The position numbers and the translations under genes were made by a program. This document shows positions 1 through 64,000 of a stretch of DNA of 64,000 bases, in pieces; position 1 is the first letter of the stretch, and each line of letters opens with the position of its first letter. The notes beneath the pieces were generated by a model. The model worked only from the letters and a program-made list of their open reading frames with translations. It was not told where the DNA came from and did no database searches. The DNA is from Somniosus microcephalus (Eukaryota), in NCBI GenBank assembly GCA_052327205.1, contig CM126226.1, positions 1,364,001 through 1,428,000 of the forward strand, read 5' to 3'.

Positions 1-59
1 TGAAGGCCAAGATACCATTTGCCTTCTTAACCAGCTGTTGGGAACATCAATCATTCCTT

Positions 60-322
60 TCTTGCTGCTCCCAGCACCTCTCAGCCTGCGCTCCCCACTG
101 CGCCCCCTCCCTCCCTCTCTCCGCCCCCTCCCTCCGCCCCCGCCAACTCCCTCGCCCTGCCCCCTCCCTCCGCCCCCCCCCACCCTCCAGCCCCCTCTCC
201 CCCCCTTCCTCCTCTCGTCCCCCTCCCCCCGCCCTCCCTCCCTCCACCCCCTCCCTCCCCCCGCCCCTGCCCTCCCTCCCTCCACCCCCCTCGCTCTGCC
301 CCCTCCTCCCCTTCCCTCTCTT
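60..322. repeat. C-rich low-complexity polypyrimidine tract
   Basis: Runs of ccctcc/cccctc. This explains the spurious Pro- and Gly-rich ORFs. Confidence 0.9.
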
Positions 323-470
323 GAGTTGAGGAGTCCACAGGACATATAATATGCCCAATTGAGCTGGCGTATCCTGTGCCATCTACGGTTGATACTCTGT
401 ATAATGGTGTCTGAGTCACAGAAAAAGTGCTTCAGGCTGCCGGTTGTTTTAATAATGAAGATGCTGTTAA

Positions 471-548
471 TGGCACCATCCAGGTTAGCTTCAAGGAGTG
501 ATTGGCATTTGGCACCATCCAGGTTAGCTTTAAGGAGTGATTGGCATT
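471..548. repeat. 39-bp tandem duplication
   Basis: tggcaccatccaggttagcttYaaggagtgattggcatt x2. Confidence 0.9.
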
Positions 549-584
549 TGCAAGAGCCGTCCTGATGTTTGTCCTTTCCTTCAG

Positions 585-671
585 GCTCTCGGATACCTGC
601 TTCCTGGACTCGGATGGCCGGCCCACTTGCGATGCTTGTAGTGTCGGCTACACTGGGCGGAGATGTGAAAC
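585..671 (+). CDS. HSPG2: Perlecan domain III exon (window exon 1), LE module
   Basis: ttccttcag acceptor and gtaggt donor. Reads LSDTCFLDSDGRPTCDACSVGYTGRRCE, matching perlecan FSDTCFLDTDGQATCDACAPGYTGRRCE. Phase 2/2. Confidence 0.95.
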
Positions 672-761
672 GTAGGTGAAACGTAACTCCACAACCACCT
701 ATTTCTGGCCTGCCTGAGGAGAGGTTTTTTTGCTCTAACCTGTGTGTGTTGTTTTTTGTAG

Positions 762-820
762 ATGTGCTGCTGGCTACGAAGGAAGCCCAATGACTCCAGG
801 TGGAAAGTGTAAACCGGATG
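762..820 (+). CDS. HSPG2: Perlecan exon 2, end of LE module
   Basis: ttttgtag / gtaagt. Reads CAAGYEGSPMTPGGKCKPD, in frame with the previous exon. Confidence 0.95.
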
Positions 821-1029
821 GTAAGTACCAGACAGCAGGGTGTCGGTAACTGGGCTATCGGGTTAATGTTCTCTGTTGGGTTAAATAGATTCCCCCCGTT
901 AGATTAATGGGCCTCTTAATAAAATCCAGCTCTCCGAAGCTCTGAGCTCTGTACCTACATTAGAAATGTTGTTGCCAAAATTCCATCGAGTTCGTCCATT
1001 GTCTGAAACAAGCAGATTATATGAAAAAG

Positions 1030-1487
1030 AAAAGAAAGACTTGCATTTCTATAGCGCCTTTCACGATCACCGGACGTCCCAAAGCGCTTTACAGCCAATG
1101 AAGCAGTTTTGAAGTATAGTCACTGTTGTGATGCAGGAAACGCTGCAACCAATTCGCGCACAGCAAGCTCCCACAAACAGCAATGTGATAATGACCAGAT
1201 CATCTGTTTTTAGTGATGTTGATTGAAGGATAAATATTGGCCAGGACACCAGGGATAACTCCCCTGCTCTTCGAAATAATGCCAGAGATCTTTTACATCC
1301 ACCTGAGAGAGCAGACGGTTTAACGTCTCATCCGAAACACAGCACCTCTGACAGTGCAGCACTCCCTCAGCACTGCACTGGAGTGTCAGCCTAGACTTTT
1401 TGTGCTCAAGTCTCTGGAGTGGGACTTGAACCCATAACCTTCTGACTCCGAGATGAGAGTGCTGCTCACTGATCCACAGCTGACACT
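1030..1487 (-). mobile_element. tRNA-derived DeuSINE (SacSINE1-like), near full length
   Basis: Minus-strand tRNA-like head with a B-box-like ggttcaagtccc. Body is shared with copies at about 29740, 44540 and 52575. Tail is gctatagaaatgcaagtc plus tttc repeats. Confidence 0.8.
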
Positions 1488-2113
1488 CCAAATACAGAGC
1501 ATTCCTTCAGTTTGGGGGCTCAGTATAAATCATTTCATCGACACTAATATTCAGCAAAACTTCCACATTCGAGTGTGGGCTGACAGTTGGGGTGAGATAC
1601 CATCTCTCTCTGGGGCATTGTTTTCAATCAAGCCAAACAGATGGAATGAATCTTCTATCTGGTGAAGTAAAATCCAAATGAGCTGAGCTCATGTGGTTTC
1701 CATCTCAATCCAGCTCCTAGAGGTTACAGGTGCAGGGCTGCGCTCAATGTGGCCCAGAAGGTCATGAGTCTGGGAAATGGGAAGATGTGGCTGGTGCAGT
1801 GAAGGATATTACTGTGAAACAGAGCTGGCACACATGCTCAGTTTCATGTCCTGGATTTTGTCTGCTCCTAAACAGAAACAAATGTTCTGATTCCCCAGCA
1901 CAGGGCCCCATATTCTAAACAAAGAGCTTGAATTTATATCGCGCCTTTCACAGCCGCAGCACCGCCCCAAGCACTTCAATTAAGTATCTTTGAAGTGTAG
2001 TCACCGTTGTAATGTAGGAAACATTCTGTCATTAATTGTTCTTGTAATCTTGATGTGCTTTGTTATAATTCAGAGCAGAACTCCTAAGAGAGTTTGTTTT
2101 GTTATTAAAGCAG

Positions 2114-2184
2114 GCAATATTTCAAACTGTGACAGCAGAGGAACTGACTCCACGAAACCATTTGGCGGATCTTGCCTGTGTAAG
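2114..2184 (+). CDS. HSPG2: Perlecan exon 3, start of LE module (alternative acceptor at 2111)
   Basis: aag|cag| tandem acceptor and gtatgt donor. Reads GNISNCDSRGTDSTKPFGGSCLCK. Confidence 0.9.
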
Positions 2185-2919
2185 GTATGTTCTAATGACT
2201 GGGCAGTGAGAGTGCTAGGCATTGGTAGACATGGCCTCTGGACCCCTGGCAGTATTACATTAGGACATCCTATCGAGAATGCAGTGGATGCAAAGAGCAT
2301 GGACCTCAGTCAGAGGTTTACATCACCAGTAGTTTAGAGGAACATGTTTGAGTCAATCGTGGCCGTTGTATCAATTGAAAAAGAGACCTCGCTGTATCTG
2401 GCTAATAGCCTGTTCTCAGTGCTTGGTACTTTATGTACCTTTGGTGCAGTCATATTATTGTATTTTTTGAATGCACAATCATCATTTGTACTTTTTTTTA
2501 TTTGCACTTGCTGAATTGTGGATTTGGTCGTAATGCAATAAATTTAAAATCCGCTGTAATCTAGTGTTTGTGTGTGTCACACCCATGACCAGATTACCCC
2601 TCTCGCTCTGTGTGTCTCCCCGTCACCTTCCCTTTCTCTGTGCCTGTCTATACTCCTTTCCCCACCTCCCCTGCCCGCTCTCCCTTCCTCCTTCCCCCGC
2701 TAACTTTGGAGGTCAGTGACTATTTACCAGCTGTTCCAAACAGTAATAACCCCGACAGTGTTCCTTCCAATACCCGAGCAGTGTGCTCACTGTAATCAAC
2801 CTCAACACGGCTCTCTCTCTTGGCTCAAGGACCTTCTCATTGATTATTTTTCTCTGTTTTCTATTGAAATTGTTGATCTTGAATTTTATGAAATTATTCA
2901 GATAATACCTAGACCAAAA

Positions 2920-4062
2920 TGATACAGTATAGAAGGAGGCCATTTGGCCAGCTCTTTGGTCGAGCTCTCCAATTAGTCCCACTCCCTGCTCTTTCCCCAT
3001 AGCCCTGCAAATTTTTCCTTCTCAAGTATTTATCCAATTCTCTTTTGAAAGTTATTGGCCCAGAAATTCGTGTCGGGGGCTTCCCGCGGGTGCAAGCCCC
3101 CGACCTACACTTACATTGCGCGCCGACAGTTGAGGCCTGGGCCTGCGTGGATTTCCTGTCTGTGGCCCGGTCCAGCTCCCGGCGCGCTGTGCTTGCGTGA
3201 TCCAGCGACGTACTTAGTGCGATGTGTCCGCTGGAATCACGTGAGCACTGGGCAACCAATCGGAGGAGGGAAAAGTCCATTCATGAGTTTGACAGAAAGA
3301 ACTGTCAAACTCAGGAAAACTCCGGGCGCCCAAAACAGTACATAACCTTAAAATAAATTTGAAAAAAAATCACACTATTTAAATCAACTATAAATAACAT
3401 TAAATAACTATTTTAAACAATAATTAAAATTTTTGAAAAAAATAATTTTATAAAAAATCGGGGCTAAAAATACACTTACCTTACTGTAAAGTATTTAAAA
3501 ATAATAAACCTGTGGAAAAAATGTTCTAATTTTAATTAATTGACCACTTACCTTTTAAAATGAAGTCCTTACGCCTGCTTTTTAGATGTGCAAAAAGTCG
3601 AGGCCTTCACGCACGGGCAAACCTGTATTTAAAAAAAAAAGGAAGTTCAACGTGCACGTGCAGACTCCTGCGCGCACGCGTTCGACCTCTGAACCCCTTG
3701 GTTCAGAGGATCGGAAATGCCGGTTTCCCGCGCATGCGTAGTGCTTGCAAGAAACCGGCACTTCCATCGGGTCCACGCGTGAGTACCCGAATTTCTGGGC
3801 CATTATTGAATCTGCTTCCACCGCCCTTTCAGGCAGCGCATTCCAGATCATAACAACTGTTCACGTAAAAAAAAATTCTCCTCATCTCGCCTCTGGTTCT
3901 TTTGCCATTTACCTTAAATCTGTGTCCTCTGGGCATTCTGCCACTGGAAACAGTTTCTCCGTATTTACTCTATCAAAACCCTTCATGATTCTGAACACCT
4001 CTATTAAATCCCCCCTTAACCTTCTCTGCTCGAAGGAGAACAACCCCAGCTTCTCCAGTTTC
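2920..4062 (-). mobile_element. CR1 LINE 3' fragment interrupted by a MITE
   Basis: LEKLGLFSFEQRRLRGDLIEVFRIMKGFDRV motif plus CR1 3' UTR. Confidence 0.85.
3057..3801. mobile_element. Non-autonomous DNA transposon (MITE, PIF/Harbinger-like), copy 1
   Basis: Terminal inverted repeats GGCCCAGAAATTCG...CGAATTTCTGGGCC, 3-bp TSD ATT, AT-rich core. Confidence 0.85.
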
Positions 4063-4260
4063 AGCACTATGATAACCATATTGATTATTCTGAGAGTGTA
4101 CAATACTGCGATAACACCCGGAAATCTTCCCAAACCCATCCCAAGCAGCACCTCCAGGTGTGGTTTGGATGAAGAAAAACAATTCGTGGAATATTCATCA
4201 AGATTATATATAAGGTTCAAGATTTTAAAAATAAACAGAAAACACTCGAATAATCGGAGC

Positions 4261-4443
4261 CAATGTTCCCATTAAGCTGTGTCGCCGCCCGGTGGCCTGG
4301 CGCTCCCGCCCAGTGGCCTGGCGCTCCCGCCCGGTGGCCGGGCGCTCCCGCGCAGGCCGCTCAATGGCTTTGTAATCGAAAAACCGCTTGTGCGCAATAA
4401 TTTGAATGGGCCGCGCACCCAAAATAAATTAGTTGGAACATTG
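4261..4443. mobile_element. Small hAT-like MITE with an internal 21-bp triple repeat
   Basis: TIR CAATGTTCC...GGAACATTG. Flanking 8-mers atcggagc/gtcgggac look like a decayed TSD. Confidence 0.55.
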
Positions 4444-4727
4444 GTCGGGACGATGAAATTAAATGAAAACCAGTACTTTTCATAACTTTTGCTTTGACGT
4501 TTGATGTGATCTGGTCAAAATATTGGAGGAATGAGCCTGACTATTGGGAATTCTTTTTAAAATCATATTATTACAAAAGGAATGTGGTTATCATTAGAAT
4601 CTTTTTATTTTGTTCGGTGCTTTTGAATCGAGTACCCCTGGTATGTCACAGGGTCTAATCAGGCCCTGCTGTGTCCTGACTTGCTCACAGTTATTATAAA
4701 GCTCTTGCCGTGTTGGCTCTTTTGCAG

Positions 4728-4868
4728 CCGAATGTTGTTGGAAGACTGTGTGATGAATGCTCGACGGGGTACTTCAATTTGGACGAATCCAATGCGGATG
4801 GTTGCCTGAAATGTTTCTGCATGGGGACCAGCAAACAGTGTGCCAGCTCCTCCTGGCACCGAGACCAG
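4728..4868 (+). CDS. HSPG2: Perlecan exon 4, LE
   Basis: tttgcag / gttagt. Reads PNVVGRLCDECSTGYFNLDESNADGCLKCFCMGTSKQCASSSWHRDQ. 141 nt. Confidence 0.96.
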
Positions 4869-5631
4869 GTTAGTCTGCAAGCGCCAATGTGTTTGGAACT
4901 CGATGGGAAGCATCTCCGAAAGTGCGTGAGTGACGTGGTTCCCTGTTTCTCGAGAAGTGGCTGATTCTTCGATGCTTTAACACAACCTGAGCAGGTTCTC
5001 AGCTACATTATTGGTCGCATTTTTCAACTTGCAAGAGGATGGGAGGAAAAATCTGGGCGTCCCTTCATCTGGTTAATTGTCCTCTGTTCCGGGAATGTTG
5101 CCTCATTTTGTTCCTGGAAATCTGCTTAAATGAGCAATTTGTACCAAGGCTCTTCGGACATTGGAATTTGTGCATTCCATATGGGAGATTCAAGCTCGGA
5201 CTAGGCACAACTTTAGTCCTTGCAGAATCTCGCATGTTTTAAGGAAAAAGTCTGTGTGTCCACATTGAGAGTTTGCAGTAAAGCTTTAACTCTTCAGCAA
5301 CTTCATTGACACGTGGCATGATTTATAACCTTGAAGGAAAATCTGAATGTTTTTGTTGGCCAATTCTTCAAGTGACATTCTGTAGCTGGCTGGATTTGGA
5401 AGATTTTATCGAATATGCTGCTGTTTAAGAAAAGTGAAGCCGCATCTGAAAGCTCGCCCAGTGGGACAATATCACTGCACACAGAGTTCTACAATAAAAC
5501 GGAAAAGGAGGATTTTGTTTAAAAGTGTATTTTCTGTTGAAGGGCTTGTACAATATAGACTTGAGCTATATGTAATAACTGTCTGTTTCAATACCTCAGT
5601 AGCATTATTGTGCTATCATGTAGTGTTAATC

Positions 5632-6665
5632 ATAGAATCATAGAAGTTTACAGCCCAGAAGGAGGCCATTCGGCCCATCGTGTCTGTGCCGGTTGAAAAA
5701 GTTATCCAGCCTAATCTCACTTCCCAGCTCTTGGTCCCTGGTCTTGGAGGTTACGGCACTTCACGTGCATATCCAAGTACTTTTTAAATGTGATGAGGGT
5801 TTCTGCCTCTACCACCCTTTCAGGCAGTGAGTTCCAGACCGCCACCACCCTCTGGGTGAAAAAAGTTCTCCAGCTCTCCTCAAATCACACTACCAATTAC
5901 TTTAAATCTATGTCCCCTAGTTATTGACCTCCCTGCTAATGGAAATAGGTCCTTCCTATCCACTCTATCTAGGCCCCTCATAATTTTATACACCTCAATT
6001 AAGTCTCCCCTCAGCCTCCTCCGTTCCAAGGAAAACAGACCCCAGCCTCTCCAATCTTTCCTCAAAGCTAAAATTCTCCAGTCTTGGCAACATCCTCGTA
6101 AATCTCCTCTGTACCCTCTAGTGCAATCACATCTTTCCTGTAATGTGGTGACCAGAACTGTACACAGTATTCTAGCTGAGGCCTAACTAGTGTTTTATAC
6201 AGTTCTAGCCTAACCTCCCTGCTCTTGTATTCTATGCCTCGGCTAATAAAGGCAAGCATTCCATATGCCGCCTTAACCACCTTATCTACCTGTCCTGCTA
6301 CCTTCAGGGATCTGTGGACATGCACTCCAAGGTCCCTCTGTTCCTCTACACTTCTCAGTATCCTACCATTGTGTATTCCCTTGCCTAGTTAGCCCTCCCC
6401 AAATGCATTACCTCACACTTCTCCAGACTGTATTCTATTTGCCACTTTTCTGCCCACCTGACCAGTTCATTGATATCTTCTTGCAGTCTACAGCTTTCTT
6501 CCTTACTGTCAACCACACGGCCAATTATTGTATCATCTGCAAAATTCTTAATCATGCCCTCTACATTGAAGTCTAAATCGTTGATATATACACACCACAA
6601 AAAGCAAGGGACCCAGTACTGAGCCCTGCCGAACCCCACTGGAAACAGCCTTCCAGTCACAAAAG
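5632..6665 (-). mobile_element. CR1 LINE, 3' ~1 kb
   Basis: YINDLD, FADDT and YKTLVRPQLEYCVQFWSP motifs, with an (attctatg)n tail. Confidence 0.92.
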
Positions 6666-6863
6666 TAGGTATGATGTAAAAGTTACTGTGATGGATGGTA
6701 TGTTGGCTGAAATCTTAAAATGGCTGCCCTGGGAGGGGTGCAGCCTATTATGACCAGACCGATATGATGAGGTTTAAGTTGAAGTTAAACAAATTTGAAT
6801 GTTAGATTTGCTGGCAGTTCCTCATTGTGCCGTTATTTCATTGTGCTGTTTGTTCTTTGCAAG

Positions 6864-7046
6864 GTCCGAGCTGTTTATGATGAGCAGGAGAGGAATCTTT
6901 ACATGTTGACAAATATGGCGCACACTCACAGGATCACTGAAGGAGTCCAAATCAGTGCCTTGAGTGAACTGACATTTGCAGAGTTTGACACGGTCCCTCG
7001 AGACATCTACTACTGGGTGCTACCTGATCGGTTTAAAGGTGATAAG
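6864..7046 (+). CDS. HSPG2: Perlecan exon 5, L4 domain
   Basis: ttgcaag / gtaaat. Ends YYWVLPDRFKGDK, an L4 motif. 183 nt. Confidence 0.94.
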
Positions 7047-7540
7047 GTAAATGGAGATCCATCTGATTCGGGTTGCCATTGCACTTGGATGCCACGGCAC
7101 TATAGAGGCAGAACAAAAGTTGAAATCCTCAGCTTGTGATTTGTTGTGTGGCCCGAGTTGGCCTCGGTATTTAATCACGCCTCCGGTTTCTGTATTCATT
7201 TGTTTGGAAAGGTCAAAGATATGAGAGACTGTTCAGTTTACTGGCCTCCAATATATTCTTTGGAATTTGTTCAACTTCCACCTAATTTCCTGCTGCTCGG
7301 ATCCTCTTGCTCGCAAACTGCATTTGACACTTCCTGTTTCTGTTTAATTCCTTACTCCACCAACCAGGGCTCATTGCTGAGGCCTCCTTTCAAAAGAATT
7401 GAGGTGCAACTTCCAGAACAAAACTGGGGGTGAGGAAACCAATGCTTCTGCTCAGGATCCTGTGTAGAGCCAAACCGTGTAGGGCAAAGGGCAAGTGTTT
7501 CTGACTTTTGACCAATGACCTTTTATACAGAGACGTCGAA

Positions 7541-10388
7541 CTGTCTCTGGTCTGAGAATGAGGAGCACTGTCTCTGGTCTGAGAATGAGGAACACTGTCT
7601 CTGGTCTGAGAATGAGGAGCACTGTCTCTGGTCTGAGAATGAGGAGCACTGTCTCTGGTCTGAGAATGAGGAGCACTGTCTCTGGTCTGAGAATGAGGAG
7701 CACTGTCTCTCTGGTCTGAGAATGAGGAGCACTGTCTCTGGTCTGAGAATGAGGAGCACTGTCTCTCTGGTCTGAGAATGAGGAGCACTGTCTCTGGTCT
7801 GTGAATGAGGAGCACTGTCTCTGGTCTGTGAATGAGGAGCACTGTCTCTGGTCTGAGAATGCGGAGCACTGTCTCTGGTCTGAGAATGAGGAGCACTGTC
7901 TCTGGTCTGAGAATGAGGAGCACTGTCTCTGGTCTGTGAATGAGGAGCACTGTCTCTGGTCTGTGAATGAGGAGCACTGTCTCTGGTCTGAGAATGAGGA
8001 GCACTGTCTCTGGTCTGTGAATGAGGAGCACTGTCTCTGGTCTGAGAATGAGGAGCACTGTCTCTGGTCTGTGAATGAGGAGCACTGTCTCTGGTCTGAG
8101 AATGAGGAGCACTGTCTCTGGTCTGTGAATGAGGAGCACTGTCTCTGGTCTGAGAATGAGGAGCACTGTCTCTGGTCTGTGAATGAGGAGCACTGTCTCT
8201 GGTCTGTGAATGAGGAGCACTGTCTCTGGTCTGAGAATGCGGAGCACTGTCTCTGGTCTGAGAATGAGGAGCACTGTCTCTGGTCTGTGAATGAGGAGCA
8301 CTGTCTCTGGTCTGAGAATGAGGAGCACTGTCTCTGGTCTGTGAATGAGGAGCACTGTCTCTGGTCTGAGAATGAGGAGCACTGTCTCTGGTCTGTGAAT
8401 GAGGAGCACTGTCTCTGGTCTGAGAATGAGGAGCACTGTCTCTGTCTGAGAATGAGGAGCACTGTCTCTGGTCTGTGAATGAGGAGCACTGTCTCTGGTC
8501 TGAGAATGCGGAGCACTGTCTCTGGTCTGAGAATGAGGAGCACTGTCTCTGGTCTGAGAATGAGGAGCACTGTCTCTGGTCTGTGAATGAGGAGCACTGT
8601 CTCTGGTCTGTGAATGAGGAGCACTGTCTCTGGTCTGAGAATGAGGAGCACTGTCTCTGGTCTGTGAATGAGGAGCACTGTCTCTGGTCTGAGAATGAGG
8701 AGCACTGTCTCTGGTCTGTGAATGAGGAGCACTGTCTCTGGTCTGAGAATGAGGAGCACTGTCTCTGGTCTGTGAATGAGGAGCACTGTCTCTGGTCTGA
8801 GAATGAGGAGCACTGTCTCTGGTCTGTGAATGAGGAGCACTGTCTCTGGTCTGTGAATGAGAGCACTGTCTCTGGTCTGTGAATGAGGAGCACTGTCTCT
8901 GGTCTGAGAATGAGGAGCACTGTCTCTGGTCTTAGAATGAGGAGCACTGTCTCTGGTCTGTGAATGAGGAGCACTGTCTCAGGTCTGTGAATGAGGAGCA
9001 GTGTCTCTGGTCTGTGAATGAGGAGCACTGTCTCTGGTCTGAGAATGAGGAGCACTGTCTCTGGTCTGTGAATGAGGAGCACTGTCTCTGGTCTGAGAAT
9101 GAGGAGCACTGTCTCTGGTCTGTGAATGAGGAGCACTGTCTCTGGTCTGAGAATGAGGAGCACTGTCTCTGGTCTGTGAATGAGGAGCACTGTCTCTGGT
9201 CTGTGAATGAGGAGCACTGTCTCTGGTCTGTGAATGAGGAGCACTGTCTCTGGTCTGAGAATGAGGAGCACTGTCTCTCTGGTCTGAGAATGAGGAGCAC
9301 TGTCTCTCTGGTCTGAGAATGAGGAGCACTGTCTCTCTGGTCTGAGAATGAGTAGCACTGTCTCTGGTCTGAGAATGAGGAGCACTGTCTCTGGTCTGTG
9401 AATGTGGAGCACTGTCTCTCTGGTCTGTGAATGAGGAGCACTGTCTCTGGTCTGAGAATGCGGAGCACTGTCTCTGGTCTGAGAATGAGGAGCACTGTCT
9501 CTCTGGTCTGAGAATGAGGAGCACTGTCTCTCTGGTCTGAGAATGAGGAGCACTGTCTCTCTGGTCTGTGAATGAGGAGCACTGTCTCTCTGGTCTGAGA
9601 ATGAGGAGCACTGTCTCTGGTCTGTGAATGAGGAGCACTGTCTCTGGTCTGTGAATGAGGAGCACTGTCTCTGGTCTGAGAATGAGGAGCACTGTCTCTG
9701 GTCTGTGAATGAGGAGCACTGTCTCTGGTCTGTGAATGAGGAGCACTGTCTCTGGTCTGAGAATGAGGAGCACTGTCTCTGGTCTGAGAATGAGGAGCAC
9801 TGTCTCTGGTCTGAGAATGAGGAGCACTGTCTCTGTCTGAGAATGAGGAGCACTGTCTCTGGTCTGAGAATGAGGAGCACTGTCTCTGGTCTGTGAATGA
9901 GGAGCACTGTCTCTGGTCTGTGAATGAGGAGCACTGTCTCTGGTCTGAGAATGAGGAGCACTGTCTCTGGTCTGAGAATGAGGAGCACTGTCTCTGGTCT
10001 GAGAATGAGGAGCACTGTCTCTGGTCTGAGAATGAGGAGCACTGTCTCTGGTGGTCTGAGAATGAGGAGCACTGTCTCTCTGGTCTGAGAATGAGGAGCA
10101 CTGTCTCTGGTCTGAGAATGAGGAGCACTGTCTCTGGTCTGAGAATGAGGAGCACTGTCTCTGGTCTGAGAATGAGGAGCACTGTCTCTCTGGTCTGAGA
10201 ATGAGGAGCACTGTCTCTGGTCTGAGAATGAGGAGCACTGTCTCTCTGGTCTGAGAATGAGGAGCACTGTCTCTCTGGTCTGAGAATGAGGAGCACTGTC
10301 TCTCTGGTCTGAGAATGAGGAGCACTGCCTCTGGTCTGAGAATGCGGAGCACTGTCTCTGGTCTGAGAATGAGGAGCACTGTCTCTGC
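7541..10388. repeat. 27-bp minisatellite, ~105 units
   Basis: Unit ctgtctctggtctgWgaatgaggagca with +CT variants. Source of the many repetitive ORFs here. Confidence 0.97.
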
Positions 10389-10671
10389 AGGAGATCATTG
10401 AACAGTTTCCTTTTGGAGTTAGTTATCTGCTGCATGAGGATAATTGTGCAAGTGTTTAAGTGCTTCATTCAATGACTTCATTGTAGGGAAAGAATAATGT
10501 TTGTTCAGTTCCCGTTGTTCTGCCAACACATATGGTTCCCAAAGATGCCGTCTTGATTGATTCTGTTCAACACGTGATCTGATTTGGGGATGGCTGTATT
10601 AATGTGCTTTACTGGTTCCTGCTTTTTTCTACACTTCTTAATTGCTTCCTGCCCTCTGTCCATTTCTATAG

Positions 10672-10848
10672 GTTACTTCTTATGGAGGGGAATTACATTA
10701 CACCATCCTGTACAATATCTCTCCCGGCTCCTCGCTCGTCACCTGGATGCCAGATGTTATTCTACAAGGCAACAGCATCTTCCTGGAGCACTACACCAAG
10801 AGACCACAACCTGGCATTCCCACAACGTTCTCTGTCTCCTTTAGAGAA
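10672..10848 (+). CDS. HSPG2: Perlecan exon 6, L4 domain
   Basis: ttctatag / gtaggc. Reads VTSYGGELHYTI...PDVILQGNSIFLEH...TFSVSFRE. Confidence 0.94.
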
Positions 10849-12019
10849 GTAGGCTGTCATTGTATTTCTTTAACCCATTGTAGATGGACTTTATTTGAGA
10901 TTGTGCAATGTTTTTCCTGAGAACACTTGTGTGGAGAATAGATTCCTTTTGCTGATTAGATTCTGAGAAATGGATTGTCCACGTTTAGATCCACCCGCAA
11001 GTGGGAAGTGCACGTGTTCAGCTAAGAGTCAGTAGAATGTGTGTGAGCAATATCCTGTCGAGCTGAGGATAGATTGGGTTATTCAAGGACAAGATCGTCA
11101 GTTTTGAGATGATCTTCAGTGGCACAGGTATTTACGATAGGCCACTATTGCTATTCAGTGATGCCAGGGGGCCAATGATGCCACCCATAGCACCCAAAAC
11201 GCTGAGGTAAGAGGCTTACGCTGCACACGATTCGCTGAATGCAGGGCAATGTGGGCAGGAAGCGATGCAGTGCAGCTGAGATCTCCACCCCATAATGTAG
11301 TTAATGCATAAGCAGCACGTCAGCCGTTGAGCAGCCATTGCAAGTGGGAGCAGATCAAGGCACGGGCCAATGGAGTCCATGCCCAGGGGCCTAGCCAAAT
11401 ATGTTCCATTTAAGCTTTGCGATATGATTTTGCTTTATTCTTCGTGCAGTGGTAAACATTATGTGGGCCCACCGTTTGTGTTGCAATGGATTGGGGGTGG
11501 GGGAGAAGGTTTTGTCGAGGGGCCCCCAATGGTCTTGGTTTCCAGGGCCCCAAGAATTTTTAATCAGTTTCCGAGTGGGTGCTGCAAGGGAGGAGTTCAG
11601 GAAATTCGTCATTGTTTTCCCCGTGGCTAGTGTACTCTCTGATCGCTTCGCTTACCTGAGGCTGGACTGTTGGGCCTCAAAAGGCCAGTTTTGCCTGGTA
11701 ACTGGCCTCCTCCCTTCCCCTGCCCCACACCCAAAAGCCATTTTGCCCTGTGTCCTAACATGTCATGAGCAGTGCTGCTTCTATCCACTCCCTGGACCCA
11801 TGCATGTGGGGAGTTCCCTTTGATATTGTGCAGGTATCTTCCCTTGATTGCTATGGCCTTCCATCAAGATCTAGATGCAATTGAATGTAATGGCGGTGAA
11901 GGGCAGTTGAGTTTTAGAGTCAGTTTTCCTCTGCGTGTAATGGAGAGCCAGTTCAGGTGCACATTTTTGATGTAATAATTAAATTGTGCATATGAATTTT
12001 GCACAGTATATGCTTGGCC

Positions 12020-12135
12020 GAGAATTACTAGGGAATAGTGCGGGAAGGTGGAGGTAGCAGCTCAGCCATGATCTTATTGACTGGGGGAGTAGACTCGAGG
12101 GGCCGAAAGGCCGACTCCTGCTCCTATTTTTAATG
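12020..12135 (+). mobile_element. CR1 3' UTR fragment
   Basis: gccatgatcttattga...ctcgaggggccgaa...ctcctgctcctatt. Confidence 0.7.
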
Positions 12136-12487
12136 TTATTATCTACTGTCTAGCCACCTCCTGATATCTAAGTAGTCTCTTCAGATTTGCTTTCATTAGT
12201 AACGTCTGGGATTGCATAACAGATGCGTATAGTTCCAGATCTTTCAGATCACCAGCTCTCAAGATCCGATTTTAAATGAAGACTCAAGGTTATGGTGCAG
12301 AAGCCAAATTGGGTTGTGGTGAGATTGGCTTCTTGCTGCCCGTCATTTCAGTCAACTTGCAACAGCTGGGATGAGCTTATTTGGTTTACTTAGTCTTACC
12401 ACCAGGTGGACTATCTCGCAATAGGCCAACAGAAGAGAGAGGACTGTTCATTTCTTCATGTGCTCTGGGTACCAGTGTGGCTTACAT

Positions 12488-13042
12488 AAAAACATAAGAA
12501 CGTAAGAAATAGGAGCAGGAGTAGGCCTAGTCAGTAAGATCATGGCTGATCTTTTACCTCATCTCCACTTTCCCGCACTATCCCCATATCCCTTGATTCC
12601 CTTAATATTCAAAAATCTATCGATCTCTGTCTTGAATATACGCAACAACTGAGCCTCCACAGCCCTCTGGGGTAGAGAATTCCAAAGATTCACCACCCTC
12701 TGAGTGAAGAAATTTCTCCTCATCTCGGTCCTAAATGACCGACCCCTTATTCTGAGGCTGTGACCCCTGGTTCTAGACTCCCCAGCCAAGGGAAACATCC
12801 TCCCTGCATCTACCCTGTCAAGCCCTGTAAGAATGTTGTACGTTTCAATGAGATCACCTCTCATTCTTCTAAACTCTAGAGAATACAGGCCTAGTCTACT
12901 CAATCTCTCCTCATAGGACAATCCCCCCATCCCAGGAATCAGTCTGGTGAACCTTGGTTGCACTCCCTCTATGGCAAGTAAATCCTTCCTTAGGTAAGGA
13001 GGCTCAAACTGTACACAATACTCCAGGTGTGGTCTCACCAGG
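12488..13042 (-). mobile_element. CR1 LINE 3' fragment
   Basis: 159-aa ORF RPHLEYCVQF...RRMRGDLIETY...RNFFTQRVVNLWNSLP. Confidence 0.92.
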
Positions 13043-13298
13043 CTTGTCTAAGTTGATTGCAAAACAGCACTAGTCTCTCCATCACAGAATGAATTGCCAT
13101 CCTTGTTAGAATTGCATGGGGTGTAAGAACTATAGAGGTAAGCACGCAAAGTCTTGGAGGGACTAATAAATGCTGCTGAAGACCCCCATTAGCGTGATTT
13201 TGCTGCATTCTTTGATATCTTCAGTTCTTTTTGATTTGTGAAGCAAGTATTGTGTCGATTTTCAGTGATTCACAAGTGATCTTGTTTATTTTTTTTAG

Positions 13299-13417
13299 TC
13301 AGAATGGCGACGGGCAGACGGCCAACCTTGCACCAGAGAACATCTCCTGATGGCTTTGGCCGATATTAATGTTTTCATGATCCGAGCAAGTTATACTGAA
13401 GGGACGACGGAAAGCAG
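13299..13417 (+). CDS. HSPG2: Perlecan exon 7, L4 domain
   Basis: ttttttag / gttaag. Reads SEWRRADGQPCTREHLLMALADINVFMIRASYTEGTTES. Confidence 0.95.
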
Positions 13418-14037
13418 GTTAAGTATTGACAGACCCCTGAATAAACGTTTCAACTTGAAAGCACTGGTGTGTGTGGAAACTCTTCAGTATCGTTTGTACC
13501 ATTGTCCACCGCCAGTCTTAAAATAAGTGCTGTACACTTGAGTGGCTGGCTTGGTATCCCGAAACAAAAGAAGGAGCCAGTCCCTGTTGGGTTATTGCAG
13601 ACACTCAGAGTTGAGTCTGTGGCTGACGCCAGCTGATCAAGATTGACTGGAGATGTTGGGCCTCCTCACAATATAGCAGAAAGCATCGAAGAAACTTCCA
13701 ACTTGTAGAAAATCATTTGTAAATTATAAAGCTGACATATAAAAAGATGAGGGCTGAGGGGGGAAACATGAGAGTTCTTTGTCCTCAGATGTGTTCTCAA
13801 ACACGCTGTGGTATTGAGTATTATTCTTGCATTGGATCAGTTTCTCTGCTGCTGCCTCTTTCCAGAAGAACTGGTCCACTCCCAGATCAAGTGACTCGGG
13901 CTCGTGTTAGACCGCATGGAGTGTCCTGGCTCCGCTACCTCGCCATAGCTTTATAACCGTGAATGGGGGACAAGAACCCGAACCATTTGCAGAGGTCCAG
14001 CAATGTTTGGAGATTAATTGCAGCTGTTCATTTGCAG

Positions 14038-14149
14038 AATATCCCAAATCCGTATGGATGTAGCGGTCCCACATTCCACTGGACAGGAGCAAGCCGTTGA
14101 GGTGGAGGAATGTGTCTGCCCAGGAGGTTACAACGGATCATCCTGTCAG
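14038..14149 (+). CDS. HSPG2: Perlecan exon 8, end of L4 / LE
   Basis: tttgcag / gtaaaa. Reads ISQIRMDVAVPHSTGQEQAVEVEECVCPGGYNGSSCQ. Confidence 0.96.
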
Positions 14150-14504
14150 GTAAAAAGCAGGGAAGAACTTGCATTTCTTCAACACCTTTCACAACCTCTG
14201 GATGTCCCAACGCTCCACAGTCAAACTGATGAGAATCCCAGCTGCTAAAATTGGGAAAACGTTCTTACTGATTTAAAACCGGGAGTTCAGAATTCCCAGA
14301 ATGCTATCCTCCCTAGTATATTGGCAATCTGACAGAATTTATAGATAATTAGTTCTGACACACAGCAACTTGGAAACATTGAATGTTTAATATAGTTTCT
14401 GTCGTTTGAATTTTTCACCAAATAGGAAAAAATTTAAGATTCACGTTGTTTATTTTTGGAAACAAACTTCTGCGGAATGTTTAACCTGTGTTTCTTCCGT
14501 GCAG

Positions 14505-14615
14505 GAATGTGACTTCGGCTACACCCGCACAGGGAGTGGGCTCTACCTGGGAACGTGTGAGCGCTGTGACTGTAACGGGCACGCCGACTGTGATGCAGAC
14601 ACCGGGGAATGCCTG
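14505..14615 (+). CDS. HSPG2: Perlecan exon 9, LE
   Basis: ccgtgcag / gtatgg. Reads ECDFGYTRTGSGLYLGTCERCDCNGHADCDADTGECL. Confidence 0.96.
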
Positions 14616-15056
14616 GTATGGAGAAATGCGTGAAATACCCGTTCAGTTCTAAATGCTGATTGATATGTTGTGTGTGCAACCGTTTCTAACTTTGCCAGGG
14701 CCTTCGAGAAATGTTCATGTTTGTCTGACTGGCTTGGTGTGTGACCCCCCCCCACCCCCATCTCTTCGCACTCATCCTGATTGATAGCATTTTTCATGGC
14801 GCAGCCTGTATATGATGTTGGTAATGAACTTGTCACTTCAGCAGTTTAGAAACACTTCCCAGGGTGGCGTAGTGAGTGTGTTGGAGATCTGTCATTGTGT
14901 GACATAGAGTGAGAGTTTACAGTGTCTCACTCACCTGCAAGTGCCCTTGGCGAGTTTCCTTCTGCACTCTGGGTCAGTTAATGAACCGACTTGTAAACTT
15001 CATTCGATTTTAAACAAATCTACGTGCTCAGCAAAATTCACAACTCATAATAACAG

Positions 15057-15102
15057 TAGCGCACGTCAGCCTAGCGCACGTCAGCCTAGCGCACGTCAGC
15101 CT
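15057..15102. repeat. 15-bp triple tandem repeat at a LINE junction
   Basis: tagcgcacgtcagcc x3. Confidence 0.85.
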
Positions 15103-16265
15103 ACAGCAGGACCTGGGTAACATCCAGACTTGGGCAACTTTTAAAATTCAATCTCGGGATGTGGGCGTCCATGGCAAGGTCTGAATGTATTACTTGCCCT
15201 AAGAAGGTGATGGTATGGTTTGATACAATTGGGGGGCTTGCTAGGCCATTTCAGAAGGCAATGAAGAGTCAGCCACGTTAGTGTGGGACTGGAGTCACAT
15301 GTAGGCTACATACGGCAGATTTCCTTCCCTAAAAAACTTTAGTGAACCAGTTGGGATTTTCTGACAGTCCAACGGCTTCATAGTCACATTTATCGATACC
15401 AGCTTTTTAAAAATTGAATTGAAATTCTCAGATTGCCGTGGTAGAATTTGAACTCACATTCTTTGGATTAGTAGTCCAGTAACATCGGCACTACACTACC
15501 ATACCCCTGACAAGTGGCAAGTAATACTCACACCACATAAATGCAGGCGGACCCCCTTGAGCAAGAGAACACTCAGCCATGTCACCTTGACCTTCAGTGG
15601 CACCCCAATCCCAGAGTCCCTCACCATCAACATCCCAGGGGTCACCAGTGAACAGAAGCTGACTGGACCAGCCATATTAATACCTTAGCTACAAGAGCAG
15701 GACAGAGGCTGGGTACCCTGATGAGTGGCTCACCGCCTGACCCATCAAACTCTTCCCCACCACCTACAAGGCTCAAACCAGGTGTTTGATAGACTGTTCA
15801 CCACTCACCTGAATGGGTGCAGCGGCAGCAGCTCTCGAGAAGCTGAACACCATCCAGGGCAGAGCAGTTTCCTTGATTGGTACCCCTGCCATTGGACCCA
15901 GCATCCCGCACACTGGGGCTGCAGTCTGTACAATCTACAGGATTCCACTGCAGCAACTCGCCAAGGTTACTTTTGAGATTAATCTCCCTCCCCTGTGACC
16001 CCGACCACACGAAGAGCCTGAGCAGAAATGTAATGGGAACTCGATCAGCACCAAGTCACACACCATCCTGACTTGGGCGTGGATCAACGTTCCTTTATGG
16101 TCGCTGAGTCAGAATCCTGGAATTCCCACCCTAGCACCATTGTGGAAGTATAATCACCACAAGGATAGTCTCGATTCAAGGAGGGGGCCCATCTTCTCAG
16201 GACAATGACAGAGGAGCAATAAATGCTGCTTTGTCAACCGCGCCCACAGCCCAAGAACAAGCGAT
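15100..16265 (+). mobile_element. Degenerate non-LTR LINE 3' fragment (same family as 56345..57295), probably with an internal insertion
   Basis: Colinear with the 56.4-57.3 kb copy (acaagagcagg...agaggctggg; caataaatgctg). Confidence 0.7.
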
Positions 16266-18494
16266 GAACAAAATCCAACACTGGGTTTACTTAGAAAATG
16301 TTCATAACACAAACATTTCGTACATCGACAGTTCTAGATATGGTACCATCTTTTGGGCATGATGAAGCTACAAGCACAGTCACACAAATGTATTTTGTAC
16401 CATAAACTCCTACCACAGATTTGATTTTTGCTGCAAGATGTTCTTGTTAAATTTAGGAGAGTTCACGCCTGATGCACTCTTGCCGCCTCGCTCCTTTATC
16501 TCTACAGAAATTCTGGGCCAATAAAAATCACCCATACAAATGAGCCAAACTGCCCAGATTAAAGTCTACCAAACTAGCCCATGTTGCATCCGTTTTAATC
16601 TTTAGAATTGTCTCATCTGTTTATTGTCTCGACAGTTTTCATAGGAAATCGGCCCTTCCTTTTAATATGGGAACGCCAATAGTCAGATCCTGTTCTGCCT
16701 GAGTAGCCAAATCAGCTGAATGGGAATATTTTGACCTTGACGTAGCAAAGCGCCTTGGGATGTTTTCCGATGTTAAAGGCGCTAAATAAATCCAAGTTGT
16801 TGTTGCCTCTGCAGGATTATTGGGGATTTGAACATAACATTGTAGCCATGAAGTAATTGATTTATTTTCTATTCCTGAGCCCACCCTTTGCCTCAACCAA
16901 GTCTAGAGTTCTCCTCTCAAACTTCTGTCAAGGTTAACTTTATAACCATTTTCTAGGAGATGTGCAGCAATGGTCCAGGGTACCCGGTCTCCGGCCTTTA
17001 TCTCCTGTCCTGTGTGGTGTGCCTGCCCTTTAATTGGTAGCCACTATGGCAGCACTGCCGAGATAGGGTGTTCACTGGGAAGCTGCAAATTTAAATCTTC
17101 CCACACAGTGACTTGGAACTCAATCAAATTTTGCAACATTTGAGTTTGTTACAAATCTAATTGAAAAAGACAGATTCAAGAAACTTTGGGAGTAATTTTG
17201 ACTTCATTGTTTCACATTGAAATCAATGGAGATAAAAATCGGGAGAGGAGAGATGTAAAAGGGGCTGCCGATTCGCTGTCCCCCGTTTTACACAAAGTGA
17301 GTATCCGCATTCAGCTGAGTTGGCTGCTTAACCGTGGCCACATGAAGGCTCAGAGACTTCCTTGCGGTGTTGATTAGCAGCAGTGTTTCAGGATCGCTAA
17401 TTGAAACAATGAGGCGCTGAAAGCCGAGGCTGCTTTCTGCAATATTCCAACCCGTGAATGACTTGGATTACATGACTTGCTAAACGTGTAGCTATCCCTC
17501 AATGAAACATGCTCTTTTACAACACTACTGTGGAATGGCAGCGCTATTTTTACTTGGGGAATTTTGCACAATATTGTCCTCTAATTTTTCAGCTTTTAAA
17601 TGGTCCCAGAATTAGTGTAGTTTAAGTGTTTTAAAACACGGATCAAAGATATTTTGCAGCTGAGTTATTAAATAGGTTTGACACTTGGCTAAACGGGAGT
17701 GATCATTTGTGGGGAGCACTTTTTGTTGACGGTGCTCTCCCCTTTTATATACGGAAGGGAATAAGCCGATTTTCTAGCCGACATGGATATGTTGAGCAAG
17801 GTGTCCTGAACTCTGCAGTGTGGCAGCTCCACGGAGGTGCTGGAGAGGGAGATGTTCTGGGCCACATAGCATGTTCTCCATTGGTGATGTCATCGGCCTA
17901 GCAAGGAGGCAGACCCTATTTGAGGCAATAAAACCGATGGTTTTTAATAAAATGCCAAATTGCTGCCATGTGTGAGAGTATATTATAAAATGGGAGATTG
18001 CCTTGTATAAAACTAGACTTCCCTTCACCATCAGGGCTCTCGTTTAAGGGAGAGTGTGCAATTGATCAATCTCAATGAAGCAATTTTGATGAATGAATAC
18101 GTGCTACAATCGATGCTGTAATTTAGCCACATTAAATTTGCACTTTCAGTTTGCTATTCTGTGACGTGTCTGTATTACACCATTCAATCTGCTATTGATC
18201 AACATTACATTTCAACAGTAGTTGAAATTAGCACCATATTTTAAATAGGCTTCACATACAATTGCTACCTTGATACAAGACCATTTTCCCTCATCTCCCA
18301 CCTGTAGCTTTGTATGGAGGGAAGGTGCATTTAAAAGTGTCCTTTTGTGTGGAAATCTGTGCTGTTTTGCTTTTTCCTGTTGCACACCCTGTCTGAATTA
18401 GTTCGGATTTTAACTTTTTGTGTTCTATCAGATTATAATGGTCTCCGAATGTTGTCAGCTGTGATTGAAGTTTCTTTTTCTTGTGTGACTACAG

Positions 18495-18622
18495 ACCTGC
18501 CAATACAACACCGAGGGCCTCCGATGTGAGCGGTGTCTGCCAGGTTTCTATGGAGATGCCAGAGGTGGGACATCAGATGACTGTGCACCGTGCCCTTGCC
18601 CAGGAACCACGCCCTCAAATCA
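18495..18622 (+). CDS. HSPG2: Perlecan exon 10, LE
   Basis: actacag / gtgagt. Reads [42 protein letters not shown]. Confidence 0.95.
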
Positions 18623-19124
18623 GTGAGTTTGCTTTTTTTTTAAAAGAAACTCACTTTTCCACAATTTATACTGATTTTAGTATTTTTATTGTTCAACCTC
18701 CATAAGCAATTATGAATCGCTTACTTTCCAAATGGGAGAAACTACCTGAGAGACCGTCACTCCTTAGAGATTGGAACCTTGCATTGATTGTATGAGCATG
18801 TGGCTTTCCCCTTGCTATCAGTCTAAATAAGCTTCTATTCTAATATTGTACCTCAGTCTTTTACTGGTAACTGTCCTGTTCCTTCACACCAGGTTCTTCA
18901 GTATAGCTTACTTTGCTTTTTCCTGGAAGAGCGTATGGTTTTAGTTATGTTGAAGAAGTTCAATAGTACTAAATGTTCTGCTTTTTTTTCCCAAAGAAAC
19001 TGTAAAGTTCCACACAAGTTTTTCATCATGTTGCATCAACTGCATTGACTTGACAATATAGTATTGATGAATAGTGAAAGATGAGAATGGTTGTGACGGG
19101 GCGAGAGACAGAGAAATGAGAGGC

Positions 19125-19450
19125 TTTGTCTAGAGAAGGCTGAGGGGGTGACCTGATGGAGGTCTTTAAGATAATGAAAGGGTTTGATAGCGTAGACACA
19201 GAGAAAATGTTTCCACTTGTGGGGGAGACCAGAACTAGAGGCCATAAATACAAGACTAATAAATCCAATAGGGAATTCAGGAAAAGGTTCTTTACCCAAA
19301 GAGTGGTTAGAATGTGGAACATGAGGGAGAAAGCAATAGGAGGATATGTTGATAGGGTGAGATGAAGAAGGGTGGGAGGAGACTCGTGTGGAGCAGAAAC
19401 ACCGGCACAGACCAGCCGGGCCGACCGGCCTGTTTCTGTGCTGTGCTCTC
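19125..19450 (+). mobile_element. CR1 3' fragment
   Basis: EVFKIMKGFDSVDTEKMFPLVGETRTRGH...FFTQRVVRMWN. Confidence 0.85.
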
Positions 19451-19577
19451 GATGATGACCTCTCCAGTTTTACAAAAAGCTTTCCCATGTGTCCTGAGCT
19501 GGAGTGAAAGAATGTTGCTCGAATAACAAACATCAAATCTTCATGAGCCAGTGAAATTGGGCAGTGTTTTAGAACAT

Positions 19578-19823
19578 TGTGGTAAACCACTGCTAACTCT
19601 GTACATGTCTGTGTGGTAAACCACTGTTAACTCTGTACAGGTCCGGGCATGTCTCCGCCCCTGGCTCCACCCCTAAGCCCGGGTATAAAGGTGACTCACC
19701 ACCCTTCCCCCGGGAGCTCTTAGGATGGATCCACTAGCAGAGGCATGCTCCAGTTCTTAGTCAATAAAAGCCTACTTCGTATAAGTTCAACTCGTAGTCT
19801 TTGGTGTTGTTGATAGTGCATCA
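19578..19823 (+). mobile_element. Solo LTR
   Basis: TG...CA termini and a 5-bp TSD AACAT on both sides. Contains GC boxes, TATAAA and AATAAA. Confidence 0.85.
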
Positions 19824-20399
19824 AACATAATTGTTTATTTTCCCCTTGCATTAAAAAATATTCTGTGATATATTTAAGAGTGGTAACCTGGTGCAGTTTG
19901 ATTAATACAACTGGAAATAGGTTTATCACCAAAAATATAAGCATTTTAAACAGTGTCTAGTCCACCACCTGTGAGTAACCCGATTTTAAATAGTTGAAAA
20001 TTACTTTAAAAAAAACTGTACAAAACATTCACACGTTTCATTGCTGTAAACTAGACAGCTTCTTAGTAAATTAAATATTTTTTAATATTTAAAAACTTTT
20101 AAACGGAGCCTGTATGCCTTTTTAAAAAAAAAAAGCTTAATTTTAAGAGGTTCCTCGAATGTCTGCAAACGGGCGGAATTAGCGGAAACTCGCCGAGGTG
20201 ATTAATTTGATCCGGGGGGCGTGGCCAGTGTGGTGGGCGGGGCCAGCTCCTAGCGCGATATTTTTTAAACTAGAGGAAGAAGTTGCAGAAGCTCGATTTG
20301 CACTGGACGTAACTTGCACTTAAAATTCCTCGATCTTTTCTGCTGGTTTGGCCTATTTTGGGCAAATTGTACTGGACACAACCTAGCAGAAACTCTACC

Positions 20400-22150
20400 C
20401 CAATATCCTCAAAGAATTGAAAGAAACAAGACGTATATCGCCCCGTGGAAGAGCTTGCAGGAGTGCCGTTGGCAGTGATTCTACAATTGCACTGAAAGTG
20501 ACTGAGAGAATGGTGAATGTAGAGCGGAATCCTCAGTAAAAGATTGGATGAAGAAGAAACGGTGGGAGAGAAGAAAACATCGTGGGGAAGTCCTGTGTTC
20601 AGGAAAGATGATGAGTCATCGATTACATCATAAATGAGGTGACTTGAGAGGAAACTAGATAGCTTTGCACATTTGATGGGAGGCCATTCAAAGTAACTTG
20701 TTCAGAAGTGCACCTTCTGAAAGGCTTTGGAGATGTTGAAGGCAACAGCAGATGAGTGACCAGTGTTCCAGAGCAGAGTTAAGGTTGCGGATAATTTATG
20801 AATTAACAGGCGCTTTACAACTTTCTAGTCCCAATGCCTGAGTCTTAGTTAGAATGTTAAGAGGGACCACCTTTCTTAGGGGAAGTATAATTAGGAGCAA
20901 ATGTCCAAAAGGGAGGTTACGGTAAACTTGGGAGTAAGAGAAATTGAAGAGTGGCACAGGACAACTGGTAGGGTTAAAGGTATCGATCTTGAGTACAATG
21001 GGCGGGATTCAATCAGGAGCAACGGTCTTGCTGGAATCGGAAAAGCAGAGGATCCAAAGAACCTGGCTGGGATAAAAGCTGATTCCGACGGTCGAACAGA
21101 CGGAGGGCGATCCTCCAAGATTAAGATGAGAGTTGGACGAGAAAAGTGAGCGTTCTCTCTTGAGAGCTAGCAACTGTTCCTTCAAGATGTGAGGGGATGA
21201 AAAGAAGATTCTGAGAAATTATGAAAGATGCTTTGGCAAAGGACCCCAGTGGACTGGAATCAGAAGGAATGGGAACAAAGTAGTTGATGCTTCTTTTCAA
21301 TCAAGTTAGAGTTAACAGCTGTGATCGTGGTTTTCTAGAATTGGGAGCAGAGTTGGCTGAGGGCGTGTCAGACTGATCAAAGTGCCAGGCAAGGTGGTTA
21401 GGAATTTTGAGAGGAGGCTCAATTGTGGCTGTCGTTCTACTGAGGTATAGCAGAGAATCTGATGGACGGGATAAAGTGGAACATGATTGATGCTAGTTAC
21501 TTTACCTGCATATATAGGTTAGGATGCGTGAAAGCTGCAGAACGACCAAGGAAAGGCGGCAAAGACCACCCCAATGAGCTGAGCTGTAGGACCAAACAAG
21601 ATGGGACAGGGTTACAGAGTGCAAGATATTCTCCTGAAGACAATACAGTAGTTTGAAGAGCCCAGCAGGAAGAAACCAGTTGCAGCTTGAGTTCGGACTG
21701 GATTTGAGGAAAAGGTCTACGAGATACGCTTAAATACCAGCATGATCAGGGTTCCAGATAGACCAATCATGAGCTAATCAAGGTCACTCAGAACTACCAA
21801 GGACTTGGCTTTAACAGCAGCCTGATCAGTAGAAACAGAGCCATTGCTCGAATGTTGACGTTGCCAAGAACGGCGATTTCAGCAGAGGGGGGCGGATTTG
21901 ATTTGGCTTGACAAAAATGTGAAAAGTTTCAGAGTATTGAATGTTGGAGCGTTAGAAACGACAGATAGATTTTGTGTAGTAGAGATTTTAACTACAGGAG
22001 GAAATCAGTCAGATTTGAAGGAGCGAAGGTGAGCAGCAGTGATATCAGAATCAGCACCTCCTTTGGAGTTGTACCCTGGTGTTCAGTGAGTGGTCAGCAT
22101 GGATTCTTTCTGCAACTGAAGAGAAAATCTGACTAACAAATGGAAGAGAG
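20400..22150 (-). mobile_element. Possible highly decayed non-LTR retroelement
   Basis: Minus-strand peptide remnants resemble APE endonuclease (EIAVLGNVNI vs IxxGDFNI) and RT flanks. Many stops. Confidence 0.35.
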
Positions 22151-22756
22151 AATCGGGCGAGTGCAAACTGTGATGACAATTCGCCGTCACCCATCTCGTG
22201 CTACTGCCAAGGTGAACCTATACCTGAGCATTTGATATTGCAGCCACAGACTTGGGTGAGAGAACCTTCTGAAGACACACAAGCCAATCCATACTTTGTG
22301 CATTCGACAGGGCTGTGGTTCGATCTGACGTTGCTCAGAGGCATGCACACTCCAGTTATTGATTCCCTTGGTCTCTGAGCTGCTTTCAAAACCTCCATGA
22401 GACGAAGTGAAAATGTCCTTTGAAGTGGACTCAGCCATGTAGCAGTCTGTGAGTGACGCTCTGACCCACTCGTCAGGCCAGTGAGCCAGAATTTGACAAA
22501 AGGCAGAGAATTTTCCACGTTGGTTGTAACTGACTTTTGCAGGTGGACAGGTATGGTGGAACTTCAGTTAAAAAAAAACAGCAAAAAGATACCAATAAAC
22601 CATTCCATTTAAAATTTTCAGATACTCTTCACTTGTATCCGGGTCTCTCGGCATTACACTTGGGTAACCAGTGTGAAAATCTTCATCTAAAATCTTCAAA
22701 ACCTTGGAGTGGTTAGCTCAGATTTTTTTTTAAAAGCTGTTTCATTTTCCGCTCAG

Positions 22757-22843
22757 GTTCTCCTCGACTTGTTTCCTGGACACAGACGGACAGATAACTT
22801 GTGAACATTGCCCCAGCGGTTACGGAGGCAGAAACTGCGAAAG
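22757..22843 (+). CDS. HSPG2: Perlecan exon 11, LE
   Basis: ccgctcag / gtatag. Reads FSSTCFLDTDGQITCEHCPSGYGGRNCE and ends in phase 2 (AG). Confidence 0.95.
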
Positions 22844-24971
22844 GTATAGTCCGCCAGACCCTCTTGTGTCTTACTTTGTCCTGACTCTTTTTATTGTACA
22901 TAATAGTTCCTAAGTGGGTATTCCAGGTAATTAGCCCGAGGGCCCACTTATTTAATCTAGGACTTGGAGCTGCTTCCAGAGTGGTGTCATTTCCATGAAC
23001 TAGCATCTCATTCAGATGTACTGACCCCTTCACCGGCTTGTAATATCTACAAGTTCTGCTTCACAGGACTATCTCGTTTACATTCATGTCGTTTACTCAA
23101 TGCCACAAGGCTTCAGTGTAAAATACCCCAAACTGGACCAATGTATTCAAATACAGTTACCATCCAGGAAACATTTTGTTCAGTCCTAACTCGTCATGCT
23201 CCGGTGAAAGGGTTCAATTTAACCGAGCCTGTATAAAGTGAATCCCTGAGTTGAGAGCAGCTTCTTTGTACTTTGACCAGTAATTCTGTGACTAAAAGAA
23301 GCTCGCTGTCACTCACTGACTCAGGGATTCAGCTTAAAAAAAACTAAGATCTGTTGTAAGATTTTCAGTTGAATTCTGCTTTCTTTGGTAGGAATACCAA
23401 CTTCAAAATTAAAACACGTTTTCTCGCAGAGTTGAGGACGTATTGTTTCAACGCACTCTTTATCAAGCTTGGATTACAATCCAGCCCAGATAGAGACGGG
23501 GTGAATTTCCCTTTTATCTGACGACATGGAACCCCAACGAGAATGAGTTTGGCTCATCTCGGTCATGGTGGATATGGGGATTTTAAAGTTTAGTTAACAG
23601 TAAAGCGTCTTTGTGCAGTGTGTCACTGCTTCCACTGGTGACTTCTTGCAAAGAAAGCAGGATAACATTGAAAACCCTTCTAAGGCAGAACTCCATTCTT
23701 TATCAGGAATATGACACCACGCTACCTCTGTTGAAAGCACACAACTCACATACAGCTTCTCCCAAACTCTCTACAGGGCATTGAGCATGCAGGAGAATGA
23801 GTTATAGAAGGATAATGTATGGAAAATCCCACCTCTTCACCTGTAGCAATACGAACAGAAAGGCACCACGTGATTTTATACAGCGACAATAAACCAGTGA
23901 TACAGGATGTCTTTAAAATATCTGTAGGAAACTGTCATTGTTGTATGGAGGGCATTGCTCTTCGATAATTCCATAACTGCCAGTGAGCAGAAACACAATG
24001 CTCAGTGGGGTGTAGTATATTGAGAATAGTTTAAGATGGAACTATATATACCCATGGAGACAAATAGGATCTTCTGCATGCTATATGTTGAGAGTCTGGG
24101 GAGAAGCCATGGTTTAAATAGTAGACATTACTGGAAGCAATAACTACCTCACTCCCTGAGCCAGAAGCTGGAAGGGCAGATGGCTGTCTGTTGAGCTGAT
24201 TTTAACAGCTGTTAGCCTATCCCCCATTCATCAACCATCACCATTGGGAATGTTTGGAGAACCTTGGGTTCATGCTAAATTTGTACAGTTTCTTGGAAGG
24301 AGAGGGGAATTCTTTTGGGCCACAATGGGAGGTACAGCAGATTCCTCGCCAGCCTCACATACAGCTGATGGCAGGGGCTTCCTTTTGACCAACACAGACC
24401 AAGATACTGGGCTTTCAGCTTCTGTAACAAGGGGTTTACAGTAACCAGATATGATGAGCCTTACTTACTGTGGAAAAGCCAGAGCTCTGCATGATTCAGT
24501 TGGAGTTGGTGCTTTGTGTTGTGGGAGCTCGTGTATAGTTGCAGGTTGATGATCTTCAGGTGCTTCTGGGTGGGCTTGGCCTCTCTCGTGTGTCTGTACT
24601 GACGGCTTCCTCTAGTGCTGGTGATTGCTCTGCACTTTTGTCTCTTTTCATGGTCCTTTCATAATTGCAAACTTTGATTCATGGGAAGCAGAATATGTAT
24701 ACTTGGTCTTAGGCTATTTAAAGAGTACAGCATTTATTTTTCACGCTGGGTGCAAGTTAGAGTTAATTGCAAACAACAAATTTATTAGCTTTGGCGCTTG
24801 TGTGTTATAGAGCTTGACTTCACTTGGAGCTTTCGACTAATGGTAGAACAGTACAAAAAACTTAGTTAAGTGAAATGAAGCTATATACAGTATTCTAAAT
24901 ATTATCACACCAGTGAGGTGGACATGACTGATGTTTAATGTCTGATGACATTGTCTTTGTGGCTAAATGTT

Positions 24972-25818
24972 CCCATCCCACAATCCATACAGTCTCCTCC
25001 ATCCCACGATCCATACAGTCTCCTCCATCCCACGATCCATACAGTCCACTCCATCCAACGATCCATACAGTCCACTCCATCCCACGATCCATACAGTCCA
25101 CTCCATCCCACGATCCATACAGTCCACCCCATCCCACGATCCATACAGTCTACTCCATCCCACGATCCATACAGTCCACTCCATCCCACGATCCATACAG
25201 TCCACTCCATCCCACGATCCATACAGTCCACTCCATCCCACGATCCATACAGTCCACTCCATCCCACGATCCATACAGTCCACTCCATCCCACGATCCAT
25301 ACAGTCCACTCCATCCCACGATCCATACAGTCCACTCCATCCCACGATCCATACAGTCCACTCCATTCCACGATCCATACAGTCCACTCCATCCCACGAT
25401 CCATACAGTCCACTCCATCCCACGATCCATACAGTCCACTCCATCCCACGATCCATACAGTCCACTCCATCCCACGATCCATACAGTCCACTCCATCCCA
25501 CGATCCATACAGTCCACTCCATCCCACGATCCATACAGTCCACTCCATCCCACGATCCATACAGTCCACTCCATCCCACGATCCATACAGTCCACTCCAT
25601 CCCACGATCCATACAGTCCACTCCATCCCACGATCCATACAGTCCACTCCATCCCACGATCCATACAGTCCACTCCATCCCACGATCCATACAGTCCACT
25701 CCATCCCACGATCCATACAGTCTACTCCATCCCACAATCCATACAGTCTAATCCATCCCACAATCCATACAGTCTACTCCATCCCACAATCCATACAGTC
25801 GACTCCATTCCACAATCC
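24972..25818. repeat. 26-bp minisatellite, ~32 units
   Basis: Unit ccatcccacgatccatacagtccact, with diverged edge copies. Confidence 0.97.
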
Positions 25819-26009
25819 AGTTAGTGTATAGGCTTCTCTGTAAACGGTATTGCTGATTTTCCTCCCATGTTGATTTAATTTAGCTCTCTCTCTTACCTGC
25901 CCCCACTCAGAAACTCTTGGAGACACGGTATGCAAATCGCCATTCCATAGCCAGGCGTGTCCCTCATCTCCCGTAAAACAGCTGCTCTGAGAGATTGGAA
26001 GGGCTCTGT

Positions 26010-28085
26010 TTGCCTGCTTATCTACTCATTCCTGGTCAGGCAGTTTTGCTGAGATCTGAAAGATGAGCAGTGGCAAATATTTAAAGAAATATTCCAAACT
26101 TCTCAACGAATGTGCATTCCATTGAGAAATAAAAACTCCACGGGAAAGGTGATCCAAAGGAGTTAAGGATAGTCTTAGATTGAAAGAAGTGGCTTATACT
26201 GTTGCGTAGAATAGTATTAAGCCTGAGGATTGGGAGACCTTTGGAAACCAGCAAAGGATGGCCAAAAAATTGATAAAAAGGGAGGAAATAGAATGTGAAT
26301 AAACTAGCAAGAAATATGAAAACAGACTGCAAGAGTTGCTATATGTATGTAAAAAGGAAAAGAGTAGCGAAAGTAAGCATTGGTCCCTTAGAGGCTGAGA
26401 CAGGAGAAATTATAATGGGGAATATGAAAATGGCAGAGACTTTTAACAAATATTTTGTGTATCTCTTCACAGTAGAAGACACAAGGCATACCAAAAATAG
26501 TGGGTAATGAGAGTGAGGAACTTAAAGTAATTAGTATCATTAGAGAAAAAGTACTAGAGAAACTAATGGGACTGAAAGCCGACAAATCCCCTGGACCTGA
26601 TGGCCTACATCCTCAGGTTCTAAAAGAGGTGGCTGCAGAGATAGTGGATGCATTGGTTGTGATCTTCCAAAATTCCCTAGATTCTAGAAAGATCCCAGCG
26701 GATTGGAAGGTAGCAAATGTAACACCACTATTCAAGAAAGGAGGGAGAGGGAAAACGGAACTACAGGCCAGTTAGCCTGACATCAGTCGTGAAAATACTG
26801 GAATCCATTATAAAGGAAGTGGTAACAGGGCACTTAAAAAATCATAATACGATTAAGCTTTATGAAAGGGAAATCGTGTTTAACAAACTTATTAGAGTAT
26901 TTTGAGGATGTAACTAGCAGGGTATATAAAGGGGAACCAGTGGATGTAGTATAGTTGGATTTCCAAAAACCATTCGATAAGGTGCCACATAAAAGGTTGC
27001 TACGCAAGATAAGGGCTCATGGGGTTGAGGTATTATAATAGCATGGATAGAGGATTGTTTAATGGACAGAAAACAGAGAGTAGGGATAAACGGGTCTTTT
27101 TCAGGTTGGCAGGCTGTAACTGGTGGGGTGCTGCAAGGATCAGTGTTGGGGCCTCAGCTATTTACAATCTATATTAATGACTTGGATGAAGGGACCGAGT
27201 GCAATGTATCCAAGTTTGCTGATGATACAAAGCTAGGTGGGAAAGTAAGCTGTGAGGAGAACACAGAGCCTGTAAAGGGATATAGACAGGTTAAGTGAAT
27301 GGGAAATAAGGTGGTAGATGGAGTATAATGTGTGGTTATTCAATTTGGTGGGAAGAATAGATAAACAGAATATTTTTTAAATGGTGCGAAACTATTAAAT
27401 GTTGGTGTTTAGAGAGATTTAGGTGTCCTCGTACAGGAAACACAAAGTCAGCATGCAGGTGCAGCAAGCAATTAGGAGGGCAAATGACATGTTGGCCTTT
27501 GTTGCAAGGGGTTGGAGTACAAGGGTAAGGAAGTCTTACTACAATTGTACAGGGCTTTGGTGAAACCACACCTGGAGTACTGTGCACAGTTTTGGTCTCT
27601 ATCTGAGGAAGGACATACTTGCCTTGGAGGCGGTGCAACGAAGATTTATCCCTATGAGGAGAGATTGAGTAGATTGGGCCTATACCCTCTGGAGTTTAGA
27701 AGAATGAGAGGTGATCTCATTGAAACATGTAAGATTCTGAGGGGGATTGACAGGGTCGATGCTGAGAGGGTGTTTCCCCTGGCTGGAGAGTCTAGAACTA
27801 GGAGGCATAGTCTCAGGATAAGGGGTAGGCTATTTAAGACTGAGATGAGGAGGAATTTCTTCACTGAGGATTGGGCCTCTGCCCCAGAGGGCTGTGGATG
27901 CTGAGTCGTTGAGTATATTCAAGGCTGAGATCGATAGATTGTTGGACTCTAGGGGAATCAAGAGATATGGGGATCGGGCGGGAAAGTGGAGTTGAGGTCC
28001 AAGATCGGCCATGATCTTATTGAATGGCGGAGCAGGCTCGAGGGCGCCGTATGGCCGACTCCTGCTCCTAATTCTTATGTTCTTA
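26010..28085 (+). mobile_element. CR1 LINE ORF2 (RT) remnant, ~2 kb
   Basis: KSPGPDGLHP, WKVANVTPLFKKG, QGSVLGPQLFTIYINDL and KFADDTKL motifs. Frameshifted, with 3' UTR. Confidence 0.95.
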
Positions 28086-28461
28086 TTAACCCTGTGTTGC
28101 ACCTCCCCGGTACAGCAGGGTACAGCCTGACTGGGGCCACCTCCAGCTGTTATCTGCCAGTGGGGAACCACCATCTTTAACACGGCAATCCATCTGACAA
28201 TTTACAGCAGCTGAAACAATGATGTGTTTTAAATGGTTGGTACAGTAGGAGATATTTTTCCTCCAGGACCTGGTTTTTTAATCCAGCCCATGGTGATGAC
28301 TGAAAGTTCCCTCTCTCTGCCAAGTACAGGAAACTTTGTGTTATCCGGAGGCTAAATGTCCGGCAAGCTCGAGCCACCGGCAAAAATCAGGAGCTGTTTT
28401 GTTAGGTTTTCTTTCTTCTCGTGGCTTTTTTTTTCCAACAGTCAGGCTCTGCAAAGTCTCT

Positions 28462-28553
28462 GTAGCTTAGCAACAGCTTTAGAGAGACGCTTCCAAGGTA
28501 CGGGCCGACTGTTTAGAAGCTGTTGCTAAGCAACAGTGTTTGTTGTCAGATAC
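28462..28553. promoter_or_regulatory. Cluster of RFX X-box-like motifs
   Basis: GTAGCTTAGCAAC (28462), GTTGCTAAGCAAC (28522) and GTTGTCAGATAC (28542) in a CpG-richer unique segment. Confidence 0.55.
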
Positions 28554-28959
28554 GGAGATGAAAAGCTCCGTACGCTTCAACATTAACACTGGTGTGTCCG
28601 GCAGTTTTGAGGGAACGGCAACAGCTCGGTCCCGTCGGTGCCGGATAGCCCGAAGTTTCCTGTAGAACCTCTGGTGAAGTGAATTGGGGCAGTTTCAGTC
28701 AACCTCCTAATGGGCATGGAGTTCTAGAACAAAACCGTGTGGTGCCCAATTGGTAGTCTTACTGCAAGAGATCATAAGGATAGCTTGAGTAGGAAATAGA
28801 GCGTTTACACTGACGTATAGGGGTTCTGAGGTTGAGTTAAGTTGTGGACTAGAGGTGTAGCTGGCTTGGGCTTGCTCGACGGTCATTCTAGTGTCCAAGG
28901 CATATTAGCTTCCTCAAATCTGACCCCTCATCTTAATGAGCACTTCTAGGGCCCGTCAG

Positions 28960-29490
28960 CCCCTTGACCGAGCTATCCAATTACTCTCACTCCCCTGTCC
29001 TTTCCCCACAGCGCTGCACATTTTTCCCCTTCGAGTATTTATCCAATTCACTTTTAAAAATTAATATTGAACCTGCGTCCACTGCCCTTTCAGGCAGCAC
29101 ATTCCCGATCATAACAACTGGCTGTGTTAGAAAATTCTCCTCATCTCCCCTCTGGTTCTTTTGCCAATTACCTTAAATCTGTGTCCTCTGGTTACCGACC
29201 CTCCTGCCAGTGGAAACAGTTTCTCTTTATTTACTCCATCAAAGCCCTTCACAATTCTGAACACCTCTATTAAAGCTCCCCTTAACCTTCTCTGCTTTAA
29301 GGAGAACAACCCCAGCTTCTCCAGTCTATCCATATAACTGAAGTCCCTCATCCCTGGTACCATTCTAGTGAATATTATCTGCACGCTCTCTAAGGCCTTG
29401 ACACCCTTCCTAAATCGTGGTGCCCAGAATTAGACACCACTCTCGCTGGGGCCTAACTAGTGATTTGTAAAGGTTCAGCATAACTTCCTT
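28960..29490 (-). mobile_element. CR1 3' fragment
   Basis: DRLEKLGLFSLKQRRLRGALIEVFRIVKGFD. Confidence 0.88.
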
Positions 29491-29739
29491 TTTTAACAAT
29501 TTTTACACAGTGTCTGTTCCAGCGTTCTACCCTCATGTAGAATTGTATCCTTGCAGCCATGTGATTTTGTAAGCACAGTAGTGATGTTTCTGTAAGCTGC
29601 AGTGCCCTGCAATTGTCTCAATATATCTCCCTCCCTGTAGTTAGGTAGCAATGAGTTGTTGGTGTGCAATTGGCAGCTTTCCCGGGTTAAATAACAAAGG
29701 ATCACTCGGTTTCAGCCTTGGCTCAGTGGGTTTCCAGCC

Positions 29740-29910
29740 AAGAGGGCAGACGAGGCCTCGGTTTAATGTCTCATTCAAGAGACAGCAACTGCGACAGTGC
29801 GGCACTCCCTCAGTACTGCACTGAAGTGTCGGCCTGGACTTTTGTGCTCAAGTCTCTGGATGGGACTTGAACCTTCTGACTCAATGGCGAGAGTGCTGCC
29901 CACTGAGCTG
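29740..29910 (-). mobile_element. DeuSINE 5' fragment
   Basis: Matches the 1030..1487 copy. Confidence 0.75.
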
Positions 29911-31951
29911 CAAGTCAGGATTATAATGCTTGCTCTGTACTATATGGCCAAAAGCTGTGGCACCTCACCAGGCAGAGTGTAGAGACTGATGGACGTATAA
30001 ATACTAGCTGTGGCATGGTGCCCTCGCTGTTAAAAAGTCAATTTAAGTACCTAACACAGAGACAAGGGTTGAGGAATCAATTTTTTTTTTAAAGGCATGG
30101 GAAAGTCTTGAGGGAGTGGTCCTGTTAAAAGTGATCTCCCCAGTTATGATAAACTCACCTGAAATGTACTTGAATTTTTTTTCCTTGGACGACTGTTTTG
30201 CAGCCGCCGTTGGACCCACAAGTCACGTCTCACAGTCTCCCCGTTGGGCTGCTCTGGTGACATCAAGTAAGGGAAGGTGTCCCAGAGTGGCTCCATTGCA
30301 AAGGTCTATTCCCCAACTACAGATTGATGACCCTGGGTTGGAGGGCTTGAGGGTGCTTTGAAATTGTCCGTCCCCCCCCCCCCACCCCCCCCAGTGGAGC
30401 TGCTGCAGGAGACTCCGTGATTTGCATCAGTGGAGCGGCTCAGCGGGGATGGGGACCCTCCGTTAGCTTTGGTTGAGTCGCTAGCACCGTGTGTGTGTGG
30501 TTAGTGTTCTTTTTCTTGTCACGTGTTGGTATCTGCCCACACTTCTCTAATGATTATTTAATACCTTTCTTGGGACAGTGGTAGAAATATTTCTTTCAGT
30601 TGCACCTGTTCTCACTGATCGAGAATGAAGAAAGTGGTGCTACCAGCATCAATCATTTGTGAAGTTAAAGAGGTACTTTTCATATATATGCACAAAAAGT
30701 CAAAGGATATGAATAAAACCCATTCCACCCATTGTAGCTCATCCTTCTCATACCCTAGCTCTCCCATTATAACATCCAGATGTGTTGTGCATGTTTTTAT
30801 TTTTGTTTCTACCACCGTGTCTGGGGAGCTTTCACTGAGTGAAGGGAAAGCCCGGCTGTACTGCGGCGAGGAGACAATTTGTACAAGTGAAGACTCTGAC
30901 CTGTCTGTACTGTTAACCCTCAGGACAGACTCCAGTCAGTCCTTTGTTAGTGGTTTAATCCTCACCACAGCTGACACCTTCATCCAAATCAACTGGAAAA
31001 TGGGCTTTGTCTTCAAAGCCTGATTTATAATGTCGCAGGTAATGGGAGAGATTTCAGGCAGTCTTCGTAACACTATGTAAAATCTACTGGTCACTCAAAT
31101 TGGAAAAGCTCGCTGTATATGTTGTGCTTTTTATTCATTACCTTGCAGTTGGATGGTCAGCTCTATTGAGATGAGAAATATACACTCTTGGAATAGGGAC
31201 TGGATTTGCCAAGTTAGTGGTACAAAGCTGCTGGTGAATGGAGGCGAGTCTCTGGGTCCCAGCGTTCTCGCTCTCGAGTTGCTGCTTCTGTTTGTTTCAA
31301 GTCGTGATTGGGTTGTTTTGAATTACCTGTTTATAAATCAGTGACGTTCGAGGCGGTTTGTATTCTTTCAAGTGCTGCCTTCCACGTGCCCGAGAGCTCA
31401 GTTTGCTTTCCAGCTTATGACAGCCTGCAAAATGTAGTAACATTCAGGATGAGAGTTTGTTTTTTGGGATGGTAGTAACTTTTGGAGGGTTGCATTGAGG
31501 TGAGGAGCGGGTGGGAGGAGATTTTGGTGCAGGATTAATAACTGGCCTTCATGCACAGACTGGTCTGGGGCTTTTGCTTTAATCGCTGCCTAATCAAGCT
31601 CTTGCTGCTCACTAACCTGCTCACTAACCTAGGGCTACTTGTTGGTCAGGGCTTGCGGGCATTGCAGGTTGTTGCGTGAAGCCTTTCCACACTGACACAC
31701 AAGTCATGTATGTACAAAAAAAAATACTTGGCTGAAACATGTCTATTGTTGTAAACGATAGAGTTTTCACCACCCAGTCTTTGAGCTCAAGTAAAACAGC
31801 TCAAAGAAACCTGCCTAAAATGAAACCGATTTAAACTAACCAGCTGGCTGCCAATCGGAGGCCAAATTGTCAAATTCCATGTTCAATATTTCTTTAAAGA
31901 AAGAAAAGATGTTTTTTGTTTGCTGACCACGACCTTTAATCCTTTGAAAAG

Positions 31952-33947
31952 AAATCTGACAGAATTCTGCAAAGTCTGGCTCCAGCCAGTAAAGCTAGAA
32001 TCTAAGGAGTTGATGCCAGTTGACTGTCAGAAGATGACTGAAGTTGGGCCAGAAGACCCGGGTGGCAATACAACGGAGACTGTCACTCGGAGACTGTCAC
32101 CTTCGGTGAGCAGTAACACCACTGGGGATGGAGGAAGAATGGGCAACACTTCCAGTGCAGCTACAGTTACCGTGCCAACAAGAAGAACCACAATTCTGTC
32201 AGTGGCCAAGACCACCTTGAAACGGAGGACCTATAATTTCAGGCACCTGATGAAAGCATCTCTCATCAGCTTCAACAGAAGACTAACAATGTTGGAGGAC
32301 ACAGGTTTGGACCTTAAAGACGGCTTCAAGCATTTACAGAAAAGGCAAGATAATTTAAGCTTGCAGCTGAAGAACATCACCCGTATGTTGTCCGCTCCCC
32401 CCAAAGACAGACTGATTTCCGACCTCCATTGGAAGTATGTAGATGTTGGTGACAAGTTGACCGCTTTGCAAGTACGACTGGAGATTCTTATTGATGGTTT
32501 TGCCGCCTTGGCCGAGGAAATCTCTGAGATGAAAAAAAGGAGGACTTCGCTTACCAATAGTGATCAACCAGGCCTTGGGAAAATTACCACTAGCTCTCCT
32601 AGGAATCTGTTCACCAAGTACTCCAGAGGACGTTCCACAACCAGATCGCAAGTGAGGCCAACACCTTATGAAAATAACGACAAAACTTTCAGGTTTGTTT
32701 CCACAAGACCTTCTGCTAAAAGTCGCTCTCTCAGCACAGCAGTGCAAGTAAAAAGCAAAGCATTTCGCTTTCACAGAAAAGCAGCTTCTACTGTTGATCC
32801 CGTGACATCTGTACGAACACGTGTCAAACCCACAGCCTCTCCTGTGCAACCCACAGGCAAAGCCCAGGTTAACGGGAAATCTGTAGTGCCTGCTAATTAT
32901 GGGCCTAAAAAGCCAGCTCTTTCTGGGAAAGGCAGAGCTGTTGTCAGGCAGATCCCCACAACAGCTATCTCAACAATAACAGTGAAAGCTGCAGCCACAC
33001 CTGAACTAGTCTCGTCTACAGCATTTATATTGCGTTCAAATGTGACTATGGTCATCACAGAGCCTAAGGATTTGACCACTCAACCAGTTCCGACAGCTGT
33101 GCTCGAGAAACCCACAAAACCACGTCTACGAGTATCGGGAATGAAAGTAAAAACTGGATACGTAGAGACTGTAAATAATGCACCGGTCCCAGCTAGGGCT
33201 AAGGGGAAAACACATTCCAGTGGTAAAACTGTCGCAGAGTCCAAGGATAAAACAAAACTTGGTAAAAATGGAACTGGGCAGTCCAAGGATAAAACAAAAC
33301 TTGGTAAAAATGGAACTGGACAGTCCAAGGATAAAACAAAACTTGGTAAAAATGGAACTGGACAGTCCAAGGCTAAAACAAAACCCGGTGGTAAAACAAC
33401 CACAGAACATCTTGATACTACTGTGAAACCCTCTGCAGCACCAGCACGTAACCGAGGTGGGTCCCAAAGGCATAAAATCAAGCACCCATTATCAAAAGAT
33501 AGTAACGTACCATCCATCCGCAGGGGAGGAAAGGCCTTCTCTACATCAGGTGCGACCACATTGTCCCTCGTGACGGCACAGCCTAAAATTGCAGACAAAG
33601 CCAGAGTGCTGCCAACATTGGCATCTGCCAGGAAGATCTCCGAGAAGATAGAAACCTGGCTGACAGTCGCCACAATGCTCCCAGCAACTGCAGCCTCACT
33701 GAAAAGATCAGAAAATCAACGAATAAGTGGGTCACGTTCTAGAAAATGTGACCGCGATGATCCCCCAAGGAACAAACTGGCAGGAAGCAGAAAGAGAAAG
33801 ACTAAAAAAGTGACGGCACTAGACATTCTGCAGCTCCTGCGAGGAGGGCATCAGCACTATTCCAACTCCAATGGGAGAGTCAAGGACCTGCCCCTCTATA
33901 TCACCCTGGGCCGCCTCGCCATACCGATAAAAATCATCCCAGATTGA
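31952..33947 (+). CDS. Long intronic coding exon (664 codons): coiled coil plus Thr/Ser/Lys-rich tail. Candidate alternative terminal exon of perlecan, or last exon of a nested gene
   Basis: 2-kb stop-free frame with no TE character. Putative branch point ctgac, then cctttaatcctttgaaaag acceptor in phase 2. Tandem TGA TGA stop. Confidence 0.75.
33238..33384 (+). repeat. Coding 42-bp tandem repeat (SKDKTKLGKNGTGQ, ~3.5 copies)
   Basis: Frame-preserving repeat inside the long ORF. Confidence 0.92.
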
Positions 33948-35783
33948 TGAGCTTCTCTGCTGGCGTTCAGAGTTCATCGTAATGAAAAATTGGTGAACAG
34001 ACACTTCCATCTAGTAACTGGTCTTGTGCTCGAGAATCTTATTTGCCGAAGTGTAAGGTTCACATTCACTGAGAACTGTGCGAGATTCTTTTGCACTTAT
34101 CTGTATAAAATGACGTACAAGGTAAATGTCAAACATTTTGGCGGTGTTATGTAATGTAGTTTGTGAAAGTAAAATGTAGCTCATTTCAAACCGTAATGAG
34201 GTGCAAATAACTACCTCAATTCAAGTGACGCACTTGGTTTCCTTGCATTTGTTCTATTGGAATAATCTGTACAGAAGCCTGTCTTTTTAATAATTTATTG
34301 AATTCAACAAGCTAGTCTCTCTTTGATTCAAATATTCAATCATTGCACCCAAAGGAAATGGGTGTCACATTGCACCTCCACACATTCTTCAGATTAACTT
34401 TAACCGAGGTTGTTTTCAGTGGAGTGCTTGTGGTTCACCTGCTGAAGGATTGTGAATCGTTCCACTTAGATCGAATGTCTGTCTCGTTGTATTTCATGAC
34501 CTGCGTCCCCGAGACTGACGTAGATTTAACAATCAGTTCATTACAGTGGTCAACGAGCCACATCCTTGTGGTCAGGTCGGCAGTGTGTGTGAGTACAGGA
34601 ACTCCACGGCAGCGCTAAGGTAAAAAGAGACTGAATTTCAAACTCTTCTGATTCTGGGTGCACCTGGGCTCAACCTCGAGCTCATTTGATTTCACTCGCC
34701 CATCTCCCCTCGATGTCGGTCGTTTGCTTACACGATCAATGCTGTTTTGACTTTTTTTCTCTAAGAGTACTTAAATCCTTTTTATTAACTGGGATTGAAA
34801 TCTCCCTTTTGAAAGTTAGCGCTGCCAAATAGAAAATGAAACCCAATAACATCACCTTTAGCTGTTTAAATGTAGCACTGCATTTAATAACCTCTTGCTG
34901 TGTTACTAGGCTAACTGTCCGCAGCACTGAAGACAGTCTATAAAACGCAAATCTATTTTGGATTCATGATTTTTTAAATCATCACCCCAAAGAAGTAACC
35001 TATTTTCACCATTCCGTATTCTCCATGTATCATCGTCCAAAGAGAAGGCGGAGGTTAGTGCAAGTCACTTCAGGGCTTTGTACTGTCTGATCCTGTGCTA
35101 ACATGTTGGTCGGATGCTCTTCCCAACACCTGTTTTATAGAAGGCCATCTTCTGGGGTACCTCAGCTATTTATCTCCCATCTGACTGTTATCCATGAAGA
35201 GAAAGTTCCTTCCGTCATTGTAATCAGTAAGTTCACACCTTTAAGCTATGTGGTGGTATATTTTCCCCCATCTCTAACTTAAGGGGGAAATAACTGACTA
35301 GTGTAAAGCAGAGAACAGCATTTTATATTTGCATCCAGCTTGATGCTAAAATTAGCAAACAAAAGAAAATATCCCTCCGTCTTTGTGCTTTACAGACATT
35401 CTATGAAGTTGTATTTGCTTTTAGCAAGTCTTCAATCCAGTGCTTGGCTGACGTACTTTTCACACTTTCAGCTGACTGAGGTCCAGGTGTGTGTAGGTTT
35501 TTTCTTCTAAGAGGTGACGGTCCTGGTTTTCACGATCCTCATTTAATGTAATGGATCCTCCTCAGTCACTCAAAACATTTGCTTCTGTTGTTTATTGACT
35601 TTGACCGATTTCCAGAGGTGTTAATTCTGGTCCAGGCCAGCTGTAGCTGAGTAATTCAATGGAGGGCCAGACCAGAAGGGTCACTCTCGAAACTCCATCT
35701 AAAGAAGCCTCGAGTTTGCATCCTCCGAGAAGCACACCTCTGCCTCCTAGTTATCAGGAGAATAGGGACCACTATTATGAATG

Positions 35784-35887
35784 ATTATTGCCCAGAGGAA
35801 TTTCACCCCATTGGCTATTGGACTTTCTCATTCTCAGCATTTCCAACCTTTATAGATGATCCCATTCACACACATATTTTGAAAAGG
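35784..35887 (+). repeat. ~100-bp direct repeat, copy A
   Basis: Near-identical to 36978..37075. Confidence 0.9.
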
Positions 35888-36977
35888 TTGGGAGAGCCAC
35901 ATTTAAGAGAGAATTTTTCTGTATCCTCCAACACTACAGAACTTACTCCAGCTCTAGTCACATTTGTTCAGCTTTGGGACTCCACATTTGCTCTGATTAT
36001 CGACCAACATCAACAGAAGAAGTGACAAAACTGTTGAAAGCTGCAACCAATGGCCAATTGATGTAACATTGACCACAATTCACCCTTCAGCTTGCTCCAG
36101 TGCCAGTGCAGATCGGTTGGTCCTGATCAGTGGAGTTTGTGCAATATCCCTATTTACAGAATCAGCAGGAAATAATGTTGGTGAGTGGAGACTTTCTGCT
36201 GATACAGTAAACCAAGGAAGTCTTTCTCAGGACCTACCTGATGGACTACTTTCAATCAACATTCTTGCTGTGGTAGGTTTCTCCAAGGCCATGGTGGGAT
36301 TTGCACAGATTGCTGAAGTAATCTCTCTTGCACCAAGATAGCGCCAGCTTTTTAGTGATGCTGGCATTCACAAGTCTGCCGTAATTTACGTTTGACCCCT
36401 CAGATTCTCTCGAAGCAGCCGCTCAATAAAACCGTGGAATATTAGGAAGACTGGGCTTTCTTGTAAAATAGGAAAAGCCCCAGCTACAGCAATCTCTGCC
36501 CTTCATTGGAGCTCACGTCCACTCACTGCCCGGTACAGCCATGCTACTGGTGAATTACCTCACGGTGGGTCACTGCCCCTTGCCCATCAAAAGTGGCCGC
36601 CTGCTGAAGCTGCCTGTAGGTGGGTGGGTCTGTTACAAGAACCTGCAAATCAGTGAAATATGTGGTGCAACATAGGTCCAGCCATTTGTATCGTAGCCAT
36701 GATCACCGGGCGTGCCTGGCTCAGGGCCTCGGGGGACGGGGCGGTGGTGGGTGAGCAACATTTACATTTTAAAGGCACCTTCCAGCCACCCTCAACCAGC
36801 AACTTTTCAAACCGTTTTTATCCTGTTCTTCCTTGGACCACGGGCTCACTTACACTGCGGCAAAGCAAAACATCAGTCTTGCCGTAACGCACTCCAGATG
36901 GTGGAGTTGGGCCATGGAATATTTGGGCCAGAGTGTTTGATTTACTCCACCTCCTATACCTTGACACTTCTTCACTA

Positions 36978-37075
36978 ATTATTGCCCAGAGGAATTTCGC
37001 CCCATTGGACTTTCTCATTCTCAGCATTTCCAACCTTTATAGATGATCCCATTCACACACACATTTTGAGAAAGG
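36978..37075 (+). repeat. ~100-bp direct repeat, copy B
   Basis: attattgcccagaggaatttc...gatgatcccattcacacac. Confidence 0.9.
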
Positions 37076-37811
37076 GGCTCCAGGTATGAGAGCCTTCATC
37101 TATTGGTCTGGCTCCTGAGAGAGTGAACTTCTAGGTTTCTCCCCTAGGGCTGAATTTTAGTCCTGGGTAGTGTCGAGCTTCATGAGTGTTGCTGCAGGTC
37201 CACCTGTCCAGGCAAGTAGAGATGTTAAGACTTAAAAAATCTGAACCCTGACTCCAACCCGCCCACTTCTGGGCTTTACAGAGGCGGGACTAGGGGAGGG
37301 CAGCTAACCCCCTCCAATGAGGCGGATTGGCAATTTCAGTATTTTAATGAGGCTCTGCAGGTTTTATAGTGGGCGGCCAGGTTTCCCAAGCTTCCGGTAA
37401 GTTAAGGTATTTGTCAGTAACTAGCACCTGCCAAACAAATTAATATTCATCATGCAAAACTATATGTATATGGTCAAAACAGGATCTTCAGTTCATTTCA
37501 TTTAAAACTTTTGATGATCTTGTACTTACTTCAGCATGCAGTGTCAATGAGCGCCATGATTTGCTGGGAGTCCCACCACTTGTTAATCAAAATTTCATTC
37601 GGGCAATTGGCAAGTGACAGTCATGTTTTCTTTGCCTGTAACTCTGTGTGAGTTTCATTTGTGTGAGGAAATGCAAGAATTTCACCCTCCCCCACCCCAC
37701 CCCTCTCAGAAATGATCGTCTTTGTGTTTTGGCCACTTATGAGCCAAAATGCATAGGACTTCTCTCAACGCAAGGATTTACTGTCGAGATTTACTGCAGT
37801 GCATCCTGTCT

Positions 37812-38730
37812 AGTTCGCAGATGACACGAAAATTGGTGGGGTGGTAAATTGCGAGGAGGAAAGCCTCAGGCTACAGGACGATATAAACGGGTTGGTCAGA
37901 TGGGCGGAAAAGTGGCAAATGGAATTTAACCCTGAAAAGTGCGAGGTGATGCATTTTGGACGGACAAATAAGGCAAGGGAATACACAATGAGTGGTAGGA
38001 CCCTAGGAAGTACAGAGGGTCAGAGGGACCTTGGTGTACATGTACATAAATCCCTGAAGGCAGCGGAACAGGTAGATAAGGTGGTTAAAAAGGCATATGG
38101 GATACTTGCCTTCATTAGCCGAGGCATAGAATATAAGAGCAGGGAGGTTATGATGGAGCTGTACAAAACGCTGGTGAGGCCACAGCTGGAGTACTGTGTG
38201 CAGTTCTGGTCACCTCACTATAGGAAGGATGTGATTGCTTTGGAGAGGGTGCAGAGAAGATTCACCAGGATGTTACCTGGGATGGAGCGCCTCAGCTATG
38301 AAGAAAGACTAAACAGGCTGGGGTTGTTTTCCTTGGAGCAAAGAAGGCTGAGGGGGGACCTGATTGAGGTGTACAAAATAATGAGGGGCATAGATAGGGT
38401 AGATAAAGAGGAACTTTTCTCCTTAGTGGGGGGGTCAATAACAAGGGGGCATAGATTCAGGGTAAGGGGCAGGAGATTTAGAGGGGATTTGAGGAGGAAC
38501 TTTTTCACCCAGAGGGTGGTTGGAATGTGGAACTCAATGCCTGAAAGGGTGGTGGAGGCAGGAACCCTCACAACATTCAAGAAGCATTTGGATGAGCACT
38601 TGAAATGCCATTGCATACAAGGCTATGGACCAAATGCTGGAAAATGGGATTAGACTGGACAGGGATGGATGGGCGGCGCAGACACGATGGGCCGAAGGGC
38701 CTCTTTCTGTGCTGTAAAACTCTATGACTC
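37812..38730 (+). mobile_element. Young 5'-truncated CR1 LINE
   Basis: Uninterrupted 270-aa C-terminal part of ORF2, beginning just after FADDTK, plus 3' UTR. Confidence 0.95.
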
Positions 38731-38744
38731 TATCTTGCGTACTG

Positions 38745-39970
38745 TAGTCACAGTGCACCAGTCGTGGACGTTGAGCCCTGTGAAAGGGACAACGGTCAAG
38801 CAAACTGCTCTGTCCTGGGTGGTGTCGAGCTTCTTGAGTGTTGTTGCAGGTCCACCTGTCCAGGCAAGTAGAGAGTTTTCCATCACACTCCTAACTTGAG
38901 CCTTGTCGATGGTGAAAAGGCTTTGAGGAGACAGGAGGTGAGACACTTGTTCAGAGTAATTAGCCTCTGCCTAGCTTTTGTAGCTACCCTGTTGATGTAG
39001 CTGATCCAGTTGAGCTCTGGTTACTGGTGATCCCCAAGATGTTGGTGGAGCAATTAACAGTGGTGGCGCCATTGAAGGTCAGGAAGTGGTGACGGCTGAG
39101 CTGTCTCTTGTTTAAGATGGTCATTATCTGTCACTAGGTGGCATGCATGTAACCAGCCACTTGTCAGCCCAAGTCTTGATGTTATCGCAGGTCACAGAAT
39201 CACAGAAACCTCACAGTACAGATAGAGGCCATTTCGGCCCATCGAGCCTGCACCGACACATATCCCACCCGATCCCCGTAACCCCACGTATTTAATCCCC
39301 CTAACACTAAGGGTCAATTTTTATCATAGCCAATCAACCTAACCCCGCACATCTTTGGACTGTGGGAGGAAACCGGAGCACCCGGAGAAAACCCACGCAA
39401 ACACGGGGAGAATGTGCAAACTCCACACAGACAGTCACCCGGAATGGGCTGCTTCAATATTGCAGGAGTTGTGGATGTAGATGAACACTGTGGAATCGTC
39501 AATGTACCAGACCTTATAATAGATTAGGCAGCTGAAGATGGTTGGGCCAAGGATGCTTCCCTGAGCAATGCCTGCAATGATGTCCGGGGTTGCGATGGTT
39601 GGCCCCCAACAACCACGACCATCTTCCTGTGTGTCAGGTATGACTGCAGCCACTGAAGGGTTTTCCCTTCAACCCCCATTGACCAGTTTTTTCTAGGCTG
39701 CTTGTTGCTTCTATTCTGGCATTCAGCCCTTGTGGCCATGTCTGGATCAAGAATGTGATGAGGTCTGGAGCAAGTGGATCTAGCGGAACTGAAACTGAGT
39801 GTTGGTGAGCAGGTGATCAGTGAGAAGATGTTATTTGATGACGCTGTTGATTACTCCTTCCATCACTTATCTGATTAATAGGAGGAGGCTGATGGAGCGG
39901 TAATTGTCTGGCCTCAATAAGTTGTGCTTTTAGCAGACAGGACATACCTGGCCAATCTTCCACATTGTCT
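38745..39970 (-). mobile_element. Non-LTR LINE fragment (KAQVRSVME family), interrupted by an HE1 SINE
   Basis: KAQVRSVMENSLLAW, GIAQGSILGPTIFS and LQWLQSYL motifs. Confidence 0.8.
39193..39440 (-). mobile_element. HE1-like V-SINE, 5'-truncated
   Basis: V-domain ggagtttgcacattctccccgtg...ggtttcctcccacagtcc and a (tgtgattc)n tail. Confidence 0.88.
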
Positions 39971-42900
39971 GGTAGATGTCATCGCTGTATTTCTTGTTGT
40001 TTGAATGTACTTCAACTTCGATGTAAGGAGCTCGCTCGCTCTCTTTGTGCCTCTTGGTTCTTTATCTGGCCTGGTGCTCGTTTAATGTCATTTGTGACTT
40101 CTCTCATTCCCGTTTTGTCTTTGATTAAAAAATTAAGATGTTTCTTCTATATGCAGAGAGGTGGGGAAGAGCATCTGCCCACAGTTTTACCAATAAATTC
40201 AAAGTTAAATAACTCGGTCACAAATTTCAATCATGTGCTTTTTTGTGACAAAGCAGGAAGTCTCGTGGTCACTGCTGTTGGTAAGTATTCACCTCCCCAT
40301 CCCCCCAAACAGAGTTCCCATTCCAAGTAGGGCATTAAAAAGTGATAGCAAAGGCAAAGCAAACTGTCAAAGGGGAATCAATCTTGTGCACTTCCTTGGA
40401 GGGTGGAATCCCATTCCGGGTGGCCTCGCTGAAAGTTAATGGGCACAGTGCATGCACACATTGCTGAACTAGAGCAACAAGATGTAAAATTGATGAACTG
40501 AACCAAAACCATCAATCTGGGCAGGAGTGATCTCTCTGTCGGTAGCAGTTGAGGCCTATTGAAGGATAGAGTCAAAATAAGTTGCAAACAGGCAACCGAC
40601 TTGAAATATTAGGTTAAGTCATCTGGTTCAGATACCAACAAAAACTGTGTTCTTGGCAGTTTTTTGCAACATACTTGGCTCTGCTTATGTCAACTATCAA
40701 CAAGTCTAAGTCACCATTGACCATTTGCCGTGGAGAGCAGAGATTATGTGAGATTATTAACATTTCGGGGCAATGGACTTTCCCTAACAGGCTGGATGAG
40801 CAGCAAAGAATAACGGCTCCTGTCTATTAACGGACTGCAAATAACTGACCTCTTCTAGTTTTGGCGCTACATGTTCTGGTTTCTTTTCAGGTATTGCACC
40901 TTCTGGACAATTATTACAAAACTTAAAAAAGAACCAGTTGTATTTTTAAATCACGTTGAGCTTGTAACTTCTATTTAAGTAATATTTCTATATCGCGTTT
41001 ACATTGATATTTTAAAGTGTTAAGTCTTAAAAAAAACCAATTCTATGCTTTTCCTTTTGTCATAATAAAGATTCATTAATGAGATCGATCATCGTTTCAC
41101 AACCGGCTGTGTTCAGGATTGTTTCACTGTTCTGTGATTTCTCTCCTGCTAAGCATCATCATTCCGTCATGGTACAATTACCATGCGTTGCGAGCTGAGC
41201 TATCTTTAAACACCTTGCTCCGAGGTACAAGCACTTCCAGCGCTGAGCTTCACTTGGCTGGAGGATGGAGCACAGGATTGGCCTTGTAGGGTCAGAACCC
41301 TGTCTCTGAGCAGCGTTCCTATCTAGAGTGGCTCCACACTGAGAACGGAGCTTAGCGTTATTACGGGCTATTTCGAGAGTGACCACACCTTTTTTTGCCT
41401 CTGTTGGATGCATATCATGGAGCCTTGTGGGCCACACCTGACATTTAAATCCATGTCCCATCAATTTGTGTATGTCTTACGTTGCTGGTGCGAACGGATC
41501 TTGGTGTCCTGATTTAGGATTTAGCCACCGTTGATCAATAGCACTAAAACAGTCCTTTTACTAAACCTCCAGGTCCACAAAACTGAAAGAGGGCAAACCA
41601 GCAAATCAACCTTGGCTTCAGGATCTAGATTGCCAAAGTTTGAGGTTCACATGGCCCAGTTTGGATGCTCCTGCTCAATATCTTGCAACTTTTAGGCATA
41701 TGGGGGAAATATAAGAATGTAGGAATTGTTAGATGAGAAGACCGCGGTCCCTCTAGTTCGCCTTCTACCATCCTGGTAATCACATGATGCAAGAATAATG
41801 GAGTTGTTGGCCAATCGCAGCGATCAATCTCGATCAATGAGTCTACAACCGACCCAGACATGAGTCGCGGTAAACCCCCAGTGGCGGAGAGCTTTGGCAA
41901 TCATGGGTCCAAAGTCACCTGTTCCTCCCACTTCCCATGTGTCCTGTCTCAAATTACTCCGAACTTTCTTACTAGAAAGCAATTTTATTTATTTGTAATA
42001 ATTTTGTTACAACACTGAGAAAATATTCCCTTACTTCCTGGATTAGGAAGTCGGCCATTAATGGTTCAGTCAGGGTGTCCAAACAACGCTGCCAACACCA
42101 GGGGAGCACTGGTGGCATTTCTGGTCATCAAGTGTCATACAGAGGTAGTGTTTATTTTTTGAAGTGTGATGCAACAAAATAGGCTACAACTTTAACCGAA
42201 AAGGTTGATTGTCACTCCTGACCAGGTTGGCAGGTTTGCTGGGGTCGGCCTGCTTTGTTAAATAAGCGCAATGTGCTGTCATATTACTGGGCTCGTGCAG
42301 CTGTCAAGCCAGCATCTCATTGGGTCACGGTGATTATTCTATTCTTTGACATCCTGTATCCGTCCAGACGATTGAGTGACATTCTGTTATATAAAGTTAG
42401 AGGATGAGATGATTGGGTGTGAAGCCATTTGCATTGAACCTTGATTTCTTCACAGAGCAAGCTACGCAATTGTGTGCCTACTGCCCTACAATGCAGTCGG
42501 AACTTAGACTGTTTTCAATATCTGGATTATTCCTGAGAATACAAATAAAATTCTCTTTGGAAGCGAGTCAAACAGCTCACTCTTGATCATCTTCAATTCA
42601 GACCAGCATCTCCGTGTGTTTAAGTGTTGGTGAATCCAGGAAAGGGAAGAGTAAGGCCAAGTCTTGAAGATTAAGGCTTTGCAGAATGTAATGTTAAAGC
42701 AAATGATTTCTGTGTCGCACAATATACATACACACAGCCAGTAACCTGACCCATAGACAATCACAGCGCAGAGAAAAGCCACTCAGCCCATCATGTTACT
42801 GACTTGTTGCTGGAGCAATCCAAAACTAATCCCACTGCCCTGCTCTCTTCCCTGCCCCCACCACAGCCCTGTATCTCTGGACTCGTCTTTAAGCTGCTGT

Positions 42901-44539
42901 ATCCGCGAGATGCTAGACAAACAGTCGCTCCTCCATTGCCAACACAGCTTGTCCTGCCCTCAATAGCAGAATATGCCCAGCCTGATCACCCGTACTCATG
43001 CACAGCAGTGGAGACTGACAGGTCAGGTACTGCATGTGACTTTCAGCTTTCACCCAGTTTGTATTGGACAGTGTGAAGCCTGGTTTCAGGGTGGGAGCCT
43101 CAAATAGGCAACTGTGTCTGCATACATATTCACAGGAAGTTCCGGGGCCAGTGTCGAAACATGCGATGTTCATGACCACAGACGTTGCCTCAAAATCAGT
43201 GCATCCGTCTTCATAATAATTTTTCCTGTAACTACAGGGGAGCAGTGGTCTTGTGAGCACCTCTCGGTCAAACAATCTCAGCTGTCAGTTGATGCTTTAA
43301 GGTGCTCGGAGTACAATATGCTTGGACATTCTCGCTATTCTCTAGTCACTATTTTCTTATATGTGGTAAGTTGGAAGCTGTCAGGTGATGATTATTCATC
43401 AATTGCTTGAACCTGATCATCAGCAAGCGATAAATGACTGGTTATAATTGCTGCCTAAGTTAATCATATATGCCGTTGAATAATCACAGATCTTTCCGTC
43501 GGAGAAATAGTTTGTTAAAGTGTATTATTATTTTGATAAGTGTAGCATGAGTGCTTCTAATATTTTACTCCATTTAAGGCCGGACTGTTTTGGGTGTTTA
43601 ACACAATTGATGTAGTAAAGTGTTTATAGGTTCAGGCCTTTGGTTTGGTGCAAGAATTGTTCTGATTGCCCATACAGAGATGGCGATGGTAGGCCACAAA
43701 CGCCCAAGGTAAGATTCCCCTGATACACAGGGCAGTGGCTGTGCTTGTAGATTTGTTTCCACAATCCTTTTCACATCCTTCTGGGGAGAGCTGCTGTGCT
43801 GGGTTAGTTGGACTTCAAGCTATTGCCATTACTTTTGGGTGCAGGTGGCTTTATATGTGAACAATGCTTCAAGTGTCTCTGTGTGTGTCTGTGTATGTGT
43901 GTGCGTGTGTGCGTTCATATTGTCAAACTAAGTGCAAGCATTGTAGTTAAGCAAAAGCTGAGAGAAAGGCACATTCCTTAGCCTTTGTAATGACTTACTT
44001 TTTCTGTAGCGTATCTTTGTTTTGTCTCCCTTGTTTTGATTCTTGCGCCTTGGACCGGGTCCAATATTTGCTTCGTTATGTGCATATTGGACTAGTTTTC
44101 TTTCAATATACTTTCATTTGTAAATTAGTCCTGACAATTCAGTTAGCTGAGACAATGGGCATCAAGAAAGCAAGTATTCGTACAGTTCATACAGCGTCTG
44201 CCCCAGAGCTCCAACATCCTAGTGTCGGTGGTGCCTTGTAGACGCTAGCAGTGGGCCAGTAAGATGCTTCACTAGGATTCTTCTAGTCAACTCAAATTGA
44301 ATGTAGCAAGGGGCCTGGGGATGTTTACAAGCTCTCTGTGTAACCTGCCCCAGCACACGGTTAATGACTGTATGATGTGACCAGCACAGTTTGCTCAGAG
44401 CTCAGAGGATGTTGCTCGTCTTGTTTTATGGTCTTGCACACTTGCTCTGGTTTTTTTTATGAGCCCAGTGAACACGATTGAGGCTGTCTGGATAATTCCC
44501 AGGGGATGAAATCCTAGAACAGGCTTGCAGTTGACTAGT

Positions 44540-44930
44540 GACGTTCACAGCCTCAGGATGCCCCAGTGTGTGTCACAGCCAATGAATTACTTCTGAAATA
44601 CAGTCACTGTTATGTGAGCAAGGGTTGTTGTTACTTGAATGGCTGGTTGGTCATAATCGGCACCTAGACACAGACAGCAGCGAGAAAAATGACCTGTTAA
44701 TCAGTTTTGGTGATGTTGGTTGAGAGGTCAATATTGGCCAGGACCCCTGGGAAACTCCCCATCTCCTCGCCACAGTGCTTTTGTGTCCACTTGAGCAGGG
44801 CCTCGGTTCAACATCTCGTTGAAAGACGTCCCCTCTGACAATACTTCACTGAAGTGCCAGCCTAGATTACATGTTAAAGTCTTGGGGTGGGACTTGAGCC
44901 CACAACCTTTTGACTCCCAGGCCAAAGTGC
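44540..44930 (-). mobile_element. Degenerate DeuSINE
   Basis: Matches the 1030..1487 copy. Confidence 0.7.
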
Positions 44931-44934
44931 TGCC

Positions 44935-45275
44935 ATGGTGGCATAGTGGTTAGCACTGTTGCCTCACAGCGCCAGGGACCCGGGTTCGAATCCGGCCTCG
45001 GGCGACTGTCTGTGTGGAGTTTGCACATTCTCCCCGTGTTTGCGTGGGTTTACTCCGGGTGCTCCGGTTTCCTCCCACAGTCCAAAGATGTGCAGGTTAG
45101 GTTGATTGGCTATGATAAATTGACCCTTAGTGTTAGGGGGATTAAATACGTGGGGTTACGGGGATAGGGTGGGATATGTGTAGGCGTTACGGGGATCGGG
45201 TGGGATATGTGTCGGTGCAGGCTCGATGGGCCGAAATGGCCTCTATCTGCACTGTTGTGATTCTGTGATTCTGTG
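44935..45275 (+). mobile_element. HE1-like V-SINE
   Basis: tRNA head with A box tggcatagtgg and B box ggttcgaatcc, V-domain, and CR1-like tail. Confidence 0.92.
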
Positions 45276-45829
45276 AGTCCCAGCCGACAATTCGTGGATT
45301 CTCAGCTGCCCCGTGATTGAGGAACATTTATCCCATCATGCTGCTTACTGTGGCACAACTTATACACAACCCTTGGATGTTTCCAACTGCAGAACAAATA
45401 ATTTTGTGTTCCTACAGGACATATTAAAGCCAGTTGAAGTTGCTTTGATGCGATAGAGACTGATTTTTAAAAATTCAGTCTCCGGTTTAAAATCGCATGG
45501 TTTCCAGCAATGCGAAGAAGGGCCAGTTTGTAAACTCTCAGTACGTGAGCATTTCTTTTCCCATGACTCCTTTATCAGCAGCCCGCCCTGTCTGGGCCAC
45601 CCTGCAGCCATCTGGCTTTTCCGCTCAGCAGCCTGATAGCGAGGGGCGCTGCAGGGGGTCCCATTTGCCTTTTGTTTAATCCGCCATGACCAACCCATGA
45701 CTGAGATTACTAATAAAATACTGAGCACAAAGCCGACATCTTCAAATAAAATTCTTCGAGAAACAACAACAACTTGAATTTAGATAGAGCCTTTAACGCA
45801 GTAGAAAGTCCCAAGCTGCTTCACAGGAG

Positions 45830-46292
45830 CATAAGAACATAAATAGGAGCAGGAGTCGGCCACTCGGCCCTTCGAGCCTGCTCCGCCATTCAATGAGATC
45901 ACGGCTGATCTTCTGCCTCAACTCCATCCACCGGCCCTATCGCCCTATCCCTTGATGCCCTTACTAATCAGAAATCTATCGACTTCTGTTTTGAATATAC
46001 CCAATGACTGAGCCTCCACAGCCCTCTGGGATAGAGAATTCCAAAGATTCACCACCCTCTGTGTGAAGAAATTTCTTCTCATCTCAGTCCTCAATGGGCT
46101 AGCCTTTATCCTGAGGCTGTGGCCCCTGGTTCTAGACTCCCCAGCCAAGGGAAACATTCTCCCAACATCCACCCTATCAAGCCCTGTAATAATTTTGTAT
46201 GCTTCAATGAGGTCCCCTCTCATTCTTCTGAATTCAAGAGAATACAGGCCTAGTTTACTCAATCTCTTCTCATACGACAGTCCCGCCATCCC
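45830..46292 (-). mobile_element. CR1 3' fragment
   Basis: GLSYEKRLSKLGLYSLEFRRMRGDLIEAY. Confidence 0.9.
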
Positions 46293-46555
46293 ATTATTAG
46301 ATGTTTTTTGAAGTAAACACCAAGGAAGGCCCTACAGATGTGAAACTGCAGCGAAAATCCCAAATCAAATATTTTATAGAGGAAAAATTTAAAACAAGAG
46401 GGGTTAATAAAACAAAATATTGTGCTACTGCAGACCTCTTGTACCGCATAACAGGGACTCTTTCAAAAGCTGATTCATATGCTGTCTTGTATTGGGGCGA
46501 GGACCAGATCCCAGATGTGGAATGTAGCACTCTTTAGTTTGGGTCTGTAACAGTT

Positions 46556-47365
46556 CATAACATAGAAACATAGAAGATAGGAGCAGGAGTAGGCCATTCG
46601 GCCCCTCTAGCCTTCTCCGCCATTCAATGCGATCATGGCTGATCATCCAAGTTCAGTACCTGGTCCCTGCTTTCTCCCCATACCCCTTGATCCCTTTAGC
46701 CTTAAGAAATATATCCAACTCCTCCTTGAATATATTTAATGAATTGGCCTCTACTGCCTTCTGTGGTAGAGAATTCCACAGGTTCACCACTCTTTGGGTG
46801 AAGAAATTCCTCCTCATCTCTGTCCTAAATGGCTTACCCCTTATCCTTAGACTGTGACCCCTGGTTCTGGATTCCCCGACCATCGGGAACATCCTCCCTG
46901 CATCTAGTCTGTCCAGTCCTGCCAGAAGTTTCAATGAGATCCCCTCTCGTTCTTCTGAACTCCAGCGAGTACAAGCCCAATCGACCCAACCTCTCCTCGT
47001 ACGTCATTCCTGCCATCCCAGGTATCAGCATGGTGAATCTTCGCTGAACTCCTTCCATGGCAAGAATATCCTTCCTCAAATAAGGCGACCAAAACTGCGC
47101 ACAATACTCAAGATGTGGTCTCACCAAGGCCCTGTACAACTGCAGCAAGACATCCTTGTTCTTGTACTCAAACCCTCTCGCTACGAAGGCCAACATACCA
47201 TTTGCTTTCTTAACCGCCTGCTGCACCTGCATGCTTACCTTCAGCGACTGGTGCACAAGGACACCCAGGTCTCGTTGCGCTTCCCCTTCTCCCAGTCTAT
47301 TGCCATTCAGATAATAATCTGCCTTCCTGTTTTTGACACCAAAGTGGATAACCTCACATTTATAA
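46556..47365 (-). mobile_element. CR1 3' fragment
   Basis: KCEVIHFG...YRALVRPHLEYCAQFWSP, with a (tctatgtt)n tail. Confidence 0.92.
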
Positions 47366-47919
47366 ACATCTGGATTTCTACCACGGGTTAAGTTCCTGTG
47401 TGACCGTTGATGAGAAGTAGCTGAGCATAGTCGGTCTGCACAGTACTTACACTTGCAATGACAGAAAAAAATTACATTGTCCCATGCTGAAATACCAACT
47501 AGAAATAACAAATTATGATTTGGTTGTAACGTGAGTTGTCACAGTGAAACGATAGCAGGGTAGACGGTGCTTGAGGCGTGAAGCCAATCTCTTAGAGATT
47601 TGTTCTTGAGTGAAGTGTTTAGTGAAAAGGTTCGTCTTCAAGTGTTGCAGGATAAAGATGAATCTGTTGGTGTTATTAAAAGAAAAGGCTAGTGTTGCGG
47701 CTGATTACAGGGGGCGATCCTGGCCTCGGTGAACTCCGGGGGCTTTTGGAAGAGCTTCCTGTTGGCACTGTGCTGGTATGGGAAGCTCAAACTGAGCGAC
47801 AGTGGCCTTTGACATTTCATGTGAAATGTTTTGGGGCATATTTGGGTGACATGAAAAATGGCGTACAATAAAAATTTGAAGGAGGAGACCATTAACGAGG
47901 GTTTATGGTCAGAACAGTA

Positions 47920-48238
47920 ATCACAGAATCACAGAAACCCCACAGTGCAGATAGAGGCCATTTCGGCCCATCGAGCCTGCACTGACGCATATCCCACCCG
48001 ATCCCCATAACCCCATGTATTTAATCCCCCTAACACTAAGGGTCAATTTATCATAGCCAATCAACCTAACCCGCACATCTTTGGACTGTGGGAGGAAACC
48101 GGAGCACCCGGAGAAAACCCACGCAAACACGGGGAGAATGTGCAAACTCCACACAGACAGTCGCCCGAGGCCGGATTCGAACCCGGGTCCCTGGCGCTGT
48201 GAGGCAACAGTGCTAACCACTATGCCACCGTGCTGCCC
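47920..48238 (-). mobile_element. HE1-like V-SINE, full length
   Basis: Reverse complement of the 44935 copy. Confidence 0.92.
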
Positions 48239-48837
48239 AATGGTAGTGGTAATCTTACCAGCTTGCCATTCTCAATCTCTGCTGGCCTTGGCGTCCTACA
48301 GTCGGCAGTAATTCCGACCTGCTATTTAACCTGCTCCGCCGCTGTGGTTTTTGCTTCTCGTAATAAGCAGCCATCTGATTTGCTGCTCTGATCTCGCTGC
48401 CTTTGCCCCTGTTGCCTGGTGTCGGTGTTGGTGCAGGTTCGCTGACGCTGCCCTTGGCTCTCCTGTGTGTATTTTTGTTTGTTTTTACATCAGTTGTTCA
48501 CATGTAATGTCTGTCCAATTAAAATGACCGTTTTCTGTCTGTTTGTTACTGTGTGAAACCCATAACAAGTAATATTTTATTTTTAAACCTGCCCAGTATT
48601 TTATTGGAGGCCTAACCGGAGTCGATGAGTTATCATTGAGTTTGTGCAGAAGTGTTGGAATTCTCCCACTGTCTTGCTATCTGCCAAGAACCATCTAAAG
48701 TAAATTGTAGGTTATGGTCTGTCACAACGAATTGGTAACTGTGTCTTTTGTAATTGATAAATAAAACTCAGCCTGTCCGCTCTTATAATGCCAACAAGGA
48801 ACAAGTCACCCCACTAAAGCAAACTTATATTACGGTA

Positions 48838-49280
48838 CATAGAACCACACAGCACAGAAGGAGGCCATTCGGCCCATCGTGCCTGTGCCGTCTCTCTGAA
48901 AGAGCTCTCCAATTAGTCCCACTCCCTGCTCTTTCCCCATAGACCTGCAACATTTTCCTACTCAAGTATTTATCTATTCACTTTTGAAAGTTACTATTGA
49001 ATCTGCTTCCAGCCCCCTTTCAGGCAGCGCATTTCAGATCATAACAACTTGCTGTGTTTTAAAAAAAAAAAAAAAAAAAAATTCTCCTCATCTCTTTCCC
49101 CACACCCCCACCCCCAGTTCTTTTGCCAATTATCTGAAATCTGTGTCCTCTGGTCATTGACCCTCCTGCCAGTGGAAACAGTTTCTCCCTATCTACTCTA
49201 TCAAAGCCGTTCAATCTCCCCATAACCTTCTCCAAGGAGAACAATCCCAGCTTCTCCAGTCTCTCCACGTAACTGAAGCT
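48838..49280 (-). mobile_element. CR1 3' fragment
   Basis: ERLEKLGLFSLEK...FDRVDREKLFPLAGGS. Confidence 0.85.
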
Positions 49281-49890
49281 CCATAGTCACAGCTCTGTGT
49301 GTGCAATGGTTGCTCCCTCTAACTGGGGTAGATGCTTTGCTTTTACACCTGCACTTACCACAGCACATTCAAAACCCAGCTAGAATTTTTTAGGAAGTAA
49401 CTTTTGCACAGCTAGACAGAGAGACCAATAGCGTTGGCGAATCTCCTAAAGACCAATTTCATCAGGAAGGATTCAGGCAAGAGGGAGGCCCCTGCAGGGG
49501 CAGTTCACCTTTTGTGTCCGAGGACTTTGCTTTTACCACAGTCACGATTTCTAATTCCGGGAACGCCAATTTGTGTCACTTCTTTGGACACAGCGTTGTA
49601 AAGATTTGCCAGAAAGTGGGTTCTTTTTCGGCTGCCTTTCCATTGATTCATTATCATTTTACTGGCGAATGGAGGCTGAATCATGCCTTGATCCACTTCT
49701 GTTTGCCGCTGCTACTGAGGTGTTAACGTAACTGAGGGTAAAGAATAGTCACCCTGCAGACAATGAATCAGAATTAAATTCCAATATAAACTGACCCTTG
49801 TCAGTGGGCTCAAAAAAGGTTCATATGTAAACACTTTTGGGTCCTGTTTGAAGAGCCATTTCTAATCTCTGTCTGTAATACTTGTTGCAG

Positions 49891-49940
49891 GTGTGCTCCA
49901 GGTTACTCTGGGAATCCCATATATGGACAGCGTTGCACTA
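49891..49940 (+). CDS. HSPG2: Perlecan exon 12, end of LE module
   Basis: ttgttgcag / gtaagt. Reads CAPGYSGNPIYGQRCT and continues exon 11 in phase. Confidence 0.93.
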
Positions 49941-50149
49941 GTAAGTCTCAAAACCTAATGGTGGTCATTACTACAACTTTTAATTCCACCTTCTCTAGCA
50001 GCTGAAATGAAATAAAACTTGAGGACCACACAGCAGATACAGATGGATTGATGGACCCATTGATACTCGAAGGAACTTGAGGAGGAGGAGAGAGCGGAGG
50101 CACTGGTATCCATGTATCAAAATTCAGTGGAAAAATGAATAGTCGCAGA

Positions 50150-52570
50150 GGACTATTCAAAAGAGAATTGGATAAATACTTGAAGGGGGAAAAGTATACA
50201 GGGCTCTGGGGAAAGAGCAGGGCTCTGGGGAAAAGTTTACAGGGCTCTGGGGAAAAGTTTACAGGGCTCTGGGGAAAAGTTTACAGGGCTCTGGGGAAAG
50301 AGCAGGGCAGTGGGATTAATTGGAGAGCTCGACCGAAGAGCCAGCACAGGCATAATGGGCCGAATGGCCTCCTGTGCTGTATCATTCTATGACGAGTGGA
50401 CAGCTAATGTAATTCCTGTTTTCACAAAGGGAGATGGGAATTAATCCAAGAAACTAGACCAGTTAGCTTAACATCAGTGGTAGGAAAAAGATCAGATAAC
50501 AAAACACCTAGAGACAGAGGATATAATAAAAATAGTCAGCATGGATTTACAACTTTAACCAACCTTACTGAATTCTTTGAAGAAGTAACAGAATGAGTAG
50601 ACAAGGGTAATGCAGTGGATGTGGTATACATGGACTTTCAGGAGGCCTTCTATAAGGTGCCACATAAGAGACTCATGACAAAGATCAGAGCATGTGAGGT
50701 CAGGGGTCAGGTAACAATAGATTGAAAGATGGCTACAAAACCGAGCAGAGGGGAGGAGTTAAAGCAAGTTTCTTGGACTGGCAGAAAATGGGAAGTGGTG
50801 TCCCACAGGGATCGGTGCTGGGACCACTGTTATTCACCGTATACATAAATGATCTGGACTCGAATTGGAGGTATGGTGTTGAAATTTGAAGATAATACCA
50901 AATTGGGGGTATCGCTAATAATGTGGGGGATTGCACCAAAATAGGGGAAAACAGAAACAGGCTGTCAGAGTGGGTGGATCAATGGCAAATGAAATTCATA
51001 TTGGCAACGTGTTGGGTAGTTTGTTTAGGTAGGAGGAATAAGGAGGCCATTTATTCCTTGGAAGGTAAGAGACTAAATGTGGTTGTGGAGTAAAGAGATC
51101 ATAGAAACATAGAAGATAGGAGCAGGAGTAGGCCATTCGGCCCCTCGAGCCTGCTCCGCCATTCAATGTGATCATGGCTGATCATCCAAATTCAGTACCC
51201 TGCCCCTGCCTTTTCTCCATATCCCTTGATCCCTTTAGCCTCAAGAAATATATCCAACTCTTTCTTGAATATATTTAATGAACTGGCCTCCACCGCCCTC
51301 TGTGGCAGAGAATTCCACAGGTTCACCACTCTCTGGGTGAAGAAATTCCTCCTCATTTCAGTCCTAAATGGCTTACCCCTTATCCTTAGACTATGACCCC
51401 TGGTTCTGGACTCCCCGGCCATCAGAAATATAGACCAGGAATATAGATACATAAATCATTAAATAAGACGCAAGTTGACAAGGTCATGAAGAGTGAAAAA
51501 TACTGGGATTCATTTCTAGAGGAATAGAATACAAAAGCAGGGAGGTATTGTTAAATGTATATAGAACCTTGGTTAGACCACACTTGGAGAACTGGACGCA
51601 GTTCTGGGCTCTTTACTACAAAGAGGCTATCGAAGCACAGGAGAAAGTGCAGAAAAGATTTACAAGGATGCTACCATATAAATCTTTTCTGTTAGGTGAG
51701 GACATTGAGGGATATGGAGCTAAGGTGGGTAAATGAAGTTGAGGTACAGATCAGCCATGATCTAACTGAATAGCTCGAGGGGCTGAATGGCCTCCTCCTG
51801 TTTGTATGTTTCTACCGGAATGGAGAGGATGCAACTGTCGGGAAGGATTGAGCAGGCTGGGGCTCTTCACTGGAAGAGAGAAGAGCAAGAGCAAGGGCAG
51901 CACGGTGGCATAGTGGTTAGCACTGTTGCCTCACAGTGCCAGAGACCCGGGTTCGAATCTGGCCTCGGGTGACTGTGTGGAGTTTGCACATTCTCCCCGT
52001 GTTTGCGTGGGTTTCCTCCGGGTGCTCCGGTTTCCTCCCACAGTCCGAAGATGTGCGGGTTAGGTTGATTGGCTATGATAAATTGACCCTTAGTGTTAGG
52101 GGGATTAAATACGTGGGGTTACAGGGATAGAGTGGGATATGTGTTGGTGTAGGGGTTACGGGGATCGGGTGGGATATGTGTCGGTGCAGGCTCGATGGGC
52201 CGAAATGGCCTCTATCTGCACTGGGGTTTCTGTGATTCTGAAGAGGAAGCCTGATCGAGCTCTTTAAAGTGATGACGGGGTTTGATAGGGTGGATGTAGA
52301 GAAACGGTTTCCACTTATGGGTAAGTCCAGAACAAGGGGGAACAATATAAGATAGCCACTAACAGATTAAATAAAGAATGTCTTTACAGGGAGAGTGGTG
52401 AGAATGTGGAACTCACTGCCACAGGGAGTGGTCGAAGCAGAGAGCACTGATGCATTTAAGGGGAGGCTCGATGCATACATGAGGGAGAAGGGAATAGAGA
52501 GATGGGGCAGGGTGGGAAGAGGTAATTAAAGTGGGAGGAGGTTTATGGGTATAATAACACCGGCATAGAC
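50150..52570 (+). mobile_element. Composite of CR1 fragments with a nested antisense CR1 (51098..51425) and an HE1 SINE
   Basis: GVPQGSVLGPLLFTVYINDL and YRTLVRPHLEN motifs, interrupted by the insertions. Confidence 0.8.
51895..52240 (+). mobile_element. HE1-like V-SINE
   Basis: gggcagcacggtggcatagtgg head and V-domain. Confidence 0.92.
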
Positions 52571-52573
52571 CAG

Positions 52574-53772
52574 AACTTGCATTTCTATAGCGCCTTTCAT
52601 AACCTCAGGATGTCCCAAAGCGCTTTACAGCCAATGAAGTACTTCTGAAGTGTAGTCACTGTTGTAATGTAGAGAAATAAGGCAACCAATTTGTGCACAG
52701 CAAGCTCCCACAAACCGATATTAGATAATGACCAGATAATCTGTTTTAGTGATATTGGTTAAGGGATAAATATTGGCCAAGACACTAGGGAGAACTCTCC
52801 TGCTCTTCGGATAGTTCCTTGGGATCTTTTACGTCTACCTGAGAGCGCAGACGAGGCCTCGGTTTAACGACTCATCCAAAACATGGCACCTCCGAGAGTT
52901 CAGCACTCCCTCAGTACTGCACTGAAGCGTCAGCCTAGGTTATGCGAAGTGGGACTTGAACCTATGGGCCCAGAAATTCGGGTCGGGGGCTTCCCGCGGG
53001 TGCAAGCCCCCGACCTACACTTACCTAGCACGCCGGCAGTTGACCTCTTGGCCTGCGTGGAATTCCTCTCCGAGGCCTGTCCCAGAGGCCGGCGCGCTAT
53101 GCTGGCGTGTCCCAGGGGCGTAGTTAGTGCGAAGCGTCCCCTGGGATCACGTGAGCAACAGGCAGCCAATCGGAGCAGGGAATGCTCCATTCATAAGTCT
53201 TGACAGATAGACCTGTCAAAACGTATAAATGCTGAGGCTGTAAAACTGTACTTTACCTTCAAATAATTTTTTTTTTTAAATCACACTTTGTAAATAAACT
53301 ATAAATGACATTAAATAACTTTTAAACAAAAATTTAAATTTTTGAAAAAAATAATTTTATAAAAAAACAGGGCTAAAAATAAACTTACCGTGCTTTAAAG
53401 TATTTAAAAGTAAAAAACCTGTGGAAAAAATGTTTTCATTTTAAATAATTGACCACTTACCTTTGAAAATGAAGTCCTTACGGCTGCTTTTTACATTTCT
53501 AAAATGTACAGACTTACCCGCACGTTAAAACCTGTATTAAAAAAAAAGGAAGTTCAACGCGCACGCGCAGACTCCCGCGCGCACACGTTCGACTTCTGAA
53601 CCCCTTGGTTCAGAGGATCGGAAGTGCCGGTTTCCCGTGCATGCGAGATTCCGGCACTTCCATCGGGCCCACGCGTGAGTACTCCGTCCGTACTCACGCG
53701 TTGGGACCCGAATTTCTGGGCCATGATCTCTGACCCCGAGGTGAGAGTGCCAGCACTGAGCTAAGGCCGACA
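52574..53772 (-). mobile_element. DeuSINE split by a MITE insertion
   Basis: SINE body runs to 52966 and the tRNA head resumes at 53723. Confidence 0.85.
52967..53722. mobile_element. MITE (PIF/Harbinger-like), copy 2
   Basis: Same TIRs as 3057..3801, with a 3-bp TSD ATG. Confidence 0.88.
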
Positions 53773-54381
53773 CCCTATTGGCCTCGAGACCAATTACATC
53801 TTAAACTTCCCTTCTAATGTATTTGAGTACAGCACCTTTACCTGGTGGATTATTCCAAGTGCTTATGACTCTGAGAAAACAACCTTTTTATTAACATCTA
53901 TTTTAAAATGTATTTTTCACTATTCTTGCCCTGCTGGCCTGACTCGCCTTGAAGTGATTTGCCACCTTTTCTCCAGCGTGCAGAGATTCAGCTTCTCCCA
54001 CGTGTCCTCGTAGTTCCTCCGCTTTAAACTAGGGATCAATTGCGTTGCCCATCTCTGCACCTTCGCCAATGCTTACACTTTGTTTGAAGTGAGCCAACCA
54101 GATTCCTGGTCAGCACGGAACTCTTCCCAAACGTTACTGGAACTCTGGGATTGGCAGCCAAGGCTGCGGATCACAGTGCCCAACACACTGAGACTGGCCC
54201 AGCGATGGGTCCACACTCTGCATCAGCAGGAGCAACTCTCATCCACTGACACCCCCACTGTGACCGATCTCAAGCCGTCTGTTAAAATTAAAATAAAAAA
54301 TCCTTTTTCAAAATCTTTTTGATCTTCATAGATTTATGAATGAAACCAGGATGTTTCATTTGATTGTTTGCTGTGTTGCAG

Positions 54382-54452
54382 CTGGCTGTACCTGTGACCG
54401 GAGTGGAAGCACTGGAGACCAATGCGATGCCAATGGGCGCTGCCAATGCAAG
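54382..54452 (+). CDS. HSPG2: Perlecan exon 13, start of LE module
   Basis: gttgcag / gtaatg. Reads GCTCDRSGSTGDQCDANGRCQCK. Confidence 0.94.
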
Positions 54453-55760
54453 GTAATGGTTGACCAGCCATAACTGCCGCCATTGGAGAATTGGGGGCTG
54501 GGGGCTTTTCTAAACCAGTTTACCCGACTGACCAAAGTGACTGAATGTGACAGAATTATATTCTACCAAATAACTCATATTTTTACATGTCGGAGGTAGG
54601 GATAGGAAGGACATTTTTGTTGGGTATAGCGAAACAAAGCCTGAACAGTTCCGGTCATGCAGCCATGGGGAAGCTGTTTCAAAGGTGGTCCCATCAGTCC
54701 AACAACTTCCACTAAAGGTCCTGTGGGACAGTCGGCCGTGACTTAAGATATATGATATTCCATGGGATTCAGATTGGGAGCTGATATTCATTTCTAGGGC
54801 AGCAGTTCAGGCGCTGCAGTTGGTGTCTCCAGATTAGGAGGGACAACCCAGCCAGCGTTCTCGCTGATCACTCTCTAGGACCCTCGCGGGAGAAGACTTC
54901 ACATGCAAATGAGGTTGGGCTTGGCTGCGATGCATGCAGGGTGGAATAGCCTGCTGGCACTCCCTGTCGCAGCTCACACGTGAATAACAGCTACTTGGGC
55001 ACGGTACCAGAGGATGACTGATAGCTGTGGAACCATCTTCCAGCCAGAAGTTAATAGCTTCAGGAGCAAAGGGGAGAGGAGAAAATCGGGGGGGGGGGGG
55101 GGCGGGGGGTTGGAAATAAAGTGAATTTTTTGGTTTTAAAAATCATATTTAGGTCTTTGGTGCTGTTACCTACCAGCAGATCACCTCACTGCAGTCCAGA
55201 TTGTCTGAGACAACCTATTATCACAGACAGTATAAACACCACAATATTACTGAGAGAAGCCTTATGTGGGGCTCCTCCAACACATCCCCATTGGCGCACA
55301 CTCTGAGAGTGGGGTGTTGAAACAGAAGGCAATCTTGCCCAATGAGGGTAGGAATATTCAATGGTCGGGTTGGTTCTATCCTCTCTGATGAGAATCGGTG
55401 TCATAAAGAGCCAATTCATGAAAATATAGTCCTGATGTCATAGTCCTGAGGTACCTCGGGCTTGTCTGCCTGCTCCTCCCCCTCCCCAAATTGCAGTCAG
55501 TCCCAACTGGACTGTCCACAAACTGGAGATGATTCACTCCTTCTGAGAATGTATCGTACTAACAATCCAGTTTAAGTGCCTAAGTCCTATCACCTCTAAT
55601 CAGAACCTCAAAATATATCTTCAGAGAGCCTCTGGTTAGATCCAATTTCAATTTATAGTATTTATAGCATTCATCTGCAGAATGATGTGTCCCACGAACA
55701 TTAAATGTCACTTTAGTGCAAGGTTAGCTTGACGACATGTGATTTATATTTTGATTACAG

Positions 55761-55901
55761 CCTAATGTGGAAGGCCAGACCTGTGACACTTGCAAAGCCG
55801 GTTACTTCGACCTGAGTGCAGAGAGCAGAGAGGGATGCCTGCCGTGTTTCTGTATGGGAGTGACGCAGCAATGCAGCAGCTCCTCGTACTACAGGAAGCT
55901 G
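55761..55901 (+). CDS. HSPG2: Perlecan exon 14, LE
   Basis: attacag / gtacgt. Reads PNVEGQTCDTCKAGYFDLSAESREGCLPCFCMGVTQQCSSSSYYRKL. Confidence 0.96.
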
Positions 55902-56344
55902 GTACGTGTTACTGTAACTCTTCGTCACCCTGTGTACGAGCATCGCCCTTGAAGAAATTCACGTCCCCCACCGGTCGAATGCCCTTTCCTTGCTCTGCTA
56001 CACCCAGGACCTTGCTCTGGGAAACAGCCCTTAGTTCGTGCTCACCCACTGGCATTGCCTCTTTATCAGGGAGAGTTCATGTAACTGGTGTCAGATGTGA
56101 GCTAACATGGGTGATCAGCATATGGGAAAGCTGATGCAGTTAATGCTCTTCATTTCTGTAAGTTATATTCCATTTGTTCTGCCAATGATCTTCCAAAACT
56201 TTGCCCTTGTAAATCGTCACCGTACTGCACCTATCTCTAGTGGTAGTGACTGACCCTACATTTGTAGAATAGGAATTACACCGAGAAAAGACTTTGACAC
56301 AGGATGTACCTCCAGTAACGCCGCAGATGCCAGCATCAAGCAAT

Positions 56345-57295
56345 AATCATTAATGACCTTCCCTCCATCATAAGATCAGAAATGGGGATGTTCGCTGATG
56401 ACTGCACAGTGTTCAGTGCCATTCACAACTCCTCAGATAATGAAGCAGTCCCTCCCGCATGCAGCAAGATCTGGGCGACGTTCAGGCTTGGGCTGGTGAG
56501 TGGCAGGTAACATTCGTGCCACAGAAGTGCCAGGCAATGACTATCTCTAACAAGCGAGAGTCTAACCACCGCCCCTTGACATTCAATGGCATTACCATCA
56601 CCAAAACCCCCATTATCAACATCCTGGGGATCACCATTGACCAGAAACTTAACTGGACCAGCCACACAAATACTGTGGATACAAGAGCAGGTCAGAGGCT
56701 GGGTATTCTGCGGCGAGTGTCTCACCACCTGACTCCCCAAAGCCTTTCCACCATCTATAAGGCACAAGTCAGGAGTGTGATGGAATACTCTCCACTTGCC
56801 TGGATGAGTGCAGCTCCAACAACACTCAAGACACCATCCAGGACAAAGCAGCCCACTTGATTGGCACCCCATCTACCACCTTAAACATTCACTCCCTCCA
56901 CCACCGGCGCACCGTGGCTGCAGTGTGTACCATCTACAAGATGCACTGCAGCAACTCGCCAAGGCTTCTTTGGCAGCACCTCCCAAACTCGCGACCTCTT
57001 CCACCTAGAAGGTCAAGGGCAGCAGACGCATGGGAACACCACCACCTCCGAGTTCCCCTCCAAGTCACACACCATCCTGACTTGGAAATGTATTGCTCTT
57101 TCTTCATTGTCGCTAGGTCAAAATCCTGGAACTCCCTCCCTAACAGCACTGTGGGAGTACCTTCACCACACGGACTGCAGTGGTTCAAGAAGGCGGCTCA
57201 CCACCACCTTCTCGAGGGCAATTAGGGATGGGCAATAAATGCTGGCCTTGCCAGCAACGCCCACATCCCATAAACGAATAAAAAAAATAAAAATA
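56345..57295 (+). mobile_element. Non-LTR LINE 3' part with A-rich tail
   Basis: INDLPS, MFADDC, TIYKAQVRSVMEYSPLAW and WNSLP motifs, then AATAAA and an A-tail. Confidence 0.9.
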
Positions 57296-57324
57296 ATACT
57301 GGTCCTGGACTAGTTCAAAGGACA

Positions 57325-57915
57325 AGTTTAAAACACTAGTTAGGCCTCAGCTAGAGTACTGCGTGCAGTCCTGGTCACCACATTACAGGAAAGATGTGAT
57401 TGCACTAGAGAGGGTACAGAGGAGATTTACAAGGATGTTGCTGGGAGTAGAGAATCTTAGCTATGAGGAAAGACTGGATAGGCTGCGTCTGTTTTCCTTG
57501 GAACAGAGGAGGCTGAGGGGAGACCTTATTGAGGTGTATAAAATTATGAGTTGCCTAGATAAAGTGGATAGAAAGGACCTATTTTCCTTAGCAAAAGGGG
57601 TCAAAAACCAGGGGGCACAGATTTAAAGTAATTGGTGGAAGGTTTAGAGGGGATTTGAGGGGAAATTTCTTCACCCAGAGGGTTGTGGGGGTCTGGAACT
57701 CACTGCCTGAAAGGGCGGTAGAGGCAGAAACTCTAACCACATTTAAAAAGTACTTGGATGTGCACTTGGGATGCTGTAACCTGCAGGGCTACGGACCAAG
57801 AGCTGGGAAGTGGGATTAGGCTGGATAGCTCTTTGTTGGCTAGCGTAGACACGATGGGCCGAAATGGCCTCCTTCCGTGCTGTAACTTTCTGCGATTCTA
57901 TCTATGATTCTATGA
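57325..57915 (+). mobile_element. CR1 3' fragment
   Basis: WSPHYRKDVIALERVQRRFTRM, with an (attctatg) tail. Confidence 0.9.
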
Positions 57916-58698
57916 ACGCTGTAACGGTACAGATGGCAGTTCAGTGCATCACGTTTGGTGGAGCCTGGACTCCAGTGCGTGACTTCATGCCATGCCAGGG
58001 TGGAATTGTACTTGGTCTAATTGCACAGGTCTGTCAGCCCATCACACCCCAGAGGTGACGAATGAATTAGCACGCACCCTCAGTCGAGGCAGGCACAGGC
58101 ACGTTGGTGGATCCTCCCACTGAGGATGATGGATCTAGTTGATGATAATTGGTGCAATCTGGAGAAGAATGTTATTGCCATGTTCAGAAAGAGAACCATT
58201 TTGCTGCAGGGTCGCAGGCAGTGAGATGGCAGCTCGCAGTGACTTGTCAAATGGTGTGTTTCCCCGATGGGCATTCCTCAGATTCTGGCACAGGGACAGA
58301 CATTTCTGGATGTGTGTAACCGCCTTCTTGTACGAACTCTGTCTTTTCTGATCGTATGTATTGCACGATCCCTGTGAGGCTATCAGAGTCTTAGAGACAT
58401 TGCGCAGTGATTTTCCCCCTCACCCCCAGCCCCATCCACTTCACAATTTGGATACGAACCTATTCATTTATCTGTGAAAAGTAAATTAAATTAGAAGACT
58501 AGAGAAGACCATTTTGAAGGTACACGGAGCTAAACGTTGCTTTACTTAGAAAGAATAATTCTGTTGCAAGTAATTTTTTGGTAATACTTGAATATCGTGG
58601 TTATTGTGCAGACTGACTGGTACCAGAAGGCCTTTAGGATCAGGTATCATTTTGTAAGCTATGATACAAATGAACTTTCATTCTGTTCATTTCTGTAG

Positions 58699-58893
58699 GT
58701 GGCGAGTCCATTCGTTCCGCCGAGCAACTTCCAAAACTTTTCGCTGGTGAATCGTCAGCGCACTACACGCATCACCTCGGGATTCACCGTGACGGTGAGA
58801 GAGAGGCAGCCACAGCTCTCGTTCGACCGGTTTGGGCAGTACACCCAGGAGTCCTACTACTGGCAGCTTCCAGAGGCATTTCAGGGAGACAAG
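58699..58893 (+). CDS. HSPG2: Perlecan exon 15, L4 domain
   Basis: ttctgtag / gtacag. Reads VASPFVPPSNFQNFSLVNRQR...ESYYWQLPEAFQGDK. Confidence 0.96.
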
Positions 58894-59369
58894 GTACAGC
58901 TCCAGACCTACACAACCTTAAATCCTTTGGACACGAGAGCGTTACAGGTTTAGGAATGCTGTGGTATGACCCAAGGCCTTGGCCGGTACCTGAGGCAATG
59001 TCCCCCACTCGAATGGTGCTCATGATCGAAATCATTGAACAAAACCTCTAAGTTGCATTTATTTAGGGTTGAATTTCCTGCCACTCTCCTACCACAGTAA
59101 TACCAAGCCTTTGGAGGTTGCTAATTGTATGAGTTGTGACATTTCGCAGTGATGCCAGACTGAGCGAGCAGGATGTGGTGTGATCGCAGTGCAGTGAGAA
59201 CCCAGCGTGAATTTACTGGGGGAGGTCCCGCCGGCCTTAACGGCACAACCTCATTAACATCTTGTAGCTCCGCCTTCTGCCCGACAGCCGGCTGAATGGA
59301 CAGCTTGGCCAACGGGCAGGAGGCGGCAGCTGGGGACCCTCGGGGTGGGAGCGGTCAGCAATCGGGAGG

Positions 59370-60103
59370 GGGTGGAGGCTGGCGATCGGGGCTGTGGGGG
59401 GAGGCTGGCGATCGGGGCTGTGGGGGGAGGCTGGCGATCGGGGCTGTGGGGGGAGGCTGGCAATCGGGGTGGAGGCTGACGATCGGGGCTGTGGGTGGAG
59501 GCTGGCGATCGGGGCTGTGGGTGGAGGCTGGCGATCGGGGCTGTGGGGGGAGGCTGGCGATCGGGGCTGTGGGTGGAGGCTGGCGATCGGGGTGGAGGCT
59601 GGCGATCGGGGCTGTGGGTGGAGGCTGGCGATCGGGGCTGTGGGGGGAGGCTGGCGATCGGGGCTGTGGGTGGAGGCTGGCGATCGGGGTGGAGGCTGGC
59701 GATCGGGGCTGTGGGGGGAGGCTGGCGATCGGGGCTGTGGGGGGAGGCTGGCGATCGGGGCTGTGGGGGGAGGCTGGCGATCGGGGCTGTGGGGGGAGGC
59801 TGGCGATCGGGGCTGTGGGGGGAGGCTGGCGATCGGGGTGGAGGCTGACGATCGGGGCTGTGGGTGGAGGCTGGCGATCGGGGCTGTGGGTGGAGGCTGG
59901 CGATCGGGGCTGTGGGGGGAGGCTGGCGATCGGGGCTGTGGGTGGAGGCTGGCGATCGGGGTGGAGGCTGGCGATCGGGGCTGTGGGTGGAGGCTGGCGA
60001 TCGGGGCTGTGGGTGGAGGCTGGCGATCGGGGCTGTGGGTGGAGGCTGGCGATCGGGGCTGTGGGTGGAGGCTGGCGATCGAGGCTGTGGGTGGAGGCTG
60101 GCG
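59370..60103. repeat. G-rich minisatellite with 26/19-bp units
   Basis: gggKggaggctggcgatcggggctgt units with recurrent 7-bp-deleted variants. Confidence 0.95.
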
Positions 60104-60919
60104 GCTTCCTCGAGGAGCCGGGATGAGGGGTGAGCACTCCTGCTCCTCCTGGCCCTCGAGGAGAGCCGGAAAAGGTCTGTGGAGCTGACAGCTCCCGCCT
60201 CTCTGCCGAATTTCTCGAGCCCCGGGCAACCCACGCAGCAGCAGTGAATTTTAAATGGAGCTCCTAACTGCGCCCAATTTAAATATGTTAATAAGCGTCA
60301 CTCAGACGCCCCACTATCCACTGCTGTATAAATGGCAGCCAGCTGGGTTCGTGTTCCACGCAGTAACCTCCCCTCCCGCCCCGGCCTGTGGGGAGTTGAT
60401 ATCGAGCCTATTGCTACAATGTTCACAGTGGAACCATTGGCGTATATGTCTATATGTTGGAACCTGATGCACATGATAAGTCTCGTGAGTTCCCAGTTTT
60501 GTTACATGATAGCGGTGAATAGCACTGGCTGATTCCATCCAAGTTGTGTAGCTGAATCAAATGCACCTGTGCAATAGGACATCTGTTCATGTGCTCCGAT
60601 AAATTCCTGGTGTAATGTGTAGTTCTACAGTCCCATTATATTCACAGCATTAGTTCGGGGATTAACCTTCCCCCACAGAAATTCTGACAGAAGGCGACAA
60701 TCTGAAACTTACACTTGAATTCAGAGACGCACTGAAAACTTTGATCCACTTTCAATCAAAAAATGCCAAGTTCCCAAGGGTTGAGATTAAATTCCACCGG
60801 CGATAAATTCATTTTCTTTCCTCTGCAAAATGGTTCTGACGGGAACCTTCCTTCAGATGTCCTGCACAGATGTTTGTACACCTGGAACTGGCAGTGTGTG
60901 TTCGTGACTGAAGGTTAAT

Positions 60920-61013
60920 CTGGGGCTACGGGGATAGGGTGGGATATGTGTCGGTGCAGGCTCGATGGGCTGAAATGGCCTCTATCTGTACTGTGAGGTT
61001 TCTGTGATTCTGT
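60920..61013 (+). mobile_element. HE1 SINE 3' fragment
   Basis: gggtgggatatgtgtcggtgcaggctcgatgggc...tgtgattctgtga. Confidence 0.8.
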
Positions 61014-61490
61014 GAAATATACGTGGAATGAACATTATACGAGTCTTGCACATGAATATGGCAAAGATGATACTGTTCTTTCAAAGCAGGGTAGTTGGTG
61101 CCTGCAGGCTGTGTCTCCTGATGAATGTGTTGTTTTGGGTGAGGCTGGTATTCTAAACCCATGGCAACTGCGGCAAAATTTTGAGCGAAGACCTTAGTCA
61201 GATAAAATTAGAAGGCATAGAATTGGCCTCGTAATAAATTCTCTCAGCAAAGTAAATTAAAATAATGTGTGGTCTGTGCCTGAACACGTTGATCTTAGTC
61301 ACAATCCATCGCCTTTTCAGCCACACCTGTGAGATTCCAAGATTTTCTTTGGTTTAGTTTTAAAGGAGCGCTTATGCAGTCAAGGTAGACTACTGCACTT
61401 TGTTCTATTATCTTCGACCCTCCTCTCTAACATACAGTTCGCTGCCCTGTGCCTGTTTACCTCTCACTGTTATTTATTCCCTTTCTTCAG

Positions 61491-61529
61491 AGGGAGCAAT
61501 TCTTTGCCCGTATTAGACGTGAACACAAG
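61491..61529 (+). CDS. Candidate 39-nt cassette micro-exon (REQFFARIRREHK)
   Basis: Long pyrimidine tract ending ctttcttcag, and an AAG|gtagag donor. Phase 0/0, open, and compatible with exon 15. Confidence 0.45.
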
Positions 61530-62340
61530 GTAGAGTGTGCGATGGGCCTGCTGTGATGCCCTCTCCGTGATTTGGCCACTGTGTTTGTCTGCTTGAGTTT
61601 GGCTTTGCACTGTTGGCTTCAGTAATAAAACGTGCCTTGTTTTGCGAAGTTATTGAAGTGAAATTGTACCTCGAGATTAAACGCTGGATGCTACGGCACA
61701 TAGTCCTAGAATGCGATCGCGCAATTGTGGTCTCCACCATGTTACGGTGGCCAGGCGCTGAGCAAAGGCCTGGTGTTGTCCCCGGGCGACTCGCCAGTGC
61801 TTCCTGCAGCAGCCGGGCTATGAGAGTGGGTTGTCTGCCTGTCCTCTCCGTCAAAGGGAGACCAGGAAAGAAGACTGAAAAATAAATGAAGGAAAGAGAG
61901 TTACACCATTAAAAAAACACACTGCAATGAAAAGTTTATATTTTCTCTAAAGAGAAAGTTCAGATTTTCACAACCAGAACAAGAAATGGATAAGGGCCAT
62001 AGAGTATAGTTTGATGTTTGTTGTTGTCAAGGCTGGAAACGGGGGCAAGGGGGACCTTTTGATGTATCACCCCCAATGTTCGGTAACTATTGATGAACCC
62101 GGAACTGCCACCAGGTGAACTCCTCACGACCTCAGCTCAATCGATTTAGATTGTTTTCAATTCCCATTTTGTGACACTGAAATAAATATTAAGAAAACCC
62201 TTTGCCAGCATTTACCTTGTGGTTCCTTTCACTCACCTACTCTTTTTTAAGCTGTTTTCTCAGCTTCCTATTTTAACTATACTCTCTTCCACCTCCTCCA
62301 ATCCTCTTCTGTTATTTAGTTTGAGATGAAATGTTGTAAC

Positions 62341-63903
62341 GGCTCCCGGCTCCCGCTGCGCATTGACCTCCCGGCTCCCGCTGCGCATTGACCTCCCGGC
62401 TCCCGCTGCGCATTGACCTCCCGGCTCCCGCTGCGCATTGACCTCCCGGCTCCCGCTGCGCATTGACCTCCCGGCTCCCGCTGCGCATTGACCTCCCGGC
62501 TCCCGCTGCGCATTGACCTCCCGGCTCCCGCTGCGCATTGACCTCCCGGCTCCCGCTGCGCATTGACCTCCCGGCTCCCGCTGCGCATTGACCTCCCGGC
62601 TCCCGCTGCGCATTGACCTCCCGGCTCCCGCTGCGCATTGACCTCCCGGCTCCCTCTGCGCATTGACCTCCCGGCTCCCTCTGCGCATTGACCTCCCGGC
62701 TCCCGCTGCGCATTGACCTCCCGGCTCCCGCTGCGCATTGACCTCCCGGCTCCCGCTGCGCATTGACCTCCCGGCTCCCGCTGCGCATTGACCTCCCGGC
62801 TCCCGCTGCGCATTGACCTCCCGGCTCCCGCTGCGCATTGACCTCCCGGCTCCCTCTGCGCATTGACCTCCCGGCTCCCGCTGCGCATTGGCCTCCCGGC
62901 TCCCTCTGCGCATTGACCTCCCGGCTCCCTCTGCGCATTGACCTCCCGGCTCCCTCTGCGCATTGACCTCCCGGCTCCCGCTGCGCATTGACCTCCCGGC
63001 TCCCTCTGCGCATTGACCTCCCGGCTCCCGCTGCGCATTGACCTCCCGGCTCCCGCTGCGCATTGGCCTCCCGGCTCCCTCTGCGCATTGACCTCCCGGC
63101 TCCCTCTGCGCATTGACCTCCCGGCTCCCGCTGCGCATTGACCTCCCGGCTCCCGCTGCGCATTGACCTCCCGGCTCCCGCTGCGCATTGACCTCCCGGC
63201 TCCCTCTGCGCATTGACCTCCCGGCTCCCGCTGCGCATTGACCTCCCGGCTCCCGCTGCGCATTGACCTCCCGGCTCCCGCTGCGCATTGACCTCCCGGC
63301 TCCCTCTGCGCATTGACCTCCCGGCTCCCTCTGCGCATTGACCTCCCGGCTCCCTCTGCGCATTGACCTCCCGGCTCCCTCTGCGCATTGACCTCCCGGC
63401 TCCCTCTGCGCATTGACCTCCCGGCTCCCGCTGCGCATTGACCTCCCGGCTCCCGCTGCGCATTGACCTCCCGGCTCCCGCTGCGCATTGACCTCCCGGC
63501 TCCCGCTGCGCATTGACCTCCCGGCTCCCGTTGCGCATTGACCTCCCGGCTCCCGCTGCGCATTGACCTCCCGGCTCCCGCTGCGCATTGACCTCCCGGC
63601 TCCCTCTGCGCATTGACCTCCCGGCTCCCTCTGCGCATTGACCTCCCGGCTCCCTCTGCGCATTGACCTCCCGGCTCCCGCTGCGCATTGACCTCCCGGC
63701 TCCCTCTGCGCATTGGCCTCCCGGCTCCCGCTGCGCATTGACCTCCCGGCTCCCGCTGCGCATTGGCCTCCCGGCTCCCGCTGCGCATTGACCTCCCGGC
63801 TCCCGCTGCGCATTGACCTCCCGGCTCCCGCTGCGCATTGACCTCCCGGCTCCCGCTGCGCATTGACCTCCCGGCTCCCGCTGCGCATTGACCTCCCGGC
63901 TCC
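62341..63903. repeat. CpG-rich 25-bp minisatellite, ~62 units
   Basis: Unit ctcccggctcccKctgcgcattgac. Confidence 0.97.
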
Positions 63904-64000
63904 CTTGTAGCTCAAAGCAGCTCACCGGCCAATCAGAAGCTTAGATTCAAAAAAGATTGATGTGGGAGCGACCAGACCAACATTTGTCTTGAAATTCACA

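Follow-up and report, generated by a model that had tools for sequence, protein, structure and literature searches.

Among the short forms given by perlecan genes, the S form of UNC-52 keeps domains I-III. Short isoforms of UNC-52 in C. elegans are recorded in the excerpts of PMC6266596 that were at hand, and so are the human 'miniperl' and the HMC-1 mast-cell variants, which like the form discussed here are short products of the perlecan gene arising by RNA processing. These human short forms are domain I or domain V fragments and, within the excerpts, none adds a conserved module of 500-700 residues in the middle of domain III; likewise, the portions of the two perlecan reviews that were available name no variants other than fragments of domain I or of domain V. 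LaNt alpha31, from LAMA3, is also a truncated basement-membrane protein made from the promoter of the parent gene, with laminin-EGF repeats followed by a unique C-terminus and with intronic polyadenylation, and it competes with the full-length form (PMC9788559, accessible passages). According to these passages LaNt, with its LN domain and short tail, depends on the retention of an intron, whereas here the exon lies 9.1 kb downstream, the tail has 664 residues and a coiled coil is gained, not lost. The present form does not belong to the LaNt proteins: its host is perlecan, the exon is separate and spliced, and gene model P0002 has no LN domain. Laminin chains share the order of L4/LE rod, cysteines and coiled coil, an analogy and not a homology, since the laminin coiled coil measures 561-591 residues (PMC9788559, same passages) versus ~113 here, where there are no LN or LG domains. 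Nor is the tail a laminin chain, given its helical region of ~113 residues and no Pfam match to a laminin coiled coil.

Public gene models (chiPu_0009953, the Acipenser FKN15 models and GOODEAATRI_006797) have the same joint and tail; in them the gene stops with the tail, and none is presented as an isoform. No description of the tail exon was found among the paper listings and abstract openings searched or in the keyword passages of PMC4859157, PMC6266596, PMC9010944, PMC9788559, PMC13581211 and PMC5887144.

Here we analyse a stretch of 64,000 nucleotides of Somniosus microcephalus (contig CM126226.1, positions 1,364,001 to 1,428,000, forward strand; hereafter the window), and we regard an ancient alternative last exon of HSPG2, giving a short form whose tail may oligomerise, as the likely explanation of the whole. 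A large, dedicated and deeply conserved vertebrate perlecan exon with an uncharacterised module appears to be new, and its mechanism is of a known kind.

Reading frame, exon and host gene

A first-pass annotation, made from the letters alone, had pointed to a same-strand frame of 664 codons ending TGA TGA inside a 27-kb perlecan intron. Translation of 31953-33947 (+) confirms it, giving 664 residues and a stop, with a second TGA at 33948-33950; the stop-to-stop frame opens at 31824 and the first Met is exon residue 21. The intron measures 27,047 nt, in keeping with the 27 kb stated, and lies in perlecan domain III between 22758-22843 and the canonical exon 49891-49940. The label 'exon 11' given to the upstream exon is local to the window, where by the tblastn positions of the domain III exons it is the 11th, and does not number the gene. 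The donor, the aaag acceptor, the ctgac, phase 2 and the Arg at the joint are all present as described. The features are:

22758..22843, + strand: last shared perlecan exon, a laminin-EGF repeat after the second L4/laminin-B domain, with Cys3-Cys6
31923..31951, + strand: branch-point-like ctgac, short pyrimidine tract and AG acceptor, read from the letters, with the splice seen in X1 (see below)
31952..33947, + strand: alternative terminal exon, coding part, with one base completing Arg, 664 codons and the stop
49891..49940, + strand: competing canonical exon (CAPGYSGNP..., Cys7-Cys8), leading to the remaining domain III and domains IV-V

The phase-2 donor at 22843 (AAAG/gt) is common to both endings, and either acceptor completes an Arg codon. 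The acceptor aaag/A at 31951/31952, with ctgac ~26 nt upstream, is weak, having a purine at -3 and a short pyrimidine tract.

With the base make-up of the intron, the chance of a stop-free run of 664 codons is p ~1e-16, or ~4e-13 over both intron strands, and when the ORF was shuffled 2000 times the longest run was 198 codons. The frame is single-copy in the genome (6.4 Gb): the whole protein gave 1 match, in a stricter first look, and the coiled coil gave 1 match at E<=0.1.

Judged by its sequence, the host gene is perlecan (HSPG2). With shark and sturgeon perlecan as tblastn queries, domain III exons were located at ~583, 760, 2110, 4725, 6861, 10672, 13299, 14036, 14502, 18492 and 22758-22843 and, beyond 49891-49940, at ~54381, 55764 and 58726; they share the strand of the 664-codon frame and are mostly 68-87% identical to Chiloscyllium perlecan. 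At least three LDLa exons (PF00057; C25:1324751, 1326400 and 1329178, + strand, with 150 of 799 candidates scored) sit 35-40 kb upstream of the window on the same strand, and for gene model P0002 Pfam lists four LDL-receptor repeats, two Laminin_B and EGF_laminin. A laminin-G exon (PF00054) at C25:1657227-1657490 (+ strand, E 6.7e-12) lies 229 kb downstream, and its position suggests that it belongs to the same perlecan gene. For SEA, which belongs to domain I, none of the 7 matches is on C25, and Pfam lists no SEA for P0002 either.

Four minisatellites occupy perlecan introns of the window (7540-10387, 24973-25819, 59370-60103 and 62343-63904), with units of 27, 26, ~26 and 25 nt in up to 104 copies, and most of the long ORFs of the window arise from them. 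Fragments like the C-terminus of a LINE reverse transcriptase, which we take to be of CR1 type, occur on both strands (12559-13047, ~27120-27901, 37814-38653, 46834-47538 and ~57297-57623), and SINE-like copies of ~250 nt, 96-98% alike, are found at 39192, 44934 and 47921.

Transcripts at the joint and at the 3' end

Four runs (X1, X11, X12 and X3) were compared over positions 30000-36900. X1 is a probable RNA assembly (its RNA status is a guess) from a relative shark ~96% alike, and X11 comes from a very close relative and consists of 68 stranded raw reads, largely duplicates. An index look-up listed no RNA run for the ORF, which counts neither for nor against its expression.

The junction from 22843 to 31952 that had been predicted from the letters was found in the relative shark. 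Contig X1-1 (386 nt, depth 3), the one contig of one run to show it, aligns from 31948 and has 26 loose letters at its 5' end, 25 of which match 22814-22839, with 17 matching at the next-best place in the window; the AAAG shared at the joint fits either side, and the junction spans 9.1 kb. By this junction together with the frame, the exon is spliced in frame from the shared upstream donor and carries its own stop. All six X1 contigs lie within 31948-34519 and cover 1816 of 2572 bases. Depth in X11 is 2.3-9.5 in 7 of the 9 ORF bins; of the 21 bins elsewhere, 19 are empty and two have depths of 0.15 and 0.52. The first mates of X11 map to the minus strand, i.e. to sense RNA under the usual protocol. 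X11 and X1 have almost no cover across 30000-31847. X12 and X3 cover the intron too, with reads in 26 and 21 of the 30 bins respectively, so their cover cannot separate the exon from pre-mRNA, and in the two raw-read runs no splice junction rose above the reporting threshold. We are highly confident that the exon is joined to perlecan as a spliced isoform.

The 3' side of the transcript comprises:

33948..34950, + strand: probable 3' UTR, with X1 contigs to 34519 and variant poly(A) signals at 34104, 34168 and 34939

The first canonical AATAAA after the stop is at 36425, in agreement with the first-pass annotation, and the variant signals are nearer. The further proposal of a 3' end near 36.4 kb is not supported by the reads: X11 has no cover beyond the 33696-33926 bin and X1 none after 34519. 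Since X1 and X11 stop this early although X3 shows that the 36.4-kb region is conserved enough for reads to align, an end near 34.5-35 kb is the likelier, and our data suggest that the transcript ends there. Position 36425 was dropped as a supported poly(A) site, the X1 and X11 cover ending far short of it, and among the loose ends listed within 30000-36900 none was a poly(A) end.

Homologues and parts of the tail

An unindexed search of 1.84 billion representatives returned 17 homologues, among them sturgeon and Goodea models in which the orthologous exon leads on to the tail, a model from Astyanax that is a separate partial gene, and unnamed stand-alone ORFs; the same C-terminal motif ends 16 of the 17. 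Other protein searches recovered at least one protein among 8000 candidates (the Chiloscyllium model, in a search for longer proteins), 2 of 284 (sturgeon only) and at least three among 7999, with most known members missed, and being this insensitive they say little on RefSeq isoforms or tetrapods. No tetrapod or lobe-fin tail was recognised among the homologues found, in searches too insensitive to show absence. A metagenome scan gave one locus among 216 candidates, L002, which is the 3' half of a teleost-type tail and in whose 4 kb of downstream sequence no perlecan exon was seen by eye. At 1036-1840 of L002 the tail ends at 1038 and AATAAA occurs ~620 and 800 nt past the stop, a spacing that fits a short 3' UTR.

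Five gene models in three species run from the perlecan exon to the tail via the same donor: Chiloscyllium GCC31495.1, Acipenser MGH0121395.1, MGH0119153.1 and P0021, and Goodea MEQ2177750.1 (GOODEAATRI_006797). They are predictions, not transcripts, and all are named 'hypothetical protein', the Acipenser ones being FKN15 models. Four of the five enter at the start of the cysteine pair; P0021 enters later and has duplicated segments. The Chiloscyllium punctatum model (chiPu_0009953; 1837 residues) follows perlecan to the same exon and then the tail, which is 58% identical to that of Somniosus and has the same junction and last residue. P0002, P0004, P0020, P0021 and P0009 are public models that stop perlecan at the tail exon, and the rest of perlecan may be annotated there as a separate gene.

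A tree of 21 tails holds three rows from cartilaginous fishes, the sturgeon and 17 teleost-type rows, with none from outside these groups; it follows the species tree, and the Somniosus row groups with the bamboo shark (P0020, P0021 and P0023-P0042, near-duplicates or fragments, were left out). The cartilaginous and bony fishes split more than 400 million years ago and, going by these alignments, the exon is ancient, being present in cartilaginous fishes, sturgeons and teleosts. The reading of the first-pass annotation as a phase-2 alternative terminal exon of perlecan is borne out by the X1 contig, by the gene models in three species and by the deep conservation of the tail.

In the stand-alone ORFs the position of the first Met shifts between species, and by eye there is no evident signal peptide. 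Nine of them reach past the joint, where the residue, again by eye, is Arg in 7 of 9 and Ser in 1 of 9, as follows from an intronic ag plus one exonic base. Just 5' of the joint the teleost ORFs P0005, P0010, P0014, P0022 and P0043 have a (P/S)Dx(x)VLTLR-like stretch, which is probably a conserved branch point and pyrimidine tract and not protein; as a branch point it would suggest conserved regulation of the acceptor. That most database copies are stand-alone ORFs would fit a same-strand gene nested in the intron under its own promoter and perhaps with a start at Met21, encoding an intracellular, basic coiled-coil protein for which the perlecan joint is a minor by-product. The tail is very basic (pI 10.8) with runs like nuclear signals, and intron 22844-30000 lies beyond the read comparison, which starts at 30000. 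However, the perlecan exon is the sole upstream partner seen, conservation begins at the acceptor and takes in Cys6, ahead of a first Met whose position varies, and the stretch 30000-31847 is nearly free of X11 and X1 cover, and we judge a nested gene improbable.

The alternative last exon encodes the following parts:

31968..32027, + strand: conserved cysteine pair C6 and C25, standing in place of the canonical Cys7-Cys8 of the laminin-EGF loop
32028..32216, + strand: Ser/Thr-rich spacer, with 36% S+T in residues 31-88 and three N-glycosylation sequons
32217..32555, + strand: residues 89-201, a heptad coiled coil whose end is a conserved basic cluster, K-R/K-x-R
32556..33797, + strand: disordered linker of 414 residues, with K+R 20% and S+T 23%
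33798..33944, + strand: conserved C-terminal module with a short helix (LDILQLL) and a predicted beta-hairpin ending LGRLAIPIKIIPD, at low pLDDT

In the cysteine numbering of laminin-EGF repeats C6 and C25 replace Cys7-Cys8, and on this reading of the sequence no cysteine would be left unpaired at the joint; we infer a disulfide C6-C25. Acidic Ser-Gly motifs are typical of glycosaminoglycan sites, and one is present in 13 of the 16 bony-fish rows that include the spacer and in 0 of 2 shark rows. Over ~110 residues the heptad of the coiled coil is unbroken and Leu at its core positions is invariant, and helices are predicted at 89-116, 121-146 and 150-201 (10-residue pLDDT means 58-91). Regional identity is highest in the coiled coil and the C-terminal motif. 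For the coiled coil it is 101 of 113 (89%) to Chiloscyllium, at least matching perlecan's own exons (mostly 68-87%), 54 of 113 to sturgeon and 42-50 of 113 to three teleost-type proteins, and the last 20 residues are identical to Chiloscyllium in 20 of 20 positions and to bony fishes in 14-15.

The linker behaves differently: with 6 of 21 single-change codons synonymous, versus ~30% expected under neutrality (on the 27 differences listed, from a table with 138 further rows), its residues drift at about the neutral rate among close sharks. Both listed indels within the ORF (2 of 2) are multiples of three, versus 1 of 7 outside it. In the relative sampled in X3, the intron stretches 30487-31031, 31166-31345, 35163-35712 and 36152-36400 are 93-96% alike, about as the linker, so that among close sharks the exon does not stand out by nucleotide identity alone; for the region of the C-terminal motif the figure is 98.5%. 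A 42-nt repeat (14 residues) is present in 3.5 copies in the linker at 33238-33384, where X3 has a form 60 nt shorter and Chiloscyllium no clean repeat. An [F/Y/L]Q[L/V/I]xPP motif is seen mid-linker in all 16 teleost-type tails that are long enough (P0005-P0008, P0010-P0019, P0022 and P0043), and shark and sturgeon rows are without it.

The near-neutral linker, the low depth and the weak acceptor would fit an exon that serves only to shut down full-length perlecan through premature termination or decay, the tail itself doing nothing. Selection on the protein is needed to keep a frame of 440-730 codons open while, from shark to bony fishes, its coiled coil stays 37-48% identical and its last 20 residues 70-75% identical, and we consider a pure shutdown exon highly improbable.

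None of the families in Pfam, the PDB or the Atlas accounts for any part of the tail. Pfam gave no family at E<=1 and, when 16 aligned members were compared, no more than three of them matched generic coiled-coil families, and weakly; a PDB search by sequence gave eight matches, all at E>=0.27, and Foldseek against the PDB gave none. With VIA-align wide only generic coiled coils were matched (best Z 6.8), in a comparison that barely probed the C-terminal module. In the Atlas a Fibin-like cluster had a feature score of 0.75, below the lead threshold, and there was no Pfam match to Fibin (PF15819); the teleost tail as query gave no usable Atlas match. Two matches in a viral fold library at E<=0.001 were discarded as disorder noise, both having TM<=0.10.

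Some LINE ORF1 and envelope proteins carry coiled coils in a single large exon. The tail, one large exon with a coiled coil, resembles some of these, as it would if a transposon or viral ORF had landed in the intron. Against such a relic stand the single copy, the lack of a Pfam match, viral fold TM-scores that are all <=0.11 and the orthologous position in three lineages; as a description of its present state we give this reading almost no weight. A very old domestication may still lie behind the exon. The earlier description of the frame as not belonging to a transposable element accordingly holds on the single genome match, the lack of a Pfam family and viral folds amounting to noise.

A proposed short form of perlecan

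Under the alternative-last-exon reading, donor 22843 would be joined either to the weak acceptor at 31952 or to 49891, the latter giving full-length perlecan; the proximal choice would bring cleavage and polyadenylation inside the intron, with the junction as shown in the relative. The short product would keep the N-terminus, the LDL-receptor repeats, the first Ig domain and two of the three L4 modules with laminin-EGF rods, would lose domains IV and V, with the rear two-thirds of the protein replaced by the tail, and, by the shark and sturgeon models, would have ~1,850-1,950 residues. At the junction six paired cysteines would remain, to which the new exon would add its own pair. The first-pass annotation had put forward domains I, II and part of III with a novel tail and without IV-V; gene models and junction support this architecture, and a full transcript from domain I to the tail, like the secretion that was part of the claim, is a deduction.

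Export would proceed through perlecan's own signal peptide, and it is fairly likely that a short perlecan is translated and secreted. Human perlecan truncated by frameshifts in domain III is retained intracellularly (PMC6266596, in the excerpts seen), and for this reason secretion of the short form cannot be assumed. Both of the lost domains have binding partners: nidogen and fibronectin for domain IV; integrin, dystroglycan, nidogen and fibulin-2 for domain V (PMC6266596, same excerpts). Bundling through the coiled coil may unite from two up to four chains, with three the likeliest number, in a multi-arm heparan-sulfate proteoglycan; the chances of such self-assembly we put slightly above even. 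The basic linker could tether the product to acidic matrix components, glycosaminoglycans among them, and the invariant hairpin at the C-terminus may be a docking or nucleation site. The switch would then trade a basement-membrane cross-linker for a clustered form that binds growth factors.

The main rival within the isoform reading, possible if rather unlikely, is that the isoform is real and its tail does not oligomerise, the coiled coil binding another partner or folding back while a proprotein convertase cuts at the basic cluster after residue 193 and frees the basic tail; tail and C-terminal motif would then act as a bioactive fragment, as endorepellin does from domain V. Most of the 21 aligned proteins have a K-R/K-x-R/K-type cluster after the coiled coil, with K194 and R197 nearly invariant, and tail release would fit the contrast between a freely drifting linker and the fixed last 20 residues. 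The convertase consensus is R-x-K/R-R, a form that most rows do not strictly have, and a heptad of ~110 residues with invariant core Leu argues against a tail that does not oligomerise.

Returning to the alternative last exon, fishes probably make a second, short perlecan, since the hidden final exon occurs in shark, sturgeon and bony fishes. The tail exon explains why gene models end perlecan in the middle of domain III, and its module of cysteine pair, coiled coil and terminal hairpin motif has no family in Pfam or the PDB. Perlecan, a major proteoglycan of basement membranes, is treated in vertebrates as one five-domain protein, and a conserved second ending makes of it a switch at a single donor between the full cross-linker and a short form with an uncharacterised module of 500-700 residues; knockdowns, antibodies and expression data in fish read differently if the target lies before or after the joint. 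Finally, we raise tentatively, as a doubtful proposal, that jawed fishes make a second, laminin-shaped multi-arm proteoglycan with a new docking module, which arose before the split of sharks and bony fishes and was lost in tetrapods. Given such a loss, the second form may belong to a fish-specific matrix such as the fin fold, the fin rays or the notochord sheath, and if the proposal is true, fish perlecan phenotypes would mix two different proteins.
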